NCBI GenBank assembly: GCA_001599295.1
Contig: BCGN01000003.1
Span: forward strand, 1,798,001-1,862,000
Direction: 5' to 3'
Length of the DNA: 64,000 bases
From: Sporopachydermia quercuum
Lineage: Eukaryota
Part shown: positions 1 to 64,000 of the stretch, piece by piece
How the letters are laid out: each line of letters starts with the position of its first letter
Position numbering within the stretch: the first letter of the stretch is position 1
Position numbers and translations under genes: made by a program
The notes under the pieces: generated by a model
Told to the model about the DNA's origin: nothing
What the model saw: only the letters and a program-made list of their open reading frames with translations
Databases searched by the model: none

Positions 1-774
1 AGTTGCTATTTGGTCAAACTAAATTCATCGCCTCATTTGGTGTTTGTGTCAATTTTTCTTGTTTTTCTTTCAGATTGTTCTAAATCAGTGTTGTGTATAG
101 GATTCAATATCAACCTATTAGTTGATTCCTTCATAATGTTTGATTTGAATTAGATTATCGTCTCTCTCATTTTAAAACCTTTTGTGTACATTATTTTGTG
201 TTCCGATTTATCGGTCATCAGTTTGTTTAATCATCATCATTGTTTATTATTGATTTATTTCATCAATTAGTTTCCAAACATGTTGAAGCACCCTGTAAGT
301 AATCACAGAACTAGTAGCAGTGCAGTTTCTAACTGGTACTACTAACAACCTATGTCATCAATCAATAGTTACCACGTTAATTCGACACAGTCTATCATAG
401 TTATTACCACTGATCCTATTCTATTGCTTGTATTAATCAAATCCAGGATATGTGTATTTTAACAACCATTTGGAAGGCACTTTTTTTTATGAATATGCTT
501 TCTACACAGAAAGGCTAATGATGATGGGACCCTTGTCTTGAGACAGCTTAAGCAAGAAAAAGACATTATGTAAAGTTTCGTTTGTATGGATAGTCTTCCT
601 AATCAAGGAAATATTACTATCATATTTAATAGATTTATTAATGTTGATGTTTTGATACTATTACTGGGATTGTTCTGAATCGAGAAAGACGAAGCTATTG
701 AGCCCATTAACTGTGCATTTCTATATCTCTTTTCTGATATTCTCTATAGCTACCTCTATAGCTAAAAAAAAACA

Positions 775-1914
775 ATGGCATCTACTGCTATCATCAGTCA
801 TAACATAAAAACCAAGTATCCACCTTGCGCCTTACAGTTTCATCCTGATGTAACTGATTTACTAGTAGTAGGAACATACCAATTAAATAAAGAGAAAGCC
901 GTCGGTGAACCAGAGTATAGAACTGGATCAATAGACTCTTTTAGGATACATGAAAATAGCAATGAGTTACAGCTAATACAGCAGGTAGAGATACCCATGG
1001 CAATACTCGATGTTAAGGTGAATCCTCTGGATCACAACCATTATGTAATAGCTACATCTGTTGGTAAACTATTATCATGTACAGTAACGACAGATGGTAA
1101 GATAAGTCTTGATTTTGAAACCTCAGTTACTAGTTCTGATACATTGATCACCTGTGTTAATTTTTTTGGAACATCTAAAGGTGAAACAGATCAAACAAGA
1201 GTACTTTTCACAGCAGTGGATGGATCTATTGGAATAGCGTTACTGGAGAAAGAGAAATTTACAGTATTGAAAACATTTCACAGACATGACCTGGAAGCTT
1301 GGACAGGAATTGCTGTAAGGTTTGATGAAAGCGAGGATCAGTTGATTATCACTGGAGGTGATGATGCAAGATTAGCAATTACCAAGTTTGATTCACATTC
1401 ACTGGAAAATAACAGAGAAAGTGAAGAAGACAGAGAAGAAGATGATGATGCCGAGTCTAATGCACAGAAAATCAATCTTGAAAGATTACACGACGGGGGC
1501 ATAGTATCAATACTGCCGGGGTGTGAGGTATCAAATAAAGGATCAAAGTATGAATTATGGACAGGTGCATATGACGATCAACTGAAAGTACTAGATGTTG
1601 AAAAGGTTGTAAAATACGGAATTACGAGACCAATTGTTAAACAGAGATTGAATCTTGGTGGTGGGGTATGGAGGTTGATTCCTTGTCCCAAGAATAAAAC
1701 TAATGAGAGTGACCACGACTATGTACTAGTTTGTTGTATGTATAATGGTGCTGCTGTTGTCAGTAGAGATAGGAATTCTGGTGAAGTAGATATTGTCAGT
1801 CAATTACATGAAGGCCACGAAAGTATGGTCTATGGGGGAGATTGGGATAAAGAAGGTGAGAAACTAGCAACCTGCAGTTTTTATGATAACTCATTACAGG
1901 TTTGGACAATATAG
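775..1914 (+). CDS. RRT2: Diphthine methylesterase, WD40-repeat protein (Dph7/Rrt2)
   Basis: 379-aa ORF with 'LVVGTYQL', 'HDLEAWT', 'TGGDDA', 'WTGAYDD', 'LGGGVWRL', 'HESMVYGGDW', 'TCSFYD' motifs typical of Dph7. Lies near GPX and ISW1, as in S. cerevisiae GPX2-ISW1-RRT2. Confidence 0.9.
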   Translation: MASTAIISHNIKTKYPPCALQFHPDVTDLLVVGTYQLNKEKAVGEPEYRTGSIDSFRIHENSNELQLIQQVEIPMAILDVKVNPLDHNHYVIATSVGKLLSCTVTTDGKISLDFETSVTSSDTLITCVNFFGTSKGETDQTRVLFTAVDGSIGIALLEKEKFTVLKTFHRHDLEAWTGIAVRFDESEDQLIITGGDDARLAITKFDSHSLENNRESEEDREEDDDAESNAQKINLERLHDGGIVSILPGCEVSNKGSKYELWTGAYDDQLKVLDVEKVVKYGITRPIVKQRLNLGGGVWRLIPCPKNKTNESDHDYVLVCCMYNGAAVVSRDRNSGEVDIVSQLHEGHESMVYGGDWDKEGEKLATCSFYDNSLQVWTI

Positions 1915-1969
1915 TAGTTCATATGCATTCATAATTGTCCATATAGGATGATTTTGATACTCGATTTAA

Positions 1970-2584
1970 TTATTTTGGATCATCCGCAATACTTTCCACC
2001 CATTCTTTTAATCCTTCCCAATTCACCTCTTGAGTTTTCAGGTTTTTATCAGTATAAACACCTTTAATCAATCCACTTTTCAAAGCAACAAGTGATGGAA
2101 CATCAGTTACAGCATATCTATGCATTAATTCTTTAGTCCCTGGTTCATCGACTTCGACATCAACCATAGAAACNACCTTATCAGTTTCAAGCGATACAAT
2201 TCTCTGTAGAGCGCCAGTTAATTTATTGCAAACAAGATCATTCCTTACGGTGAAATTAAGGATAAGCGGTCTTGGAAGAGGTAATAAAGTATCGAGTTCG
2301 CTTTCAAACCTAATGGGTAAGTAAATACGATTACCTTTAGGTCCAGTCACTTGGTGTTCAGGTAGAAAAGATTTCAACCATGAGAAGAACGAAGGATTGG
2401 AACCGGAAGAAGAGAACGATCTCTGAAAATTGAATTGAGGACTGATGCTAGGTGATTGTTTGATAATATATGTAGATNCAAGAGCTGTGGCCCCTATGCC
2501 AATTCCTAGCATTAGATTTCTTTTAGAGCTCATTTTCAAGGCTGATAATGTATTCCGAGTTACGACAGCCTGGGCAAAGGTCAT
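1970..2584 (-). CDS. Thioredoxin-fold protein, probably mitochondrial, lacking canonical WCGPC
   Basis: 204-aa ORF. Basic/hydroxylated N-terminus plus hydrophobic stretch. C-terminal 'LILNFTVRNDLVCNKL...VDVEVDE...YAVTDVPSLVALKSG' matches a thioredoxin fold. Confidence 0.65.
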   Translation of the reverse strand: MTFAQAVVTRNTLSALKMSSKRNLMLGIGIGATALXSTYIIKQSPSISPQFNFQRSFSSSGSNPSFFSWLKSFLPEHQVTGPKGNRIYLPIRFESELDTLLPLPRPLILNFTVRNDLVCNKLTGALQRIVSLETDKXVSMVDVEVDEPGTKELMHRYAVTDVPSLVALKSGLIKGVYTDKNLKTQEVNWEGLKEWVESIADDPK

Positions 2585-3550
2585 TGATGGATCTTGTTGT
2601 AGGATTGGTTCACTCTTCCTGATGTTGCAATATAACCGTTTGACTGCTGTGTACCAAAACGATTATAAACAATAATTGAAATATCTGGTGTCTATTGAAT
2701 TGGTACCTAAGCCAGAATTTCTTGTCTTATCAGTCTAACAATTGCATAGTTTTCTCAATCAGTTTATTTTTTCCAATAGCCAGTTTGCCTCCTCATCGCC
2801 ATCACGTCAGTAAAATATTACATAACCATGTATTACCTAATCATAAAATTGACTTTGTATTACACGTGAGCTTTCTCTTCCGTACATATAAATATTTTCC
2901 GTTACTAATCACCTAACGCTTTATACGGAAAAACTTGTAAGCTGTTAGTAATGGGTCATCAGCTAGTAAATGATGAGAATCAAGAAAAAACGGTTGATAG
3001 TATAAAAAGGAAATATCTTACTAACTTAAGTGATCTTTTTCCTCGACAGATTATAAAGTAAATACATAGTCTCACTGACAGGAATGTATTGTTACTTTCC
3101 AATCCTTCATACATATTGTGCAGATCCAGAAACATCCTTGCGAAGTATCTACACAAAGAGTCATACAAGAATAACTAAGCACTAAGTAGTAACAGACCCA
3201 GATGTACCGTTTTGAGAACTAATTATGTCAACAAATACAACTATTTATTATAAAGAGCATCTACACAATCCAATATACTGAGTGTTTCCTTCATTTCTAC
3301 TGGCATCCAATATCTTCAGTTTTAATCAAAGGAAGTTCATTCAAATATCAAACTGCCCAATACCTGTCCGATTAGCCTGGTGGATTTGTAATCCTTACAG
3401 ACAGGCTATACGTACATACGGGGGTTCGTCAAGCGCAACTCACTACCCACACTTCAACAAGCTGGACAGGGATTTTTCAGGCGGGGTCAAGAATACTACC
3501 ATATTGTAATTTATCTGGAGACTAGAGAGAAGGAAAGATCAACATTAATA

Positions 3551-3589
3551 GTTGATTTAAGAGTAGATTTAAGAGTTGATTTAAGAGTT
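3551..3589. repeat. 12-bp tandem repeat (GTWGATTTAAGA)x3
   Basis: gttgatttaaga gtagatttaaga gttgatttaaga gtt read directly, upstream of RIB1. Confidence 0.8.
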
Positions 3590-3856
3590 CTGCTGGATTG
3601 ATTTATAGGATTGCCATTAGAAGATATTAGTTTAGAGCAGGCCTGGTTTTCACAACAAGTTGGTATTAGAGGTTGAGTCATAGAAACCGGAAAGAGGTTG
3701 AAAGTTTTCGCAGGAACATAACTACTGGGAGATCGATCAATAGGTAGAACGGATAAGAAGAACAAAGCCTTCAATTTTGGAACATTTTGTTTACCAACGG
3801 AAGAGGTTCTTCTACACAATTGTTTCTCCCTAGATTATATACATCCCAGCAAAAAA

Positions 3857-4993
3857 ATGACAGATTCAAGTGATTCATTAAACCAGATCCCGGCACCTAG
3901 ACCAGTGTATGCTAGGCCAAATGTTACAACCAATGATGGAACAGAAATCAGTGGCCTACTCAATGGAAGTGCTTCACAACAGTCGAACAATGAAAATTTA
4001 CAAAAGAGACAAGATATCTTCCAAAATATTCCACTAGTATCACCTATATCTACACCTATCGTGACCGAAAGTGTAAAAAATATCGACAAAAACCTAGATA
4101 AAGAACAACCAGAAGTTACAAAAAACCTTCCTGAAGCTTTACCTATAGTAGAATGTATTGCCAGAGCAAGAATCCCTACTACCCAAGGACCAGAGATCTT
4201 TTTGCATTTATACAAGAACAATGTGGACAACAAAGAGCATTTGGCAATAGTGTTTGGAGAACAAATTCGGTCTAGGTCCTTGTTCAGGAGAAAATCTGGT
4301 GATAATGATACAGAAAGAATGACAAGGGGTGCGTATATAGGTAAATTAAGACCAGGTAGAACTGAAAGTGATATTGATACGAAAATTGGTCGAAAGGTAG
4401 TATTGGGAGACGACGGTGAATTCGTGGGAGTTGAAGATTTAAAGAGCGGGGAAGTGAAAAAAGGTAATGGGTTGAGTGAACCCATTTTGGTTCGAATTCA
4501 TTCAGAGTGTTATACAGGGGAAACAGCCTGGAGTGCTCGATGTGACTGTGGAGAACAATTCGACGAGGCTGGACGATTAATGGGACAAAATGGGTTTGGT
4601 TGCATTGTATATCTACGACAAGAAGGACGAGGTATCGGATTAGGAGAGAAACTCAAAGCATATAATCTGCAAGATCTTGGTGCAGATACTGTACAGGCAA
4701 ATCTTCTACTAAGACACCCAGCAGATGCGAGGTCTTTCAGCCTGGCTACTGCTATTTTACTTGATCTAGGCCTTATTGAGATTAAGCTATTGACGAATAA
4801 CCCCGACAAGATTTCTGCTGTTGAAGGACGAAATAGAGAAGTCAAGGTGGTTGAGAGAATTCCAATGGTTCCACTAGCCTGGCAACATAAACATGCTGAT
4901 GTTGGTGTTCGAAGCAAGGAAGTCGACGGCTATTTGAGAACAAAGATAGAACGCATGGGTCATTTATTACAACAGCCTGTTAACCTGGGATAA
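3857..4993 (+). CDS. RIB1: GTP cyclohydrolase II (riboflavin biosynthesis)
   Basis: '[24 protein letters not shown]', '[31 protein letters not shown]', 'LLTNNPDK', '[13 protein letters not shown]'. Confidence 0.97.
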
Positions 4994-5769
4994 ATATAGC
5001 CTAAGTGATGTTGAATAGCTCATAAAGTAGAATAAAGGAGGTAATGATTAGTGATAATTCATACATAAGAAGAGGAAACAACTAGAAGTTTGTAGAAAAT
5101 AAGAACACGATGATGTTGTGACCATGTTGTGTGTTTTAGAAGAATATTCTAATGGTATATAATGATGTTTTAATGAACTTTTTATTTTGGATTCTTTCAA
5201 AGCGCTGATGAGTAATTTTATCTTACATCGCAGTTTGACCTCGTTTTGTCTGGACGCCAACTGCTTATGAGCTTCCATAAGCAGTTCACATCAAACACTC
5301 TCAATTGCTTAGTAACCTAACCTCCTAACAACATCGAACCTACATCTAGTGCATCCCTTTTCTCATAAACTATAAATATAATTATAATCACATATGCCAT
5401 CTTGTTTTTCACATATATAATAAACCATTTCCTTCCTCGGTAACTTTCCGATTTCTTCTTATCACTTCTTTTTTTCCATTCCCTTTAATAGCCTTTCAAG
5501 TGCCAATGACAAGTCTAGACTTTCTGATTACATAATTAATATTTATGCCATTGCCTCCATTATCATCACATGTTAGTTCAAGTTCTCAATTACAGAGGCA
5601 CATATAAAATAGCACAAACAATTATGCAAAAGATGTGTCAAATTAACAAATGAGCTGTTGAAGTATTAATAATACATACACTTTGTTTATCATATTTATC
5701 AGTCTACTAATAAAAGGAATACCGATATAATCACAGTATAAAAGTATATATATACTAGGGAAACATCCA

Positions 5770-5852
5770 GTAAGTTGATGAGTCAATTGAACACTTATTA
5801 TACAGCCTTACAGATGATGTTTTTGCCTTGCAATACTAACAATTAACTATAG
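5770..5852 (+). other. Probable 5'-UTR spliceosomal intron of the GPX gene
   Basis: GTAAGT at 5770, TACTAAC at 5834-5840, TAG at 5850-5852. TATAAAAG at 5737-5744 just upstream. Confidence 0.6.
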
Positions 5853-5918
5853 AAGAACAAGTAATTCATCGTGGCTACCACTTTAAAGCATCTAAGAAAA
5901 TTAAGTACTATAAGAACA

Positions 5919-6401
5919 ATGTCTAAGTTCTACGAATTAGCTCCTTTAGATAAGAAGGGACAACCTTATCCTTTCAGTGAATTGGAGGGCAAAGTTGTTT
6001 TGATTGTTAATGTTGCCTCAAAATGTGGATTCACCCCCCAATACAAAGGTTTGGAAGAATTGTACAAGAAATATCACGACAAGGGGTTAGAAATCATCGG
6101 TTTCCCTTGCAATCAATTTGGTAAACAAGAGCCAGGTTCTGATGAAGAAATCACCGAATTCTGCTCATTGAACTATGGTGTTACCTTCCCAGTTCTGAAG
6201 AAAGTCGATGTCAATGGTTCGAATGCTGATCCTGTATATCAATACTTGAAGAGTCAGAAGTCAGGGCTTCTTGGCTTCAAGGGAATCAAGTGGAATTTCG
6301 AAAAATTCCTTGTTGATAAGAAAGGTGAAGTTGTGAAGAGATACGGTTCTATCACTGCACCAAACTCCATCGAAAAGGATATTGATGAGTTATTAAAATA
6401 A
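5919..6401 (+). CDS. HYR1: Glutathione peroxidase-like thiol peroxidase (Hyr1/Gpx2 family); possible GUG-initiated extension from 5871
   Basis: 'GKVVLIVNVASKCGFTPQY', 'GFPCNQFGKQEPG', 'IKWNFEKFLVD'. First ATG at 5919. Paralog assignment (HYR1 vs GPX2) is uncertain. Confidence 0.93.
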   Translation: MSKFYELAPLDKKGQPYPFSELEGKVVLIVNVASKCGFTPQYKGLEELYKKYHDKGLEIIGFPCNQFGKQEPGSDEEITEFCSLNYGVTFPVLKKVDVNGSNADPVYQYLKSQKSGLLGFKGIKWNFEKFLVDKKGEVVKRYGSITAPNSIEKDIDELLK

Positions 6402-6697
6402 AGAGACAGAATAGGTGCTACTAAAAAGGAAGATTAATCATTTGTCACTACTACTTTTTTCCATATTCTTGTCAATTAAGTTTATTCTCACACATCTTGA
6501 TGATGTTATGTTCTCTTATGTAATTGATTCATGAGTTGTTGTTTAATGCTCTTGAATTGTTAATTGAAATTTACTTCTTGTTTATAACTGAGTCAAGGTA
6601 GCATGATAGATCGAACAATCCAGAGATGTGGAATCATAGACAGTCAATCTACATAACATGAAGCAAAGTAACATCACTAACAAAAACTCCCCAACAT

Positions 6698-9600
6698 CTA
6701 CCGAGTCCTCTTTCTCTTCTCTTCTGGTACTACGGAGGATGCCTTACTACTAGTAGTGCTTCCTGGTTTACTTCTCTTCTTCGAATTACCACCATCAACC
6801 TTTTTTGTCAGTAGCGTTAAAAGCGTGGCCGCTCTTCGGCTCAGCTCTCCTGGTGTTCTCGAGAGGAAAAACCAATCAAATCTGAACAATGGTGATCTTC
6901 GAATAGCATTTTTGATTAGATCATACACATTCTCAGTGTTCATTCCCAATTTGTTCAATTGAACCAGTAGGAATCTGTCTTCCTCTTCTGAAAACACTCT
7001 ACGTTGCGATGATGATGATACATTGTAGGGAATCTCCATCTCCTGTAAAGGAAACTCATAAGACTCAACTTTCTTCCTTAGAGCATCACGTTGGACCATA
7101 AGTTTTTTGCTCTTTTCTTCACCTGCCTCAATCTGTTGTAAGTATCTATCATATCCATCGATTTCACTATATCTTGACCAAAACACTTTGCTGTATGTTT
7201 TAACGTCTTGCAAGGACTTATCATCCAATTCATTAGCAATGGCTTCATAGTTTCTACGTCCATGTTTGGCACTTAGTTGGATGAAATGTGTAAAGTCTCT
7301 ACGATTCCAATTGCTGAAACCCTGCATTGCTAACTCAACTTTTAGTTTTTCCTCCTTTTCGGTTAACGGTTCAGCATTCTCGATTTCTTGCTGTTCAAGC
7401 TCTTGTTCAGCTTTTCGATCCTCTAATGTTTCTTCAGGACCATCAGCTAAGGGCACTTTATAACCTGTTTGCTTTCTAAAGTAGCTTTTTTCTTTCTCAT
7501 AGATCTCCACTAACTGAGGAGAATAGAACTGGTGATCTTGAATATGAAGTTGCTTAGGAGGTCTAGGTCCTTTTGGAGTAGAATTTGCAGGTCTGCTTCC
7601 AGAACTTAGCATATCTTTATAATAACCATCAATATTGTAGTTTTCTTTTCTTTCACGTTTAGCAGGATTGATCCAGGTGAAAGCAGGAACATTTGTAGCT
7701 GTTTTCTTTTTGAAGTCTTCTCCATTCCATTCATAGGCCGAGTCTGATGTGAATTTTTGTAGATCGTCTAAACCAAGCTTTTCGTACCGTTCATTGAGAG
7801 CTTTTGTTCGTTGTTCACCTTGTAACAGGATAGAATCAATATCAAAATCATCATCTGACTCATTGCCATTGCTTCCTTCTTCAGTCTTCGTATCTCTATT
7901 ACGATCACGTTTTCCTGCTTTCTTCTCGTTTACTTTTTCAAAAACATCAGCAGCACCGTGCTGAATCATTGATAAGAGATCATCCTTTGTTGCTGCTTTT
8001 CCAGACTGCTGAGCAGCTCCCCGACGGCCTTGCTGAATAACCAGTTGATCCAGTCTGAGTTTCTGAGCTGCTCTCTCAAGAATCTTTTCTTCAATTGCAT
8101 TATCAGTAATGAATCTATAAACAAACACTTGCTTTTTTTGCCCAATTCTATGGGCACGATCCATTGCTTGTAAATCAGCCTGGGGGTTCCAATCCGAGTC
8201 ATAGAGAATAACTTGATCAGCTGTAGTAAGATTGATACCTAATCCACCAGCTCTCGTTGTTAATAGAAATACGAACTTTTCGCTTCCAGGCTTATTATAA
8301 GTATCTATAGCAGCAATTCTATCTTCATGAGCAGTTTGACCATCAATACGGCAATACTGATAGCCCCGGAAAATACAGTAATCTTCTAAAATGTCAAGCA
8401 TTCTACTCATCTGAGAAAAGATCAAGGCTCTTGATCCTTGAGCTTGGAATTTCTTTAATAATCTATCAAGAACCTTCATTTTACCTGCATTGAATACCAA
8501 ATGTTCATCCGTTGTATAAGGAGGTCCTGGCTCAGCTCCTTCAAACAAGTAAGGATGGTTACAGCATTTTCTCAACTGCATAACAATATTAAGAAGCCGT
8601 GTCTTCGACTCCTTTTTACCAGTTGCACCATTCACAGCATCTATGTCTTTTTCCAACAGCTTCTGGTACCAGTTTAGTTGCATATCACTCATTTTTATAT
8701 ACACGTTTACTTCTTTCTTCGGTAGTAAAGATTTCTCCACATCTGACTTCAATCTTCTTAATAAGAAAGGATTTAGTACAGCATGAAGCTGATGAATGAC
8801 GTTTTCTTCTTTCTCTTCTTTAGAAGCAGATTCTTTATCCTCTGATAACTCTTCGCTATCACTGTTTTTGGTGAACCATAAATCAAAGTTATCAGAATCA
8901 GAAAATATATCAGGAAGAATGAAATTAAGTAAAGCCCATAATTCATGTAAATTATTCTGTAATGGTGTACCAGTGATTAATAGTCTGTTTCTTGAATGGA
9001 ACATTCTGATGATCTGTGATAATAAAGATTCTTCATTTTTGATTCTATGAGCTTCATCAATGATTATGTATTCCCAAGCAAATTTCTTCAGAGTGGCTTT
9101 TTCTTTAATGACCATTTCATAAGAAGTAACAATAACGTCAAAATCACAAGACAAAATCCTGTCAGCAATCAATTTAGGTCTAGATTCTTTATTACCTTGC
9201 AAAACAACGACATTTACTTCTGGTGTCCATTTGTTGAACTCTCTTTGCCAGTTGTCTAATGTGGATTTGGGCACTACGACTAAATGAGGACCACCAATAT
9301 TCTCAATGTATCGTAAATATCCAAGAAAAGCGATTGTTTGCAGAGTTTTCCCTAGACCCATTTCGTCTGCTAAAATACCCGAAATATTGTTCTTGTAAAG
9401 ATTGATAAGCCAATTCAACCCTTGGATTTGGTAATCACGCATAGTTCCATTAACAAACCCTGGCGATTGTTCGAATACTGATGCATCATAGTTGGACTGT
9501 TCAGCTTGCAATAATTCAGCATCTTCCTCCTTTTCGGTTTTTCTTCTCCTATGCTCAGTCGATGTCGCAGTATCACCTGGTTTTGGTAAACCTTTCTTCT

Positions 9601-10253
9601 CTATGATTTTGACTGCCTCTGCGAAATTTGGATCTTTGCTTGCTTTAGCCTCAATGAAATGATGGAAAAGGGTTGTAAGACCCAAGAGATAAGTCAAGCG
9701 CGTGACTGTTTCATCAACCTTGAAAATTGTTAATAAAAATGATTATTTTTGACAATTAGAAAGAGTTATAGATTAAAAAATAGGAAAAGAGCATACTTAC
9801 ATCAAATGATTTCTTAGCGTCTGCAAAGTATATTCGCTTTTTAGCGTCATTGCTCAAAGGTGTAAATGCTCTGAACGGAGTTACATCCTATGAAGGAATT
9901 CTAGTTAATATGACGATGTTCTGATTAATCAAATGGGTCAAATGTTACTGCGTGAAACTTCTCTCTTATTTTGTTCCGATTCTATTGTGGTTACAGCAGA
10001 GGGATCAAGATCTCGGTACGTACATAAGATGTTGGCACTGATGGCTATATGGATGAAAAAAGTAATCTGTTAGTTGAGAGTTCTTCCAATATCAAAAGGA
10101 TATAAGATCCTATTAAATGGACTTCCAAAGAAAGACCAAAAAATAATTATCTAGTAGTGTACATGACTATGGAAGTAAGTGATGCAGTCCAGACTGTCGT
10201 ATTATTGTACATACCATGTCAGGTTCCGGAGTAGGAGTTGGATCAGAAGACAT
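6698..10253 (-). CDS. ISW1: ISWI-family chromatin remodelling ATPase, 4 exons (~1055 aa)
   Basis: SNF2 motifs '[14 protein letters not shown]', 'IIDEAH', '[11 protein letters not shown]', plus HAND/SANT/SLIDE tail. Exons (minus strand) 10253-10215, 10044-10024, 9887-9801, 9718-6698. Donors GTATGT/GTACGT/GTAAGT, acceptors TAG/TAG/AAG, all phase 0. Confidence 0.9.
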
Positions 10254-11177
10254 AGTTTCCAATGTTCTTGAGCAATTTGATATAACACTGAAACACTAAA
10301 AAGTCTAGTAGAATCTCAATTCGAACCTNGAAGCTTTGAAAAGATTCTCAAAAGATGAGGATCTTTCTGTCAAGGAAACTTCTCAAGCCTATAGAAGTAA
10401 GTGAATAATCGCGACATTAAGCCGTTTCGTGTAATACCTGAAAGTTTTATTTCCGTATGTTAACTGGAAAACATCCGGAAGTGATATAATATTCCGTAAT
10501 ATGAGAGTTGAAGTTACGGAGAATAAGCCCAATTCGAATAGATAATCAAGTAGAGTTTCCGTAACGCTCCGTTAAGCGACATGATAAGATTAGAAGCTGA
10601 GCTGTCCGTGAACGTGATTGGGATTGATCGATATTGAATAGGCCATGATGAGGAAGGTGAGAGTGTGGTCGCTGAGTAATAGTAAGAAGGGAATATAAGT
10701 TACATTGAAGCAATGATGAAATGAATTTACTTTTATTGGGATTTGACAATTGGTTTGGTTTGGAGATAGTCATTAGACATTAGCTTAGAGTAGTCCAATT
10801 CAATCTGAATTGTAGATCAGGAGAGTGCAGTGAAATCTGGACAACTTGTAGAAGAGATATATAGATGAAGCTGATGTAGTTAGATGTATAACGCTCTGGG
10901 AGATGAGATAGATTCTAGATTTAAGTACACTTTGATGAACTCAAATTAAGGGGAGTCGAACAAAAAAAAACCCACTTTTATTTTATAGCTTAAGAAGCTC
11001 ATCATACAGTGCCAAAGGACATCAAAGACTAGTCCACCCTTTTCTTAATTCAGTCTACAATACCACAACTTATATAACAGCAATCAAGAAATGCACATTT
11101 GGTTTCGTTTCTATGTATATAGGTTTATAAGATTATATATAATTTTGTGTTATCGATACTAAATCAAATCAATTGAT

Positions 11178-11768
11178 TTAAGCGTTAGCCTTATTGAAGT
11201 ACTCCTTGGATTCCTTGACATCAGGTTTGATTGTCAAGGAACCTTCTTGCCAGTTAGCAGGGCAGACTTCACCGTANTTGTCAGTGAATTGGAAGGCTTC
11301 CAAAAGACGGAGGGATTCATCAACAGATCTTCCGACAGGTAAGTCGTTGATGGTGATTTGTCTAAGAGTACCCTTAGGATCAATGAGGAAAATACCTCTA
11401 AGGGCAACACCTTCTTCTTCAATCAAAACACCGTAGTCCTTAGACAAAGTGTGGTTGGTGTCAGCAAGTAAAGGAATGTTTACAGGTCCGAGACCACCAT
11501 CCTTTCTGGCGACGTTAGTCCAGGCCAATAAGGAGTATTCAGAGTCAGTAGAGGCGAACAACACTTCGGCACCCTTAGACTTGAACTTTTCGATGGCTTC
11601 AGAGTAAGCAATGATTTCAGTAGGGCAAACAAAAGTGAAAGCCAAAGGAATGAAAGCCAATAAAACCCACTTTCCTTTGAATTGCTCTAATGAAACTTCT
11701 TCGAAAACGCCATCAATGACGGCAGTCTTCTTGAAGGTAGGAGCTGGCTTTTGAATAATAGCGACCAT
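11178..11768 (-). CDS. TSA1: Typical 2-Cys peroxiredoxin
   Basis: 'FTFVCPTEI', '[12 protein letters not shown]', '[11 protein letters not shown]', 'GEVCPANW'; strongly biased codon usage. Confidence 0.97.
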
Positions 11769-14253
11769 TATGATTTATTGTTTTGTGACTGTGACCTTTA
11801 GTGTGATTGAATACTTATTGGTTTGAATTATCAGCCAATCTTTATACAACTAATACAACTTTTCTATGAATCATCTATCAATAATTGTCTTTCTATGGAT
11901 CATATCATGAAGAATAAAAGGATGGGGGAACTAATTGCCTTTATATACATTTCACTTTAACCCATATAAGGTTTTGAAGTATGTGTTCTATGTAAGCTGG
12001 GACATCTCAATTAAGAAATAAATTGTGTACTTAAGATGTTGCTTTTTGAACTGTACAGCAGAAACACTGGCGATATGAGAGCAATAATTGATATTGGATC
12101 TAGTAGTTTTTAATTCATTTATGTTATCAAAAAGGAATGAAAATAATCTAGAAATTGTACTTGTAAAACCAGTCAGTTGTAGTGGCTTTTATATGCTTTA
12201 GCTAGTAGGTTTAATACTAACCAGTTTTCTTTCATAACCGCGCTTATATTTCATCAGCTATTAACTTCCTACGTATTTCTAATGCCTAATTTATACGTAA
12301 AATACACCATAAGTAATCTTCCTTGGGCGAGAATCGGAGTGAAAGATCAATGGAAATAATGAAGAAATATCATGGAAAATGAGTTGATTGGAACTATAAT
12401 AAATGATATAGCTATAATAATGAACAGAGAATATAAATGATTAGATTGGGAAGGTAATACAATGATTTCGCTTTGATAGGATAATGGAATAATCGTTGAT
12501 TAACTGTTAAATAGTTGGAAGACAGTTACCGACGAGAGTTGAGATTACTTGGTAGAGAGATCGTCATATAACCGTCAGCGTTGACCTACTTGCGGTTATC
12601 TGTGAGTTATGTTGACTTTTACAGCGAACAAAGTTCGCTATGGTAATATATGTCTTTGATCCTATTTTATGGTGTCATTATTAATATCGTTTACTTGTTA
12701 AGTAGAGTCTTTATAATAACGTACATGGGAATATGATTTGTTTCTTCTGACAANCTGAAGACTATCAATTCTTCAATATGATGATTTACAACTGCAGCAT
12801 ATATATCTTCCTTAACAATAAACATCTTATCGTCTACTCATCTAGTTATACGGTATGTATGGGGTTCTCCTAATCCCAATTGCCTACTCTATTGATCCGC
12901 ATACAAGTATCTACCCATATCTAGCTACCCGCACCTTTGACCATCTTACTAATATACAAATTCGAGCAGCATATGTGTGCTCCGTTATAAGCTGCGAATC
13001 GCTCATAAATTCGAATTCTTATGTCAGTATTCATACAATTCATCTCCTTCCTTGATCTGTTGGTCACACAACCAGTTGGTTTTCATGTTATCGGCTCATT
13101 AGCTAATTTCCAGAACAGGTTTTTTTTCCATTTTGTATTATTAATTTTTCAAAAGTCCAGAATTGTTTGATTGTGCAATGCTCTCGTGATAGCCCCGACA
13201 GTTATTAAATAGTGAGATTCTAGAAATTTCATTTCCGAAACTGGTAAACTACTCCTTGGAGCAAGTTTGTGGTTATGTGAACATAAATAACTGAGAATAA
13301 GGTTTAAGAGTTGAGATTAAGTTTCAAGAAAAGTGTGGAGATATAACAAAGGATTGTTGAATTTGTTATGAAGATGAATATTTATAGTGTGAAGGTGGTA
13401 AATATGCTTCTCTGTTTTGAGGACTAATTATGATATTTATTCAACAGATAATGGATATCTTGATAAAAATACTAAGTTTCTATGATTGCAATCCTGAGTA
13501 TTCCTACTCGCTAGCTGAGACCACACTAAACACTTATCAATAATTCCCAAATTGAGAATGTAGAACGCCAATTATTGTGAACTCAATTCGAATGAAAAGT
13601 TGAAAGAGCATTGAAATTCGTTGAAATATTTTCTGAGAACATTATCTTTTGCTAAAGGTGTTCTATAATTGAATCGCCTTATTTGAGCTATCTTGTTTGT
13701 ATGTTGTACAGAAATATACATACAATTAAAGTGCGTGCTGTCCACAGTTTTAGAACAAATACTACAAAGGTCATGTTTTGCCTAATAAATAAACCGTAAA
13801 CCTATCATTAAACCGTTACAAAAGAATTTTCAAATATGAATAAAAATAATCTAGCTATCGAATCTATCATCTAATCCTTACATGAAAACTCATTTCTTTT
13901 CTGACTGATATTTGGACTAGTTATAATCTTAATACTCTGTCAATATTTTAATCTAACGCCCATAACCACTCATTACTGTTGAACTAACTGCCCCAATACT
14001 AACGCTTGATCACTTCATCTTTCATGAAATGTATGATTTTTGTTCAGTTCTCAAAAATTTTATCCGGCAGACTTTCGTTTTTTTGAGTGCTGACATACTT
14101 AGTTGTTTCTTTCAGACTGCTGAGTATCTCGCACTGGCAACCATGGCAAGAACTTCATTTGCTTCTTCAAAAAGAGTAATCACCCAAATATTATGATACT
14201 TATTCCTTTTATTGGCCCGGGATACCAATATTTTTGTTTACTAACAGTTTTCT

Positions 14254-15504
14254 TCAAAGCCATGGATTCAGGTAATCCTTATTTAACATCTGATAAGTGA
14301 ATAACTCTTGAATCATATTTGTATCAGATTGCATCTGAGCATTTGAAAGTGCTGTTTGATTTATCGGGCTCTCATTAACAATAGTAGTAGTTGAAGTTGG
14401 CGTGGGACCAGATGAGTAGGAATTGATAGATGGAGATACTGGTGGGGGTGCTGAAGTTTGCGGATGAGTAGGGTGTGGTTGGGGATGTGGGAAAGGAGGA
14501 CTGCTGCTTTGCGTGGTACTTTCATGAGAAATCATTGAGATTAAATTGCCCAAATTGCTTTGTATTCTCACTAGCTTTTGTCTTACTATTTGTATTGTGG
14601 TAGTGCTGGAGCTATTTGAGCTTTCTGGATTATGAACAGCATTCCTGTTCCTATAATATGATCTGCTGTCTTTTAACTGTGTATCATTATCAGTTGCCCT
14701 ATTGCTTCCTTCTATTTTTTGAGCAGTATCGTCATCACTTGATCTGAAATTTGAGTAGTAATTGGGTTGATTTCCATATTTGCTGCTTGCTGACCCTGAA
14801 TGAGTTACCAGCGCACTTCTTTGATTTGGAGGCAATCTCTTCACTAGATATATGATGTTGTTCAGAGCAGTCTCGAGGTTGCTGATGGCGGATTGTATAA
14901 TAGGATTGATAGGGTCAACATTTGAGTCTATGGAGTCTGGCGATGTTATATGATCCACAAATTCTAGGTCAGGCATTTTTTGACTTGTATCTTTGGAATC
15001 TATAGAAGACCTTGCTTTTGAATCTCTGATAGACTCTCTTCTAAAGGATGTACCCTCATCGTCATCTTCATCCTGCCGCGTGCTCTCCCTTTTGCTAACT
15101 TTGTAATCGTAAGGGTTGTGGATGATAAACGATAACTGTTTCTCTTTCTTCTTTGATGGCTTGTGTTTTCGCTGTGGCTTTGAAATGCGTTTATTTGCAA
15201 TTGAAGGTGCAGAATACGACAAACTCACAGTTGGAATGCTTGATTCTAAGGCACCTGTTATTTTCTGTTTTGCTGACAAACTTGACGAAGGTGATAATTG
15301 ACTTTCTTCTGAGGAATTGGAATTTGGTTGACTGGTAGTGGAATTTCTTCTATTTGTTTCCTGGAAGACGCACTCTTCGCCTGCCTGATAACAACGGATG
15401 CAAGACGAATAGAATGGGTTGTCGTAAGCACACCTCACTTTTAGCCTTCGGCACCGAGCACACGCTCTTTGTTGACGCCATTTACCGGATTGATTCGATG
15501 ACAT
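14254..15504 (-). CDS. Zn(II)2Cys6 binuclear-cluster transcription factor
   Basis: N-terminal 'RACARCRRLKVRC...SCIRC...EC'; the remainder is S/P/Q/N-rich low complexity. Confidence 0.85.
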   Translation of the reverse strand: MSSNQSGKWRQQRACARCRRLKVRCAYDNPFYSSCIRCYQAGEECVFQETNRRNSTTSQPNSNSSEESQLSPSSSLSAKQKITGALESSIPTVSLSYSAPSIANKRISKPQRKHKPSKKKEKQLSFIIHNPYDYKVSKRESTRQDEDDDEGTSFRRESIRDSKARSSIDSKDTSQKMPDLEFVDHITSPDSIDSNVDPINPIIQSAISNLETALNNIIYLVKRLPPNQRSALVTHSGSASSKYGNQPNYYSNFRSSDDDTAQKIEGSNRATDNDTQLKDSRSYYRNRNAVHNPESSNSSSTTTIQIVRQKLVRIQSNLGNLISMISHESTTQSSSPPFPHPQPHPTHPQTSAPPPVSPSINSYSSGPTPTSTTTIVNESPINQTALSNAQMQSDTNMIQELFTYQMLNKDYLNPWL

Positions 15505-18153
15505 GAATTGTGGATGATTGAAAAACGTCTACTGCTGATGTGGTTGTGTCTATTATAACGGCTGAAAACCAATAGCCACTTGAATCAGAAATGGCACTTA
15601 GTGAAAGTGCTTGTTGTGAAATACGATGAAACTTAATGTTGTCGCAAAGAATCAATAAACTACAAGATCAATAACTCTTTTAGCTGAAATGGCTTTTTCA
15701 AAACTAGACTTACTCTCTTCGACCCTTTCTCCTTATTGTATGCTTTTCTGTCTTTTTAGTGTATTGTGTAGATCCTGATGATCTGATATAAAGCTATCGT
15801 GCAAATCATTGGGTTACGTTACAATTGTTCTTGTTGTCTATGAGAAAAAGCAATATTCATACGCTTGATTATGCCATAAACCAAGAGATCCAGTAAAAAG
15901 TTGAGTGAGGAAGAGAATGAAAAGTAAAAGTGAAATAAAATGATTCGGCAGAGGTTAAAAGGGCTCATAAGTTATAATAAGTTTTCAATTAAAGTTTTAA
16001 ACTTCAATTTTATTACTATGACTTGTTTCACATAGGAACACCGTTTAAACAATTTACCTTACAAAACATGATTTAAAGTTATTCAGCGAAGAACTTAATT
16101 TAACATATATCAAGTTAAAGCTAAAAGCCGTTGAACTCTAAACCTGAAGAGAAGATTGACAAGATGATTCAATTATTTGATTAGATGAAATAGCGGTAGA
16201 GGCTTTGCTGCAGAATGTGAAAAGTAAAGTAGTGGCAATATAAAGTACTATTATATGATAATGCTTCTATTTATATCAGCATGTTTATTTATTGAATGTC
16301 CCTACACTCATACCTTGTACAGTAGCAACATAACATGTGAAGTCCTTTGAGAAACTATTTAAAGTTGGATATGTCATATTAGGACAACATGGTGTTTGGC
16401 TGTTTTTTTGAGAAGCGCTGACCAGAAGTAGAATCTATTAACAATCCGTAACTTGCACTAAAAAGTTCCAGCAAATTTTTATTTTTAATTCCTAGAGAAG
16501 TCGTAGTTATTTGTTGGAGGAACCGACAAAAAAAGACAATACCTTTAAGGGTGATTAGAAAGTTTTAAGTTGAACTTTAACTAAAAACCCGTAGTTAAGA
16601 TTCAGGAATAATTGAGAGGTAAAGTAGGAGCATATTCAAAATCAGAGTAAGATATTTTGTTCGACTAAGGATGTTAAGTTAAGCCTTTATAATTAAGGTG
16701 GTAGACATTTAACAATATTTTATTTTTTCACAGAATCTTGTAAATATCTATCTAAATTCAAGAATTCAAATTCTATCAGGAACCAAATGTAAGCTTTACG
16801 TCGCAACTTAAAACAATAAAGTTAATAAACTTAGATTCTCGGCAAACCGACTCATTTTTTATTTGGATGAGATCCGAAGAGTTTCCTAACCACATCTTTC
16901 GATTTTTGTTACATTATTTTATTCAGTTATTGGTAATCGATGATCATTATAATAAATTTCATCGTAATTCTGTGTTTTTATAGCAATCATGATCAGTTGG
17001 TTCTATTTCTTTGTATAAGTTTCCTTGGATTGTTTACTCATTCTATTTAGTATCATATTTGCCTACTTTTCAGATCATATGGTTCTCCGTCCTCCTGACA
17101 GAAAAGTGCTTTGACCCAAAGTAGATAGAAATAAAAGGTCTTAATTATGCAAGAGGTTTGAGATATGATAAATCAAACAGATTAATCTAAATAACTATAT
17201 AGATTCCTAGTGTCCATTATAATGAGTTTTTTATACAATGACAAGCAAGAGTGTCTTATATGAAAGGAGTTTATAATCAGCAAACAGTAACCAAGCCTTT
17301 TATTTTTATACAAGTCAGGTTTTCAGGAGATTTTGGCAATATCCCTCAAACTTGTCACGAGGAATTAAGTGTTGAGGAATGAACGTTTCCTTATCTTTCA
17401 CTCTAAAGTGCTGCGATCTATACTGTCGGTGTTCCATTCCGGAACCCCCCGTCTCACAATCCACATCAAGTATCATCCCAAAAGTATAGAGACAAAGTGA
17501 TACCTCAAGATTTTAGTATGTTATTCCGTGAGCAATTGGTGAGCAAACGAAAAACCATGATGGAAGCATTCAAATCTATTAACAGTACTACGAAAAACAA
17601 ATAAACAATGGCTGTTTTAATATAAAAATTTGATCAAAATGTGAAGGAAGAAAAGAAAACATTGTTTGAGCCAAATTACAAAGGTAAAAAGAGTGTTTTC
17701 TACTAAACTGTGGAGCCTGTTCTTACTGAAAGGCGCCAACCAATCATTGTATTAATCAACAACTTCATACTGCTATTCTTCACACAATGCATACGTAGCA
17801 CAATGATGAAAACATGTTGAAAACTTGTTTACAAACACGAATTTTTGTAGTAACAGACTATATAATTGTGGCCAAGGAGCATTTATATATTCAAAACATT
17901 GTACAATCTCAAGTAAACTAAAGCAAACAAACATTTTTTGGGTATGTTAACTGGCGCTTAATCCTCAGCGCTTCTTGCCTACCTGTCTTATCACGTACTT
18001 TGTAGGTATAGAAGCATTTAGCATCACCTGGAGTGGCTAATAAAATGTCAACAACAAAGGCAGACAGAATAAAAAAGTATTTAGGAGAAACCTCTGTACG
18101 AAAGTAGAAGTGAAATCCTAGTCTCTCAGATAACATCCAAACAAATTTCAAAC

Positions 18154-20317
18154 ATGGAATCAGTAGTCAGTATGAAAACAAAAGCCATCACTGGCAGAGA
18201 ATCAGAGAGCACTATCCAAACATTCCTATCAATATCGTTTGGATGTCTGGCGTATTTACGTGGGCTCTTCCCAGAAGAATACTTTCTAGATAAGAGGTAC
18301 ATCTGTCAAAAGCAAGATAAACAGCAGGACTCTGTGAAGATTAAAACCTTGGTCAGAGGATTATCAAAAGAAGCTGATTTATACTTGGATTGGGTCGAGA
18401 AGAGTATTTCACAAGCAGTTCATGATAAGTTTCTGGATAAATTAATCTTGGGTATATTCCTTGACAGAAGAAAGCCAACTGAATTAGTAGAGAGCTACTG
18501 TTTTGCCTTTCAATACGATGAAGGAGAAGGCAATAATTATGTTAGCCAAAATGTTGTATCAATGGGTATTAACGGAGAAAACGTTGCCATCTCAAGTATT
18601 GAACATGCCAGAAAAGAATTACAGCAACTTGTAAGACGATTCATTATAATAACTCAGACATTGGATCCTCTACCGGATAGAAAGTATCTGGCGATCAAAA
18701 TGAAGCTCAATAAAAATTGTCCACCCAACTATAAGCCTCCATTGTTTCAAATATTGAAAGATGATCCAAATCTGGCTTTCTGCGTATCTCAGAAAACAGA
18801 TTTGAATATACAACAAGCAGGTTGTTTAAAAACTCCGCATAACGGGTATGAATAACATGATCATGTTTTTTGTTCTGAGTACTTCTGCTCTTAGAATTAA
18901 CATTGGAAGTAGGTTGGAAATAGATGTACTTTCACTCGATGAACAAACATTACAAATCCCTCCAGCTGGAAGGAAGGTACAGATCGATCCTTGGAGTTCC
19001 CTCGCAAAAAATCGTTCAAAACCAGAAACTTCTGCTGCTACTACTAATAATAGTCCTAACGATAGACAATCAAACGCACAGCAAAATCATAGGGCCATAA
19101 AAATGAGTAGTGGCTTGTCTTCTCAATCCCACTATCAAACTGACAATCATATATTTCTCGATTCTCAGCCAGTTGATTCTATTGAAGTCATAAATAAACA
19201 TAACAATACGAAGGATTCTAATCATAATGATCCTGATTGGTCACCAGAAACACACAATACTCAAACTGAAGATTCTCAGTCAATTGAATGTGAATGCGGC
19301 ATGAATGAAAATATCAGGCTATTTGGATCGGTATTATGTCCACCTTTAATTTATTGGTACAACGAGTTCATCATAAATTGCTAACATTGCATAATTTTTG
19401 AAACATAGGAAAAATGTAGTACCTGCGGGAAACAAATTCACAAAGGGTGTTACACCTTCATATCAAAACCCAAATTCAAGTGTTGGACTTGTATTCTTCC
19501 TTCTGAAGTACTACAGAGCAAGAAAAAGGAAATCATCCAATTGCTGAACCTAAGAAAGATTATTAAAGCACTCTATCTTAAAGGCTTACCTAGCAAGATA
19601 TCAGACCTGAACATGTTCATCGAATCTACCTGTGAAAAATCTTCAGTTGCAGAAAATGACTACTCCTTGTTATCATATATAATGATCGTCATTCTTGCAA
19701 CAGGGATAGTGGTTAACGAAGAGGAACTAAGGGAAAGTCCAGGTAGAACCAATAATGGTGATGGTTCTATCTATAAATGGTCACGCATTGTAGTGGTTGA
19801 TATTCCAGGGGTTATTAACTCGAAAGGCAAAGCTGTTGTAGGAAAGATAATTTGGAATTACGTTCCACGGTTGAAAGAGAAACTCAATACCAGGTATTGG
19901 AGAGACTATTTCTACTCAGATGATTGTATTTTGGACACCGCACCCTTAGACAAGCTATTAAGCGAATTCAAAGACAACAGTGAAGCCACCACTGTTGTAT
20001 CTATTGATGAAGACGAAATCCAGAAGGATATATCCAATGAGTCTTCTACAATATTCAATAACAACACTCATGACAATGAAACTGGTGATAGTAGTGCACT
20101 TACTGAATATTCGATGTCATCAATTGAAAACATCAGCACATCTCAAGGTGCCAACTTACTTAAAAGAATATATTCAGATAACATTCCATCTTCAATCATT
20201 TCACAGGGTTTACTGGATACCAGCACCTCAATGGATGATCTTAGAATTGTTGAGGATATTCTAACCCTAGAAGAACCAAGAAAGAAACTCAGGTTGGATA
20301 TCTCAGGTGCCAATTGA
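18154..20317 (+). CDS. HOP1: Meiotic HORMA-domain axis protein Hop1, 3 exons (~672 aa)
   Basis: HORMA 'ISFGCLAYLRGLFPEEYF', 'LVRRFIIITQTLDPLP', 'PPNYKPPLF'. PHD-like finger 'IECECG...KCSTCGKQIHKGCY...FKCWTC' is restored by splicing. Exons 18154-18845, 18913-19330, 19409-20317. Confidence 0.88.
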
Positions 20318-20801
20318 AGGATTGCAACTCAAACTACTGTTGCTTAATCCCAAATATCTATCCCTTTAAATTCTTATCGTATATCATATTAGCCACGTGG
20401 CTTCTAATAAAATAAAATTACTGTTGTTCGATGATGTTGATTGTTGATTGTTATTTGAAAATCAGAATGTAATATGATATTAACCTCTTACTTTTGCAAG
20501 TGTTGTGTATCCTTGCAAGAAGAGATGTAATGAAGGAGATGTTATGTTACTATCAACTTCATATCTCACTCTATCAAAAATAATTCAGATCTAATACCTA
20601 AAATGAGACACTTTCGCTTGAGATCTAAAGCAAACTGAAAATTCGTACCTTCTCAGATTTGGCGGTTGATGTCTAGAAACGCTCTCTTTCACATACTCTG
20701 GCTGTTATACACTATCAAGCTTCATTGAACCAACCTGCATTTGTGGTAATTCTATCATGCATAGCTAATAATATAGTAAGCTATTTCTGACACGGTTCAT
20801 C

Positions 20802-22334
20802 ATGTCATTTCTACCACCCTTCCTACGGCGGGCAAAGGTAATTCCTCTCAGATATTTTCGCCAGTTCCATCATTCTTCATGGCAATGCAGTGCACATGCT
20901 ACACCTTCAATTACTACCGGACAACCAATATTTGAAACTAGGCCACACTTAGTGGAAGTTGGTAATATTACTCCTGGAATATCTGCTGTTGAATATTATA
21001 GACGTCGATTTGAGTTAGGTGAACAGATGCCAGTTGGATCAGCAGCTATTATTCTAGGGTCCTCAGTTAAATTCGCATCTGGTTCTGTTTTCTATTACTT
21101 CCGCCAGAACGACGACTTTTACTATCTCTCCGGATGGAATGAACCTGATTCAGTGTTTATTTTAGAGAAGGTATCTGAAGTCGGTGACTCTGTAGTTGTT
21201 TTCCATTTACTTGTCCCGCCTAAAGACTCAAGAGCAGAGCAATGGGAAGGTCATCGAACAGGAGTTGAAGGAGCAAAGGAAATATTCAATGCCGACCAAT
21301 CTAGTGACAACAGCAAAGTGGGTTCGTACTTAGAAAAAATAATTGCGAGGAATAAAATCATTTATACTGATATTGAACCAAAGGTGCATCCTGGTAGAGT
21401 CAATAATGTCGGTGTCAATGAACTATCACGCTTTTTCAGGACATCAGATTATAACAGCAAATTCGCCAACACCTTCCATGATATACTACGAAGAGATAAC
21501 AAAACCATCAAACCTCTGAGTCCATTAATTAGGGAAATGAGAGCAATCAAAAGTCCAGCGGAAGTGAAATGTATGCGTATTGCTGGTATTATATCTGGAA
21601 ATGCATATAATCAAGCGTTTGAAAGGGCGAATCCTGAACACAAAGAGCATATCAAGACAGAACATGAATTGGCCGCATTCCTTGACTATAAATTCAGAGT
21701 TGGAGGATGTATCAGAGAAGCTTATATTCCAGTTGTCGCCAGTGGATCCAATGCTTTATGTATCCATTACGTTCGTAACGATGATGTGTTCAAAGATGGA
21801 GAAATGGTACTTGTTGATGCAGCAGGAAACTATGGTGGATATTGCGCTGACATATCTAGAACTTGGCCTACTGATGGAAAATTCACATTGGCTCAAAAAG
21901 ATTTATATCAAGCGGTTTTAAATGTGGAGAACGCATGTATCGAGTTATGTACCGTCAATTCAAACGTCTCCTTACATGATATTCATAAAACTAGTGAAAA
22001 GCTTTTATACACAGAGTTAAAGAACTGCGGATTCAATGCACTTAACACTTGGGATGTTCCGAAATTTTTATATCCACATTATATTGGTCATAATCTTGGA
22101 TTGGATGTTCATGATGTCCCCGGTTTCTCCAGAACAGATCGGTTGAAAGCAGGGCAAGTTATTACAATTGAACCAGGTGTGTATGTTCCTGATAATAACA
22201 ATTGGCCCAAAGAATTCAGAGGAATTGGTATTAGAATTGAAGATGATATTTTAGTTGGGGCTACTTCCTATACAAATCTCACTATTGATGCTGTTAAGAA
22301 TATTGATGAGATTGAAAAGCTTGCCCAGATTTGA
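20802..22334 (+). CDS. ICP55: Mitochondrial intermediate cleaving peptidase 55 (Xaa-Pro aminopeptidase family)
   Basis: Presequence-like N-terminus; 'GQPIFETRPHL', 'FRQNDDFYYLSGWNEPDS', 'DISRTWP', 'HYIGHNLGLDVHD', 'ITIEPGVY', 'GIRIEDD'. Confidence 0.93.
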   Translation: MSFLPPFLRRAKVIPLRYFRQFHHSSWQCSAHATPSITTGQPIFETRPHLVEVGNITPGISAVEYYRRRFELGEQMPVGSAAIILGSSVKFASGSVFYYFRQNDDFYYLSGWNEPDSVFILEKVSEVGDSVVVFHLLVPPKDSRAEQWEGHRTGVEGAKEIFNADQSSDNSKVGSYLEKIIARNKIIYTDIEPKVHPGRVNNVGVNELSRFFRTSDYNSKFANTFHDILRRDNKTIKPLSPLIREMRAIKSPAEVKCMRIAGIISGNAYNQAFERANPEHKEHIKTEHELAAFLDYKFRVGGCIREAYIPVVASGSNALCIHYVRNDDVFKDGEMVLVDAAGNYGGYCADISRTWPTDGKFTLAQKDLYQAVLNVENACIELCTVNSNVSLHDIHKTSEKLLYTELKNCGFNALNTWDVPKFLYPHYIGHNLGLDVHDVPGFSRTDRLKAGQVITIEPGVYVPDNNNWPKEFRGIGIRIEDDILVGATSYTNLTIDAVKNIDEIEKLAQI

Positions 22335-23721
22335 AATTGATACAAATTGCGGCCCGGTTGTTTCAGGTGCCAGTTCTTACAGATTTCAAATCAAATAAAT
22401 AGAATCCTGTATATAGCTATATACTTTAATTAGCTCTATTGAGCATGTTATCTGACAGAATATAGTTCAAGTTGAATATATGAGTTTATAGATTTAGTGA
22501 TAGAAGTAATTTTTCTCATAGCTATCAACAAATATACAATCATATATTACTCTTGCATCTCAACGGTTTGCCTCTCTTACGGCAATCAAACTATTTCTCC
22601 ATCTCATCGGTCAACCGTTTTCACGGTCGTCAAACTAAGAGATAAGAGATAAAACTTTCAGTTCCTGATTGATATTGTTCTATTAATCTCTTCCAGATCT
22701 AGCAAACACGATCTGTATCGGTTGAAGCCGTTACAGTAAAAGCATTGAACTGATTGTTTACTACCATATTGAGATCCTCCACCTGAAATAACGTTGGCAA
22801 ACGGTCCAAACCTTATTAATTATCTTATTAACCTTAAGAAAAATGCATCCAAGAAGGGAAGTCATTCTGTAATAGGAAAATATAGAAGCTTAAGGTTGCA
22901 ACCGTTGGGGAAATATTTCTCTATTAAGATTCGTCTCGGCTATTATTTGATACAAGTATTCTTATACTTCTCAGCTATTAGATACCGTGTAATTGAAAAA
23001 TTATATAAATCACTAGCAATTCCTATTTTTATACTAATAGCCGCTTTTTACCTCCCTATCAATTTTTGGAAGTTTCAATTGCCAAGATTCAAATTCGATG
23101 GCTTAATGAGCTGAAGAGCCAGGCATGAAACTGTGAAATAGACCAATAAAAGCTTAATATTAGGTACCAAACTCTACTTTTATCTCACTTGAATTATTAA
23201 GCAAAGGAATCGAAGAGAAGGGAACTTCAGATTTTTTATTAGAAAGGTAAGGTGGCTTCACCTAGACAACTTTTGAAATTCGGTAGTCTAAACAGTTGTA
23301 TTTGACTGCTGCAGAATAATAGTTACTCCTTCAAACGCTCTAGTATCCATTATATTCATGCCATTGGTAGTAATTGAAAGTAACTTTAAAGGGTGTTCAG
23401 TCATTATTGAATTATAAGAGCAAGCAAGATAACTGCCCATTGAGATAAATAGTTGATTGCTTTGTTGGGCCAACATTCGTTGTTATTTGAATAGAAAACA
23501 ATAATCTACCTAATTTTCTATTATTGAAGTTATATGAAAATACTTCTACCGTATTTTAATGATTTTCACCATTCATACTCCATTTTCTAGCAGGCAATAA
23601 TCTATCACTTACTGAATTTATAGTAATAATTCACTTCTCTGCAACTACAAACCGACTAGAGAAATCTTGCAAATAGATATTGCATCTGCATCAAATTGAA
23701 TAAATCCATGCTACGTTCAAA

Positions 23722-25242
23722 ATGTCCGAAGATCCTGAGAAGATATCTCATAGCAAGGTATCTTCAATAATAGAAAAGTACCAAGGAGAGTATCCAGCAG
23801 AATATCCAGCCAAGAATGATGATCTCAACAACCTCCAAAAAGTGAGAACGTTAGAAGAAGCGCTGGAAATGTCACTAGACAAAAATCTGGAAATCGAGTG
23901 TCCGGATGGTGGCTACGGTTGGGTTTGCGTTGCCTGCTCTTTCTTTTTCAATTTTGCCGGCTGGGGTGCTAACTCATCTTTTGGTATTTTCTTGAACCAT
24001 ATGCTCACTAACAACACTTATCCTAATGCAACACCTCTACAATTAGCGTTTATCGGTGGGTTATCTATAGGTCTGGGGTCATGCTGTGCTCCTTTTATCA
24101 GTATATGTTTAGGAAAGGTTGGTGTGCATGTTACTTTAGTCATTGGAGGTATTATGACGTTTGTAGGTTATTTCTGCGCAGGGTATACTAAAGAGATTTG
24201 GCAGTTATTCCTCACCCAGGGGGTTCTAGTTGGGGTTGCTATTGGGTTTATTTTCATTTCTTCTAATAATGTGCTGCCACAGTGGTTTCAGAAACGAAGA
24301 GCATTGGCCCAAGGTATCGCTGTATCAGGAACAAGTGTCGGAGGCATTGTATATTCCTTCCTTGCTCAAGGATGCATTAAGAACTTGGGAGTTGCATGGG
24401 CATTCAAAATCATTGCGATTCTATCTGCGGCTATTGTTTTCGTTGCTACAATATTTGTCAGAACCAGGAACTCAGTTGTGCAGCCTAGTAAGAAGATCTT
24501 TGACCTTTCCGTTATCAATTTCCCATTTTTATGTATTATGGTATGGGTTGGTGTTTCTATGATTGCTTATGTCATTATGCTATATTCCATTAACGCGTTT
24601 GCATCTTCTATTGGTCTTTCAGCACAACAAGGTACAGATCTGTTGGCAATCATGTGTGGAGCCCAAGTGGTAGGAAGACCAATTGTTGGAAGACTCTGTG
24701 ATAGATATGGCAGAATTAATGTGACAGCCGTTACAAATGTTCTATCTGGAATAATTGTGCTTGCCTTCTGGATTCCCATTGAATCATACGGGGCAATGAT
24801 TGGATTTGTTATACTTTTGGGTCTAATTATGGGCACAGTATGGGTATCATTCGGCCCATTGACTGCAGATTCTGCTGGTTTGAGGAAAATGCCTTCTGCT
24901 TATGCTTTTGCTAGTATTTCTTCTGGACTTCCTGGTATTTTTGCAGAAGTGATTGCGCTTGAATTGAGAAGAGACCAAAAGAAGTACTCAAGCAAGATTT
25001 ACGTATGGGTACAGTTATTTGTCGGCTTAGCATTCATTGCGGGAGCTTTGGCGTTATTAGTTTTACGTGAATATAAAGTGAAAAAGATAATTGAGGCGAA
25101 CCTTGAAATTTTTATTTCTGCTAGTAAGGATAAAGCCGAATCATCAGAGGAAGAGCTTGTAGAGCTTCAGAGACTTGAGTCTCTTAATGGCCCAGGTTTT
25201 AAAGCACGAGTAAGAAGATTTTTTCACATTTGTGTGATTTGA
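23722..25242 (+). CDS. MFS monocarboxylate-permease-like transporter (Mch/Esbp6 family)
   Basis: 'PDGGYGWVCV', 'PQWFQKRRALAQGI', 'GRLCDRYGRIN'; about 12 hydrophobic segments. Confidence 0.9.
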   Translation: MSEDPEKISHSKVSSIIEKYQGEYPAEYPAKNDDLNNLQKVRTLEEALEMSLDKNLEIECPDGGYGWVCVACSFFFNFAGWGANSSFGIFLNHMLTNNTYPNATPLQLAFIGGLSIGLGSCCAPFISICLGKVGVHVTLVIGGIMTFVGYFCAGYTKEIWQLFLTQGVLVGVAIGFIFISSNNVLPQWFQKRRALAQGIAVSGTSVGGIVYSFLAQGCIKNLGVAWAFKIIAILSAAIVFVATIFVRTRNSVVQPSKKIFDLSVINFPFLCIMVWVGVSMIAYVIMLYSINAFASSIGLSAQQGTDLLAIMCGAQVVGRPIVGRLCDRYGRINVTAVTNVLSGIIVLAFWIPIESYGAMIGFVILLGLIMGTVWVSFGPLTADSAGLRKMPSAYAFASISSGLPGIFAEVIALELRRDQKKYSSKIYVWVQLFVGLAFIAGALALLVLREYKVKKIIEANLEIFISASKDKAESSEEELVELQRLESLNGPGFKARVRRFFHICVI

Positions 25243-26047
25243 ATTTATAATTATTTACGGAGGGAATTTGAATATTAAAGGTTTAATAAGTGAATAAGGG
25301 GATGGTTTCGTGGGTCGTTCTAATTCTTGGGTTAATAGGAAAGGATATGAGATCTTATGGTTATGGTTAAAACTCAGTAGCATTTGACGGTCAGTTCACG
25401 ACTTTGGATGTTGCTCATTACTCCAAGAACTAAGTCATGGTTTAATAGCTACTATAATAGACTATTCTGAGACTTTTCCATTAATAAATAAGGTTCTGTA
25501 GTGTAGGTATATTTGGACAGCATATTAAACCTCATAACATAAGGATAGCCAGGCATGAGCATATTTGATAGCATTGAAGTTGGTGAAAAATCCTGAAACT
25601 GGATACTCTACTACTAAATGCTTCCATCTATTCAATTAACGCTCAAAATAAGGTATTCACTAGTACTTTTCCTTCTTATCCTTACAAATGATGTGGAAGA
25701 ATCTTCACTCATCAATGGCAGATCCCTCCACCTCCCCAGACCCTAGTTGCTGATCCTCTCTCAAAAGAGCCTCAACATAATAATAATATCATATTACCTA
25801 ATATTTAATTACGAATCATTATTCTCAATCGTGTCCCATGTCCCATCAACACACGCTCCTTTCCCCAGTAGTTTGTCCATCGTTTTTACTTTTTCAGTTT
25901 ATTATTTCATTCTTTTTGTTACTTGTTCATCTCCTATCACATTTATACTAGTCCTCTGGCTTGCTTTTTTCCTAACATCATATTTCAATTTTTGGGTTTG
26001 TTAAAGGTACCTACTGCTTGATTTTCACCGCAGAAACACCTGTAATT

Positions 26048-28129
26048 ATGCTTAGAACCAATAGAGTTAAAACCCTCACCAGCGCTTTCAGTGCTTTGAG
26101 CGCTAGTTCAGCAAAGACCAACAGCAGATCTGCTATTACTGCTGCCAGAGCTTTAACTGCTGCCAGAACCTTTTCAAAGACTCCTTCTTATTTGAGCTCC
26201 AGAAACACTTGTGCTGCTTTTCAAGCCAGAAAGTACTCTACCGAGACTGAGAAACCCGGCGAAGCCTTCACTTACCTATCAGAGGAAAATGATCCTGAGA
26301 GGGAAGCATTCTTCAGATACTCCTGGGGCAGCTGGTTAGAAAACGACAAATCCGAACAAGAACAACGTATAACCAGATTTTCTATTCCCGATGCTGTAGA
26401 TTTAATCAAAACTCTTGGTTTCAAGCTTGATGAGATCCTAGCATCTAGTGAATCGGCACCTGGTCCTGTTATTGGCACATTGGCCATCGACAAGATCGCT
26501 AAGATCGCTAAGAATACTTCTGCTGGTGGAATCACCTATTTAAACCATAATATTCATCCCAGTATCATCGGTGAAACTTCTGGTAAAGGCGGTGAACCCT
26601 TAGGTGTTAAGAGAATGCTCAGTATCCACGAAGGACGCCATCATAGAATCTACAGATTCGAAGTATCCAACGGTAAATCATTTGTATTGAGAATTCCATA
26701 TCCTTTACATAATATCAGCGAGGAAGGTAAGAAATACCGATTGCAAAGTGAAGTTGCCACTATGGATTTCCTGTCTGTGAAATCCGGTATGGACAATATC
26801 CCTAGAGTGCTGGCCTACAGTGGTGATAGCAATAACCCATTGAAGAGCCCTTTCATATTAGAAGAATACATTGAAGGAAATCTGTTAATGAGGCAATGGG
26901 ATCCGAATTTCAACGACTCTGATTTAAGCAAAATCCAAGGTGATGTTTTCTTGCCAGTTGTTGATTCTATTGAGAAAATCATTGATGTTAGCTTCTCTAA
27001 GCTTGGATCCCTTTACTTTGCGGAAGATCTACAAGCTACCAGTTATGCCACTACTGAGCCAGCATATTCTGATGAATCCAATGAGTCCGTTAAAGGTAGA
27101 TGGGTCATTGGTCCTTCTACAGAATCTATTTTCTGGAAGAATAAGAAGTTCCCTGAAGCTGAAAGTATGACAGGTCCATGGAAAACTACCGATGAGTTTA
27201 TTTTTGCTACTATTGATATAGAAATTGCTAGTTTTAAAGATAGAATTGTCAAGGAAAGTGCCAGTGGAAACACCGAGAAGGTTGAGACTTTGAAATTCAT
27301 GATCGACGTTATGGAAAAGTACAGGAAGATTGCACCTGTATTATTAAACCCCGGATATTTGAAACCAACTGCTGCTGCCGCAGTGTATGCTTTTAAGCTA
27401 TTCAATCCTGATATCGACCCTCTGAATATCGTCATGAAGAAAGATGAAGAATCTGGTAGCTTTACTCCATATATTTTAGACTTTGAAGGTACATCTATCA
27501 AGCCTTTCATTTACCATACATCACCTAAATTTGTGGAATATTCAGGTCCAAAAATCTTCGATATCAAAGAAGAAGTACCTAATTATGATGAACTGAGTGA
27601 TTCTGAAAAGAGTGAAGTTGACTTCGTGTATAAGAAGACCCGAAATCAAAATGTATTTGAGACCTTGTTTGCTAATAAGAAGCCATCATTGATTTCTGCT
27701 TATGCCCCTGTATGCAAGAACTTCAGAAACCCTTACAGATACTTGTTGAACAGGAAGTTTGATAATCAAATCAGTGAGTTGAACGAAAATCTATTAACTC
27801 TTGATAAGCACTGGAATTTATTCTCTGCTGTTACTGCTCCTATTTCAGAAGACGGTAAGACTCCACTTCAATATCCTGTTAGTTATAGTGATGCTGAGAT
27901 GGAAACTCAAGCTAAGCACCTTAACGCTTGGAACGATGAAGTAATGAGCAAACCATTCTTAAGTACTAGTGGCTGGATTCCTCAAGATATGTTTGATGAG
28001 TTGTTGAAGAGAGAATTGATTTTACCTAATCCCGAACGAGAAGGTGATTACATCATCAAGCCTAAGGAGCCTGAACCTGAGGCTGCTTCTGAAGGTAATA
28101 AGGCTGATAAATCTGATACTAAGGCTTAG
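26048..28129 (+). CDS. AIM9: Aim9, mitochondrial kinase-like (APH phosphotransferase fold) protein
   Basis: ATG at 26048 followed by an R/S/A-rich presequence; 'AFFRYSWGSWL', 'SIHEGRHHRIY', 'QSEVATMDFL', 'GWIPQDMF'. Near ICP55, as in S. cerevisiae. Confidence 0.88.
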   Translation: MLRTNRVKTLTSAFSALSASSAKTNSRSAITAARALTAARTFSKTPSYLSSRNTCAAFQARKYSTETEKPGEAFTYLSEENDPEREAFFRYSWGSWLENDKSEQEQRITRFSIPDAVDLIKTLGFKLDEILASSESAPGPVIGTLAIDKIAKIAKNTSAGGITYLNHNIHPSIIGETSGKGGEPLGVKRMLSIHEGRHHRIYRFEVSNGKSFVLRIPYPLHNISEEGKKYRLQSEVATMDFLSVKSGMDNIPRVLAYSGDSNNPLKSPFILEEYIEGNLLMRQWDPNFNDSDLSKIQGDVFLPVVDSIEKIIDVSFSKLGSLYFAEDLQATSYATTEPAYSDESNESVKGRWVIGPSTESIFWKNKKFPEAESMTGPWKTTDEFIFATIDIEIASFKDRIVKESASGNTEKVETLKFMIDVMEKYRKIAPVLLNPGYLKPTAAAAVYAFKLFNPDIDPLNIVMKKDEESGSFTPYILDFEGTSIKPFIYHTSPKFVEYSGPKIFDIKEEVPNYDELSDSEKSEVDFVYKKTRNQNVFETLFANKKPSLISAYAPVCKNFRNPYRYLLNRKFDNQISELNENLLTLDKHWNLFSAVTAPISEDGKTPLQYPVSYSDAEMETQAKHLNAWNDEVMSKPFLSTSGWIPQDMFDELLKRELILPNPEREGDYIIKPKEPEPEAASEGNKADKSDTKA

Positions 28130-28925
28130 TTGATCTCTCATGTGTAGATTCGTTGCTGTATATATTATTATATGAATTTTGTTAACTAAATGCTATTCTT
28201 ATGGTGAATTGGTAGAATTTGGTAGAGCTAATGGCTAAAAAGAATTAATTTACTAGCGTCATATGCATAAGAGATTCTGGTGAAAAGAAGTAGGAAGCTA
28301 CATCTCTAATTTTGATGTATGTAGATGCATTGTAAATACATGTCCACGCAACTGTATTCATACATCTTGAATCTGCAGAGGAGGTTGTGCAATATAGAGG
28401 CAAGTATATGCAAAGTGGAATTTAAGTTGGGATACGAGTGAATGGTTAGTTTCAGGGTAAAAACAAAGTTTAAGCATGCGATGCAATATGGTGAAAAAGG
28501 ACGAACAAACCGCAAGAAAATAGCCTTACGCCTGTGTTTTTATTAACATCGCTACACATCTCGAACTACCTGGCTTATACCTCAAAAGAAATACTTAGCA
28601 TCCATGATTTGTATTCAAATCAAATGAGAGAGCAACAACGAAAATTCCTGACATATTGATTAAAGTTCATTTATTGGACATAAACCTTAAACCTTAACCA
28701 TGCTCTGCTCTAATTCAATTTTATTATCTACAATCAGTTACAACCATTATACCAACAATAACTATTCACAACATTCAACTATATTCTAAACAAATATCAA
28801 CTCCTACTATCAATCTCAAGCTCAGGCCATCTACTTATTGCAGCTCTCCTGCTACTTCTACTACTCCAGCTCCTCTATCTTAATCTCCCAGTCACATGCT
28901 ATTATCCATGCAGTATATCCAATTC

Positions 28926-31808
28926 CTACTCTACCCTGGTTCGTCCAACAAGCATATCGGATATTCGACTAGCCTTTTCCCAATGGTTTCTCCTCTGTCT
29001 TCTCTTCATAATCTCAGTCTCATAATCATACAGGAATCTAACAGGAGAGAACTTCAATTTACCCTTGAGCTCACCCAAAACAACGGCTGTTTTCTTTAAA
29101 TCGGTTTCTCTTTCGTCATTGCTCAGTTCGTTGTTTTCAATGAACTTCACTGCTTTAACCGCCAAGCGAACTGCTTGGGTTCTATCCATTGGACTGGGAA
29201 TTCCACCTTGCTGAGCATGGCCTGGAACTGCTGTGCGAGATTCAAATCTGCCTTTAGCTTCTCCGTCAATAATATGGGCTAAAACGTCAGTGGTGAAAAC
29301 TTTTGATGATTTTTCAGATCGAAGAATCAATTTCCCAGCACGAGATATTCCCCTGTCGTTAGCAAACTGTTCTCTCAGGTTGTCGATGTCTGCTTGAAGC
29401 TGGGTCAACGAAATGCCCTCTTCTGGCGTGTATACTGCATCAGCTCCGCATATAAGACCCCCCATAACAGAGACATAGCCACAGTTTCCGCCCTGGACTT
29501 CCACCACGAAAACTCTACGTCTAGTAGCGGAAGCACTAGTTTCTATGATATCGCAGTAGTCTACCAAAGCATTCAAACACGTATCACTGCCTAGGGAGTA
29601 CTCAGTTCCGGGTACATTATTAGAAATAGTAGCAGGAATCAGTACCATTGGGATTTGGAAAGCAGGGAATGAATATCTGGCACATTCCAGTTCATTCAAC
29701 GAGATAAAAGCTTCAAATCCACCAATAATAACCAACCCATCAAACTCATACTTCTCAAAATAATAGGCAATTAATCCTACATCAACCTCAACAGGCGTTG
29801 CACGATTAGTACCTATTTCCGAGCCTCCTCTGATTGCCCATCCTTCAAGTTCAAGCCAGTTGAATTCTCTTACCGATTCGTGTCTAGCAAGCCCGCTGAA
29901 CCCGTTATAAATAGCATAGGGCTTATGGCCTCTGGCAAAACAGTATTTGGCAGCTGCATGGACTGCAGCATTCATACCGCCTGCGGGAGCACCTACGTTG
30001 ATAATAGCAATTTTGAGTCTTTTCTCTTTAGGCAGCAATTGAGACTTGTCTTCAGGGTTCGAAAGAGTTTGGTAGTGTTCCAGGTTTTCCTTGAATTCAG
30101 GATCGCGCAAACTCATTGCTTTATCGAAATCCTTCGCTTCAATCGCATCAGCGACAGATTTAGTGAGCGCCACAGCTTCCATTAAAGGTTTCCTTACAAT
30201 CTGCTTGTTCTGGACCCCAATCATTGGCGATGGAGTATCAGGAGTAGATTCCAATACAGCATTGACAGCTTCCACACCTTGTAGAGTAGCCAGTTCACGG
30301 TCGTAAGCAACTGCAGTGCCACCTCGTTGAACGTGGCCCAAGCAAGTGACTCTGGTGTCCAAACCGAGCACGTCCACCAAGGCATCTTTAACCATAGCGC
30401 TACTGATAGGCTTGAGGTCGTCAGTTATAGCTCCTTCAGCTACAATTACAATGGTTTTCCGTTTGCCCTTATCGCGGTTCGCTTTCACCGTAGAACAAAG
30501 GATTTCTGACCATTTATCAGCAGGCAAAGGCTTCTCAGGAATGAGAATGAAATCAGCATTAGTAGCTATACCAGACATAAGAGCCAGCCAGCCGCAGTGG
30601 CGGCCCATGACTTCAATGACAAAAGCTCTGGAATGAGACTGCGCAGTAGCATCAATATAATCAACAGCTTGACAGATTCTTGCTAAAGACGAATAGCAGC
30701 CAATCGTTGCATCCGTCATGCTCATATCGTTATCAATAGAGCCAACAAGCCCACATATAGTTAAGTGCTTATAGCTATGGGCCTCTCTGTCGGAGATCCT
30801 GCCAGTAGTTTTCAATTCAGCCACCAAGCTTGGCCATTCAGCCCGGAAAACATCAGCTCCAGTTAGAGAACCATCACCACCGCATACAATAAGAGCATCA
30901 ATGCCCTTCTCGATCATATTCTTAGCAGCGTCCAAACGACCTTCTCTGGTTTTAAAAGTCATGGATCTAGCTGTACCAATATTGGTTCCGCCTTCCGCAA
31001 GCCAGCTGCGCACGTCTGCCCATTCCATCTTGCGGATAAGATCACCGCCGTGAACTAAGCCCTCGTAGCCTTCGTAGATAGCAAAGACATCACAACCTTT
31101 GGCAATAGCTGCCCGAACGACTGCTCTCACAGCAGGATTCATACCAGGAGAATCACCACCAGAAGTCATCACGCCAATACGTTTAGCTGATAATCTGGTG
31201 AGCGACTCGCGTAGAGCGTTGAATGAGATATTCTTAGCAAATGGAGTCGCCTTCGACGAATTGGTTGATGTATGCGGTTTCTTGAACTTCACAGCTTCGT
31301 AGCCGCTTTGAGGAACCAGTGTGAAAGGATTAGGCCTGGAAGTGAAACCAATCAAGTTATTTAAAGGATCATAGCCGTATACTTCTAAAGGAGCAAGCTC
31401 TGTTGGTCTGGCTATAGTTTTCGGTGATAGTTTTTCCACCAACTGGTAAACAGACTCCAAATCATGAGTGTACAGCACAAATGAAGGAGCAGTAGTTCTT
31501 ACGTCAACAGAAGGCTCAACAGGATCAATTGTTTTGGCAGGAGCAACTTCAGGGGTCGTCAAGGAGATTTGGAGAGAAACTCCGTTCACTCTTGTTAATG
31601 TTTCATCGAAAGGTTCGTCTGATTTGTTGGGAATTGATATGAGAACTATTCTTTCTAATACTGAGGAGTCGTCTTGCTGAACTCTACATTCAAAAGGGGT
31701 TCGACGGAATCCCAAAGCTTTGTAGAAAGCGATAGTTTTCTCGTATAGAGATTTGTCTGAGGTGTTGAAGGCAATGAAGGAGGTGCCGTTAACAAGAGGA
31801 ACAGGCAT
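28926..31808 (-). CDS. PFK2: 6-phosphofructokinase, beta subunit
   Basis: 'IGVMTSGGDSPGMN', 'GGDGSLTGA', 'GSIDND', 'EVMGRHCGWL'. N-terminus 'VNGTS' and C-terminus 'LVGRTRVE' resemble Pfk2 more than Pfk1. Confidence 0.93.
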   Translation of the reverse strand: MPVPLVNGTSFIAFNTSDKSLYEKTIAFYKALGFRRTPFECRVQQDDSSVLERIVLISIPNKSDEPFDETLTRVNGVSLQISLTTPEVAPAKTIDPVEPSVDVRTTAPSFVLYTHDLESVYQLVEKLSPKTIARPTELAPLEVYGYDPLNNLIGFTSRPNPFTLVPQSGYEAVKFKKPHTSTNSSKATPFAKNISFNALRESLTRLSAKRIGVMTSGGDSPGMNPAVRAVVRAAIAKGCDVFAIYEGYEGLVHGGDLIRKMEWADVRSWLAEGGTNIGTARSMTFKTREGRLDAAKNMIEKGIDALIVCGGDGSLTGADVFRAEWPSLVAELKTTGRISDREAHSYKHLTICGLVGSIDNDMSMTDATIGCYSSLARICQAVDYIDATAQSHSRAFVIEVMGRHCGWLALMSGIATNADFILIPEKPLPADKWSEILCSTVKANRDKGKRKTIVIVAEGAITDDLKPISSAMVKDALVDVLGLDTRVTCLGHVQRGGTAVAYDRELATLQGVEAVNAVLESTPDTPSPMIGVQNKQIVRKPLMEAVALTKSVADAIEAKDFDKAMSLRDPEFKENLEHYQTLSNPEDKSQLLPKEKRLKIAIINVGAPAGGMNAAVHAAAKYCFARGHKPYAIYNGFSGLARHESVREFNWLELEGWAIRGGSEIGTNRATPVEVDVGLIAYYFEKYEFDGLVIIGGFEAFISLNELECARYSFPAFQIPMVLIPATISNNVPGTEYSLGSDTCLNALVDYCDIIETSASATRRRVFVVEVQGGNCGYVSVMGGLICGADAVYTPEEGISLTQLQADIDNLREQFANDRGISRAGKLILRSEKSSKVFTTDVLAHIIDGEAKGRFESRTAVPGHAQQGGIPSPMDRTQAVRLAVKAVKFIENNELSNDERETDLKKTAVVLGELKGKLKFSPVRFLYDYETEIMKRRQRRNHWEKASRISDMLVGRTRVE

Positions 31809-33404
31809 TTTGGATAGATTAGGATGAAAGATTATGCTTGCCTATTTGTATATGGTGTAGAGATGATACACTCTTAGGATGATAGAACCACAATTAGGAT
31901 TTACTCTGTTGGAGATCACTTATCCAGCAGATATATGAATTAGATATCAATTATTGCTTTATATTAAAGCAACTAACTATCCAATGGCCTATTGTTTTAT
32001 AATTGATTTAAAGTACGTGATTCCTAAAGAAGAAGTAGAACAAGATAGCTATGGGATATCTCAATTGCTTAATTGATATTATGAAGTCTTGCTCTCAATG
32101 GTCTGTATTTCACTTGTATGTCTCTTCCGGACGTTCAAAATAGATGTTGTATTTGCTATACTTTGCAAGTGAAAATGAACAATTGTTACGCTCAACCAGT
32201 AAAATAAGCAGGTCAAACAAGCCACAAATTTCTTGTCTTTGTTTGCAACTTGTTTGATTGCTTGATAGGCTTGATTCCTTCTGTTCCGTCACCGGAAGAA
32301 TTGAAATGTAGAGAGACAATGGGCGATCGGTATACACAACACTGCATACAATTGCATATACAGCGCATATATTATACATGTAAATATTATATTAATGGAG
32401 ATTAGAGTAACTGATGGACAAACATTGGGTGATGCATCCAGTGGTTTGATGTGTACGGGAGGAGGTTTCCTTGTGATGGATAAAGTTGAGATGGCTGCTG
32501 GACGCACAAGACGCACGAGCATGCATGGGGGAGGAACAGGAATAAACTGGGAGTTCTGGTAATAATGTTGAATGATGAAGCGGAGTGAAGGGCATAGGAA
32601 AGTTAAAGAGATAGATAGTTGAATGGAGGTAAAGGAAAGGCACCAGAATAATGTTTTATTTCGGAAAATGAGCTACAAACGACTTGAATTTACAAAAGCT
32701 TCGAATTTATGTGGCTACGTTTTAGGTAGCAGTTTCAAAAAAGCAACGATTAAAGATGCTGCAGGATATATGCAGTACAATTGCATCATTGTGCATATAA
32801 TTGAATGCCTAATAGTTTTGCAGCATACATGAAGACGAGATCCAGTCTATTCATTGAATTCTAATATGTAGAGTGGTTGGGGTACCATATCAACAAAAAT
32901 ACACATTTAACTAACAATCTTGAAGCACAGTAAGTCTGTGATGGTTAATGAAAGATATTCAGAATCTCAGCCTTGATTCTGTCTCGCCAGCTTGTTCTCA
33001 TTACAATTACGAGCTCTATAGTGATCANCATTGCATGATTCTCACCACATATGGTCGAGTATCTAGTACAACATTTGTTACTATTTTCTAAATTTTAACC
33101 CTATATTAAGATTCTACTAAAATTATAAACCTTATTTACGAAACCTAGGAAGTGATGGGTATTTACAAGATATTATAAGCTACTAAGCATCTTCTTCGAA
33201 TGGAACATCTATTACTATTCTACTATTAGCCTATTATATCTAATGCGATGATTTCTAAATACCAATAAAACTGCTTACAAATCCTCAAAAATCTAATAAT
33301 ATAGTATTATCTATTTGATAATGACATCTAAAATAAACTAACAATTTCATCATAAACCAAAACTATAGCTGTAAACTGTGTTCTCCTTCATTCTACTCTT
33401 CCCC

Positions 33405-35561
33405 TTAATTTTTCTCTGCTGCTTTCTCTTTCTCAGCTTCGCCATTTGACTCTTTAGTTACTCCTTGCTTGTTCTCATTCATACTCAAATAAAACAAATA
33501 ACGATCGTTCTCCTCATCTTCAACACTATCAGTGAACTTGCTACCAAGGAAATCAACATCATTGGCTTCAGCCAATGTACCTAAATCGCCAGGAGTAACC
33601 AATCCATTTCTATCCCTTGGCGATCCTGGGGCTGACAATGGAGCTGTGAGTTTTCTACTGCTAGAAGGCCTTTCAAATGGATTCCAGCTCTTATCAGTAA
33701 TATTGGCATGATCAGTCAAATATTCAGTAGGATATGCTCTAATCAACGCCAATTCTCTGGCTTTGATATACTCCAAGCCCATACGTTTCCAGTCAAGTAA
33801 ATCACTCAAACGTTCCGTACGATTTCTTTGGTTGATTCTCTGTCTTCTGGTCTTTTCAGTGAAATCGTACATGAATTGAGTCAATTGATGAATAGATTCA
33901 TCAGCTGATTTCATTCTACGATCAACAATATAAATACCATAGTCGCTTGAGTTTTCAATCAAATCATCCATATAGCAGCCGAAACCTGACAAGTTCGTAG
34001 TGATAGAAGGAACTCCCATAACTGTGCACTCTGCAGGTGTGTATCCCCAAGGCTCATAATATGAAGGGAAAACACCCAAATGACAACCACGGACAAAGTC
34101 TTCATAGTCCAAAGAGAGAATTGGATTATTAGCATTCAAAAACTCGGGATGGAAGATAACTTTCACGCGATCAGAAGGATGATTGAATAGCTGGACTCTT
34201 CTTAAATTGCATATAATAGGATCAGTAGAATCATCAGCCATATTATGAGTAACAATAGGGGGTAATGTTGATCTCTTCAAAGCGAAAACTCTTCTTTTGA
34301 GTAGGACTCGATCACTAGATGTCAATAAATTGTCCATATCTTTGAAAATATCACCATGGCCACTTTCAGGATCAGTTCTGGCGCAATGCTCAAACAATCT
34401 TTTACCAATAGATTGTTGAATTTCTCTGATAGTATCGTCTAAAGCCTTAATAACGGCTTGACCTTTCAATGTTTCAACAGTATAAGAATGAGTAGCTGCT
34501 GGCATAATAATAAAAGCAACAACAGTCATTTTAGAGCCTGAAGATTTAAGCCAGTGATTTAATCTAGCTAATGATTCAATAAACATATCGCAACCTTTAT
34601 TGCGGAATTCGTATCTTCCAGCAGTGAAAAAGTATAGCGTATTCTCTAAATCGAAGTCATAATGGCCATAGAAATGACCTCTAATGAAATCGTTGATCTT
34701 TTCCTTTCTTCTAGCATGCAAGTTTTGGAATTCATGCATAGCACTGAACTTCACAACGTTTAAACCATTAGGCAAAATTCCATCAGGTTTACGTTTCAAC
34801 AGATGTTCAGATTCATAGCCAGTAATTTGAGAAACAGTGGTGAAGACGTCAGCAGAATGAGCAGCAGCTCTTTCAATACAATAGCGATGATAGATTCCTC
34901 TTTTACCTGCTTCAGCATCAACATCAAACCATTGGAGGTTATTATAGAAATCAACATCACCAGCACATAAATATCTGCCTAGTAATGTAGCATGAGTAGT
35001 GAATATAGTAGTACAGTCGATTTTTCTTTTACGGCATAAAGGAATAGCGATTCCTGCTAACCATTCATGGAAATGGGCAATAACTGCATGTTCACGATCA
35101 TGGGCTACATATTCTCCAAGGAACCAAGCAATCAAGTAACCAAACACGATAGCTTCATTAGTCTCAAAATCGTTATCTGGGCCAGGAATACTGCTGCTGC
35201 TCCATAAATCAGCTTTCCAGTCATTGAGATAGCCATATGCCGAACCGGTGTCAAAAAGGATTACCTTTGGTGCTCCTTCAATGAGCCATGTACCGTAGAC
35301 AATATGAACACCTCTTTCTTTCATAGACTGCAGAGTTATTCTCAAAGGTTCATAAGCAGGTTCAGTGACTTCAACTTCCATAGAAGCTGATCTTGGGTTT
35401 AAAGGACCAATTAGATGATAAGCATCAGGACAGGAATATCTTGAGAATTCTTTGGATGTAACTGGAGCTTTTGATTTGATTACTGAATAGATGCCGCCTA
35501 CCTTATTGGCGACTTCTGTTGATACTTCAAACAGGACTGGGTTTGCTGTATCACGAGTCAT
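33405..35561 (-). CDS. GSY1: Glycogen synthase
   Basis: '[17 protein letters not shown]', 'HFHEWLAG', '[15 protein letters not shown]', '[15 protein letters not shown]'. Confidence 0.97.
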
Positions 35562-38038
35562 TGCAAATGTGATGTTGATGCAGCCGTTGGTTTATTTTCG
35601 ACGATTGATGATTTTCTTCGTTGAAATCTGGTTGGGTTCTGCGTGGGAAGTAGGAAGTGAATACGTGCTTGATGATAGTAAGGTAGTGAGTGCCAAACAG
35701 CGTCAGATGAATGCTAAGATGTCTTCTTTATACTATCTTAATACCAGATGGTTTACACGCAACACTTATCAACAAAATAATTCTATTTAGTTAGGAACTG
35801 TTGTTGATGAGTTTATGATACAAAATTGATGAATCAGCCATATATGATGAATAACTTGTCAAGACAAGCACAACCCAGAGTTTTCGGTTCACAGTAGATG
35901 GATGGTTTTGACCTTTTGTAGTGAGGGTAAGAAACAAAAATAAGGTTTGGGAGTGGATTGAAGGTTGACAAACCTTAAATCCAAAGCCGCGTTGAAGCTG
36001 CAGCAAGGGTGCGTCTTTACTGTTTGATGGGTGGATTGGGTTATTGGTGACAATGGTAATGAATATATGAACTTCGTGTAATTGTTGGTTATATAATTGC
36101 ATAGTATTGGAATAATATTGATGAATTAACTGATAGAATTATATACTGAAGTAAAAGAAATTGAAGTGTAGGTGGAATCATTTGATGAGGCTTCAGAGGC
36201 TACCAGTCATCTAGTTACTTTTCAGGGAGAACAAAATGACCATTCATTGCATGGGAAGGAAGAACAATGAAATTTTCTATCGGAAAAATTTCAGTTCTGC
36301 CTTCCCCATTTCAAACCATAGAACAAAGAGAGATTCGATCAATAATTGATGGCAATAACGGTTGCAATTTTCTAATAGTCAGTAATGATTTAATGCCAGA
36401 TTTAATTTCAGTGATTTTTATAGTACTTTAAACAGAAGAAAGAAAGAAAGAAGAAAATATTGGCACTTTTATTACGATAGTAGACATCTGTAGAGTTTAT
36501 TTTCTAAAGGGGTAACTGAGTATTTTCAGTTTAGTTTGTTACCTGGAGAGTGCATAGAGTTGCATGAAAGGAATAGTAGATCATGAGAAGTTGTTGATCT
36601 GAGGGTTAATATAGGTTCAGCTAACAAATAAGTGAAATATAACTATTTGCTAACAATTACTGTGATTTCAGTATAACAAAAGTTAAATAATGGCTTTAAT
36701 TCAACTTAATACGAGTTCATGTCTTTTTCCTTCATTCACATTGCAGATTGTACCGATGGTTGCTGGTTGGTTCCTTGTACATGCATGAGAATGCATTAAG
36801 TTTGACCTCCACCGTGACCTCATGTAGGAAGATCGTTCGACAATGGATGGAAAGCACCGAGTGTCCTAGTCGGAAAGAAAGAACGGATAAATATGAAAAA
36901 AAGCATAGCTCTTGTGAAGGTGGTTGAGGTTCAGTTGGCGATTCGAATTCTTGAACAATAAGGGGAAAGATAAAGAAGGTAGTTGGAAAGTAGATGATAT
37001 TGTGGTCTTGAAGTTGTGTGTAGGATGATGTATTTCACCGACTAGTGGAGCACTCTTAACACAATTATCAATTGAGTTTCAACTGGATTAAGGGTCCAGC
37101 GAAATGTAGCAAAGTGATTTTCAAAGGTAATGAGATGGATTATCCTTTGTGTGAAGGCAAGAAGGGATGAAAAGGAAAATTATAGAGAATTTTCAAATCG
37201 TGCGTTTCGTTAAGGTATGTAAGGTTTGAGATTGGAAATTTTTATCTGCACCCCAATGCAACTTTAATTGTCAAATATGGGGAAATAATGGGGATATAAT
37301 TGGAGTTCTTGATGCGATCTTTTTAAATTGAAGATATATACCACTGTAAGCATACTGGAACATAACTAATCATGTAAGTTCATTACGGTTTTATGCTACA
37401 ACCTACAGCTCTCTTTGAGCATATTAATACACATTGTTCCATGTTCATTTCCTAGTGCGTTGTCATACATTCAAAATTCAAGAAAATGCACAATTCCTGC
37501 AATATTCAAACTCAATTGCTCCTGAGTCAAGCATAATTACTCTATTTACTGAATTTTTTAATAAATAGGGTGTGAAGTCAACCAGGAACTGTCATCTTAA
37601 TAATTAGCCTTATTCTTTATACTCCTACTTCTTTTAATCAAACTCTTCAAGACTTCATACTAACTTCAATATGCATGCTTTATGTATCTCGCTTAACTCC
37701 CCCTTTCAGTACTTAAAGTTTCATTCTGTAGTTTATCTTCTCCGCTTCGATAGTCCGAGCCGCTATTTCCATTGCAGCTATCATCAAAGATCAACAATTG
37801 GTGTATTATTATTGAAACAACTAAGAACCGAAAAGTTTCAAGGCATCTATTTCTTTTTCATTTAGTGCCAACATCACAGACTATCCTCTTGTTGGATATC
37901 CAACCTAGCATTTGAATTATTAGAGAATTGGCAGCCACAGTTAGTATCAAGAATTGTTCAAGATCAATCGACCAAGCCACATTTTCCTACGTTATTTAAT
38001 CGTACTTCCGAACATTTCATAATCATTAATACGCCATA

Positions 38039-38782
38039 ATGTCTCATTTTGTCAATCCACCTAAAGAAGCTGTCAGATTTCCGGCGAGGCTACAACCTGC
38101 TCAAGGAACTGTCATTTTCATCCATGGGCTTGGTGATCCTAACTATGGCTTAGGTTGGAAATTTCTAGTAGACTTCATACGGAAAGCACAATTATTCAAT
38201 AATGTCAATTTTATTCTACCGTGTGCTGGAGATATAAATATTATAGAAAAAGATGGACGACATGATGTAACGCCAGGATGGTTCACTGTTGATTTGAGTA
38301 AAGGAGTAGAGGCTGAAACGTTTGGCGTGTTCCCCGAGGTAAACGAAATAATAGCTGCTACCAAGATGATTGAGTCATTGATTGACACTGAAATCAAAGA
38401 ATATCGTATTCCTGCTAACAAAATAGTTGTAGGGGGTTTTAGCATGGGTGGCTGTATGACAAGCGCAATAGCATTGCTAATTGATCATCAGCTTGCAGGT
38501 CTGATGGTTCTTTCAGGGTTCATTCCCAGTATATCTTTTATTGAACAAGCAAAGGAATGTAATAAAAAAACGCCACTGCTTATTTCTGTTGGAAGCCAGG
38601 ATACTGTAGTACCGAGTATTGTTGTTAAGGAATCGAGAGACTTATTTAGGGAAAACGGGTATAATGTCAAATGGTATGAATACGATGGAGTGGACCATCA
38701 TATCTCCGTTAAATGGATGAGTGATTTAGTTGAGTTTTTGTCTGGAATTTACGAACCATCGCCAGTCTATTTCGAGTATTAA
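38039..38782 (+). CDS. Acyl-protein thioesterase / phospholipase-carboxylesterase (abhydrolase_2)
   Basis: 'VIFIHGLGD', nucleophile motif 'GGFSMGG', catalytic D in 'DTVVP' and H in 'GVDHHI'. Confidence 0.85.
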   Translation: MSHFVNPPKEAVRFPARLQPAQGTVIFIHGLGDPNYGLGWKFLVDFIRKAQLFNNVNFILPCAGDINIIEKDGRHDVTPGWFTVDLSKGVEAETFGVFPEVNEIIAATKMIESLIDTEIKEYRIPANKIVVGGFSMGGCMTSAIALLIDHQLAGLMVLSGFIPSISFIEQAKECNKKTPLLISVGSQDTVVPSIVVKESRDLFRENGYNVKWYEYDGVDHHISVKWMSDLVEFLSGIYEPSPVYFEY

Positions 38783-39450
38783 ACTGAACATGCAAACTGA
38801 GTATTATTTTAGTTTGCAATCGTTTAAAATAACTAATAGTAAAGAAATATCAGACCAATAGATAGATCCCTGGTAGAACGCCCGATTATGGCAGAATGGT
38901 GACAAAGCATTAGTATAGAGCTTATTTCTATGGGCTCTGATAACTCAAAGATCATTCAATACATTGTCAATCATGAATAAAAACAACATACGACTGCTTA
39001 TCATCAAAGACTAATAGATATTTTTACAATAAATCAAGCGAACAACACTTCTCTATTTCGTCCTGTCTCAGGTTTAGCATCCACACAGCAAACACATCTC
39101 CGGATTATCTATTAAGGTTTCGACGTTGAGCTAAATTGCATCAATCACCTTTAAACTTTCCTGTTTTAGGCCTAACTTTCAACTCTATTTCCTGTCATTA
39201 CATAATCATAAATTCATCTTTTCTTTCACCTTCTACGCGATTGGAACTTTCTCTGCAAACAAATCAATTCTTTCTACTTAACTAGCAGTTTAATCAATCA
39301 TCAAATGTATCAAAAGATAGCTTGTCGGAACAAGCCAAATTAACCAGAATTCTCTATATAAATAGACCTCTTTTTATTCCTGCAGAGTCCCTGACTATTT
39401 CCGTTGATTTCACCCAGTTTTCTCTTGCCCATCACACGCTATACAACATA

Positions 39451-40473
39451 ATGTTCGAGGAAGGAGGTTTAACTAAGCAGGAGTATGTATCATTGAAATA
39501 ATACTACTATACAATCTATTTATCATTTTCTTGATCTATCTTTCATTGGAATCCTATATAAGTACTAACATTTTACTAGAAAGCAAATGCAGAAAGGACT
39601 GCAAGCCTTGGCAGAAGTCGAACGGAAAATGATCAAAGCTGAAAACGCTGTGAGTATGTAAGAGTACCTTTTTCCAACAGTATAAAATTTATACAATGCA
39701 TCCAAATACGGAGACTCTAACGGAGTATAGCCGCTTTTCATATAAGTCGAATGCAACCTATTTTTGAAGAGAGAAGAGAATCATTGAAGAATATTCCTGG
39801 TTTTTGGTCGACTGTTTTAGCCCAATCTGAAGACTTCCAAGAATTCCAGTTAGGTATCGATGATAATGATATATTTGACGTTATTACTGAAATATATGTA
39901 GTTAAAGGCATCGATGAAAAAGAAGAGTCAAACAATGGTATAAATTCAATAGAATTTACTTTTGAGTTCAAAGATTCTGATGTTTTGCAAGATCAAACTG
40001 TAGTTAAGAAGTTCTGGACAGAAAGTGTCAATGTTGAAAACGACGATAGAGAGAATGAAGCCACGAGTAAGAAATCAGTCTGGGTCTCGGAACCTGTTGA
40101 AGTGAAATTCAAGTCTGAAGCTTTAAGGGATAAAAAGAAAGTGAGATCTTATAAAAAGGGTTTTTTGAAATGGTTTGAGTATTCAGGGAAATCTCATGGC
40201 GAATTCAAAGGTGGTGACGATTTGGCTGTGCTTATAGCGGAGGATATATTCCCAGGAGCTGCTACTTATTTCACTGAGTCACTAGCTGATTTAGAGGATG
40301 ATGAAGATGAGGAGCTTGATTTGAGTGAAGAAGATGATGAGGATAATGAAGATGAGAAAGATAATGGCAATGGCAATGGCAATGGTGAGAATGATAGTGA
40401 TCGTACTTCTGGTAAGAGAAAAGCAGATGAAGAGAATGATGATGATGAATCAAATAAGAAAGTGAGAAATTAA
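39451..40473 (+). CDS. VPS75: NAP-family histone chaperone Vps75, 3 exons (~282 aa)
   Basis: 'PIFEERRESLKNIPGFWSTVL', 'FLKWFEYSG', 'DIFPGA', acidic tail. Exons 39451-39482, 39580-39653, 39731-40473 (GTATGT donors, TACTAAC/CTCTAAC branches). VPS75-CWC25-SUI1-SLA2 synteny. Confidence 0.85.
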
Positions 40474-41958
40474 AAGGATAGGATTTATATAGCCAAGATA
40501 TTTGATAAGGTTTGAACAAGTTTTACTGGTATTTTACATCTTGGTGAAGTAAAGTGTGAATTGTAGATATAAGTTGTGTTAATTACTACTGAAAGTTGGT
40601 GAATCGCCAAGTCACCACGAAGTTTCTATAAGTACTTAATAAACTAGATTCTGCAGTTATTCTATAATGGAAGCGGCCATTCATATGCTAACTTCTTCGC
40701 ACTTTGTATAGACGAATGTATAATCACCACTAGGATCATTACCTCAATGCTCACCGACAGAAAGCTTCACTGAGATAGCAAGATAAAATCCAACCTATTG
40801 TTAGAATCAACTGTGAAAAGGTGTCAAAATGATTGATCCTTTCATGAGAAGTAATGTTAGTGACATGTTAGACAACAAGCAGATGATTAAATATAGGCAC
40901 CAGCAACGCCAGTATGACCAAATCTACATATAATTCATACGTATAAGTTCTAGATCAATCAATATGTCTTGCATTGAGCTCTCATTTTGCTTATGATGGT
41001 TATATTCCTTGTTTGTGAGATAACACGAAATGATCATAACTCAATATTGTAATCTTCAAAAGCAAATCACCGAAGAGGAAATAGCCAATTGAACTGTTTG
41101 AGCGTTCCGGGCTTCTTTTTGGAACTTGCATCATAGGATTGATGGATTTCCTTGAAATAACCCATTGCTTTCTACTGGTGATAACGAAGGATGTGCTAGT
41201 GTTTAGTGTGGTCTTCTTATTGAGTTCATCTGAATGTGATTCTGAGAAAATAGCCATTTTTTTAGTTTATTCTCTATTTATTGATCTTAAATAATTCAAC
41301 TGGATTCTATTCATTTTATTGTAAATAAAATATTACTACTTACTGGAAAACTAAGAGAAACACTAAGCAGGCAGAAAAGCTCTTTCTCTCTTTCCAATGG
41401 TGGAAAACAGGATTTGAGTGAACCAATGGAGAATGAAAAAAAGAAAGAATACAATTACAAGCAAGGAAGTATTGATTTTATTCCTGTTCCAACGACTTCA
41501 TTAAAGCAGACACTTCAAAAGTCTTGAGGTGTGTTTCCTACAATAGCTGAATAAATTTCAACTGGGTGCCTCCTAGTTAATTGAAGTTTATGACGTCAAA
41601 AGATAGTCTCTCTGTTTTGATGTCGTTTATATCCAGTATATACGGCATATATTAGATTTCATGATATATTGTTATCAATCATGTTGATCTTATACCATTT
41701 GAACAGGACAATCACATTTACTATTGGGACCGTATATGCTGGTAATGACATATTGTAGGAATAATAGGAAAGAAGATTAAGAGCGTTCCTATTCATCATT
41801 GGCATATACAGCTTGTTGTAAAAGACCATACCAATACTATATTATACGCATAAGCTCAGTTTATATACACTTTAGCTTAAAGCTATTAAAAGACATATTT
41901 AATACATCAAGCATTATTTAATTCCTTCTCTTTCTCATTTCCCATTCCTTTGGCATAC

Positions 41959-44900
41959 TCATAACTCTTCATTCTCTTCCTCACTCTCAGTGTCGTTATC
42001 AACCCCAAATAATTCTCCTTCCTCAGCGTCAACTGGAACATATGCACTTCTAACTGGCATCGTTTCTCTGCCCATTAACTTCAAAATCTTGAACTTGAAG
42101 AAGTTATAAATGCCCCTGTTGAATTGAACAACAAACACAAATCCAGTATAAACAGCAGTAGCTACTACCCCAACATATCTCTTAATACCAGTTTCATGAG
42201 CAAAAGGATCTTCATCACCTAGTCTGATTTGACCGAATTTACCAACATATTGATGATATACAAAGTAGGAGGTGATAACAACTAATATAATTGGTNAGAC
42301 AATAACTGCAGCCAAACCAAATCCTCTTAGTCGTCCGTGTTTCTCGAAAAACTGTTCTTCTTTACCAGGACACGCAGTTGGCAGTCCCTTGTCGAATTCT
42401 TGTCCTCCTTCACAAGTACTTATAGGTATTCTTCTATAACCAGTTGGTTCATAATATTCAAATACATTTGAACCTGTTTTACATATATCTGAAGTATCTG
42501 GTGGTGTATATCCTCGAACCAATTTACAGGTTCCATCGCTATCTCTAACATAGTTGAAATCACATTCATAATCTTGTCTTGAACATGGACAGTTCTTGAT
42601 TGTCTTGTATGGTTCAAGATTGAGATCACCAATATAGCAATTCTTGGAAGGAATCTTTCGTAGATACTGAGTTTCGTGACCGAATAAGCAGTTACCAGCT
42701 TGATAAGGATGAGAAGGAGTCCATAATTCGAAATCATCATGTTCAGGATCTTTAAGATTCAAGATACACTTTCTTGGGTATAAATCAGTGAAATCCAATT
42801 GAATAGCAATTGATTTTTCACCTTGAGATAAAGGAGCTTTGCAGAATAGAATGAATTTTCTTGAGTTATCAGTTGGAACCGTTGCAATATCATCAACACG
42901 TAATAATTCTTCATTAAACTTGAACTCCTTCCAATTATCACCTTCATCAGTTGTATAGTATACAACATTGGTACTATCTTTATTATTAACAATAACAACA
43001 ATTGATCCTTGATCACCATATTCCCATTGGTAAACTCCTTTCTTGATTTCTTTCCAGGTGATACCACCATCTTTAGTGAAGAAAGTATCCCCATCATATA
43101 ATGGAGATAAGGTCTCACCGACATTTCCAACACCGATCATCATACCAACAGCTGATTGCGAAGAAAATGTATCTCTGTAGTCAGCTCTTTCAGTGAACCC
43201 ATGCAAATTCAACGAACATCTATCTAATCCTTGTCTTGAACAGGAATACTTTTCACCTTTGGAATCCACAGCTGGAGGTGTGATATAATTCCATTCGCCA
43301 CCATCATTATGAGTGATCATGGATTTCAATTGTTTACGAGATCCTTGTTTCACGTCTCTGGAATTAGAAACTACATTAACAAGGGCTACACCTTCTAAGC
43401 CAAAAAGTTCTTCAAAATCAACATATCCTTTAGAATCACGGTTGACTCCTGTTAATGAAGTAACGTAGAAAGTACCATTGGAATTGGATTTCAGGATACT
43501 ACCATACTCTGAACCAGGTCTGTTGCTAACAGTGACATGCAGTTTGATGGCTTGAGTTTTGGCGCTGAGAACAGTGTATGCTTGTTGCTTATCTACTTGG
43601 AAGTCTTCAGGGAAGAAAGCCTCAGCCCATATGATACCATCAACAGAAACATATGGTTTCAATGATACACCATCTTTATCAATGCTAGCAGCAATAAGGT
43701 AATCATCCATTTGAACAAAGCCAATGACTTCTTCTAAGACTAAATGTTGGGACTTGAAAAAGTCAGTAGAATAAATCAATTTTTTCTCATAATCATCAAA
43801 ATCATCAGAATACTGTTCACAGTAGATCAGCTGTTTGTCAGTTTTAACTTTCAACCCTCCAACCCAATCACATTTTCCTGCTCTTTCAATTAGTGGTCTC
43901 CATCTTGTACCTCTAGTAGTAGAATAGTATGTTGTAGTTCTGCACTGCTTCGATTGTTTACCCTTTTCGCATCCTTCTTGACCTGTCCAGATGAGATTTT
44001 TAGACAGTTTCTTATGGAAATTAAGAATACTCAATCCATCAGTATTAGCAGGGGCAGGTGTTCTGAATTGGGACCAATCTTTTGCTCTATTTGTAGAATA
44101 AAGAACCACTTCCCTTGAACAAACCAAATAAACATGGTCTGCCCGATAAGGATTAGGATAAATATATAAAACATCTTCATTGGTCTCAACCAGCTCCCAA
44201 GAGGTTCCTTGATCATGTGTCACATAAGCCTTCAGTTGATCAGTTCTTAAAATTATAGTTTCGTCGTTATTAGAGTTTGGATCGTCGCTTCTGCCGAGGT
44301 AAAAATACTCTGCCACGTGACCAGGGTAAGTGAACGTGAAAGATTTAACACTGCCATCAGATTCTTCAGAATCTGAGAGTTTTTTATCGCCATTGCCGAT
44401 GGAATGATCACCNTTATCAGAATCATCATCAGAACTGTTGTTATCGTCAGGGATCATTTGGTCGTCTTCACAGCGGTAAATCTTAGGTTGATCGAGTACA
44501 AGGCCGTTCTTAGAACTACAGCTATTACCAGGAATTTTCCTGTATCCAGAAGGAATTTCATATTGGAAAATGCCTGTTTTACAGACATCCTTTGGATCAA
44601 CGGTTTCATCAGCAGGAATACAATCACCAGCATTATTTCTAACGAAGTTGAAATCGCATTCATAATCAATTTCAGTGCAAGGACAGCTTTCAATTTCAGC
44701 GATAGGCTCATTGTATAAATCACCAACATAACAATTAGCAGTAGCCTTTCTACGAATATACTTTTGTTTTCTACCCATAGTACAAGCTGAGTCTGCGTTT
44801 TCATTGTATTTGGTGTACCAATCTTCAAAATCGTTCTTTTCACATTTCTTAGGAAAAACTCCTTTGAAATCAATAGAAAATGTATTGTAAGCGCCATCTT

Positions 44901-46503
44901 TGTTATTACCCACTAAGAAAAACTTCATAGACGTAGAATCAAACGTTGTAGTAAGTAATGTTGGTTCAACTTTAGCTGGTAACGAAGCCTTGATCCAGTT
45001 TTTACCTCTATCTTTAGTATAATAGAATTCGTCTACGTAATCACCATCTTTAATTGCCACGATCAAATTACCTTGATCACCAACCTCATATAAATGAGGA
45101 CCAGCTAAAGCTTTCTTCCAAAAGGCACCAGCATCATCACTGATGTATAAATCGCATTCTTCATAGGGCTTAAGATCATCACCAGTGTTGCCAACACCAA
45201 GAAGAATACCTGGAGCAGGACTTGAGAATACTTTACCTACATTGACATTATCGGTTACGGAGTGCAAATTCAACCCGCATTTTTCATCACCCCCACAAGA
45301 TGTAGATCCAACAATCTTTAGATAAGACCAAGTTCTACCATCATTGAAAGAAATTTGAGACCTGACTTGCTTGGTCTTAGATTTGCCACCAGTAACATCA
45401 TCAGCATTCGCCACGATATTGGATAAAGCTACACCGTCAATACCAGTGACCTGTTCATAATCAACAGCACCATTGACATTACGATTTGTATCATCAAGAA
45501 TTCTGGTGAAGTATGAACCATTGGAATTAGAAGCAAATGCTTGGCCAATTGGATTCTCCTCAGTTCCTTCCAATAGAATATCAACTTGAAGTGAACTAGA
45601 CGATGATTGTAAAATCGTATAAGATTGCTCTCTGAAAGAGCTCTCATGAGGGAACTCCACCAAATCCCAATTGAATCCATTCTTTGAAACAAACATACAT
45701 AATCCTTCTTCTTGGCCAAATCGTTTACCGTCAACAACTAAAAATGACGCAGCTGCTGAAATATCAATAGGATTTGATATCAAGCCACCAGCAGCTGACA
45801 TATAATGTGTACTTTGGAAGAAATCATTGGATCCAACGACCACTCTGTTCGTAATATCATTGTCACCTTCATTCTCAGGAGAATTTTGAATACAAACAAT
45901 GCTATCCAGATGTTTTGGTTCAAAAGAAGGATGTGATTTAGCAAAGATACATTTATGGGCAGCTATGAGCTTTCTAGGTAAATTGGACCTGAAGTTATCA
46001 ACTGTATAATAGAAAGTGTGCTGGCAAGATAAATCATCAGTTTTACAATCGTTACCAGCAATCATGACATAATCTGGTTTAGCAGCATGGAAATAAAGCG
46101 GAGTAATACCTTTGGTAACCGGCTTTGGAGTGGTGAATTGTCTCCAAGAAGCACCTTTATCGTCGGATCTCCAGTGTTGAATCTTATTGCTTAAGGCATA
46201 TACAACATCTGGATTGTAAGGATGAGGGATTAAATAATGAATACCAACGGTAGCAAAAGCTGTTACTTTATCAAAAGTAGCACCATCATCAGTACTACGG
46301 AATAAAAGCCCAGTATCTTTTTCATGATAAATTATAACAGGAGAATCTTCAAAATATATCATATCTTTGATGATGTTGTCTCTAGTANCTATTGAGATCT
46401 TTGGTGTGAATTCACCGTTGACAGGAGATATGACAGGTAGAAGAGTTAATGACAAGATCAGAAAGGCAAAGGCCAGTCTGCCTGCCAAAGATGGCCATCT
46501 CAT
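41959..46503 (-). CDS. VPS10: Vacuolar sorting receptor Vps10/Pep1
   Basis: Signal peptide; two VPS10 domains with BNR 'SxDxGxTW' repeats and Cys-rich 'DYECDFN' modules; TM segment and 'FGQIRLG' tail. ATG at 46503. Confidence 0.95.
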   Translation of the reverse strand: MRWPSLAGRLAFAFLILSLTLLPVISPVNGEFTPKISIXTRDNIIKDMIYFEDSPVIIYHEKDTGLLFRSTDDGATFDKVTAFATVGIHYLIPHPYNPDVVYALSNKIQHWRSDDKGASWRQFTTPKPVTKGITPLYFHAAKPDYVMIAGNDCKTDDLSCQHTFYYTVDNFRSNLPRKLIAAHKCIFAKSHPSFEPKHLDSIVCIQNSPENEGDNDITNRVVVGSNDFFQSTHYMSAAGGLISNPIDISAAASFLVVDGKRFGQEEGLCMFVSKNGFNWDLVEFPHESSFREQSYTILQSSSSSLQVDILLEGTEENPIGQAFASNSNGSYFTRILDDTNRNVNGAVDYEQVTGIDGVALSNIVANADDVTGGKSKTKQVRSQISFNDGRTWSYLKIVGSTSCGGDEKCGLNLHSVTDNVNVGKVFSSPAPGILLGVGNTGDDLKPYEECDLYISDDAGAFWKKALAGPHLYEVGDQGNLIVAIKDGDYVDEFYYTKDRGKNWIKASLPAKVEPTLLTTTFDSTSMKFFLVGNNKDGAYNTFSIDFKGVFPKKCEKNDFEDWYTKYNENADSACTMGRKQKYIRRKATANCYVGDLYNEPIAEIESCPCTEIDYECDFNFVRNNAGDCIPADETVDPKDVCKTGIFQYEIPSGYRKIPGNSCSSKNGLVLDQPKIYRCEDDQMIPDDNNSSDDDSDXGDHSIGNGDKKLSDSEESDGSVKSFTFTYPGHVAEYFYLGRSDDPNSNNDETIILRTDQLKAYVTHDQGTSWELVETNEDVLYIYPNPYRADHVYLVCSREVVLYSTNRAKDWSQFRTPAPANTDGLSILNFHKKLSKNLIWTGQEGCEKGKQSKQCRTTTYYSTTRGTRWRPLIERAGKCDWVGGLKVKTDKQLIYCEQYSDDFDDYEKKLIYSTDFFKSQHLVLEEVIGFVQMDDYLIAASIDKDGVSLKPYVSVDGIIWAEAFFPEDFQVDKQQAYTVLSAKTQAIKLHVTVSNRPGSEYGSILKSNSNGTFYVTSLTGVNRDSKGYVDFEELFGLEGVALVNVVSNSRDVKQGSRKQLKSMITHNDGGEWNYITPPAVDSKGEKYSCSRQGLDRCSLNLHGFTERADYRDTFSSQSAVGMMIGVGNVGETLSPLYDGDTFFTKDGGITWKEIKKGVYQWEYGDQGSIVVIVNNKDSTNVVYYTTDEGDNWKEFKFNEELLRVDDIATVPTDNSRKFILFCKAPLSQGEKSIAIQLDFTDLYPRKCILNLKDPEHDDFELWTPSHPYQAGNCLFGHETQYLRKIPSKNCYIGDLNLEPYKTIKNCPCSRQDYECDFNYVRDSDGTCKLVRGYTPPDTSDICKTGSNVFEYYEPTGYRRIPISTCEGGQEFDKGLPTACPGKEEQFFEKHGRLRGFGLAAVIVXPIILVVITSYFVYHQYVGKFGQIRLGDEDPFAHETGIKRYVGVVATAVYTGFVFVVQFNRGIYNFFKFKILKLMGRETMPVRSAYVPVDAEEGELFGVDNDTESEEENEEL

Positions 46504-47306
46504 TTTCAAAATGTTTTTCTGCTAATCACCTGCTAATAGGTTCAAAGAGCCTTAGAAATAATATTGATGAACTGTTTGTCCAAATTATTTTCGACTAGAT
46601 AGATTAGCTGGCTAAGTAGAATAGAGATGATATGAAAGGGGAGCCTGTTGATCCCTATACTGAACTAATCAATGAAAATACAAATGATGATCTTTACTTT
46701 TTACCACTATTACAAGCACGAAAGACTTGAGTCAATATTTGGAGAATGAAAACGTTTTCCGGAAGGCATAAAGAAGAAAAGGAATAACAGGTCGTGAAAA
46801 GAGTTAGAGATAAAAGATGAAAAGTTTCATTGAATGAGAAAAATTAAAATACCTGAGAACAGGGATTAGAGTTAAGGTTTAGAAAGGAATAGGGAGACTC
46901 GATTACCTGATTTGGTTATTAGTACAGCACTATGCATTATATATGCATAGTACAGGATTGAGCATTAGCGAGATGGTTTTTCAATAAATGGACTAGGATG
47001 AAATAGAGAGATCAAAGAATACCTACAGTCATACCCATTGAACTCTTTTAATGGGTTTAACTGTAGGCATTTGAAGGTGAACGTGAAGGTGAATGTGAAG
47101 CATTGTTAGGGGAAGCTTAACGAGAAAGGAAACTGATAGTTTCAAATGGAGTTCAGCTATTGGTAGTGATGGAAAAGATAAGACGAGGACTACAAGTTTG
47201 ATAAGATAAAAGCTTTAGTGACTTTTTTCACTAATCTTCAGAAGAATTTTTCTATGAAAACATAATAAATCGAGCTGTTTATATTGGTTTAAACCTCTAC
47301 TTGATC

Positions 47307-47335
47307 TTCTTTTTTTTCTTTTTTTTTTTTTTTTG
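47307..47335. repeat. Interrupted poly(dT) tract
   Basis: About 27 T with isolated C interruptions in the intergenic region upstream of VPS10. Confidence 0.7.
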
Positions 47336-48345
47336 ATTAGAGAACTGCTTAGAATTAAAGCATTTCTAAGCATTGTTCATCATCAGCTATGCAATAATAT
47401 GCGATGTTCTGCACAATTGAGGAAGATAAGAAAGTCCGATTGTCCTTTTTGAAACTTTAGTTATTTTTAAGTATTCACTCATATCTCATTCTTCTCCAGT
47501 TACATCTTCGACTAATACCTAGATGATTCTTGATCAAATAACTAATTTTTATGAATGTCTGATCAATAAACCACTTTTTAGGCCTCTTTTTACCCAAAAA
47601 AAGATTCTTTTCTCTTGCATTCTATGTTCATTTATATTCCTTTGTTGTAATTGCCAAGTATTTCAGGGGTAAAAACCTTTTAGTAAATAAAGTTCTACTA
47701 ACGAACAACCTTTTCCACAGTAAAGTTTTGCGGAGCCCAACTATTGGTTAAGAGGCAGATTCAAATGACAATCAGATTTTGGTCAAGGAAAATACAACAC
47801 ATTTTCGTATAATTGGCCCACATTTTATTTGCATTTTCATTAGAGTCTGATTTATGTTTCCCCACTATACATTAGCCTTGAATTCCACTGAGTATCCCTT
47901 CTTGTTTTACAATAAAGTTTTTGAACAGGCTCTAATCAGGACTGCACAAAAGAACCACTTGCATGCTCAGGCATACAATTACTAAAGTAAGTCTCGGAGA
48001 CCGATTGCCCATAACACCGGTTTCGGATTAATTGGTAGATCTTTATTCTTTATTTTAGTCGTCATAGTATTCTTCTTTTGGGTAAAAAGATTAGGATATG
48101 CAAATATGTTGGAAACATATGGAATATATCACGTGAACTCCAATTACTGGTTACTAGTAACATAAAGGAACCACTGATATTTCGACCTCATAGCGAGTCA
48201 CATCGGAAGAAAGATTTGACTCATGCGAACCTTCAACTCGTTATTAAATGCCCATACAGGAAGGAAGTCATTTGTTTTCACTGGTCAACAATATGATAGT
48301 TTTTGCTTCATTATCATCATTGTTGCTATCACACATCACTTATTT

Positions 48346-49458
48346 TTAATCTAATATTGATTGCCCAATATTCATTAGGACTCCACTTCTTCCATCAAAC
48401 TTTTTATAGGTCTCAGTTCTCAGTTTCTCGTCCTTGAACTTTTCCTGCTCGTCCAGAAGCTTTTGATTAGTTAATTCATTTTCCCGTTTTACTATTCGAG
48501 ACTCAGCAAAGCGTTTCATTTCCTTCAGTTTTGCTTCCCGTTCTTCGTGAGATAATGCATTGGTTGTTCCAATAGTATTGCTTTTTGAGCGAATATTCGA
48601 CGGACGCTCAAGTCTGGGCTGGTAGTGTCTACTTTTGGGGTATATCTCGTTATTATATGATCTTTCGTATTTCCTATCTCTTTTGTAGTATTCTTTGATT
48701 CTGGGTATATCTTCATTGTGATCATCGTATGGGGCGTCCTCCCGTTTCACTCTTCTGAAGCTTTTATCGCCATCTCTACAGGAATCAGTTGTTCGGTCAT
48801 TTCCTGTAGATCTTGCGTCATAATATTCATAATCTCTTTGATCTTTATAATGGTCTCTTTCTCTGTAACTATCTCTGTCTCTGTCGCCATTTTCATCTCT
48901 GCTTCTCTCTCTTTTCTTTCTGTGCTTATTGTGCCTCCTACTATCGTTTTCATTACTTGAAGTCCTCTTTTTAGATTCTAGTTTCTTTTTTGCTGCCAAA
49001 GTCATCATCTCAACCTGCCGCTGTTTTATCATGAACATAGGATCATCTTTGACCTTCTTCGCCATCTCTTTAGCGCTCAGAGCAGCTAGTCCTGATTCTC
49101 CTATTGATGAGACATTTTCAAGGGTTTCCATTTTGTCTTTTCTTTCTGATTTTTCGGTATCGTCCTTTTTCAATATCAGATCATCAAACCTTTTCTTCCC
49201 TAACAAATAATCATCTGCCTGTTGCGATGAAAACGATTTCTCTCCCTCATCATACATCCAGTCGACCTTATCTTTCCTTTTCTTTCCTTGTAACGCCAGA
49301 AGTTGCATCCGCTCTCGGTCAGCTTCAATTTCCTTCTCACGTTCCTTGATTTTTTTCAACTCCGCCAGTGCTTCCTGTTCTCGTATCCACACTTTTTCCC
49401 GGTTTTTCATCAAACCGGGATGCCAGGATTTTTTCATATTCAGATCGCCAGGCGCCAT
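48346..49458 (-). CDS. CWC25: Pre-mRNA splicing factor Cwc25
   Basis: 'GDLNMKKSWHPGLMKN', 'KVDWMY', 'YLLGKK', 'DDPMFMIK'; R/D-rich tail. Confidence 0.93.
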   Translation of the reverse strand: MAPGDLNMKKSWHPGLMKNREKVWIREQEALAELKKIKEREKEIEADRERMQLLALQGKKRKDKVDWMYDEGEKSFSSQQADDYLLGKKRFDDLILKKDDTEKSERKDKMETLENVSSIGESGLAALSAKEMAKKVKDDPMFMIKQRQVEMMTLAAKKKLESKKRTSSNENDSRRHNKHRKKRERSRDENGDRDRDSYRERDHYKDQRDYEYYDARSTGNDRTTDSCRDGDKSFRRVKREDAPYDDHNEDIPRIKEYYKRDRKYERSYNNEIYPKSRHYQPRLERPSNIRSKSNTIGTTNALSHEEREAKLKEMKRFAESRIVKRENELTNQKLLDEQEKFKDEKLRTETYKKFDGRSGVLMNIGQSILD

Positions 49459-50892
49459 TTTGAGTACTGATTGAAAGAACTTTAGGTAAACAGTAAATGA
49501 CTTGTGGTAGAAAATGTGATATGTGTTAGGTTATTAAATGAAGTATTGTGATAGTGTGTAGTATTGTTGAGATAGCACAATGTGACAGTTATACTGAATG
49601 TTGCTTTTGAGCAGAAAAATTGTAAACAGCTACTCGTAGCCAAACAATAAATAATCTTGCAGTTTGCCTTAGTTTGTTGGTGCAATTATTGGGATTTAGT
49701 TCGTTAAATGAAAGCTTGAACAAATGAATCGATAAGCAGAAGAAATAATAGCTGTGGTGCAAAATGGCAATCTTTCTTTTCATGAGATACAAGAGGGATT
49801 TTTTTATTTGATTATGTGATATATAAATATATTTGGACGAAGTGCAAATGGTGCATATAGCTTGCATGATAAATATGGCAAACAGATTGGAACTGCTAAT
49901 AAAGAGTTGTTTCAATGGAAAATCTGTGAGCTAAGAATGTTAAGAAATGACTATCTATTATTTGTTGTGAGTTAATTGAAAAGTAACTCATTTAACTACG
50001 AGCATTATTAGAGAGTGTGTACATATAGTGTCGAAATTGCAAACGGTGAGAACTTATCAGAAAGCAGGAAGATGCAAGCTTATGCGTAATGACATTTTTC
50101 TGCGTACATTCAACATATTGACCATCATCAAATAAAGAAAAGTTAGCAAAAACTCTTACTAAGAAACTTGGTTCATTCAATAAAACTTCTTTAACTTGGA
50201 TCAAATATTCATTCAACCCTGTATTAAGTACTATAAGAGTACTAATCTACTGCTTCTAGTTTCGCTTTTCGCCTGATATTTAACCTCCGCATCAATCGAA
50301 TTAACATATGCAAGCAGGTTTTCCATTTTCAGTGAGATCTTGCTATATATGTACATGTATCAAAGATACGTGATTTATCCAAACCTGCATATTACTGCAT
50401 GAGAAACACATGGAACGATTTTCATGGATACTTTGAAACATCCAAATAGCAACAAACGAATCAAGGCCCTATTTACTGATTGCACAACACTCATGATTTC
50501 TCACGGTTAAGCATGTGAATCACCAAGTACAACTATACTCTACGCAGGGATTTGGTAAACAGTTCATGTTATTAGAGTACCTGCAATCGTACACCGCCGA
50601 TTGCAATGATCCGAATTATATAAATAATTGGCTTCCATACTCATCAATCAACAAATACCAACATAAAAGATTAGTGAATTAACGTGTTAAAACAATTACT
50701 AGATGTTATAATTAAGCCAATAAAAGCACTTGACAATAAAGCTGAAATTTCTTGCCAGTTGAGTGAACTTGAGTCAATGACTGGTATCCTTTGAAATGAC
50801 ACTCGAATCGAATCAGAATAAAAGAGGTTCCATGTAAAATACAAGTAGATTGACCCAATTAATTTGAGAATATATAAATCAACAAACAACGT

Positions 50893-51661
50893 TTAGAAAC
50901 CGTGGATTTTAATGTTCTTCTTCATTAAATTCAACTGAGAAGTTAAAAACTCCATAACCTTGACTCTTTGATCACCTTGAAGTTGAATGACTTCTCCTAA
51001 TTCTTCGTCCTTCACAATGTTACCGTTACAAGCGAAATCCTTCTTTAAGACACGAAGGATACGTTTCAAATCGTATTCACTTGGTAAACCTTGAACTGTA
51101 GTTAATGTCTTACGACCATTACGTTGTTGAATACGTATATCTGTATTTACTAGTTAGTATTCTGGGAAATACGGAAACGAGCGAACAAGAGAAATATTCT
51201 AGAGTGCTCTTTCTAAAATCCAATCAATCACACATACGAATATAGTTTGTAGGTTGGGTATCGTCGTCACCAGTATCGGCGAAAGGATCTAAAGTAAAGT
51301 GTTAGCACTTGTAATCTTGCCAAATATTCACCTCAGTGAGCATTTCAACAGACTCTTTGGGAAAGAACAGAAAGAACAGTATGTATAAACCTTGATCCTA
51401 GTAATTGTAGTCTTCCAATCCTCTGTTTGATTCAAGAGTATCTTCTGATTTAGTATACTGCAGGATATTGATGTAAATAAACAATAGGGTATCCGTCAAA
51501 CTGATAACATTTTTATCCCTGCCAGTGACATCAAAATAGCACTCGCTCGTAGATCCTACTAGATGACCTCTGATATGCACACAGTCTGTTCATTCCCAAT
51601 AATCCATCACCATGCAAGCAATACACGTACCAAAAGATTTGAGATTTTCAATAGAAGACAT
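50893..51661 (-). CDS. SUI1: Translation initiation factor eIF1, 3 exons (109 aa); missed by the ORF track
   Basis: Exons 51661-51631 (MSSIENLKSF), 51288-51238 (DPFADTGDDDTQPTNYI), 51140-50893 (HIRIQQRNGRKTLTTVQG...KIHGF*). Donors GTACGT and GTATGT; total 330 nt. Confidence 0.96.
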
Positions 51662-52984
51662 AAAACAAAATTTGTGAGGGTAAACAGGTAAGTACCAAGT
51701 AATGAAAGCAAATAAAACACCAAAGGCCTTAAATCGACACACAGAATTATTACTATTTGAATATAACGGTATAATTTCCAAATATAATAGCAGAACTAGA
51801 TATTCTATTCTTTATAACAGTAAAGCAGTAAATAAAATCTTGGTGAGAATGAAGGCAAAGGAAAAGGCTTGCACAAAGGAAAAGATAAGACGACGTAATT
51901 TGAGGGTGAGACATAAAAAACAGTACCCTGTTATGGGATAGGATAGACCCTCACAAAGAAGAAATTTTCTTAAGAGAAGGTTTTGAGAGCGTGAGAAAGA
52001 TTAATTGGATTTTCATTTCTTGGGACATAATCGGGACAAAATTTCTATTGTCAAACATAGGATATGGGGGCGAGTGTTGAGGTTGAGATTATGGTATGTC
52101 AGAGACCCATTTAAGCTTTCAATTGTGGGACGGGAATATAAGACACCAGTACACCTATACCTCAGGAGAGGAGCTTATTTTCATTTTTACTCATTTTTCT
52201 GTTTACTACATAATTGAAGCGTGTTTTTGATCAGTAAACGAAAAAATTATTGTTATAAATAGAACGATGTATAACATTTTTTTTCTTTTATCTACAATTC
52301 ATACGTGATCAAACAAAACAAAAGAACCATCTTTTCAGGTGTTAAGGTGTATATATGTCCAAGACCCTCTCTGAATTTATTCTTTTGTAACTATTCTGAT
52401 TAGATAATCATAAACAAAAACTGTTCATGTTCTTAAACGTAAACTCTATACGGAAAGTCTATTAGGATAAATCTCAACGTTACCATTTATTTATGGCTGT
52501 GCCAGACCATTATACATTATACGAGTTTCAACTGAAATATACTGAAAGATTATTTTGTCTGTATTTTATCTTATCACAGTAATCAGCCAAAAACTAATTC
52601 GTTTCCTTGTGCCTTTTAGAATTGAAGGTTGGGGCAACAGAAATAAGCTATGACGCCTCAACGTCATCAATCTCAAACACTAAGATCATAGCGTAGTGTC
52701 ATTAAATAAAGGTATCCGTACAATGTTACCGAACAGCATTTCCAATTCAAACCAATTGATAGTATGGGCTGATCATACAAGGAGTTCTTGAATGACACCT
52801 TGCCTGAAGTTACTTTTTAAATAGGGTGAATGCACGACTTCTAAGAATAACTTTTCAGAAACTCGTTAGCAGTTGTCAGGTTCTTGACTGATCTATGAGG
52901 TACAACAAGTTGACGGAGAAAGAACATCATAGAGCAAGGTACCAGGACAGAAGAACCAAACTTGATATACGAAACAGATAAGAA

Positions 52985-53453
52985 ATGTTTAAGAAATGTG
53001 AGTCTGAATCCAGAGCGAGAGAACCATTTACTCAAGATATGCATACTAATAAATCATCAAATAGCTAATAGGCCTTCACCTGAGGATGAATTCGAAGGAG
53101 TGAGTGCTTTCCCTACCCAGGCTATTGAAATCTCAACTGCTGATACAATTCCTGGTCGACATGTTCTTAGAACTCATGGAATTGTCACAGGAACATCCGT
53201 AAGAATTCGTAACACGTTTGTTAATCTAGGAGCAAGTTTCAAATCACTTGCTGGTGGAGAATTAAAGTCAGTCACTAAAAATATCAATAGCTCACGCACT
53301 GAAGCTATGGAAAGGATGATTGAAGCTGCCAAAGAATTGGGAGCCAATGGTATTATTGCTTTCAGATTTGATACAGCTACAGGAAGTTTTGGTGGTAATT
53401 CTGATAGTTATACTTCCATTTGCTGTTATGGTACTGCTGTGACTATTCAATGA
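52985..53453 (+). CDS. YbjQ/UPF0145-family protein (putative heavy-metal-binding), 2 exons (~133 aa)
   Basis: 'TADTIPG...GIVTG...SFKSLAGGEL...RTEAMERMIEAAKELGANGIIAFRFD...YGTAVT'. Exon 1 ATG TTT AAG AAA T (52985-52997), intron GTGAGT...TACTAAT...TAG (52998-53064). Confidence 0.85.
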
Positions 53454-54789
53454 GCAAGCTCTTGATACATCGTGAGTCGACAGTAGTAATAGCCTGTATC
53501 TATGGAACTCTGGGTGTATTCTGGTAGTTTACGTCTAATCGGACAAACATGCGACAATTATAAAAAGAATGCCACTTTCATCAACTGCAAAGCTGACTCG
53601 TTTCCATATCTTTACCAAGCTCTCAACAATTTCTACTACGAAACAGGTTACTCATCGCTTGGCCCATTTGTAATTGGTCATCATTGAACTCCTACCAAAG
53701 GTATGCGCTTGTCCACCATAACCTATGACGATAGACTGCAAGTCTTTCATAATTAATCAGAGTGTATTTTTAACCATTATTGAGAAAATAAAGGAATAAT
53801 TTATCAACAGGTTCCATTTAATCATTCTTTGCTCATCTCCTAAGCTATCTCATATTTCCCCACAAAGAGCTTATCACGTGTCCTTATTTCCCACACAAAT
53901 AAGGTTTAAGACAATTCCGACAATTCTGCCTCCAAATGTCATTATTTCATCACATGATCTCCAGTAAACCCCCACCATAGTGCGCTGCCAATTGTATCAT
54001 TTGCTGCAGCCTATTTTCTATACACACTAGATGCTATTGCAGGAATACAAGAACACTCTAAATAACTAAAAATATACCTTCACATCCGCCTTTTCGATAT
54101 ACCTTTCAACATTATCATTTTGAAAACCATGAACACTGCCTTCACATTGGATTCATCAAATCAACCTGACATTTTCTACAGCCCCAATATTGTCCTTCGT
54201 CCTACGTCCTCCCCCTATGTCCTATCATCACCCTATGTCCTCCATGACATTCCTCCGACTTCCACCATTGGATCTACATACCTCACAGCATTACCACTCC
54301 TTTTCCTATGTTTAACTCCAATGTCTACCTCATTTCTATCGCCAATCCATCAATAGAGAAAAAGTAATGAATGGCCTTTCTACCACTCCGGTATCCTTTT
54401 TGTCACATCTGAAAATAGGTCTACATAGCAAAATCTACTCTTCTGTTCACTGCGTACTAGCTACCTTCTATTTGTCATTCCTTGCACTAAGACATAAACC
54501 CCGAACTCCGATCAGGGAACACTGTACAGGATTTTATCATTTAGAAACTCCGTTTCTTCAACAACAGCAGCAATAAAAAGGTCAGGAAAGGTCAATCCAT
54601 CAATATTTTTGGCTGAGTTGTTGTTGAAAATCTGCTAGGAACATTTGATTCAATATTCAGGCGATTGTCACGAGGATAACATAGTGTTGTCAGTGCGCCT
54701 GTGGGATTTCTACTTACTGTCGCGTACAAAGTACATCAAACAGGTCATCACAATCACCAGCACTACAAGAACTATTACCACAAATACCA

Positions 54790-57700
54790 ATGGCTACTCG
54801 TGCTGAAAGCGCCTTGGCCGTCAACATCAAAAAGGCCACTAACTCTGACGAAACTTCTCCTAAACGTAAACATGTCAGAGCCTGTATTGTCTACACTTGG
54901 GACTATCAGTCGTCAAGAGCTTTCTGGAATGGCCTGAAACTCCAACCCCTGCATGACGATCAAGTCCAAGTGTTTAAAGCGTTAATCACCATCCATAAAG
55001 TTCTTCAAGAAGGCCATCCGAAGACTCTGATTGAAGCTCAAAGCAACGTTGGGTTTATCCAATCTCTCGGTAAATCCACCATCACGGCTGGTGGTGGGAA
55101 CACTGAAGGTCGCAAAGGTTATGGCCGTTTAATCAGAGAATACGTCGATTTTCTCATGCGGAAGCTTGCATTCCATAAATCGCATCCTGAATTCAACGGT
55201 ACGTTTGAATACGAAGAATATGTCAGTTTGAAGAGCATTAGTGACCCCAATGAAGGCTATGAGACAATTTTGGATCTCATGACGTTGCAGGACAGCATCG
55301 ATGACTTCCAGAAGCTTATTTTTGCTTCTATTTCTAACTACGGCAAAAACGAATGCAAAGTTTCCTCTTTGGTGCCAATGGTAGCTGAAAGCTACGGTAT
55401 ATATAGATTCGTCACGTCTATGCTTAGAGCTATGCACCACGCAACTGGGTCTGACGAAGCCCTGGAACCACTAAGACAAAGATATGATTCGCAGCATATG
55501 CGGTTACGGGATTTCTATGCTGACTGTTCTACGGTTAAGTATCTTACGTCTTTAATCACTGTACCCAAGCTGCGGATTGAGCCTCCTAATCTGTTCAAGG
55601 ACGACGAGGACAGCGATGAGTTTGCACCTTCAGTTCCCGCACGACCTCGAAAGGAAGCGAAACCCGAACGTGAACGTACCGAATCGCCAATCAGCGTCCA
55701 GACTACTTCCGCCACCGGAACCCCCGAGCCCGTGACCGATTTCTGGTCCCAGCAACAGGCCCAACAGGCTCAGCTCGCACAGCAGCAGTACGAAGAAGAA
55801 CAACGGCGTCTGCAGCAGGAACAGCAGCTTGCCTTGCGGCAGCAGCAGGAACAGGCCTTAGAACAGCAGCGCCAGTTCGAGGACATGCAGCGCCAGCAAC
55901 TCGAGGCCCAGAAACTCGCCCAGCAGCGCCTCATCCAGGACCAGCTCGCCCAGCAAACGCAAGGCAGAGTCGCTGAGCTCGAACGCGACCTCCTCAACTA
56001 CAAAGGGCAGTATGACCAAGACCAGCTGTTGCTCCAACAGTATGACCAACGGGTTAAAACCTTGGAAACAGAACTGCAGCAGTTGAATTTGGCTTCCAGC
56101 CAGCAGTTCCAGTCGAAAGACGAGTTGATTGCTACTCTTCAGGAGAAAATTAACCAATGGCAGAAGAAATACGAAGCGTTAGCAAAGCTCTATTCCCAAT
56201 TACGTAAAGAGCACATTGAGCTTCTCAACAAGCTGAAGACTTTCCAACAGAAAGCTGCCAGTGCCCAGGAAGCTATTGAAAAGAAGGAAAAGATGGAACG
56301 GGACATGAAGGCCAAGAACATTGAGCTGGCCGACTTGATCCGGGAACGGGACCGCGCGCGGTACGAGCTAGACAAGCTCCGAGGCGGCCAAAAGGACGAA
56401 ATCGAGAAACTCGAGCGGGAAATCTCGTTGCTGAAAGACCAATTGTCCAAAAGCGAGAAAAGCTCCAGTTCTAACGTTATGCTGCTGTTGAATCAACACC
56501 AGAAGGAAGTAGAAGATCTCCAACGGCAATTGGCTGAACGGGAGGAAGAAATCGCCGATTTGAAGAAGAGCAAGGCTTCCGCTTCAGCTTCCGACGGCGA
56601 GCTCCATGAACAATTGAGAGAAAAAGAGGAAGAACTAGAAATCATGCAAGCTACAATGGACAACGCCTTGAAGGAGCTCGCCGACCAGCAAAAGGCCAAC
56701 GAAGACGCTCTAGACGAACAGATTGACCAGGTTTTACTTGAACAGCTCGCTAAACTGTCGCATATCATCGATTCTGTATTATTAAACGGGGCAAAACGCG
56801 TCCAGGACTCAATCTACGAATTGGATTCTCCTATGCAAGCAGGAAATCTCAATGCTTCTCCTTCTTATTTGCTTTCAGTGATTGAAAAAGCTTCTAATTC
56901 TGCTACTGATTTTGCTACTGCGTTCAACAATTTCATAGCCGATGGTCCCAACGGTGACCATTCAGCAATCATTGAAAACGTAACTGTGTTTTCCTCTGCT
57001 ATCTCTGATTTAGTACTGGATTCCAAGGGAGTCACTCGGTTGGCCAAGAACGACGATGAGAGTGAAATGATAGTTGCATTGGCCAGAAATGTTGCTTTAT
57101 CAGCCGAGCATTTCTTCACCAGCTTGACGTCAGAGAAATTGGCCAAATTGTCTGATGAGGATAAGACCGAGAAGGTGATTTTGAGTAATATGGAAGTGCA
57201 AGAGAACCTGCAGAGTCTGTCGCATTTGGCTGAAAGAATGGTGCCCAAGTCGTTGCTGAATGACACCAGCACCAAAGATTTGGGTCAATTGGTTGATAGT
57301 GAAATGGAGAAAGCAGCATTGGCTATTCAGAAGGCCAGTGAACGGTTAACTGAACTGTTAGCTAAGCCCAAGGATCCAAGTCTTTCGTCTATTGATCTAC
57401 AAGTGAACCAGGCTATATTGGCAGCAGCTATTGCTGTTACCAATGCAATTGCTATGTTGATGAAGGCAGCTACAGACTGTCAAATGGAAATTGTAGCTCA
57501 GGGTAAAGGAACTGATTCTAAGGCAGCATTTTATAGGAAACATAATAGATGGACCGAAGGATTGATTTCCGCTGCGAAAGCAGTTGCAGGATCTACAAAT
57601 ATCTTGATAGAGACTGCCGACGGTNTTTTGAGCTCTGCAAATACGCCAGAACAGCTGATTGTTGCGTCCAACGAAGTCGCAGCATCAACGGCTCAATTAG

Positions 57701-58002
57701 TGGCAGCATCGAGAGTTAAAGCTACGTTTATGAGCAAGACCCAAGATAAATTAGAGTACGCATCTAAAGCTGTTACATCAGCATGCCGGTCTTTGGTCAA
57801 TCAAGTAAAGGAGATATTGGCGAAGAAACAAGAGGAGGAAGCTGTGGTTGATTATTCGAAGTTGACACCTCATGAGTTTAAGACTACGGAGATGGAGCAG
57901 CAGGTGGAGATTTTGAAATTGGAGAACTCTTTGAACGCGGCAAGGAAAAGACTAGGCGAAATTAGAAAATTCAGCTATCAAGATGATAGCGATGAAGAAT
58001 AG
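54790..58002 (+). CDS. SLA2: Endocytic adaptor Sla2/End4 (ANTH, coiled coil, I/LWEQ)
   Basis: 'ETSPKRKHVRACIVYTWD', 'FNGTFEYEEY', Q-rich coiled coil, 'FYRKHNRWTEGLISAAKAVA', 'EMEQQVEILKLE'. Confidence 0.97.
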   Translation: MATRAESALAVNIKKATNSDETSPKRKHVRACIVYTWDYQSSRAFWNGLKLQPLHDDQVQVFKALITIHKVLQEGHPKTLIEAQSNVGFIQSLGKSTITAGGGNTEGRKGYGRLIREYVDFLMRKLAFHKSHPEFNGTFEYEEYVSLKSISDPNEGYETILDLMTLQDSIDDFQKLIFASISNYGKNECKVSSLVPMVAESYGIYRFVTSMLRAMHHATGSDEALEPLRQRYDSQHMRLRDFYADCSTVKYLTSLITVPKLRIEPPNLFKDDEDSDEFAPSVPARPRKEAKPERERTESPISVQTTSATGTPEPVTDFWSQQQAQQAQLAQQQYEEEQRRLQQEQQLALRQQQEQALEQQRQFEDMQRQQLEAQKLAQQRLIQDQLAQQTQGRVAELERDLLNYKGQYDQDQLLLQQYDQRVKTLETELQQLNLASSQQFQSKDELIATLQEKINQWQKKYEALAKLYSQLRKEHIELLNKLKTFQQKAASAQEAIEKKEKMERDMKAKNIELADLIRERDRARYELDKLRGGQKDEIEKLEREISLLKDQLSKSEKSSSSNVMLLLNQHQKEVEDLQRQLAEREEEIADLKKSKASASASDGELHEQLREKEEELEIMQATMDNALKELADQQKANEDALDEQIDQVLLEQLAKLSHIIDSVLLNGAKRVQDSIYELDSPMQAGNLNASPSYLLSVIEKASNSATDFATAFNNFIADGPNGDHSAIIENVTVFSSAISDLVLDSKGVTRLAKNDDESEMIVALARNVALSAEHFFTSLTSEKLAKLSDEDKTEKVILSNMEVQENLQSLSHLAERMVPKSLLNDTSTKDLGQLVDSEMEKAALAIQKASERLTELLAKPKDPSLSSIDLQVNQAILAAAIAVTNAIAMLMKAATDCQMEIVAQGKGTDSKAAFYRKHNRWTEGLISAAKAVAGSTNILIETADGXLSSANTPEQLIVASNEVAASTAQLVAASRVKATFMSKTQDKLEYASKAVTSACRSLVNQVKEILAKKQEEEAVVDYSKLTPHEFKTTEMEQQVEILKLENSLNAARKRLGEIRKFSYQDDSDEE

Positions 58003-58059
58003 AGGTAGAGAATAGTTTGTACATGTTCACATAAATCCATTTTCCTATTTATATTGTAA

Positions 58060-58813
58060 TTAATTATTCCTCTTATAGCTAGCTTTAGATCTCATCCGTT
58101 TATTTGAGAACTACGAAAATGGTTAGGATTTGGTGAGGTGCAGGAAGTCCAGGAACACGTAAATCTATACTTACCCATATGCGTACTTGCGTCGGTGTCA
58201 TATTACACTTCTGAGCTATTAATTGCCTTTCTTTACTATTTGGAGATCTCATAATGTCGAACACTGCTTCCAGAAACTCTTTAACATGACTTGGTATGAT
58301 AGTTCTTGTTCTCCTAGAATTATTTTTGTCGATAGAAAAAGACTCTCCGGCTGAAATGGGCGAACCTTTAGAATCCGAGCCAATGGATGAGTTATACGAC
58401 ATCGAGCAAAGTTTAGAACATGCATTTGAGAAAGATTTACAGTAGGATTCTATCAACGGCCCAACAAGTTTTCCAAATGAAGGATCATTGGGAAAGTCCT
58501 TACCAAATTAGTTAGTTTTTATTATTTTCAAAGGATGCTTTGAAAAGAAACCCCAAAACAATTCACTTAATTCACTTACTTTCAAAAGATTTCTCAACGA
58601 ATCTTGGTACAATAGACTTAAATCTTCGATTGACTTGCATTGACTTTCTGTTAGTGAAGGGAAATGGTCAATTGCAAACATTTTGGAGTAATCAACTTTT
58701 GATTCGTATTCATGTTGGGATTCCAAAAAGTTACTGTATGTACTTTCAGTAGATTCTGTCAGCTTAACAATACTGTCAATAGAATCGAGTAATGAAGAAA
58801 CTTCTTGATTCAT
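58060..58813 (-). CDS. MATa1: Mating-type homeodomain protein a1, 3 exons (~202 aa)
   Basis: Exons 58813-58580, 58498-58175, 58110-58060. Removing intron 58174-58111 (GTAAGT...CCTAAC...TAG) gives helix 3 'QVRIW|FSNKRMRSK'; upstream 'RRTRTII...FLEAVF...SPNSKERQLIAQKC'. Convergent with SLA2. Confidence 0.92.
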
Positions 58814-59977
58814 TTTGTAATTACCAGTATCCTGGTATTGGAAGCAGATGATTTGAGAAATTATAAACAAACCAAATAAATAATATTATCAACTTCGATT
58901 CGAAGTAAGAAATAATAAAAAATAGAAAAGGAAAACAAGGTACTTTTTATATGGTTTACTTAGGTCATTCTATAATGAGTTTATCCAGCTAGCATTTATT
59001 ATTGAAATTAGCTCAAGCAACTAATTCTCAATAAGTTGTCATAGATCCATCGATGTTTGAAAGCAGATCGAGTTTCTGATCTGTTTCGTCAAAATGTTCC
59101 TTACCATAGATTTTCCTTTATATATAAATTCATCTATTTGTTTGTTCTGTTGTTATATGTCTGTACACTTTGCTTTTTCTGTTTTGCGAGAATATCATTT
59201 ATTGGGGAAAATTCCGATGGCAGAGCGTCAAATTGACTTGTTTCTTACCCATTAATTAACTTTATCCAAATTTAGAGTTCGACAGTACTCCTACCTCTCA
59301 AGAATATAACTAGCTTGAAACAATTAGGAACTCGTTAATTTTGCTCCATTCTATTTGATATTAATGATTACACCGATGATGACTAAAACCCTCCAATTAG
59401 TTGGGATTCAAACTGAGGCAATAACCATTGGATGATCACACCCATATTCCCATGAGGCATTCAACCTGAATTTGCACACATATAGGCAAACTTTGAAATC
59501 CCTTTTGTTTTTGTTTGCTAACAGATAAAATACAATATTCTTATCTATTTTGTGCAAGTACTTCTCCTAAACTGTAGAAAGACACCTTTTCTTTTACTTC
59601 AACCTTCAAGATTGAGTTGTATCCCAAAGAGGAAACTATCAGAATAATTTTAATGAACTCCTCTTAAAATTGTTCTTGTAATACTTGTTTCAGAATCACC
59701 ATTGCCAAACATTTTTATCATTAACGCAAAACAAATAACTAAGTTTGAAGCTGAAACGGCTAAGGAAGCATCAATCAACCATATAGAACGTAGGTGATAG
59801 TATTGATAAATGACTATAAATAAGACCTGATCGCAAGACAGACGTGATGCAAAAGTTAACATGATGAGACTATTTAAATATTAGAATCTCTGAACATAAC
59901 TTCCATAAGACATTAAGTAGACTCAGAAACTTAGTTCCATTACAGCTATATAAAATTCTAATTGACTGCTTGCTAAA

Positions 59978-61048
59978 ATGAGTTCTCAAGATGAGCGGCA
60001 GAGAAGCTCTACCTTCTCAACTTCAGCTGCAGCTCAGTTCTTCACTTCTTGCATTATTCCTCGGATTCGAACAAAGTCTCCACCCACAGTAGTGACACTG
60101 GAACAAAAACTACAGCTGAACATACAATTAACAGAAAATAAGTCACCAAGAACCAGACAAGACCTGTCAAGTACCTCATGTCCATCTTCATACTCATCCT
60201 TATACCCATCTTCTCATCATTGTTCTTTATATCTGCTTGATGATGGAACCACAAACAATAAAGATCTGGTATGCAAAGCATCTTGTATCTTTCAACTCAA
60301 ACTAAAACTGCAGAATAGTAAACTAGAGGACAAGGATAACCTTCCCATATATTCCACAACTGAAGCGCCAATGAACAAAAATGAAGTGAATTACAGATTT
60401 GTTGACTATGGCCAACACGAGTTTACTCCATTTTCCGAAGACATTATGAAACAAGACCATAAGGTCAGAGGACTGAAAGGTAAAAATGGATCGATCCCCA
60501 GGCCAAAGAACAGTTTTATGATAGCAAGATTTCTGCTGAATCCTTGTATTAGAAAGTATATCACAGATGATTTACCACAAATTTCAAGAACTATGTCAGT
60601 TGTAAGTTTGGAAGACTTGAGGATTGTTTTTTATTTTTTATTTTTCTTTTCTTTAATAATTAATTGCAAATCTGACCGTATAAATTTCTTATAGTTCTGG
60701 AGCAATGTTAAGTCTTCTCCAATAATGCTTGCCTATTATATGTACTTGGCTCAGTCTGAGCAGGCATGGCACTCAACTGTTTATCGCACATACAAGTACA
60801 AGCCAGATAAAGGAAAAAGGCCAAAGCAAAAAATCTCTGACGAACAAATAGGGTCTGATAAACCGCACCTAACACAAAAAGATTTTGAGCATTTACCCAA
60901 ATTTGTGGCCGCTAATAAGAAGCCATACAAGAGAATTAAATATGTGGTTGAACAGAGAGTATCGAAAGCGAAACAGAAACCCTCAATAAGTACTACGCAG
61001 AATGTTCAACGACTTGATAGGATGAGAATTGAAGTTCTCCTAAACTGA
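59978..61048 (+). CDS. MATa2: Mating-type HMG-box protein a2, 2 exons (up to ~325 aa; true start may be downstream)
   Basis: 'IPRPKNSFMIAR...QISRTMSV|FWSNV...YYMYLAQSEQAWHSTVYRTYKYKP' after removing intron 60602-60694 (GTAAGT...TCTGAC...TAG). Divergent from MATa1. Confidence 0.9.
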
Positions 61049-63393
61049 GGTTATTTAGTTTAGGAGGACATCCAACAAGTCAAAAGGGCCTTCAGCGATC
61101 ACCATGATTTAGCATCACATCCTAGTTGTTCTACAATGGAACAAAAAATATCACTCATGGTACCATTTGACATGAGACCTAGTAGAGGAATCTTTTTCAA
61201 TTTAGCCTTGCGCCCTTTATAGGACACTTCCCTTCACATATATATAGAAAAGTCAAAAAAATATGGGGAATTTCGTAGTTAAGACAAAGTAGTCCGTACA
61301 GAAACAAGTCTTTAATTCAAGGTATATATATGCAAGAACCATGCACTCACCAAGTGTACTATTAATGGATGCATATATGCTTAACTACCTGGTACATCAA
61401 ATTCATTCCAGGACTGGCTGCATTTATTATTTCTTTGAGACGTAATTATATTCTGAAAAAGTCCTAGTAAATTATCCATTCTCTTTCATTTTGTACTAAT
61501 TTCGTTACATACACTACGCTACTGAGTCTGGGTACAAATACAAACATAACTGTCAATACTGACAAGAGTATACAATTGCTTTTCTCAGAATAAAATTCTA
61601 ATAGACTTGTAACTTAAATAAAAAATCGCCTACCATTCTTGTCCAAAAGGTGGCACGTAGTTGCGTATACGATTAGTTTCGGTTAGCACTTGTTCACATA
61701 ATATAATTAGGTTTGTAGCAAAGGGGTGGTTCCAAAACTTCAAAGTGCCCAACGATGTTCTACCTGCCCTAGCAAGGAGGCAATTCAACTGTTGACTCTA
61801 CTACAATCAAAACTATGACAAATCTACAAATTTAAATAAAGTGAACCCAGAAATAATTTTAAAAATAACTCAAAAATTTGACTTTAGTTACAGACAATTG
61901 AATAAAGGCAAATATAAAAGCAACATTTCTTAGAACGTCAACCATTCACTCATTCTATTCGTCCAGATAACATTCAGAAAGTTCCTATTAAAGATTTTGA
62001 TGTGACGTGACATACATTATCAATATCTTCGGAAATAACTCTGACAACTCTTTTCACCCGTGTAAGAAAGGGTATGGATGACTGATATTGCTTTTAGAAT
62101 AGCTCTTTCTTCCACTGCACACTATACAAAGTTCCCATTGTCCTCACATTGGAATAAAATAACTTCGTTACCAGTAGCAATATAAACATGGTCATAAATG
62201 AACCGATTGCATTTCTCTTTCCTTCCAACTTATATATCCTTCGACCCTTGATGATGGTCACAGTCTGATGTTGCCTTTGATATAAGCGAACGGCTACATC
62301 CCTACAATTTTTAAAACCGCTTTTGGGGTAATTCCAAAGTAGAAGGCAATATTGCATTTTTTCATGAATTATTATATAAACCAAAACATATGTTTCCGGT
62401 AGCTATGGAAGTTTGCGTTTCTTTTTCACTCTTTCAATTCCAATTAGTAACCATTATTGACATCTAAGTAGTTACTATATAGTAATGGAACTGGAGAATC
62501 GTTTCTACACACAGCCTATGCAGGCTCTTCACGAGCAGCGATATAGCATAAGAGTTTCTATATTGAAACTCATTAGCCTTAGCATAGCCTTAGTCCATGG
62601 GTAGGCTTCTGCTTTTGTCAAATTCCTTTCCATGATACATGAGGGATTGTAATCATTCTGCCAAAACAATCCTGACCTGCAATGTTTAAGCTACATCCTG
62701 TTCAAAAGTTCCATAAGGACGATCCATACGAACCAATGATGCTGAATAATCATTCTTATCATATATTAAGGTAAAAATAGACTAAAAGTTCCATCTTTCT
62801 CCTTAGTGATATCTAGTAGGTAACTTCTCTTAAACTACTCACCAAATAGTTCAAAGGAACAGTTTTTCGTGATTTCTTCGCAAGTTCTATGTCGCACGAC
62901 TCAGATATCCCTAGGCATTAGCTGGATGAACAGTACGTGCTTTATTGCACAGTCTTCAGGGAACAAGACTCAGTCAATTTTCACTAGCCTAAATTGGTTC
63001 AAAACAGTAGTGAGTGCTCTTAAACTTTGTCTTTAAATGATCTGTGAGAGCAGGGTGGTATTGCTATGCTCTTTACTTACGCATTCTATAGTAAAAGTAA
63101 AATTGGACCTGGCTATTCCATATTTCGGTATTCCATACTTATCGCAACTCCTTTGAATTATGAGCAAAGCCTTCATTGTTTGGTTTACTCGCTTTTATTA
63201 TTTCTATATGCGTACCCCAACGTACCAGCCAGTTTTCAGTATCAGTTTATACAATTTTCGCCTTTCCTTTGCATAAATTTAGATTCCCATCCAATCAGTC
63301 ACATATAATAGAGGTCCCAACATATTCACACGCCAATGACGAGGTAGAGACTCCCCACGTGTCATCATAAAATGGTTTAATCTTCAAACTAAA

Positions 63394-63470
63394 AGCTGGG
63401 TAGTGTAGTGGTAATATGAGACGCCTGCACCGGAATTCACGAAGTCGGGGTTCGAACCCCTCCTGAGCTA
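63394..63470 (+). pseudogene. Degenerate tRNA / tRNA-like element with intact Pol III A and B boxes
   Basis: A box TAGTGTAGTGG (63401-63411), T-arm GGGG-TTCGAA-CCCC, acceptor AGCTGGG/CTGAGCT with one G:G mismatch. The anticodon arm does not pair canonically (CTGCA present) and there is no immediate T-run terminator. Confidence 0.6.
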
Positions 63471-63694
63471 AAAATACATACTCGTCTTTGCCATCTATAG
63501 AATGTGNGTAACTGAGTGCCTTGAGTAGTCTATACCTCGCTGAAAGAGAAGATACAACAACCAGAGGTAACCGTTATCATTATCAGCGAGTACTTGTAAT
63601 GTTTAAATTAGTTACTATAAAGAGAGTGATTAATAGATACTATTCGATATATGAAATTCAATAGCAGCATAGCATNTATTTCTGTATAACTATA

Positions 63695-64000
63695 TCACAA
63701 TCTCCGAAATAAACTTTCAATAATTTGTCCTTCGGCCGTTTTTTCTACCGTAGACCAAAATTTTTCATGTCTACTGGCATTAATAAACTCATTGTTGGTT
63801 GCTTCTTCCAACCTTAGAGGCTCTGCTAAATCATTATTTGCCAACCATTCTCTTACTCTCTCGATACTTGGTGATATATAAGATATATGACTATTATCCA
63901 AATTACTCCGCAGGATCTCGTTTTCCAACCATTCAATGAAGCAAAGATCAGCATTAGCCTCATTATATTTAGTACTAAAATTTTCCCAGAATGAGTGATA
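63695..64000 (-). CDS. MATalpha1: Mating-type alpha-box protein alpha1, 3' part (5' end beyond window)
   Basis: The frame is open from the window edge for 102 codons: YHSFWENFSTKYNEANADLCFIEWLENEILRS... The W-x5-Y-x8-F-x-EWL pattern matches the end of the yeast alpha1 alpha-box, and the location is next to MATa2. Confidence 0.75.
   Translation of the reverse strand, partial: YHSFWENFSTKYNEANADLCFIEWLENEILRSNLDNSHISYISPSIERVREWLANNDLAEPLRLEEATNNEFINASRHEKFWSTVEKTAEGQIIESLFRRL

Follow-up and report, generated by a model that had tools for sequence, protein, structure and literature searches.

We report the analysis of a 64-kb stretch of DNA (here called the window), at the right-hand end of which MATa1 and MATa2 lie beside SLA2 and are followed by the 3' end of a gene that runs off the window and is likely to be MATalpha1. 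Our preferred interpretation, to which we assign a probability of roughly 0.6, is that this region is a contiguous primary homothallic (PHC) mating-type locus with the order SLA2-a1-a2-spacer-alpha1. An earlier note had proposed that the a and alpha genes share a single locus linked to SLA2; the a genes and the contiguity of the locus are upheld here, whereas the alpha1 gene is plausible but unproven. The features of the locus are as follows:

54790-58002, + strand: SLA2, the conserved left flank of MAT, with the Pfam domains ANTH and I/LWEQ
58060-58813, - strand: MATa1, three exons, 202 aa, with a homeodomain (PF00046) and relatives in the PDB
58814-59977, no strand: a1-a2 intergenic region between divergent genes, defined by position only
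59978-61048, + strand: MATa2, a divergent HMG-box gene, two exons, 325 aa, linked to the HMG box indirectly
61049-63694, no strand: spacer of 2,646 nt between the a2 stop and the terminal ORF, with no recognisable gene
63394-63470, + strand: tRNA-like relic within the spacer
63695-64000, - strand: terminal ORF, probable tail of MATalpha1, 101 codons and a stop, open at the window edge

The product of SLA2 matches both of its Pfam families, ANTH (PF07651, E = 7.1e-77) and I/LWEQ (PF01608, E = 2.5e-60), and CWC25 is found upstream of it at 48346-49530. In an alignment of the SLA2 region, CTG codons correspond to leucine in most of the aligned cells (82 of 118). The host is a budding yeast that uses the standard code, and its MAT locus occupies the ancestral site adjoining SLA2.

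The earlier note had described intact, spliced a1 and a2 genes beside SLA2, and both descriptions hold. The three exons of MATa1 (58813-58580, 58498-58175 and 58110-58060) are separated by introns of 81 nt and 64 nt that have GTAAGT donors, ACTAAC or CCTAAC branch motifs and AG acceptors. Exon 2 matches PF00046 contiguously over profile positions 1-47 (E = 4.2e-11), the match to Homeobox_KN being weak (E = 0.016); the protein has no TALE insertion and is nearest to known a1 proteins, which places it in the HD2 class. Against the PDB, the best four of 16 matches are all to the Saccharomyces cerevisiae MATa1 homeodomain (E = 3e-8 to 3.3e-6), followed by POU and paired domains at E = 1.3e-4 or weaker. 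Among solved structures, the S. cerevisiae protein (PDB 1akh, 1f43/1yrn and 1le8) comes closest to the exon-2 product (E = 3e-8); the alignment covers 51 residues and ends at the Trp of the exon end, and the likeness is confined to the homeodomain. For the N-terminal 140 residues no relatives were detected except in the metagenome locus L031, whose a1 shares 51% identity with MATa1 over 53 aa (E = 7e-15). The interval 58060-58813 is an intact MATa1. The region between a1 and a2, which contains no notable repeats, is by its position presumed to be a promoter common to the two genes.

The identity of MATa2 is transitive. Its two exons (59978-60601 and 60695-61048) flank a 93-nt intron that lies inside the HMG box and carries the signals GTAAGT...CTGAC...TAG; an intron occurs at the same HMG-box site in L031. 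Across the splice junction the product is 36% identical over 75 aa (tblastn, E = 1.5e-8) to an intronless ORF at 5474-6337 of the metagenome locus L001, the closest relative that was found, and this ORF in turn has SRY/SOX HMG boxes as 20 of its 21 PDB matches (best E = 3.2e-4). Direct searches were silent: the Pfam HMG_box profile matched neither half of MATa2, nor the read-through with X, nor the L001 ORF itself; the read-through gave nothing against the PDB; a word-based homologue search with exon 1 returned none of 55 candidates; and exon 2 drew a blank in the Atlas. From its similarity to the L001 ORF, and from that of the L001 ORF to SRY/SOX, the interval 59978-61048 appears to be MATa2 with an HMG box.

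Beyond a2 the spacer is devoid of recognisable genes. Four ORFs of at least 70 aa were scored in it and all four have negative coding scores, tblastn found no remnants of SLA2 or APC5, and no Rfam family reaches its gathering score. The tRNA-like relic at 63394-63470 scores 20.5 bits with the Rfam tRNA family against a gathering score of 29 (E = 0.55) and, as this is below threshold, was rejected; ARAGORN reports no tRNA there with its intron option on or off.

The terminal ORF, with the peptide quoted in the earlier note, is convergent with a2, lies 2,646 nt past the a2 stop and is open to the edge, all as had been described. It scores +15.9 bits as coding sequence, with negative values for the other five frames; its length alone is within chance, since the spacer holds a stop-free frame of similar length (62094-62402, 102 aa). 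A six-frame search of the window with a loose pattern for the end of the alpha box gave a single occurrence, 80 SLA2-linked metagenome loci gave none, and motif scans of the same 80 loci found no alpha1. Pfam found no alpha box, HMG box or homeodomain in 150 of the 435 downstream ORFs of these loci (those of L001-L028 only). The first 28 residues of the ORF appear to align without gaps to the end of the S. cerevisiae alpha1 box, with about 12 identities that include both Trp residues, YN and F-x-EWL. This is the most conserved, C-terminal part of the alpha box, and by a hand estimate the resemblance would be significant in a one-to-one comparison.

Searches of the databases did not add to this resemblance. 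The search with the alpha-box profile PF04769 that the earlier note had proposed gave no match on the portion of the ORF that lies in the window: it is absent at E<=10 from pieces of 40, 70 and 101 aa, under HMMER filters that drop weak partial matches. More generally, Pfam returned no family at E<=1 for the whole ORF (101 aa), none at E<=10 for the first 70 aa and a single irrelevant match (E = 0.17) for the first 40 aa. phmmer found no matches among 1.84 billion representative proteins, an outcome to be expected of a MAT gene that evolves fast, and word-based searches in the 'longer' length class yielded none of 76 candidates at E<=10. The PDB offered Spt6 alone (E = 4.8), the Atlas a best score of 0.89 with no family, an exact 30-mer no match in metagenome contigs, and a literature search by peptide motifs only papers on the glucagon family. 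Modelled by AF2 from the single sequence, the ORF comes out helical, at a low confidence (pLDDT 64.2).

The lack of an alpha-box match, by which the earlier note would have had its reading refuted, lowers the standing of the alpha1 claim but is not decisive because at most about 28 residues of the box would lie inside the window and about two thirds of it would fall beyond base 64000. The N-terminal core that defines the box, F-[MIV]-[AG]-F in helix 1 (PMC2999568), would, if the ORF is alpha1, be outside the window. Two other identities were rejected on Pfam results, alpha2 because the C-terminus has no homeodomain, and DIC1 or APN2 because there is no match to a carrier or zinc-finger domain. 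From this resemblance to the S. cerevisiae alpha1 box and the position, the terminal ORF is likely to be the 3' end of MATalpha1.

That the a genes and the terminal ORF are on one DNA molecule was established with reference-free k-mer contigs from three sequencing runs, X1, X2 and X3, of two studies. One k=31-type contig of X2, 48.8 kb long, and one of X3, 106 kb long, match all of 54000-64000 with 0 differences, pass unbroken through the locus and continue for 32 kb and 23 kb, respectively, past the window end; contig 2 of X1 covers 57286-64000 and continues for about 10.6 kb. The depth of the X1 contig is that of single-copy DNA (32.7 against 31.9), and the depth at the locus equals that of its flanks. 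There are no direct and no inverted repeats of at least 40 nt in the 64-kb window, only short repeats of chance size at 54-64 kb, and a blastn comparison of 57-64 kb with the remainder of the window revealed no diverged copy.

PHC loci are defined by non-allelic a and alpha genes at a distance below 20 kb, with no DNA repeats nearby (PMC6692504). In the present locus a1 and a2 supply the MATa genes, no repeats were found within the 64 kb, past which the contigs run unbroken for 23-32 kb, and the MATalpha candidate is 2.6 kb from a2, as an ORF that has no alpha-box match and would have most of its domain outside the window. The closest parallel is Ogataea naganishii, with the order SLA2-MATa1-MATa2-MATalpha1-MATalpha2-DIC1 (Krassowski et al. 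2019, PMC6692504), which shares the order from SLA2, a noncoding a2-alpha1 spacer and the absence of repeats nearby. It differs in its longer spacer (7 kb, against 2.6 kb here), and here alpha1 is a candidate only, with alpha2 and the right flank beyond the window; its lineage is probably not that of the window. According to the text of PMC6692504, PHC is also found in Sporopachydermia quercuum, for which that text does not give the gene order, in Barnettozyma spp., Wickerhamomyces hampshirensis, the Lipomyces starkeyi clade, Debaryomyces and Scheffersomyces stipitis. In these yeasts, as here if the candidate is alpha1, a single chromosome carries the a and alpha genes within less than 20 kb of each other, with no inverted repeats, although the CUG-Ser1 examples, unlike the present locus, are not linked to SLA2. 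The earlier note had suggested an independent origin of self-fertility; this is weakened by the inference of PHC in 11 lineages in a survey of 332 species, one of which has the same order (PMC6692504).

An ordinary heterothallic MATa locus (SLA2-a1-a2), with the terminal ORF as an unrelated neighbour gene that evolves fast or is specific to the lineage, is the strongest competitor of the PHC reading, though we consider it unlikely. All searches with the terminal ORF were negative, its sole positive similarity is the apparent one to the S. cerevisiae alpha1 box, and both relatives have only a genes beside SLA2: L031 has the layout SLA2-a1(-)-a2(+) of the window, and L001 reads SLA2-a2-APC5. Since L001 has no alpha gene, an extra lineage-specific gene in the window is possible. 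Against this stand the apparent ungapped match to the most conserved stretch of the alpha box, and the position of the ORF at the exact place of alpha1 in O. naganishii. Nor is the ORF the gene next to a2 in L001: there it is APC5 that follows, on the opposite strand, and no APC5 was detected in the window by tblastn. An assembly artefact, in which one scaffold combines the a and alpha idiomorphs from a culture that was diploid or mixed, is the least credible of the alternatives; X1-X3 may be the source of the assembly, so that the runs are not fully independent, but k-mer contigs of two studies run from a2 through the spacer into the terminal ORF as single pieces, at the depth of the flanks and with no branch where the borders of idiomorphs would be.

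We regard as very unlikely a switching locus, flip/flop or similar, whose a/alpha segment would be inverted or exchanged by way of repeats beyond the window, perhaps derived from the 3' part of SLA2. In flip/flop loci of the FF1 type, known from Ogataea polymorpha, Pachysolen tannophilus, Kregervanrija and Ascoidea rubescens (PMC6692504), one chromosome carries the a and alpha sets, as would be the case here, separated by a few kb to tens of kb and often beside SLA2, but inverted repeats of about 2 kb or more form the borders. In the window no inverted repeats were found on either side of the a genes and the alpha candidate, the contigs continue past it unbroken, and the compact invertible cassette that the earlier note had envisaged finds no support in 64 kb that hold no repeat of at least 40 nt and no diverged copy of 57-64 kb. 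A collapsed inverted repeat is unlikely because it would break contigs and double the depth, whereas the X2 and X3 contigs cross position 57286 and the whole locus unbroken, and contig 2 of X1 is at single-copy depth. What favours switching is a fork of the X1 contig graph, seen in that run alone, within SLA2 at 57286-57315: a second contig (27.8 kb) has these 30 bases at its end, so that two different left flanks lead into the 3' end of SLA2. Repeats made from this end serve as the inverted repeats in flip/flop loci of Ogataea and in W. canadensis (PMC6692504). The loose-end sequence is absent from the window, which speaks against switching, and a distant partner repeat outside the examined sequence is a slight possibility.

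Under the PHC reading, the presence of both gene sets on one molecule without repeats implies that a haploid genome would be self-fertile without DNA rearrangement. By analogy with their families, a1 would be a homeodomain protein that has no activity without alpha2, a2 an HMG protein that activates a-specific genes, and the terminal gene, most likely alpha1, an alpha-box activator of alpha-specific genes; alpha2 may follow the terminal ORF, and cell type would be set by regulation and not by inversion. More speculatively, the junction seen in X1 alone at 57286-57315 may point to a second site linked to a SLA2 3' end, either a silent or telomeric MAT-like copy or the endpoint of a strain- or culture-specific rearrangement, so that the locus would not be static and would take part in DNA exchange. 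We give this idea slightly less credence still than a switching locus; were it true, it would be a kind of exchange so far undescribed in PHC yeasts.

If alpha1 is confirmed, the window would hold one more compact a and alpha locus at the ancestral SLA2 site. The architecture is already catalogued, the species may be among those classified before, and the locus adds a case, not a concept. How a haploid cell with both gene sets chooses between mating and sporulation is a question raised in PMC6692504, and a locus as small as this, free of repeats and with a spacer of 2.6 kb, would lend itself to tests for an epigenetic or transcriptional choice.

The a side of the earlier observation, that a1, a2 and alpha1 lie together at one SLA2-linked locus of homothallic or switching architecture, is confirmed, and its alpha side is likely but unproven. 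We read the region directly, listing all stop-to-stop frames, and the best reading of it, with a probability of about 0.6, is a contiguous primary-homothallic MAT locus. The features concerned are as follows.

48346-49530, CWC25, upstream of SLA2
54790-58002, plus strand, SLA2 (ANTH domain, E 7.1e-77; I/LWEQ domain, E 2.5e-60)
58813-58060, minus strand, a1 (ATG at 58813, stop at 58060), three exons (58813-58580, 58498-58175 and 58110-58060), product of 202 aa
59978-61048, plus strand, a2, two exons (59978-60601 and 60695-61048), product of 325 aa
63695-64000, minus strand, the terminal ORF, 101 codons, open to the window edge

CWC25 upstream of SLA2 is the usual neighbourhood in budding yeasts. 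In 82 of the 118 cells aligned to SLA2 CTG codons, drawn from eight related SLA2 genes, the residue is Leu, and the standard code therefore applies, as had been supposed. Single N bases occur at 57627, 63508 and 63677, one of them inside SLA2, and leave the gene models unaffected. Elsewhere in the window an ORF with a HORMA domain (18085-20317, plus strand) is followed by two more ORFs in other frames, without Pfam matches; the three may be one intron-split gene, which would agree with the earlier remark on introns.

The intact, spliced a1 beside SLA2 is borne out. Its introns, of 81 and 64 nt, each carry GTAAGT, a branch site (ACTAAC or CCTAAC) and AG, and its second exon encodes a homeodomain that lacks a TALE insertion and covers profile positions 1-47 of the Pfam family PF00046 (E 4.2e-11). 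A PDB search at E<=0.01 yielded 16 sequences, led by four of the S. cerevisiae MATa1 homeodomain (E 3e-8 to 3.3e-6); POU and paired homeodomains follow, none stronger than 1.3e-4. The a1 of L031, a metagenome locus fetched as an SLA2-linked relative, is 51% identical over 53 aa (E 7e-15); it has no intron in the homeodomain. We regard the predicted identity of a1 as sound.

The a2 gene has a 93-nt intron with GTAAGT, CTGAC and TAG, and direct searches with it were blank: Pfam matched neither exon, neither half box at E<=10, nor the read-through translation of the unspliced gene (X in place of the stop); the read-through found nothing in the PDB, exon 1 gave none of 55 candidates in a word search and exon 2 had no match in the Atlas. 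Its identity comes instead through relatives, fetched by way of the SLA2 C-terminus (592 pattern matches leading to 128 relatives and 80 retained loci). In the closest of these 80, L001, whose SLA2 C-terminus is 83% identical, an intronless ORF (5474-6337) is 36% identical to the spliced a2 product over 75 aa that span the splice junction (E 1.5e-8); this ORF has no Pfam match, and SRY/SOX HMG boxes make up 20 of its 21 PDB matches at E<=10 (best 3.2e-4). L031 (10001-12167) has the layout SLA2, a1 on the minus strand, then a2, and its HMG-box intron lies where that of the window's a2 does, one residue before the conserved Trp. Since L001 links a2 to the SRY/SOX boxes and L031 shares both layout and intron place, a2 appears, as judged by sequence comparison, to be a true if strongly diverged HMG gene of the MATA type, so that the earlier claim of an intact a2 stands, its HMG identity by way of relatives though not by direct search.

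L001 itself (334-8810) runs from SLA2 through 1.9 kb without a detectable a1 to the intronless a2-like HMG gene, which is followed by APC5 (PF12862). This makes it an a2-only locus, and its HMG gene has lost the intron that the window and L031 share. In the window, the 30 nt at 59950-59979, just ahead of the a2 start codon, recur at 61590-61619, in the spacer between a2 and the terminal ORF, with 80% identity; such short two-copy families are often chance.

The frame listing contains the convergent, edge-open ORF with the peptide quoted earlier, 2.6 kb past a2 (2,646 nt after its stop codon). Its length alone proves little, because the spacer holds a stop-free frame of 102 aa at 62094-62402. 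By a codon-usage log-odds score trained on eleven clear genes of the window, the terminal ORF reaches +15.9 bits in its own frame (0.157 per codon; 0.185 in a1 exon 1, 0.072 and 0.107 in the a2 exons) and is negative in the other five, while the four spacer ORFs of at least 70 aa score -2.4 to -10.5 bits. The ORF probably forms the end of a genuine gene. Also in the spacer is a tRNA-like relic (63394-63470, plus strand) with A- and B-box-like stretches, scoring 20.5 bits against the Rfam tRNA model, below the gathering score of 29; ARAGORN found nothing there, even with introns allowed.

Whether this gene is alpha1 is the point on which the a and alpha sides differ in strength. Its opening 28 residues resemble, in an ungapped alignment with about 12 identities, what we take to be the closing part of the alpha1 box of S. 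cerevisiae; F-x-EWL, the YN pair and both Trp are presumably among the identities. A loose pattern modelled post hoc on that stretch has one match over all six frames of the window, and the 80 loci have no match. Pfam returned no family at E<=1 with the entire ORF, none at E<=10 with its first 70 aa, and one irrelevant match with its first 40 aa; phmmer found nothing among 1.84 billion representatives, word searches gave none of 76 candidates at E<=10, the PDB offered Spt6 at E 4.8 only, and the Atlas no family. These searches, in which no alpha box came up, would favour an ordinary MATa locus next to which an unrelated gene happens to lie, a reading that we hold to be rather unlikely. The box-end resemblance speaks for alpha1, and it is quite likely that the terminal ORF would prove to be that gene, with the defining core of the box beyond base 64000. 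A single-sequence AF2 model is helical (pLDDT 64.2), and its helices at residues 2-11 and 14-31 agree with what PMC2999568 describes as helices 3 and 4 in an alpha1 domain, a fit that does not discriminate.

The stretch is complete in three of the five sequencing runs listed (X1-X3, from two studies), whose k-mer contigs we compared over 54000-64000. X2 and X3 each hold this interval entire with 0 differences, in contigs of 48.8 and 106 kb continuing about 32 and 23 kb past the window end, and X1 holds 57286-64000 in a 17.3-kb contig running about 10.6 kb further. The collapsed a/alpha diploid raised by the earlier note is opposed by this, since it would give half-depth contigs and branches at the idiomorph borders; over 54000-64000 none were seen, and locus depth equals flank depth. 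An assembly artefact is thus most improbable, with the proviso that these contigs test the assembler and not the biology, because the assembly may have been built from these runs. Nor is there support for the proposed compact invertible cassette: the window has no direct or inverted repeats of at least 40 nt, only matches of chance size (18-36 nt) within 54-64 kb, no diverged copy of 57-64 kb (blastn) and no second a1, a2 or terminal ORF (tblastn), and the unbroken X2 and X3 contigs oppose an exact repeat arm within them. A switching locus whose repeats lie beyond the window, itself improbable, draws on one misfit with this repeat-free picture: in X1, and in neither X2 nor X3, the contig graph has a branch point within the 3' part of SLA2 (57286-57315), where a third contig (27.8 kb) has these 30 bases as its end and reads into them from sequence absent from the window. 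Against a real inverted repeat, the X1 contig depth is single-copy (32.7 vs 31.9) and X2 and X3 pass these bases unbroken. We do not dismiss the branch, because SLA2 3'-end repeats are recombination substrates in several flip/flop yeasts, according to PMC6692504.

The contiguous primary-homothallic reading has a precedent in the same source (Krassowski et al. 2019, PMC6692504), which, in the portion available, defines this type by a and alpha genes <20 kb apart without repeats and shows 11 transitions to it among the 332 species of its tree figure. O. naganishii is given there as SLA2-a1-a2-alpha1-alpha2-DIC1, and its SLA2-a1-a2-alpha1 order would match that of the window, with the terminal ORF as the alpha1 candidate; in that species 7 kb of noncoding DNA separates a2 and alpha1, and here 2,646 nt lie between a2 and the terminal ORF. 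The same portion classes Sporopachydermia quercuum as of this type and its sister S. lactativora as having MATa genes only. The kind of locus is already known, and the present case may be a new one or one already catalogued.
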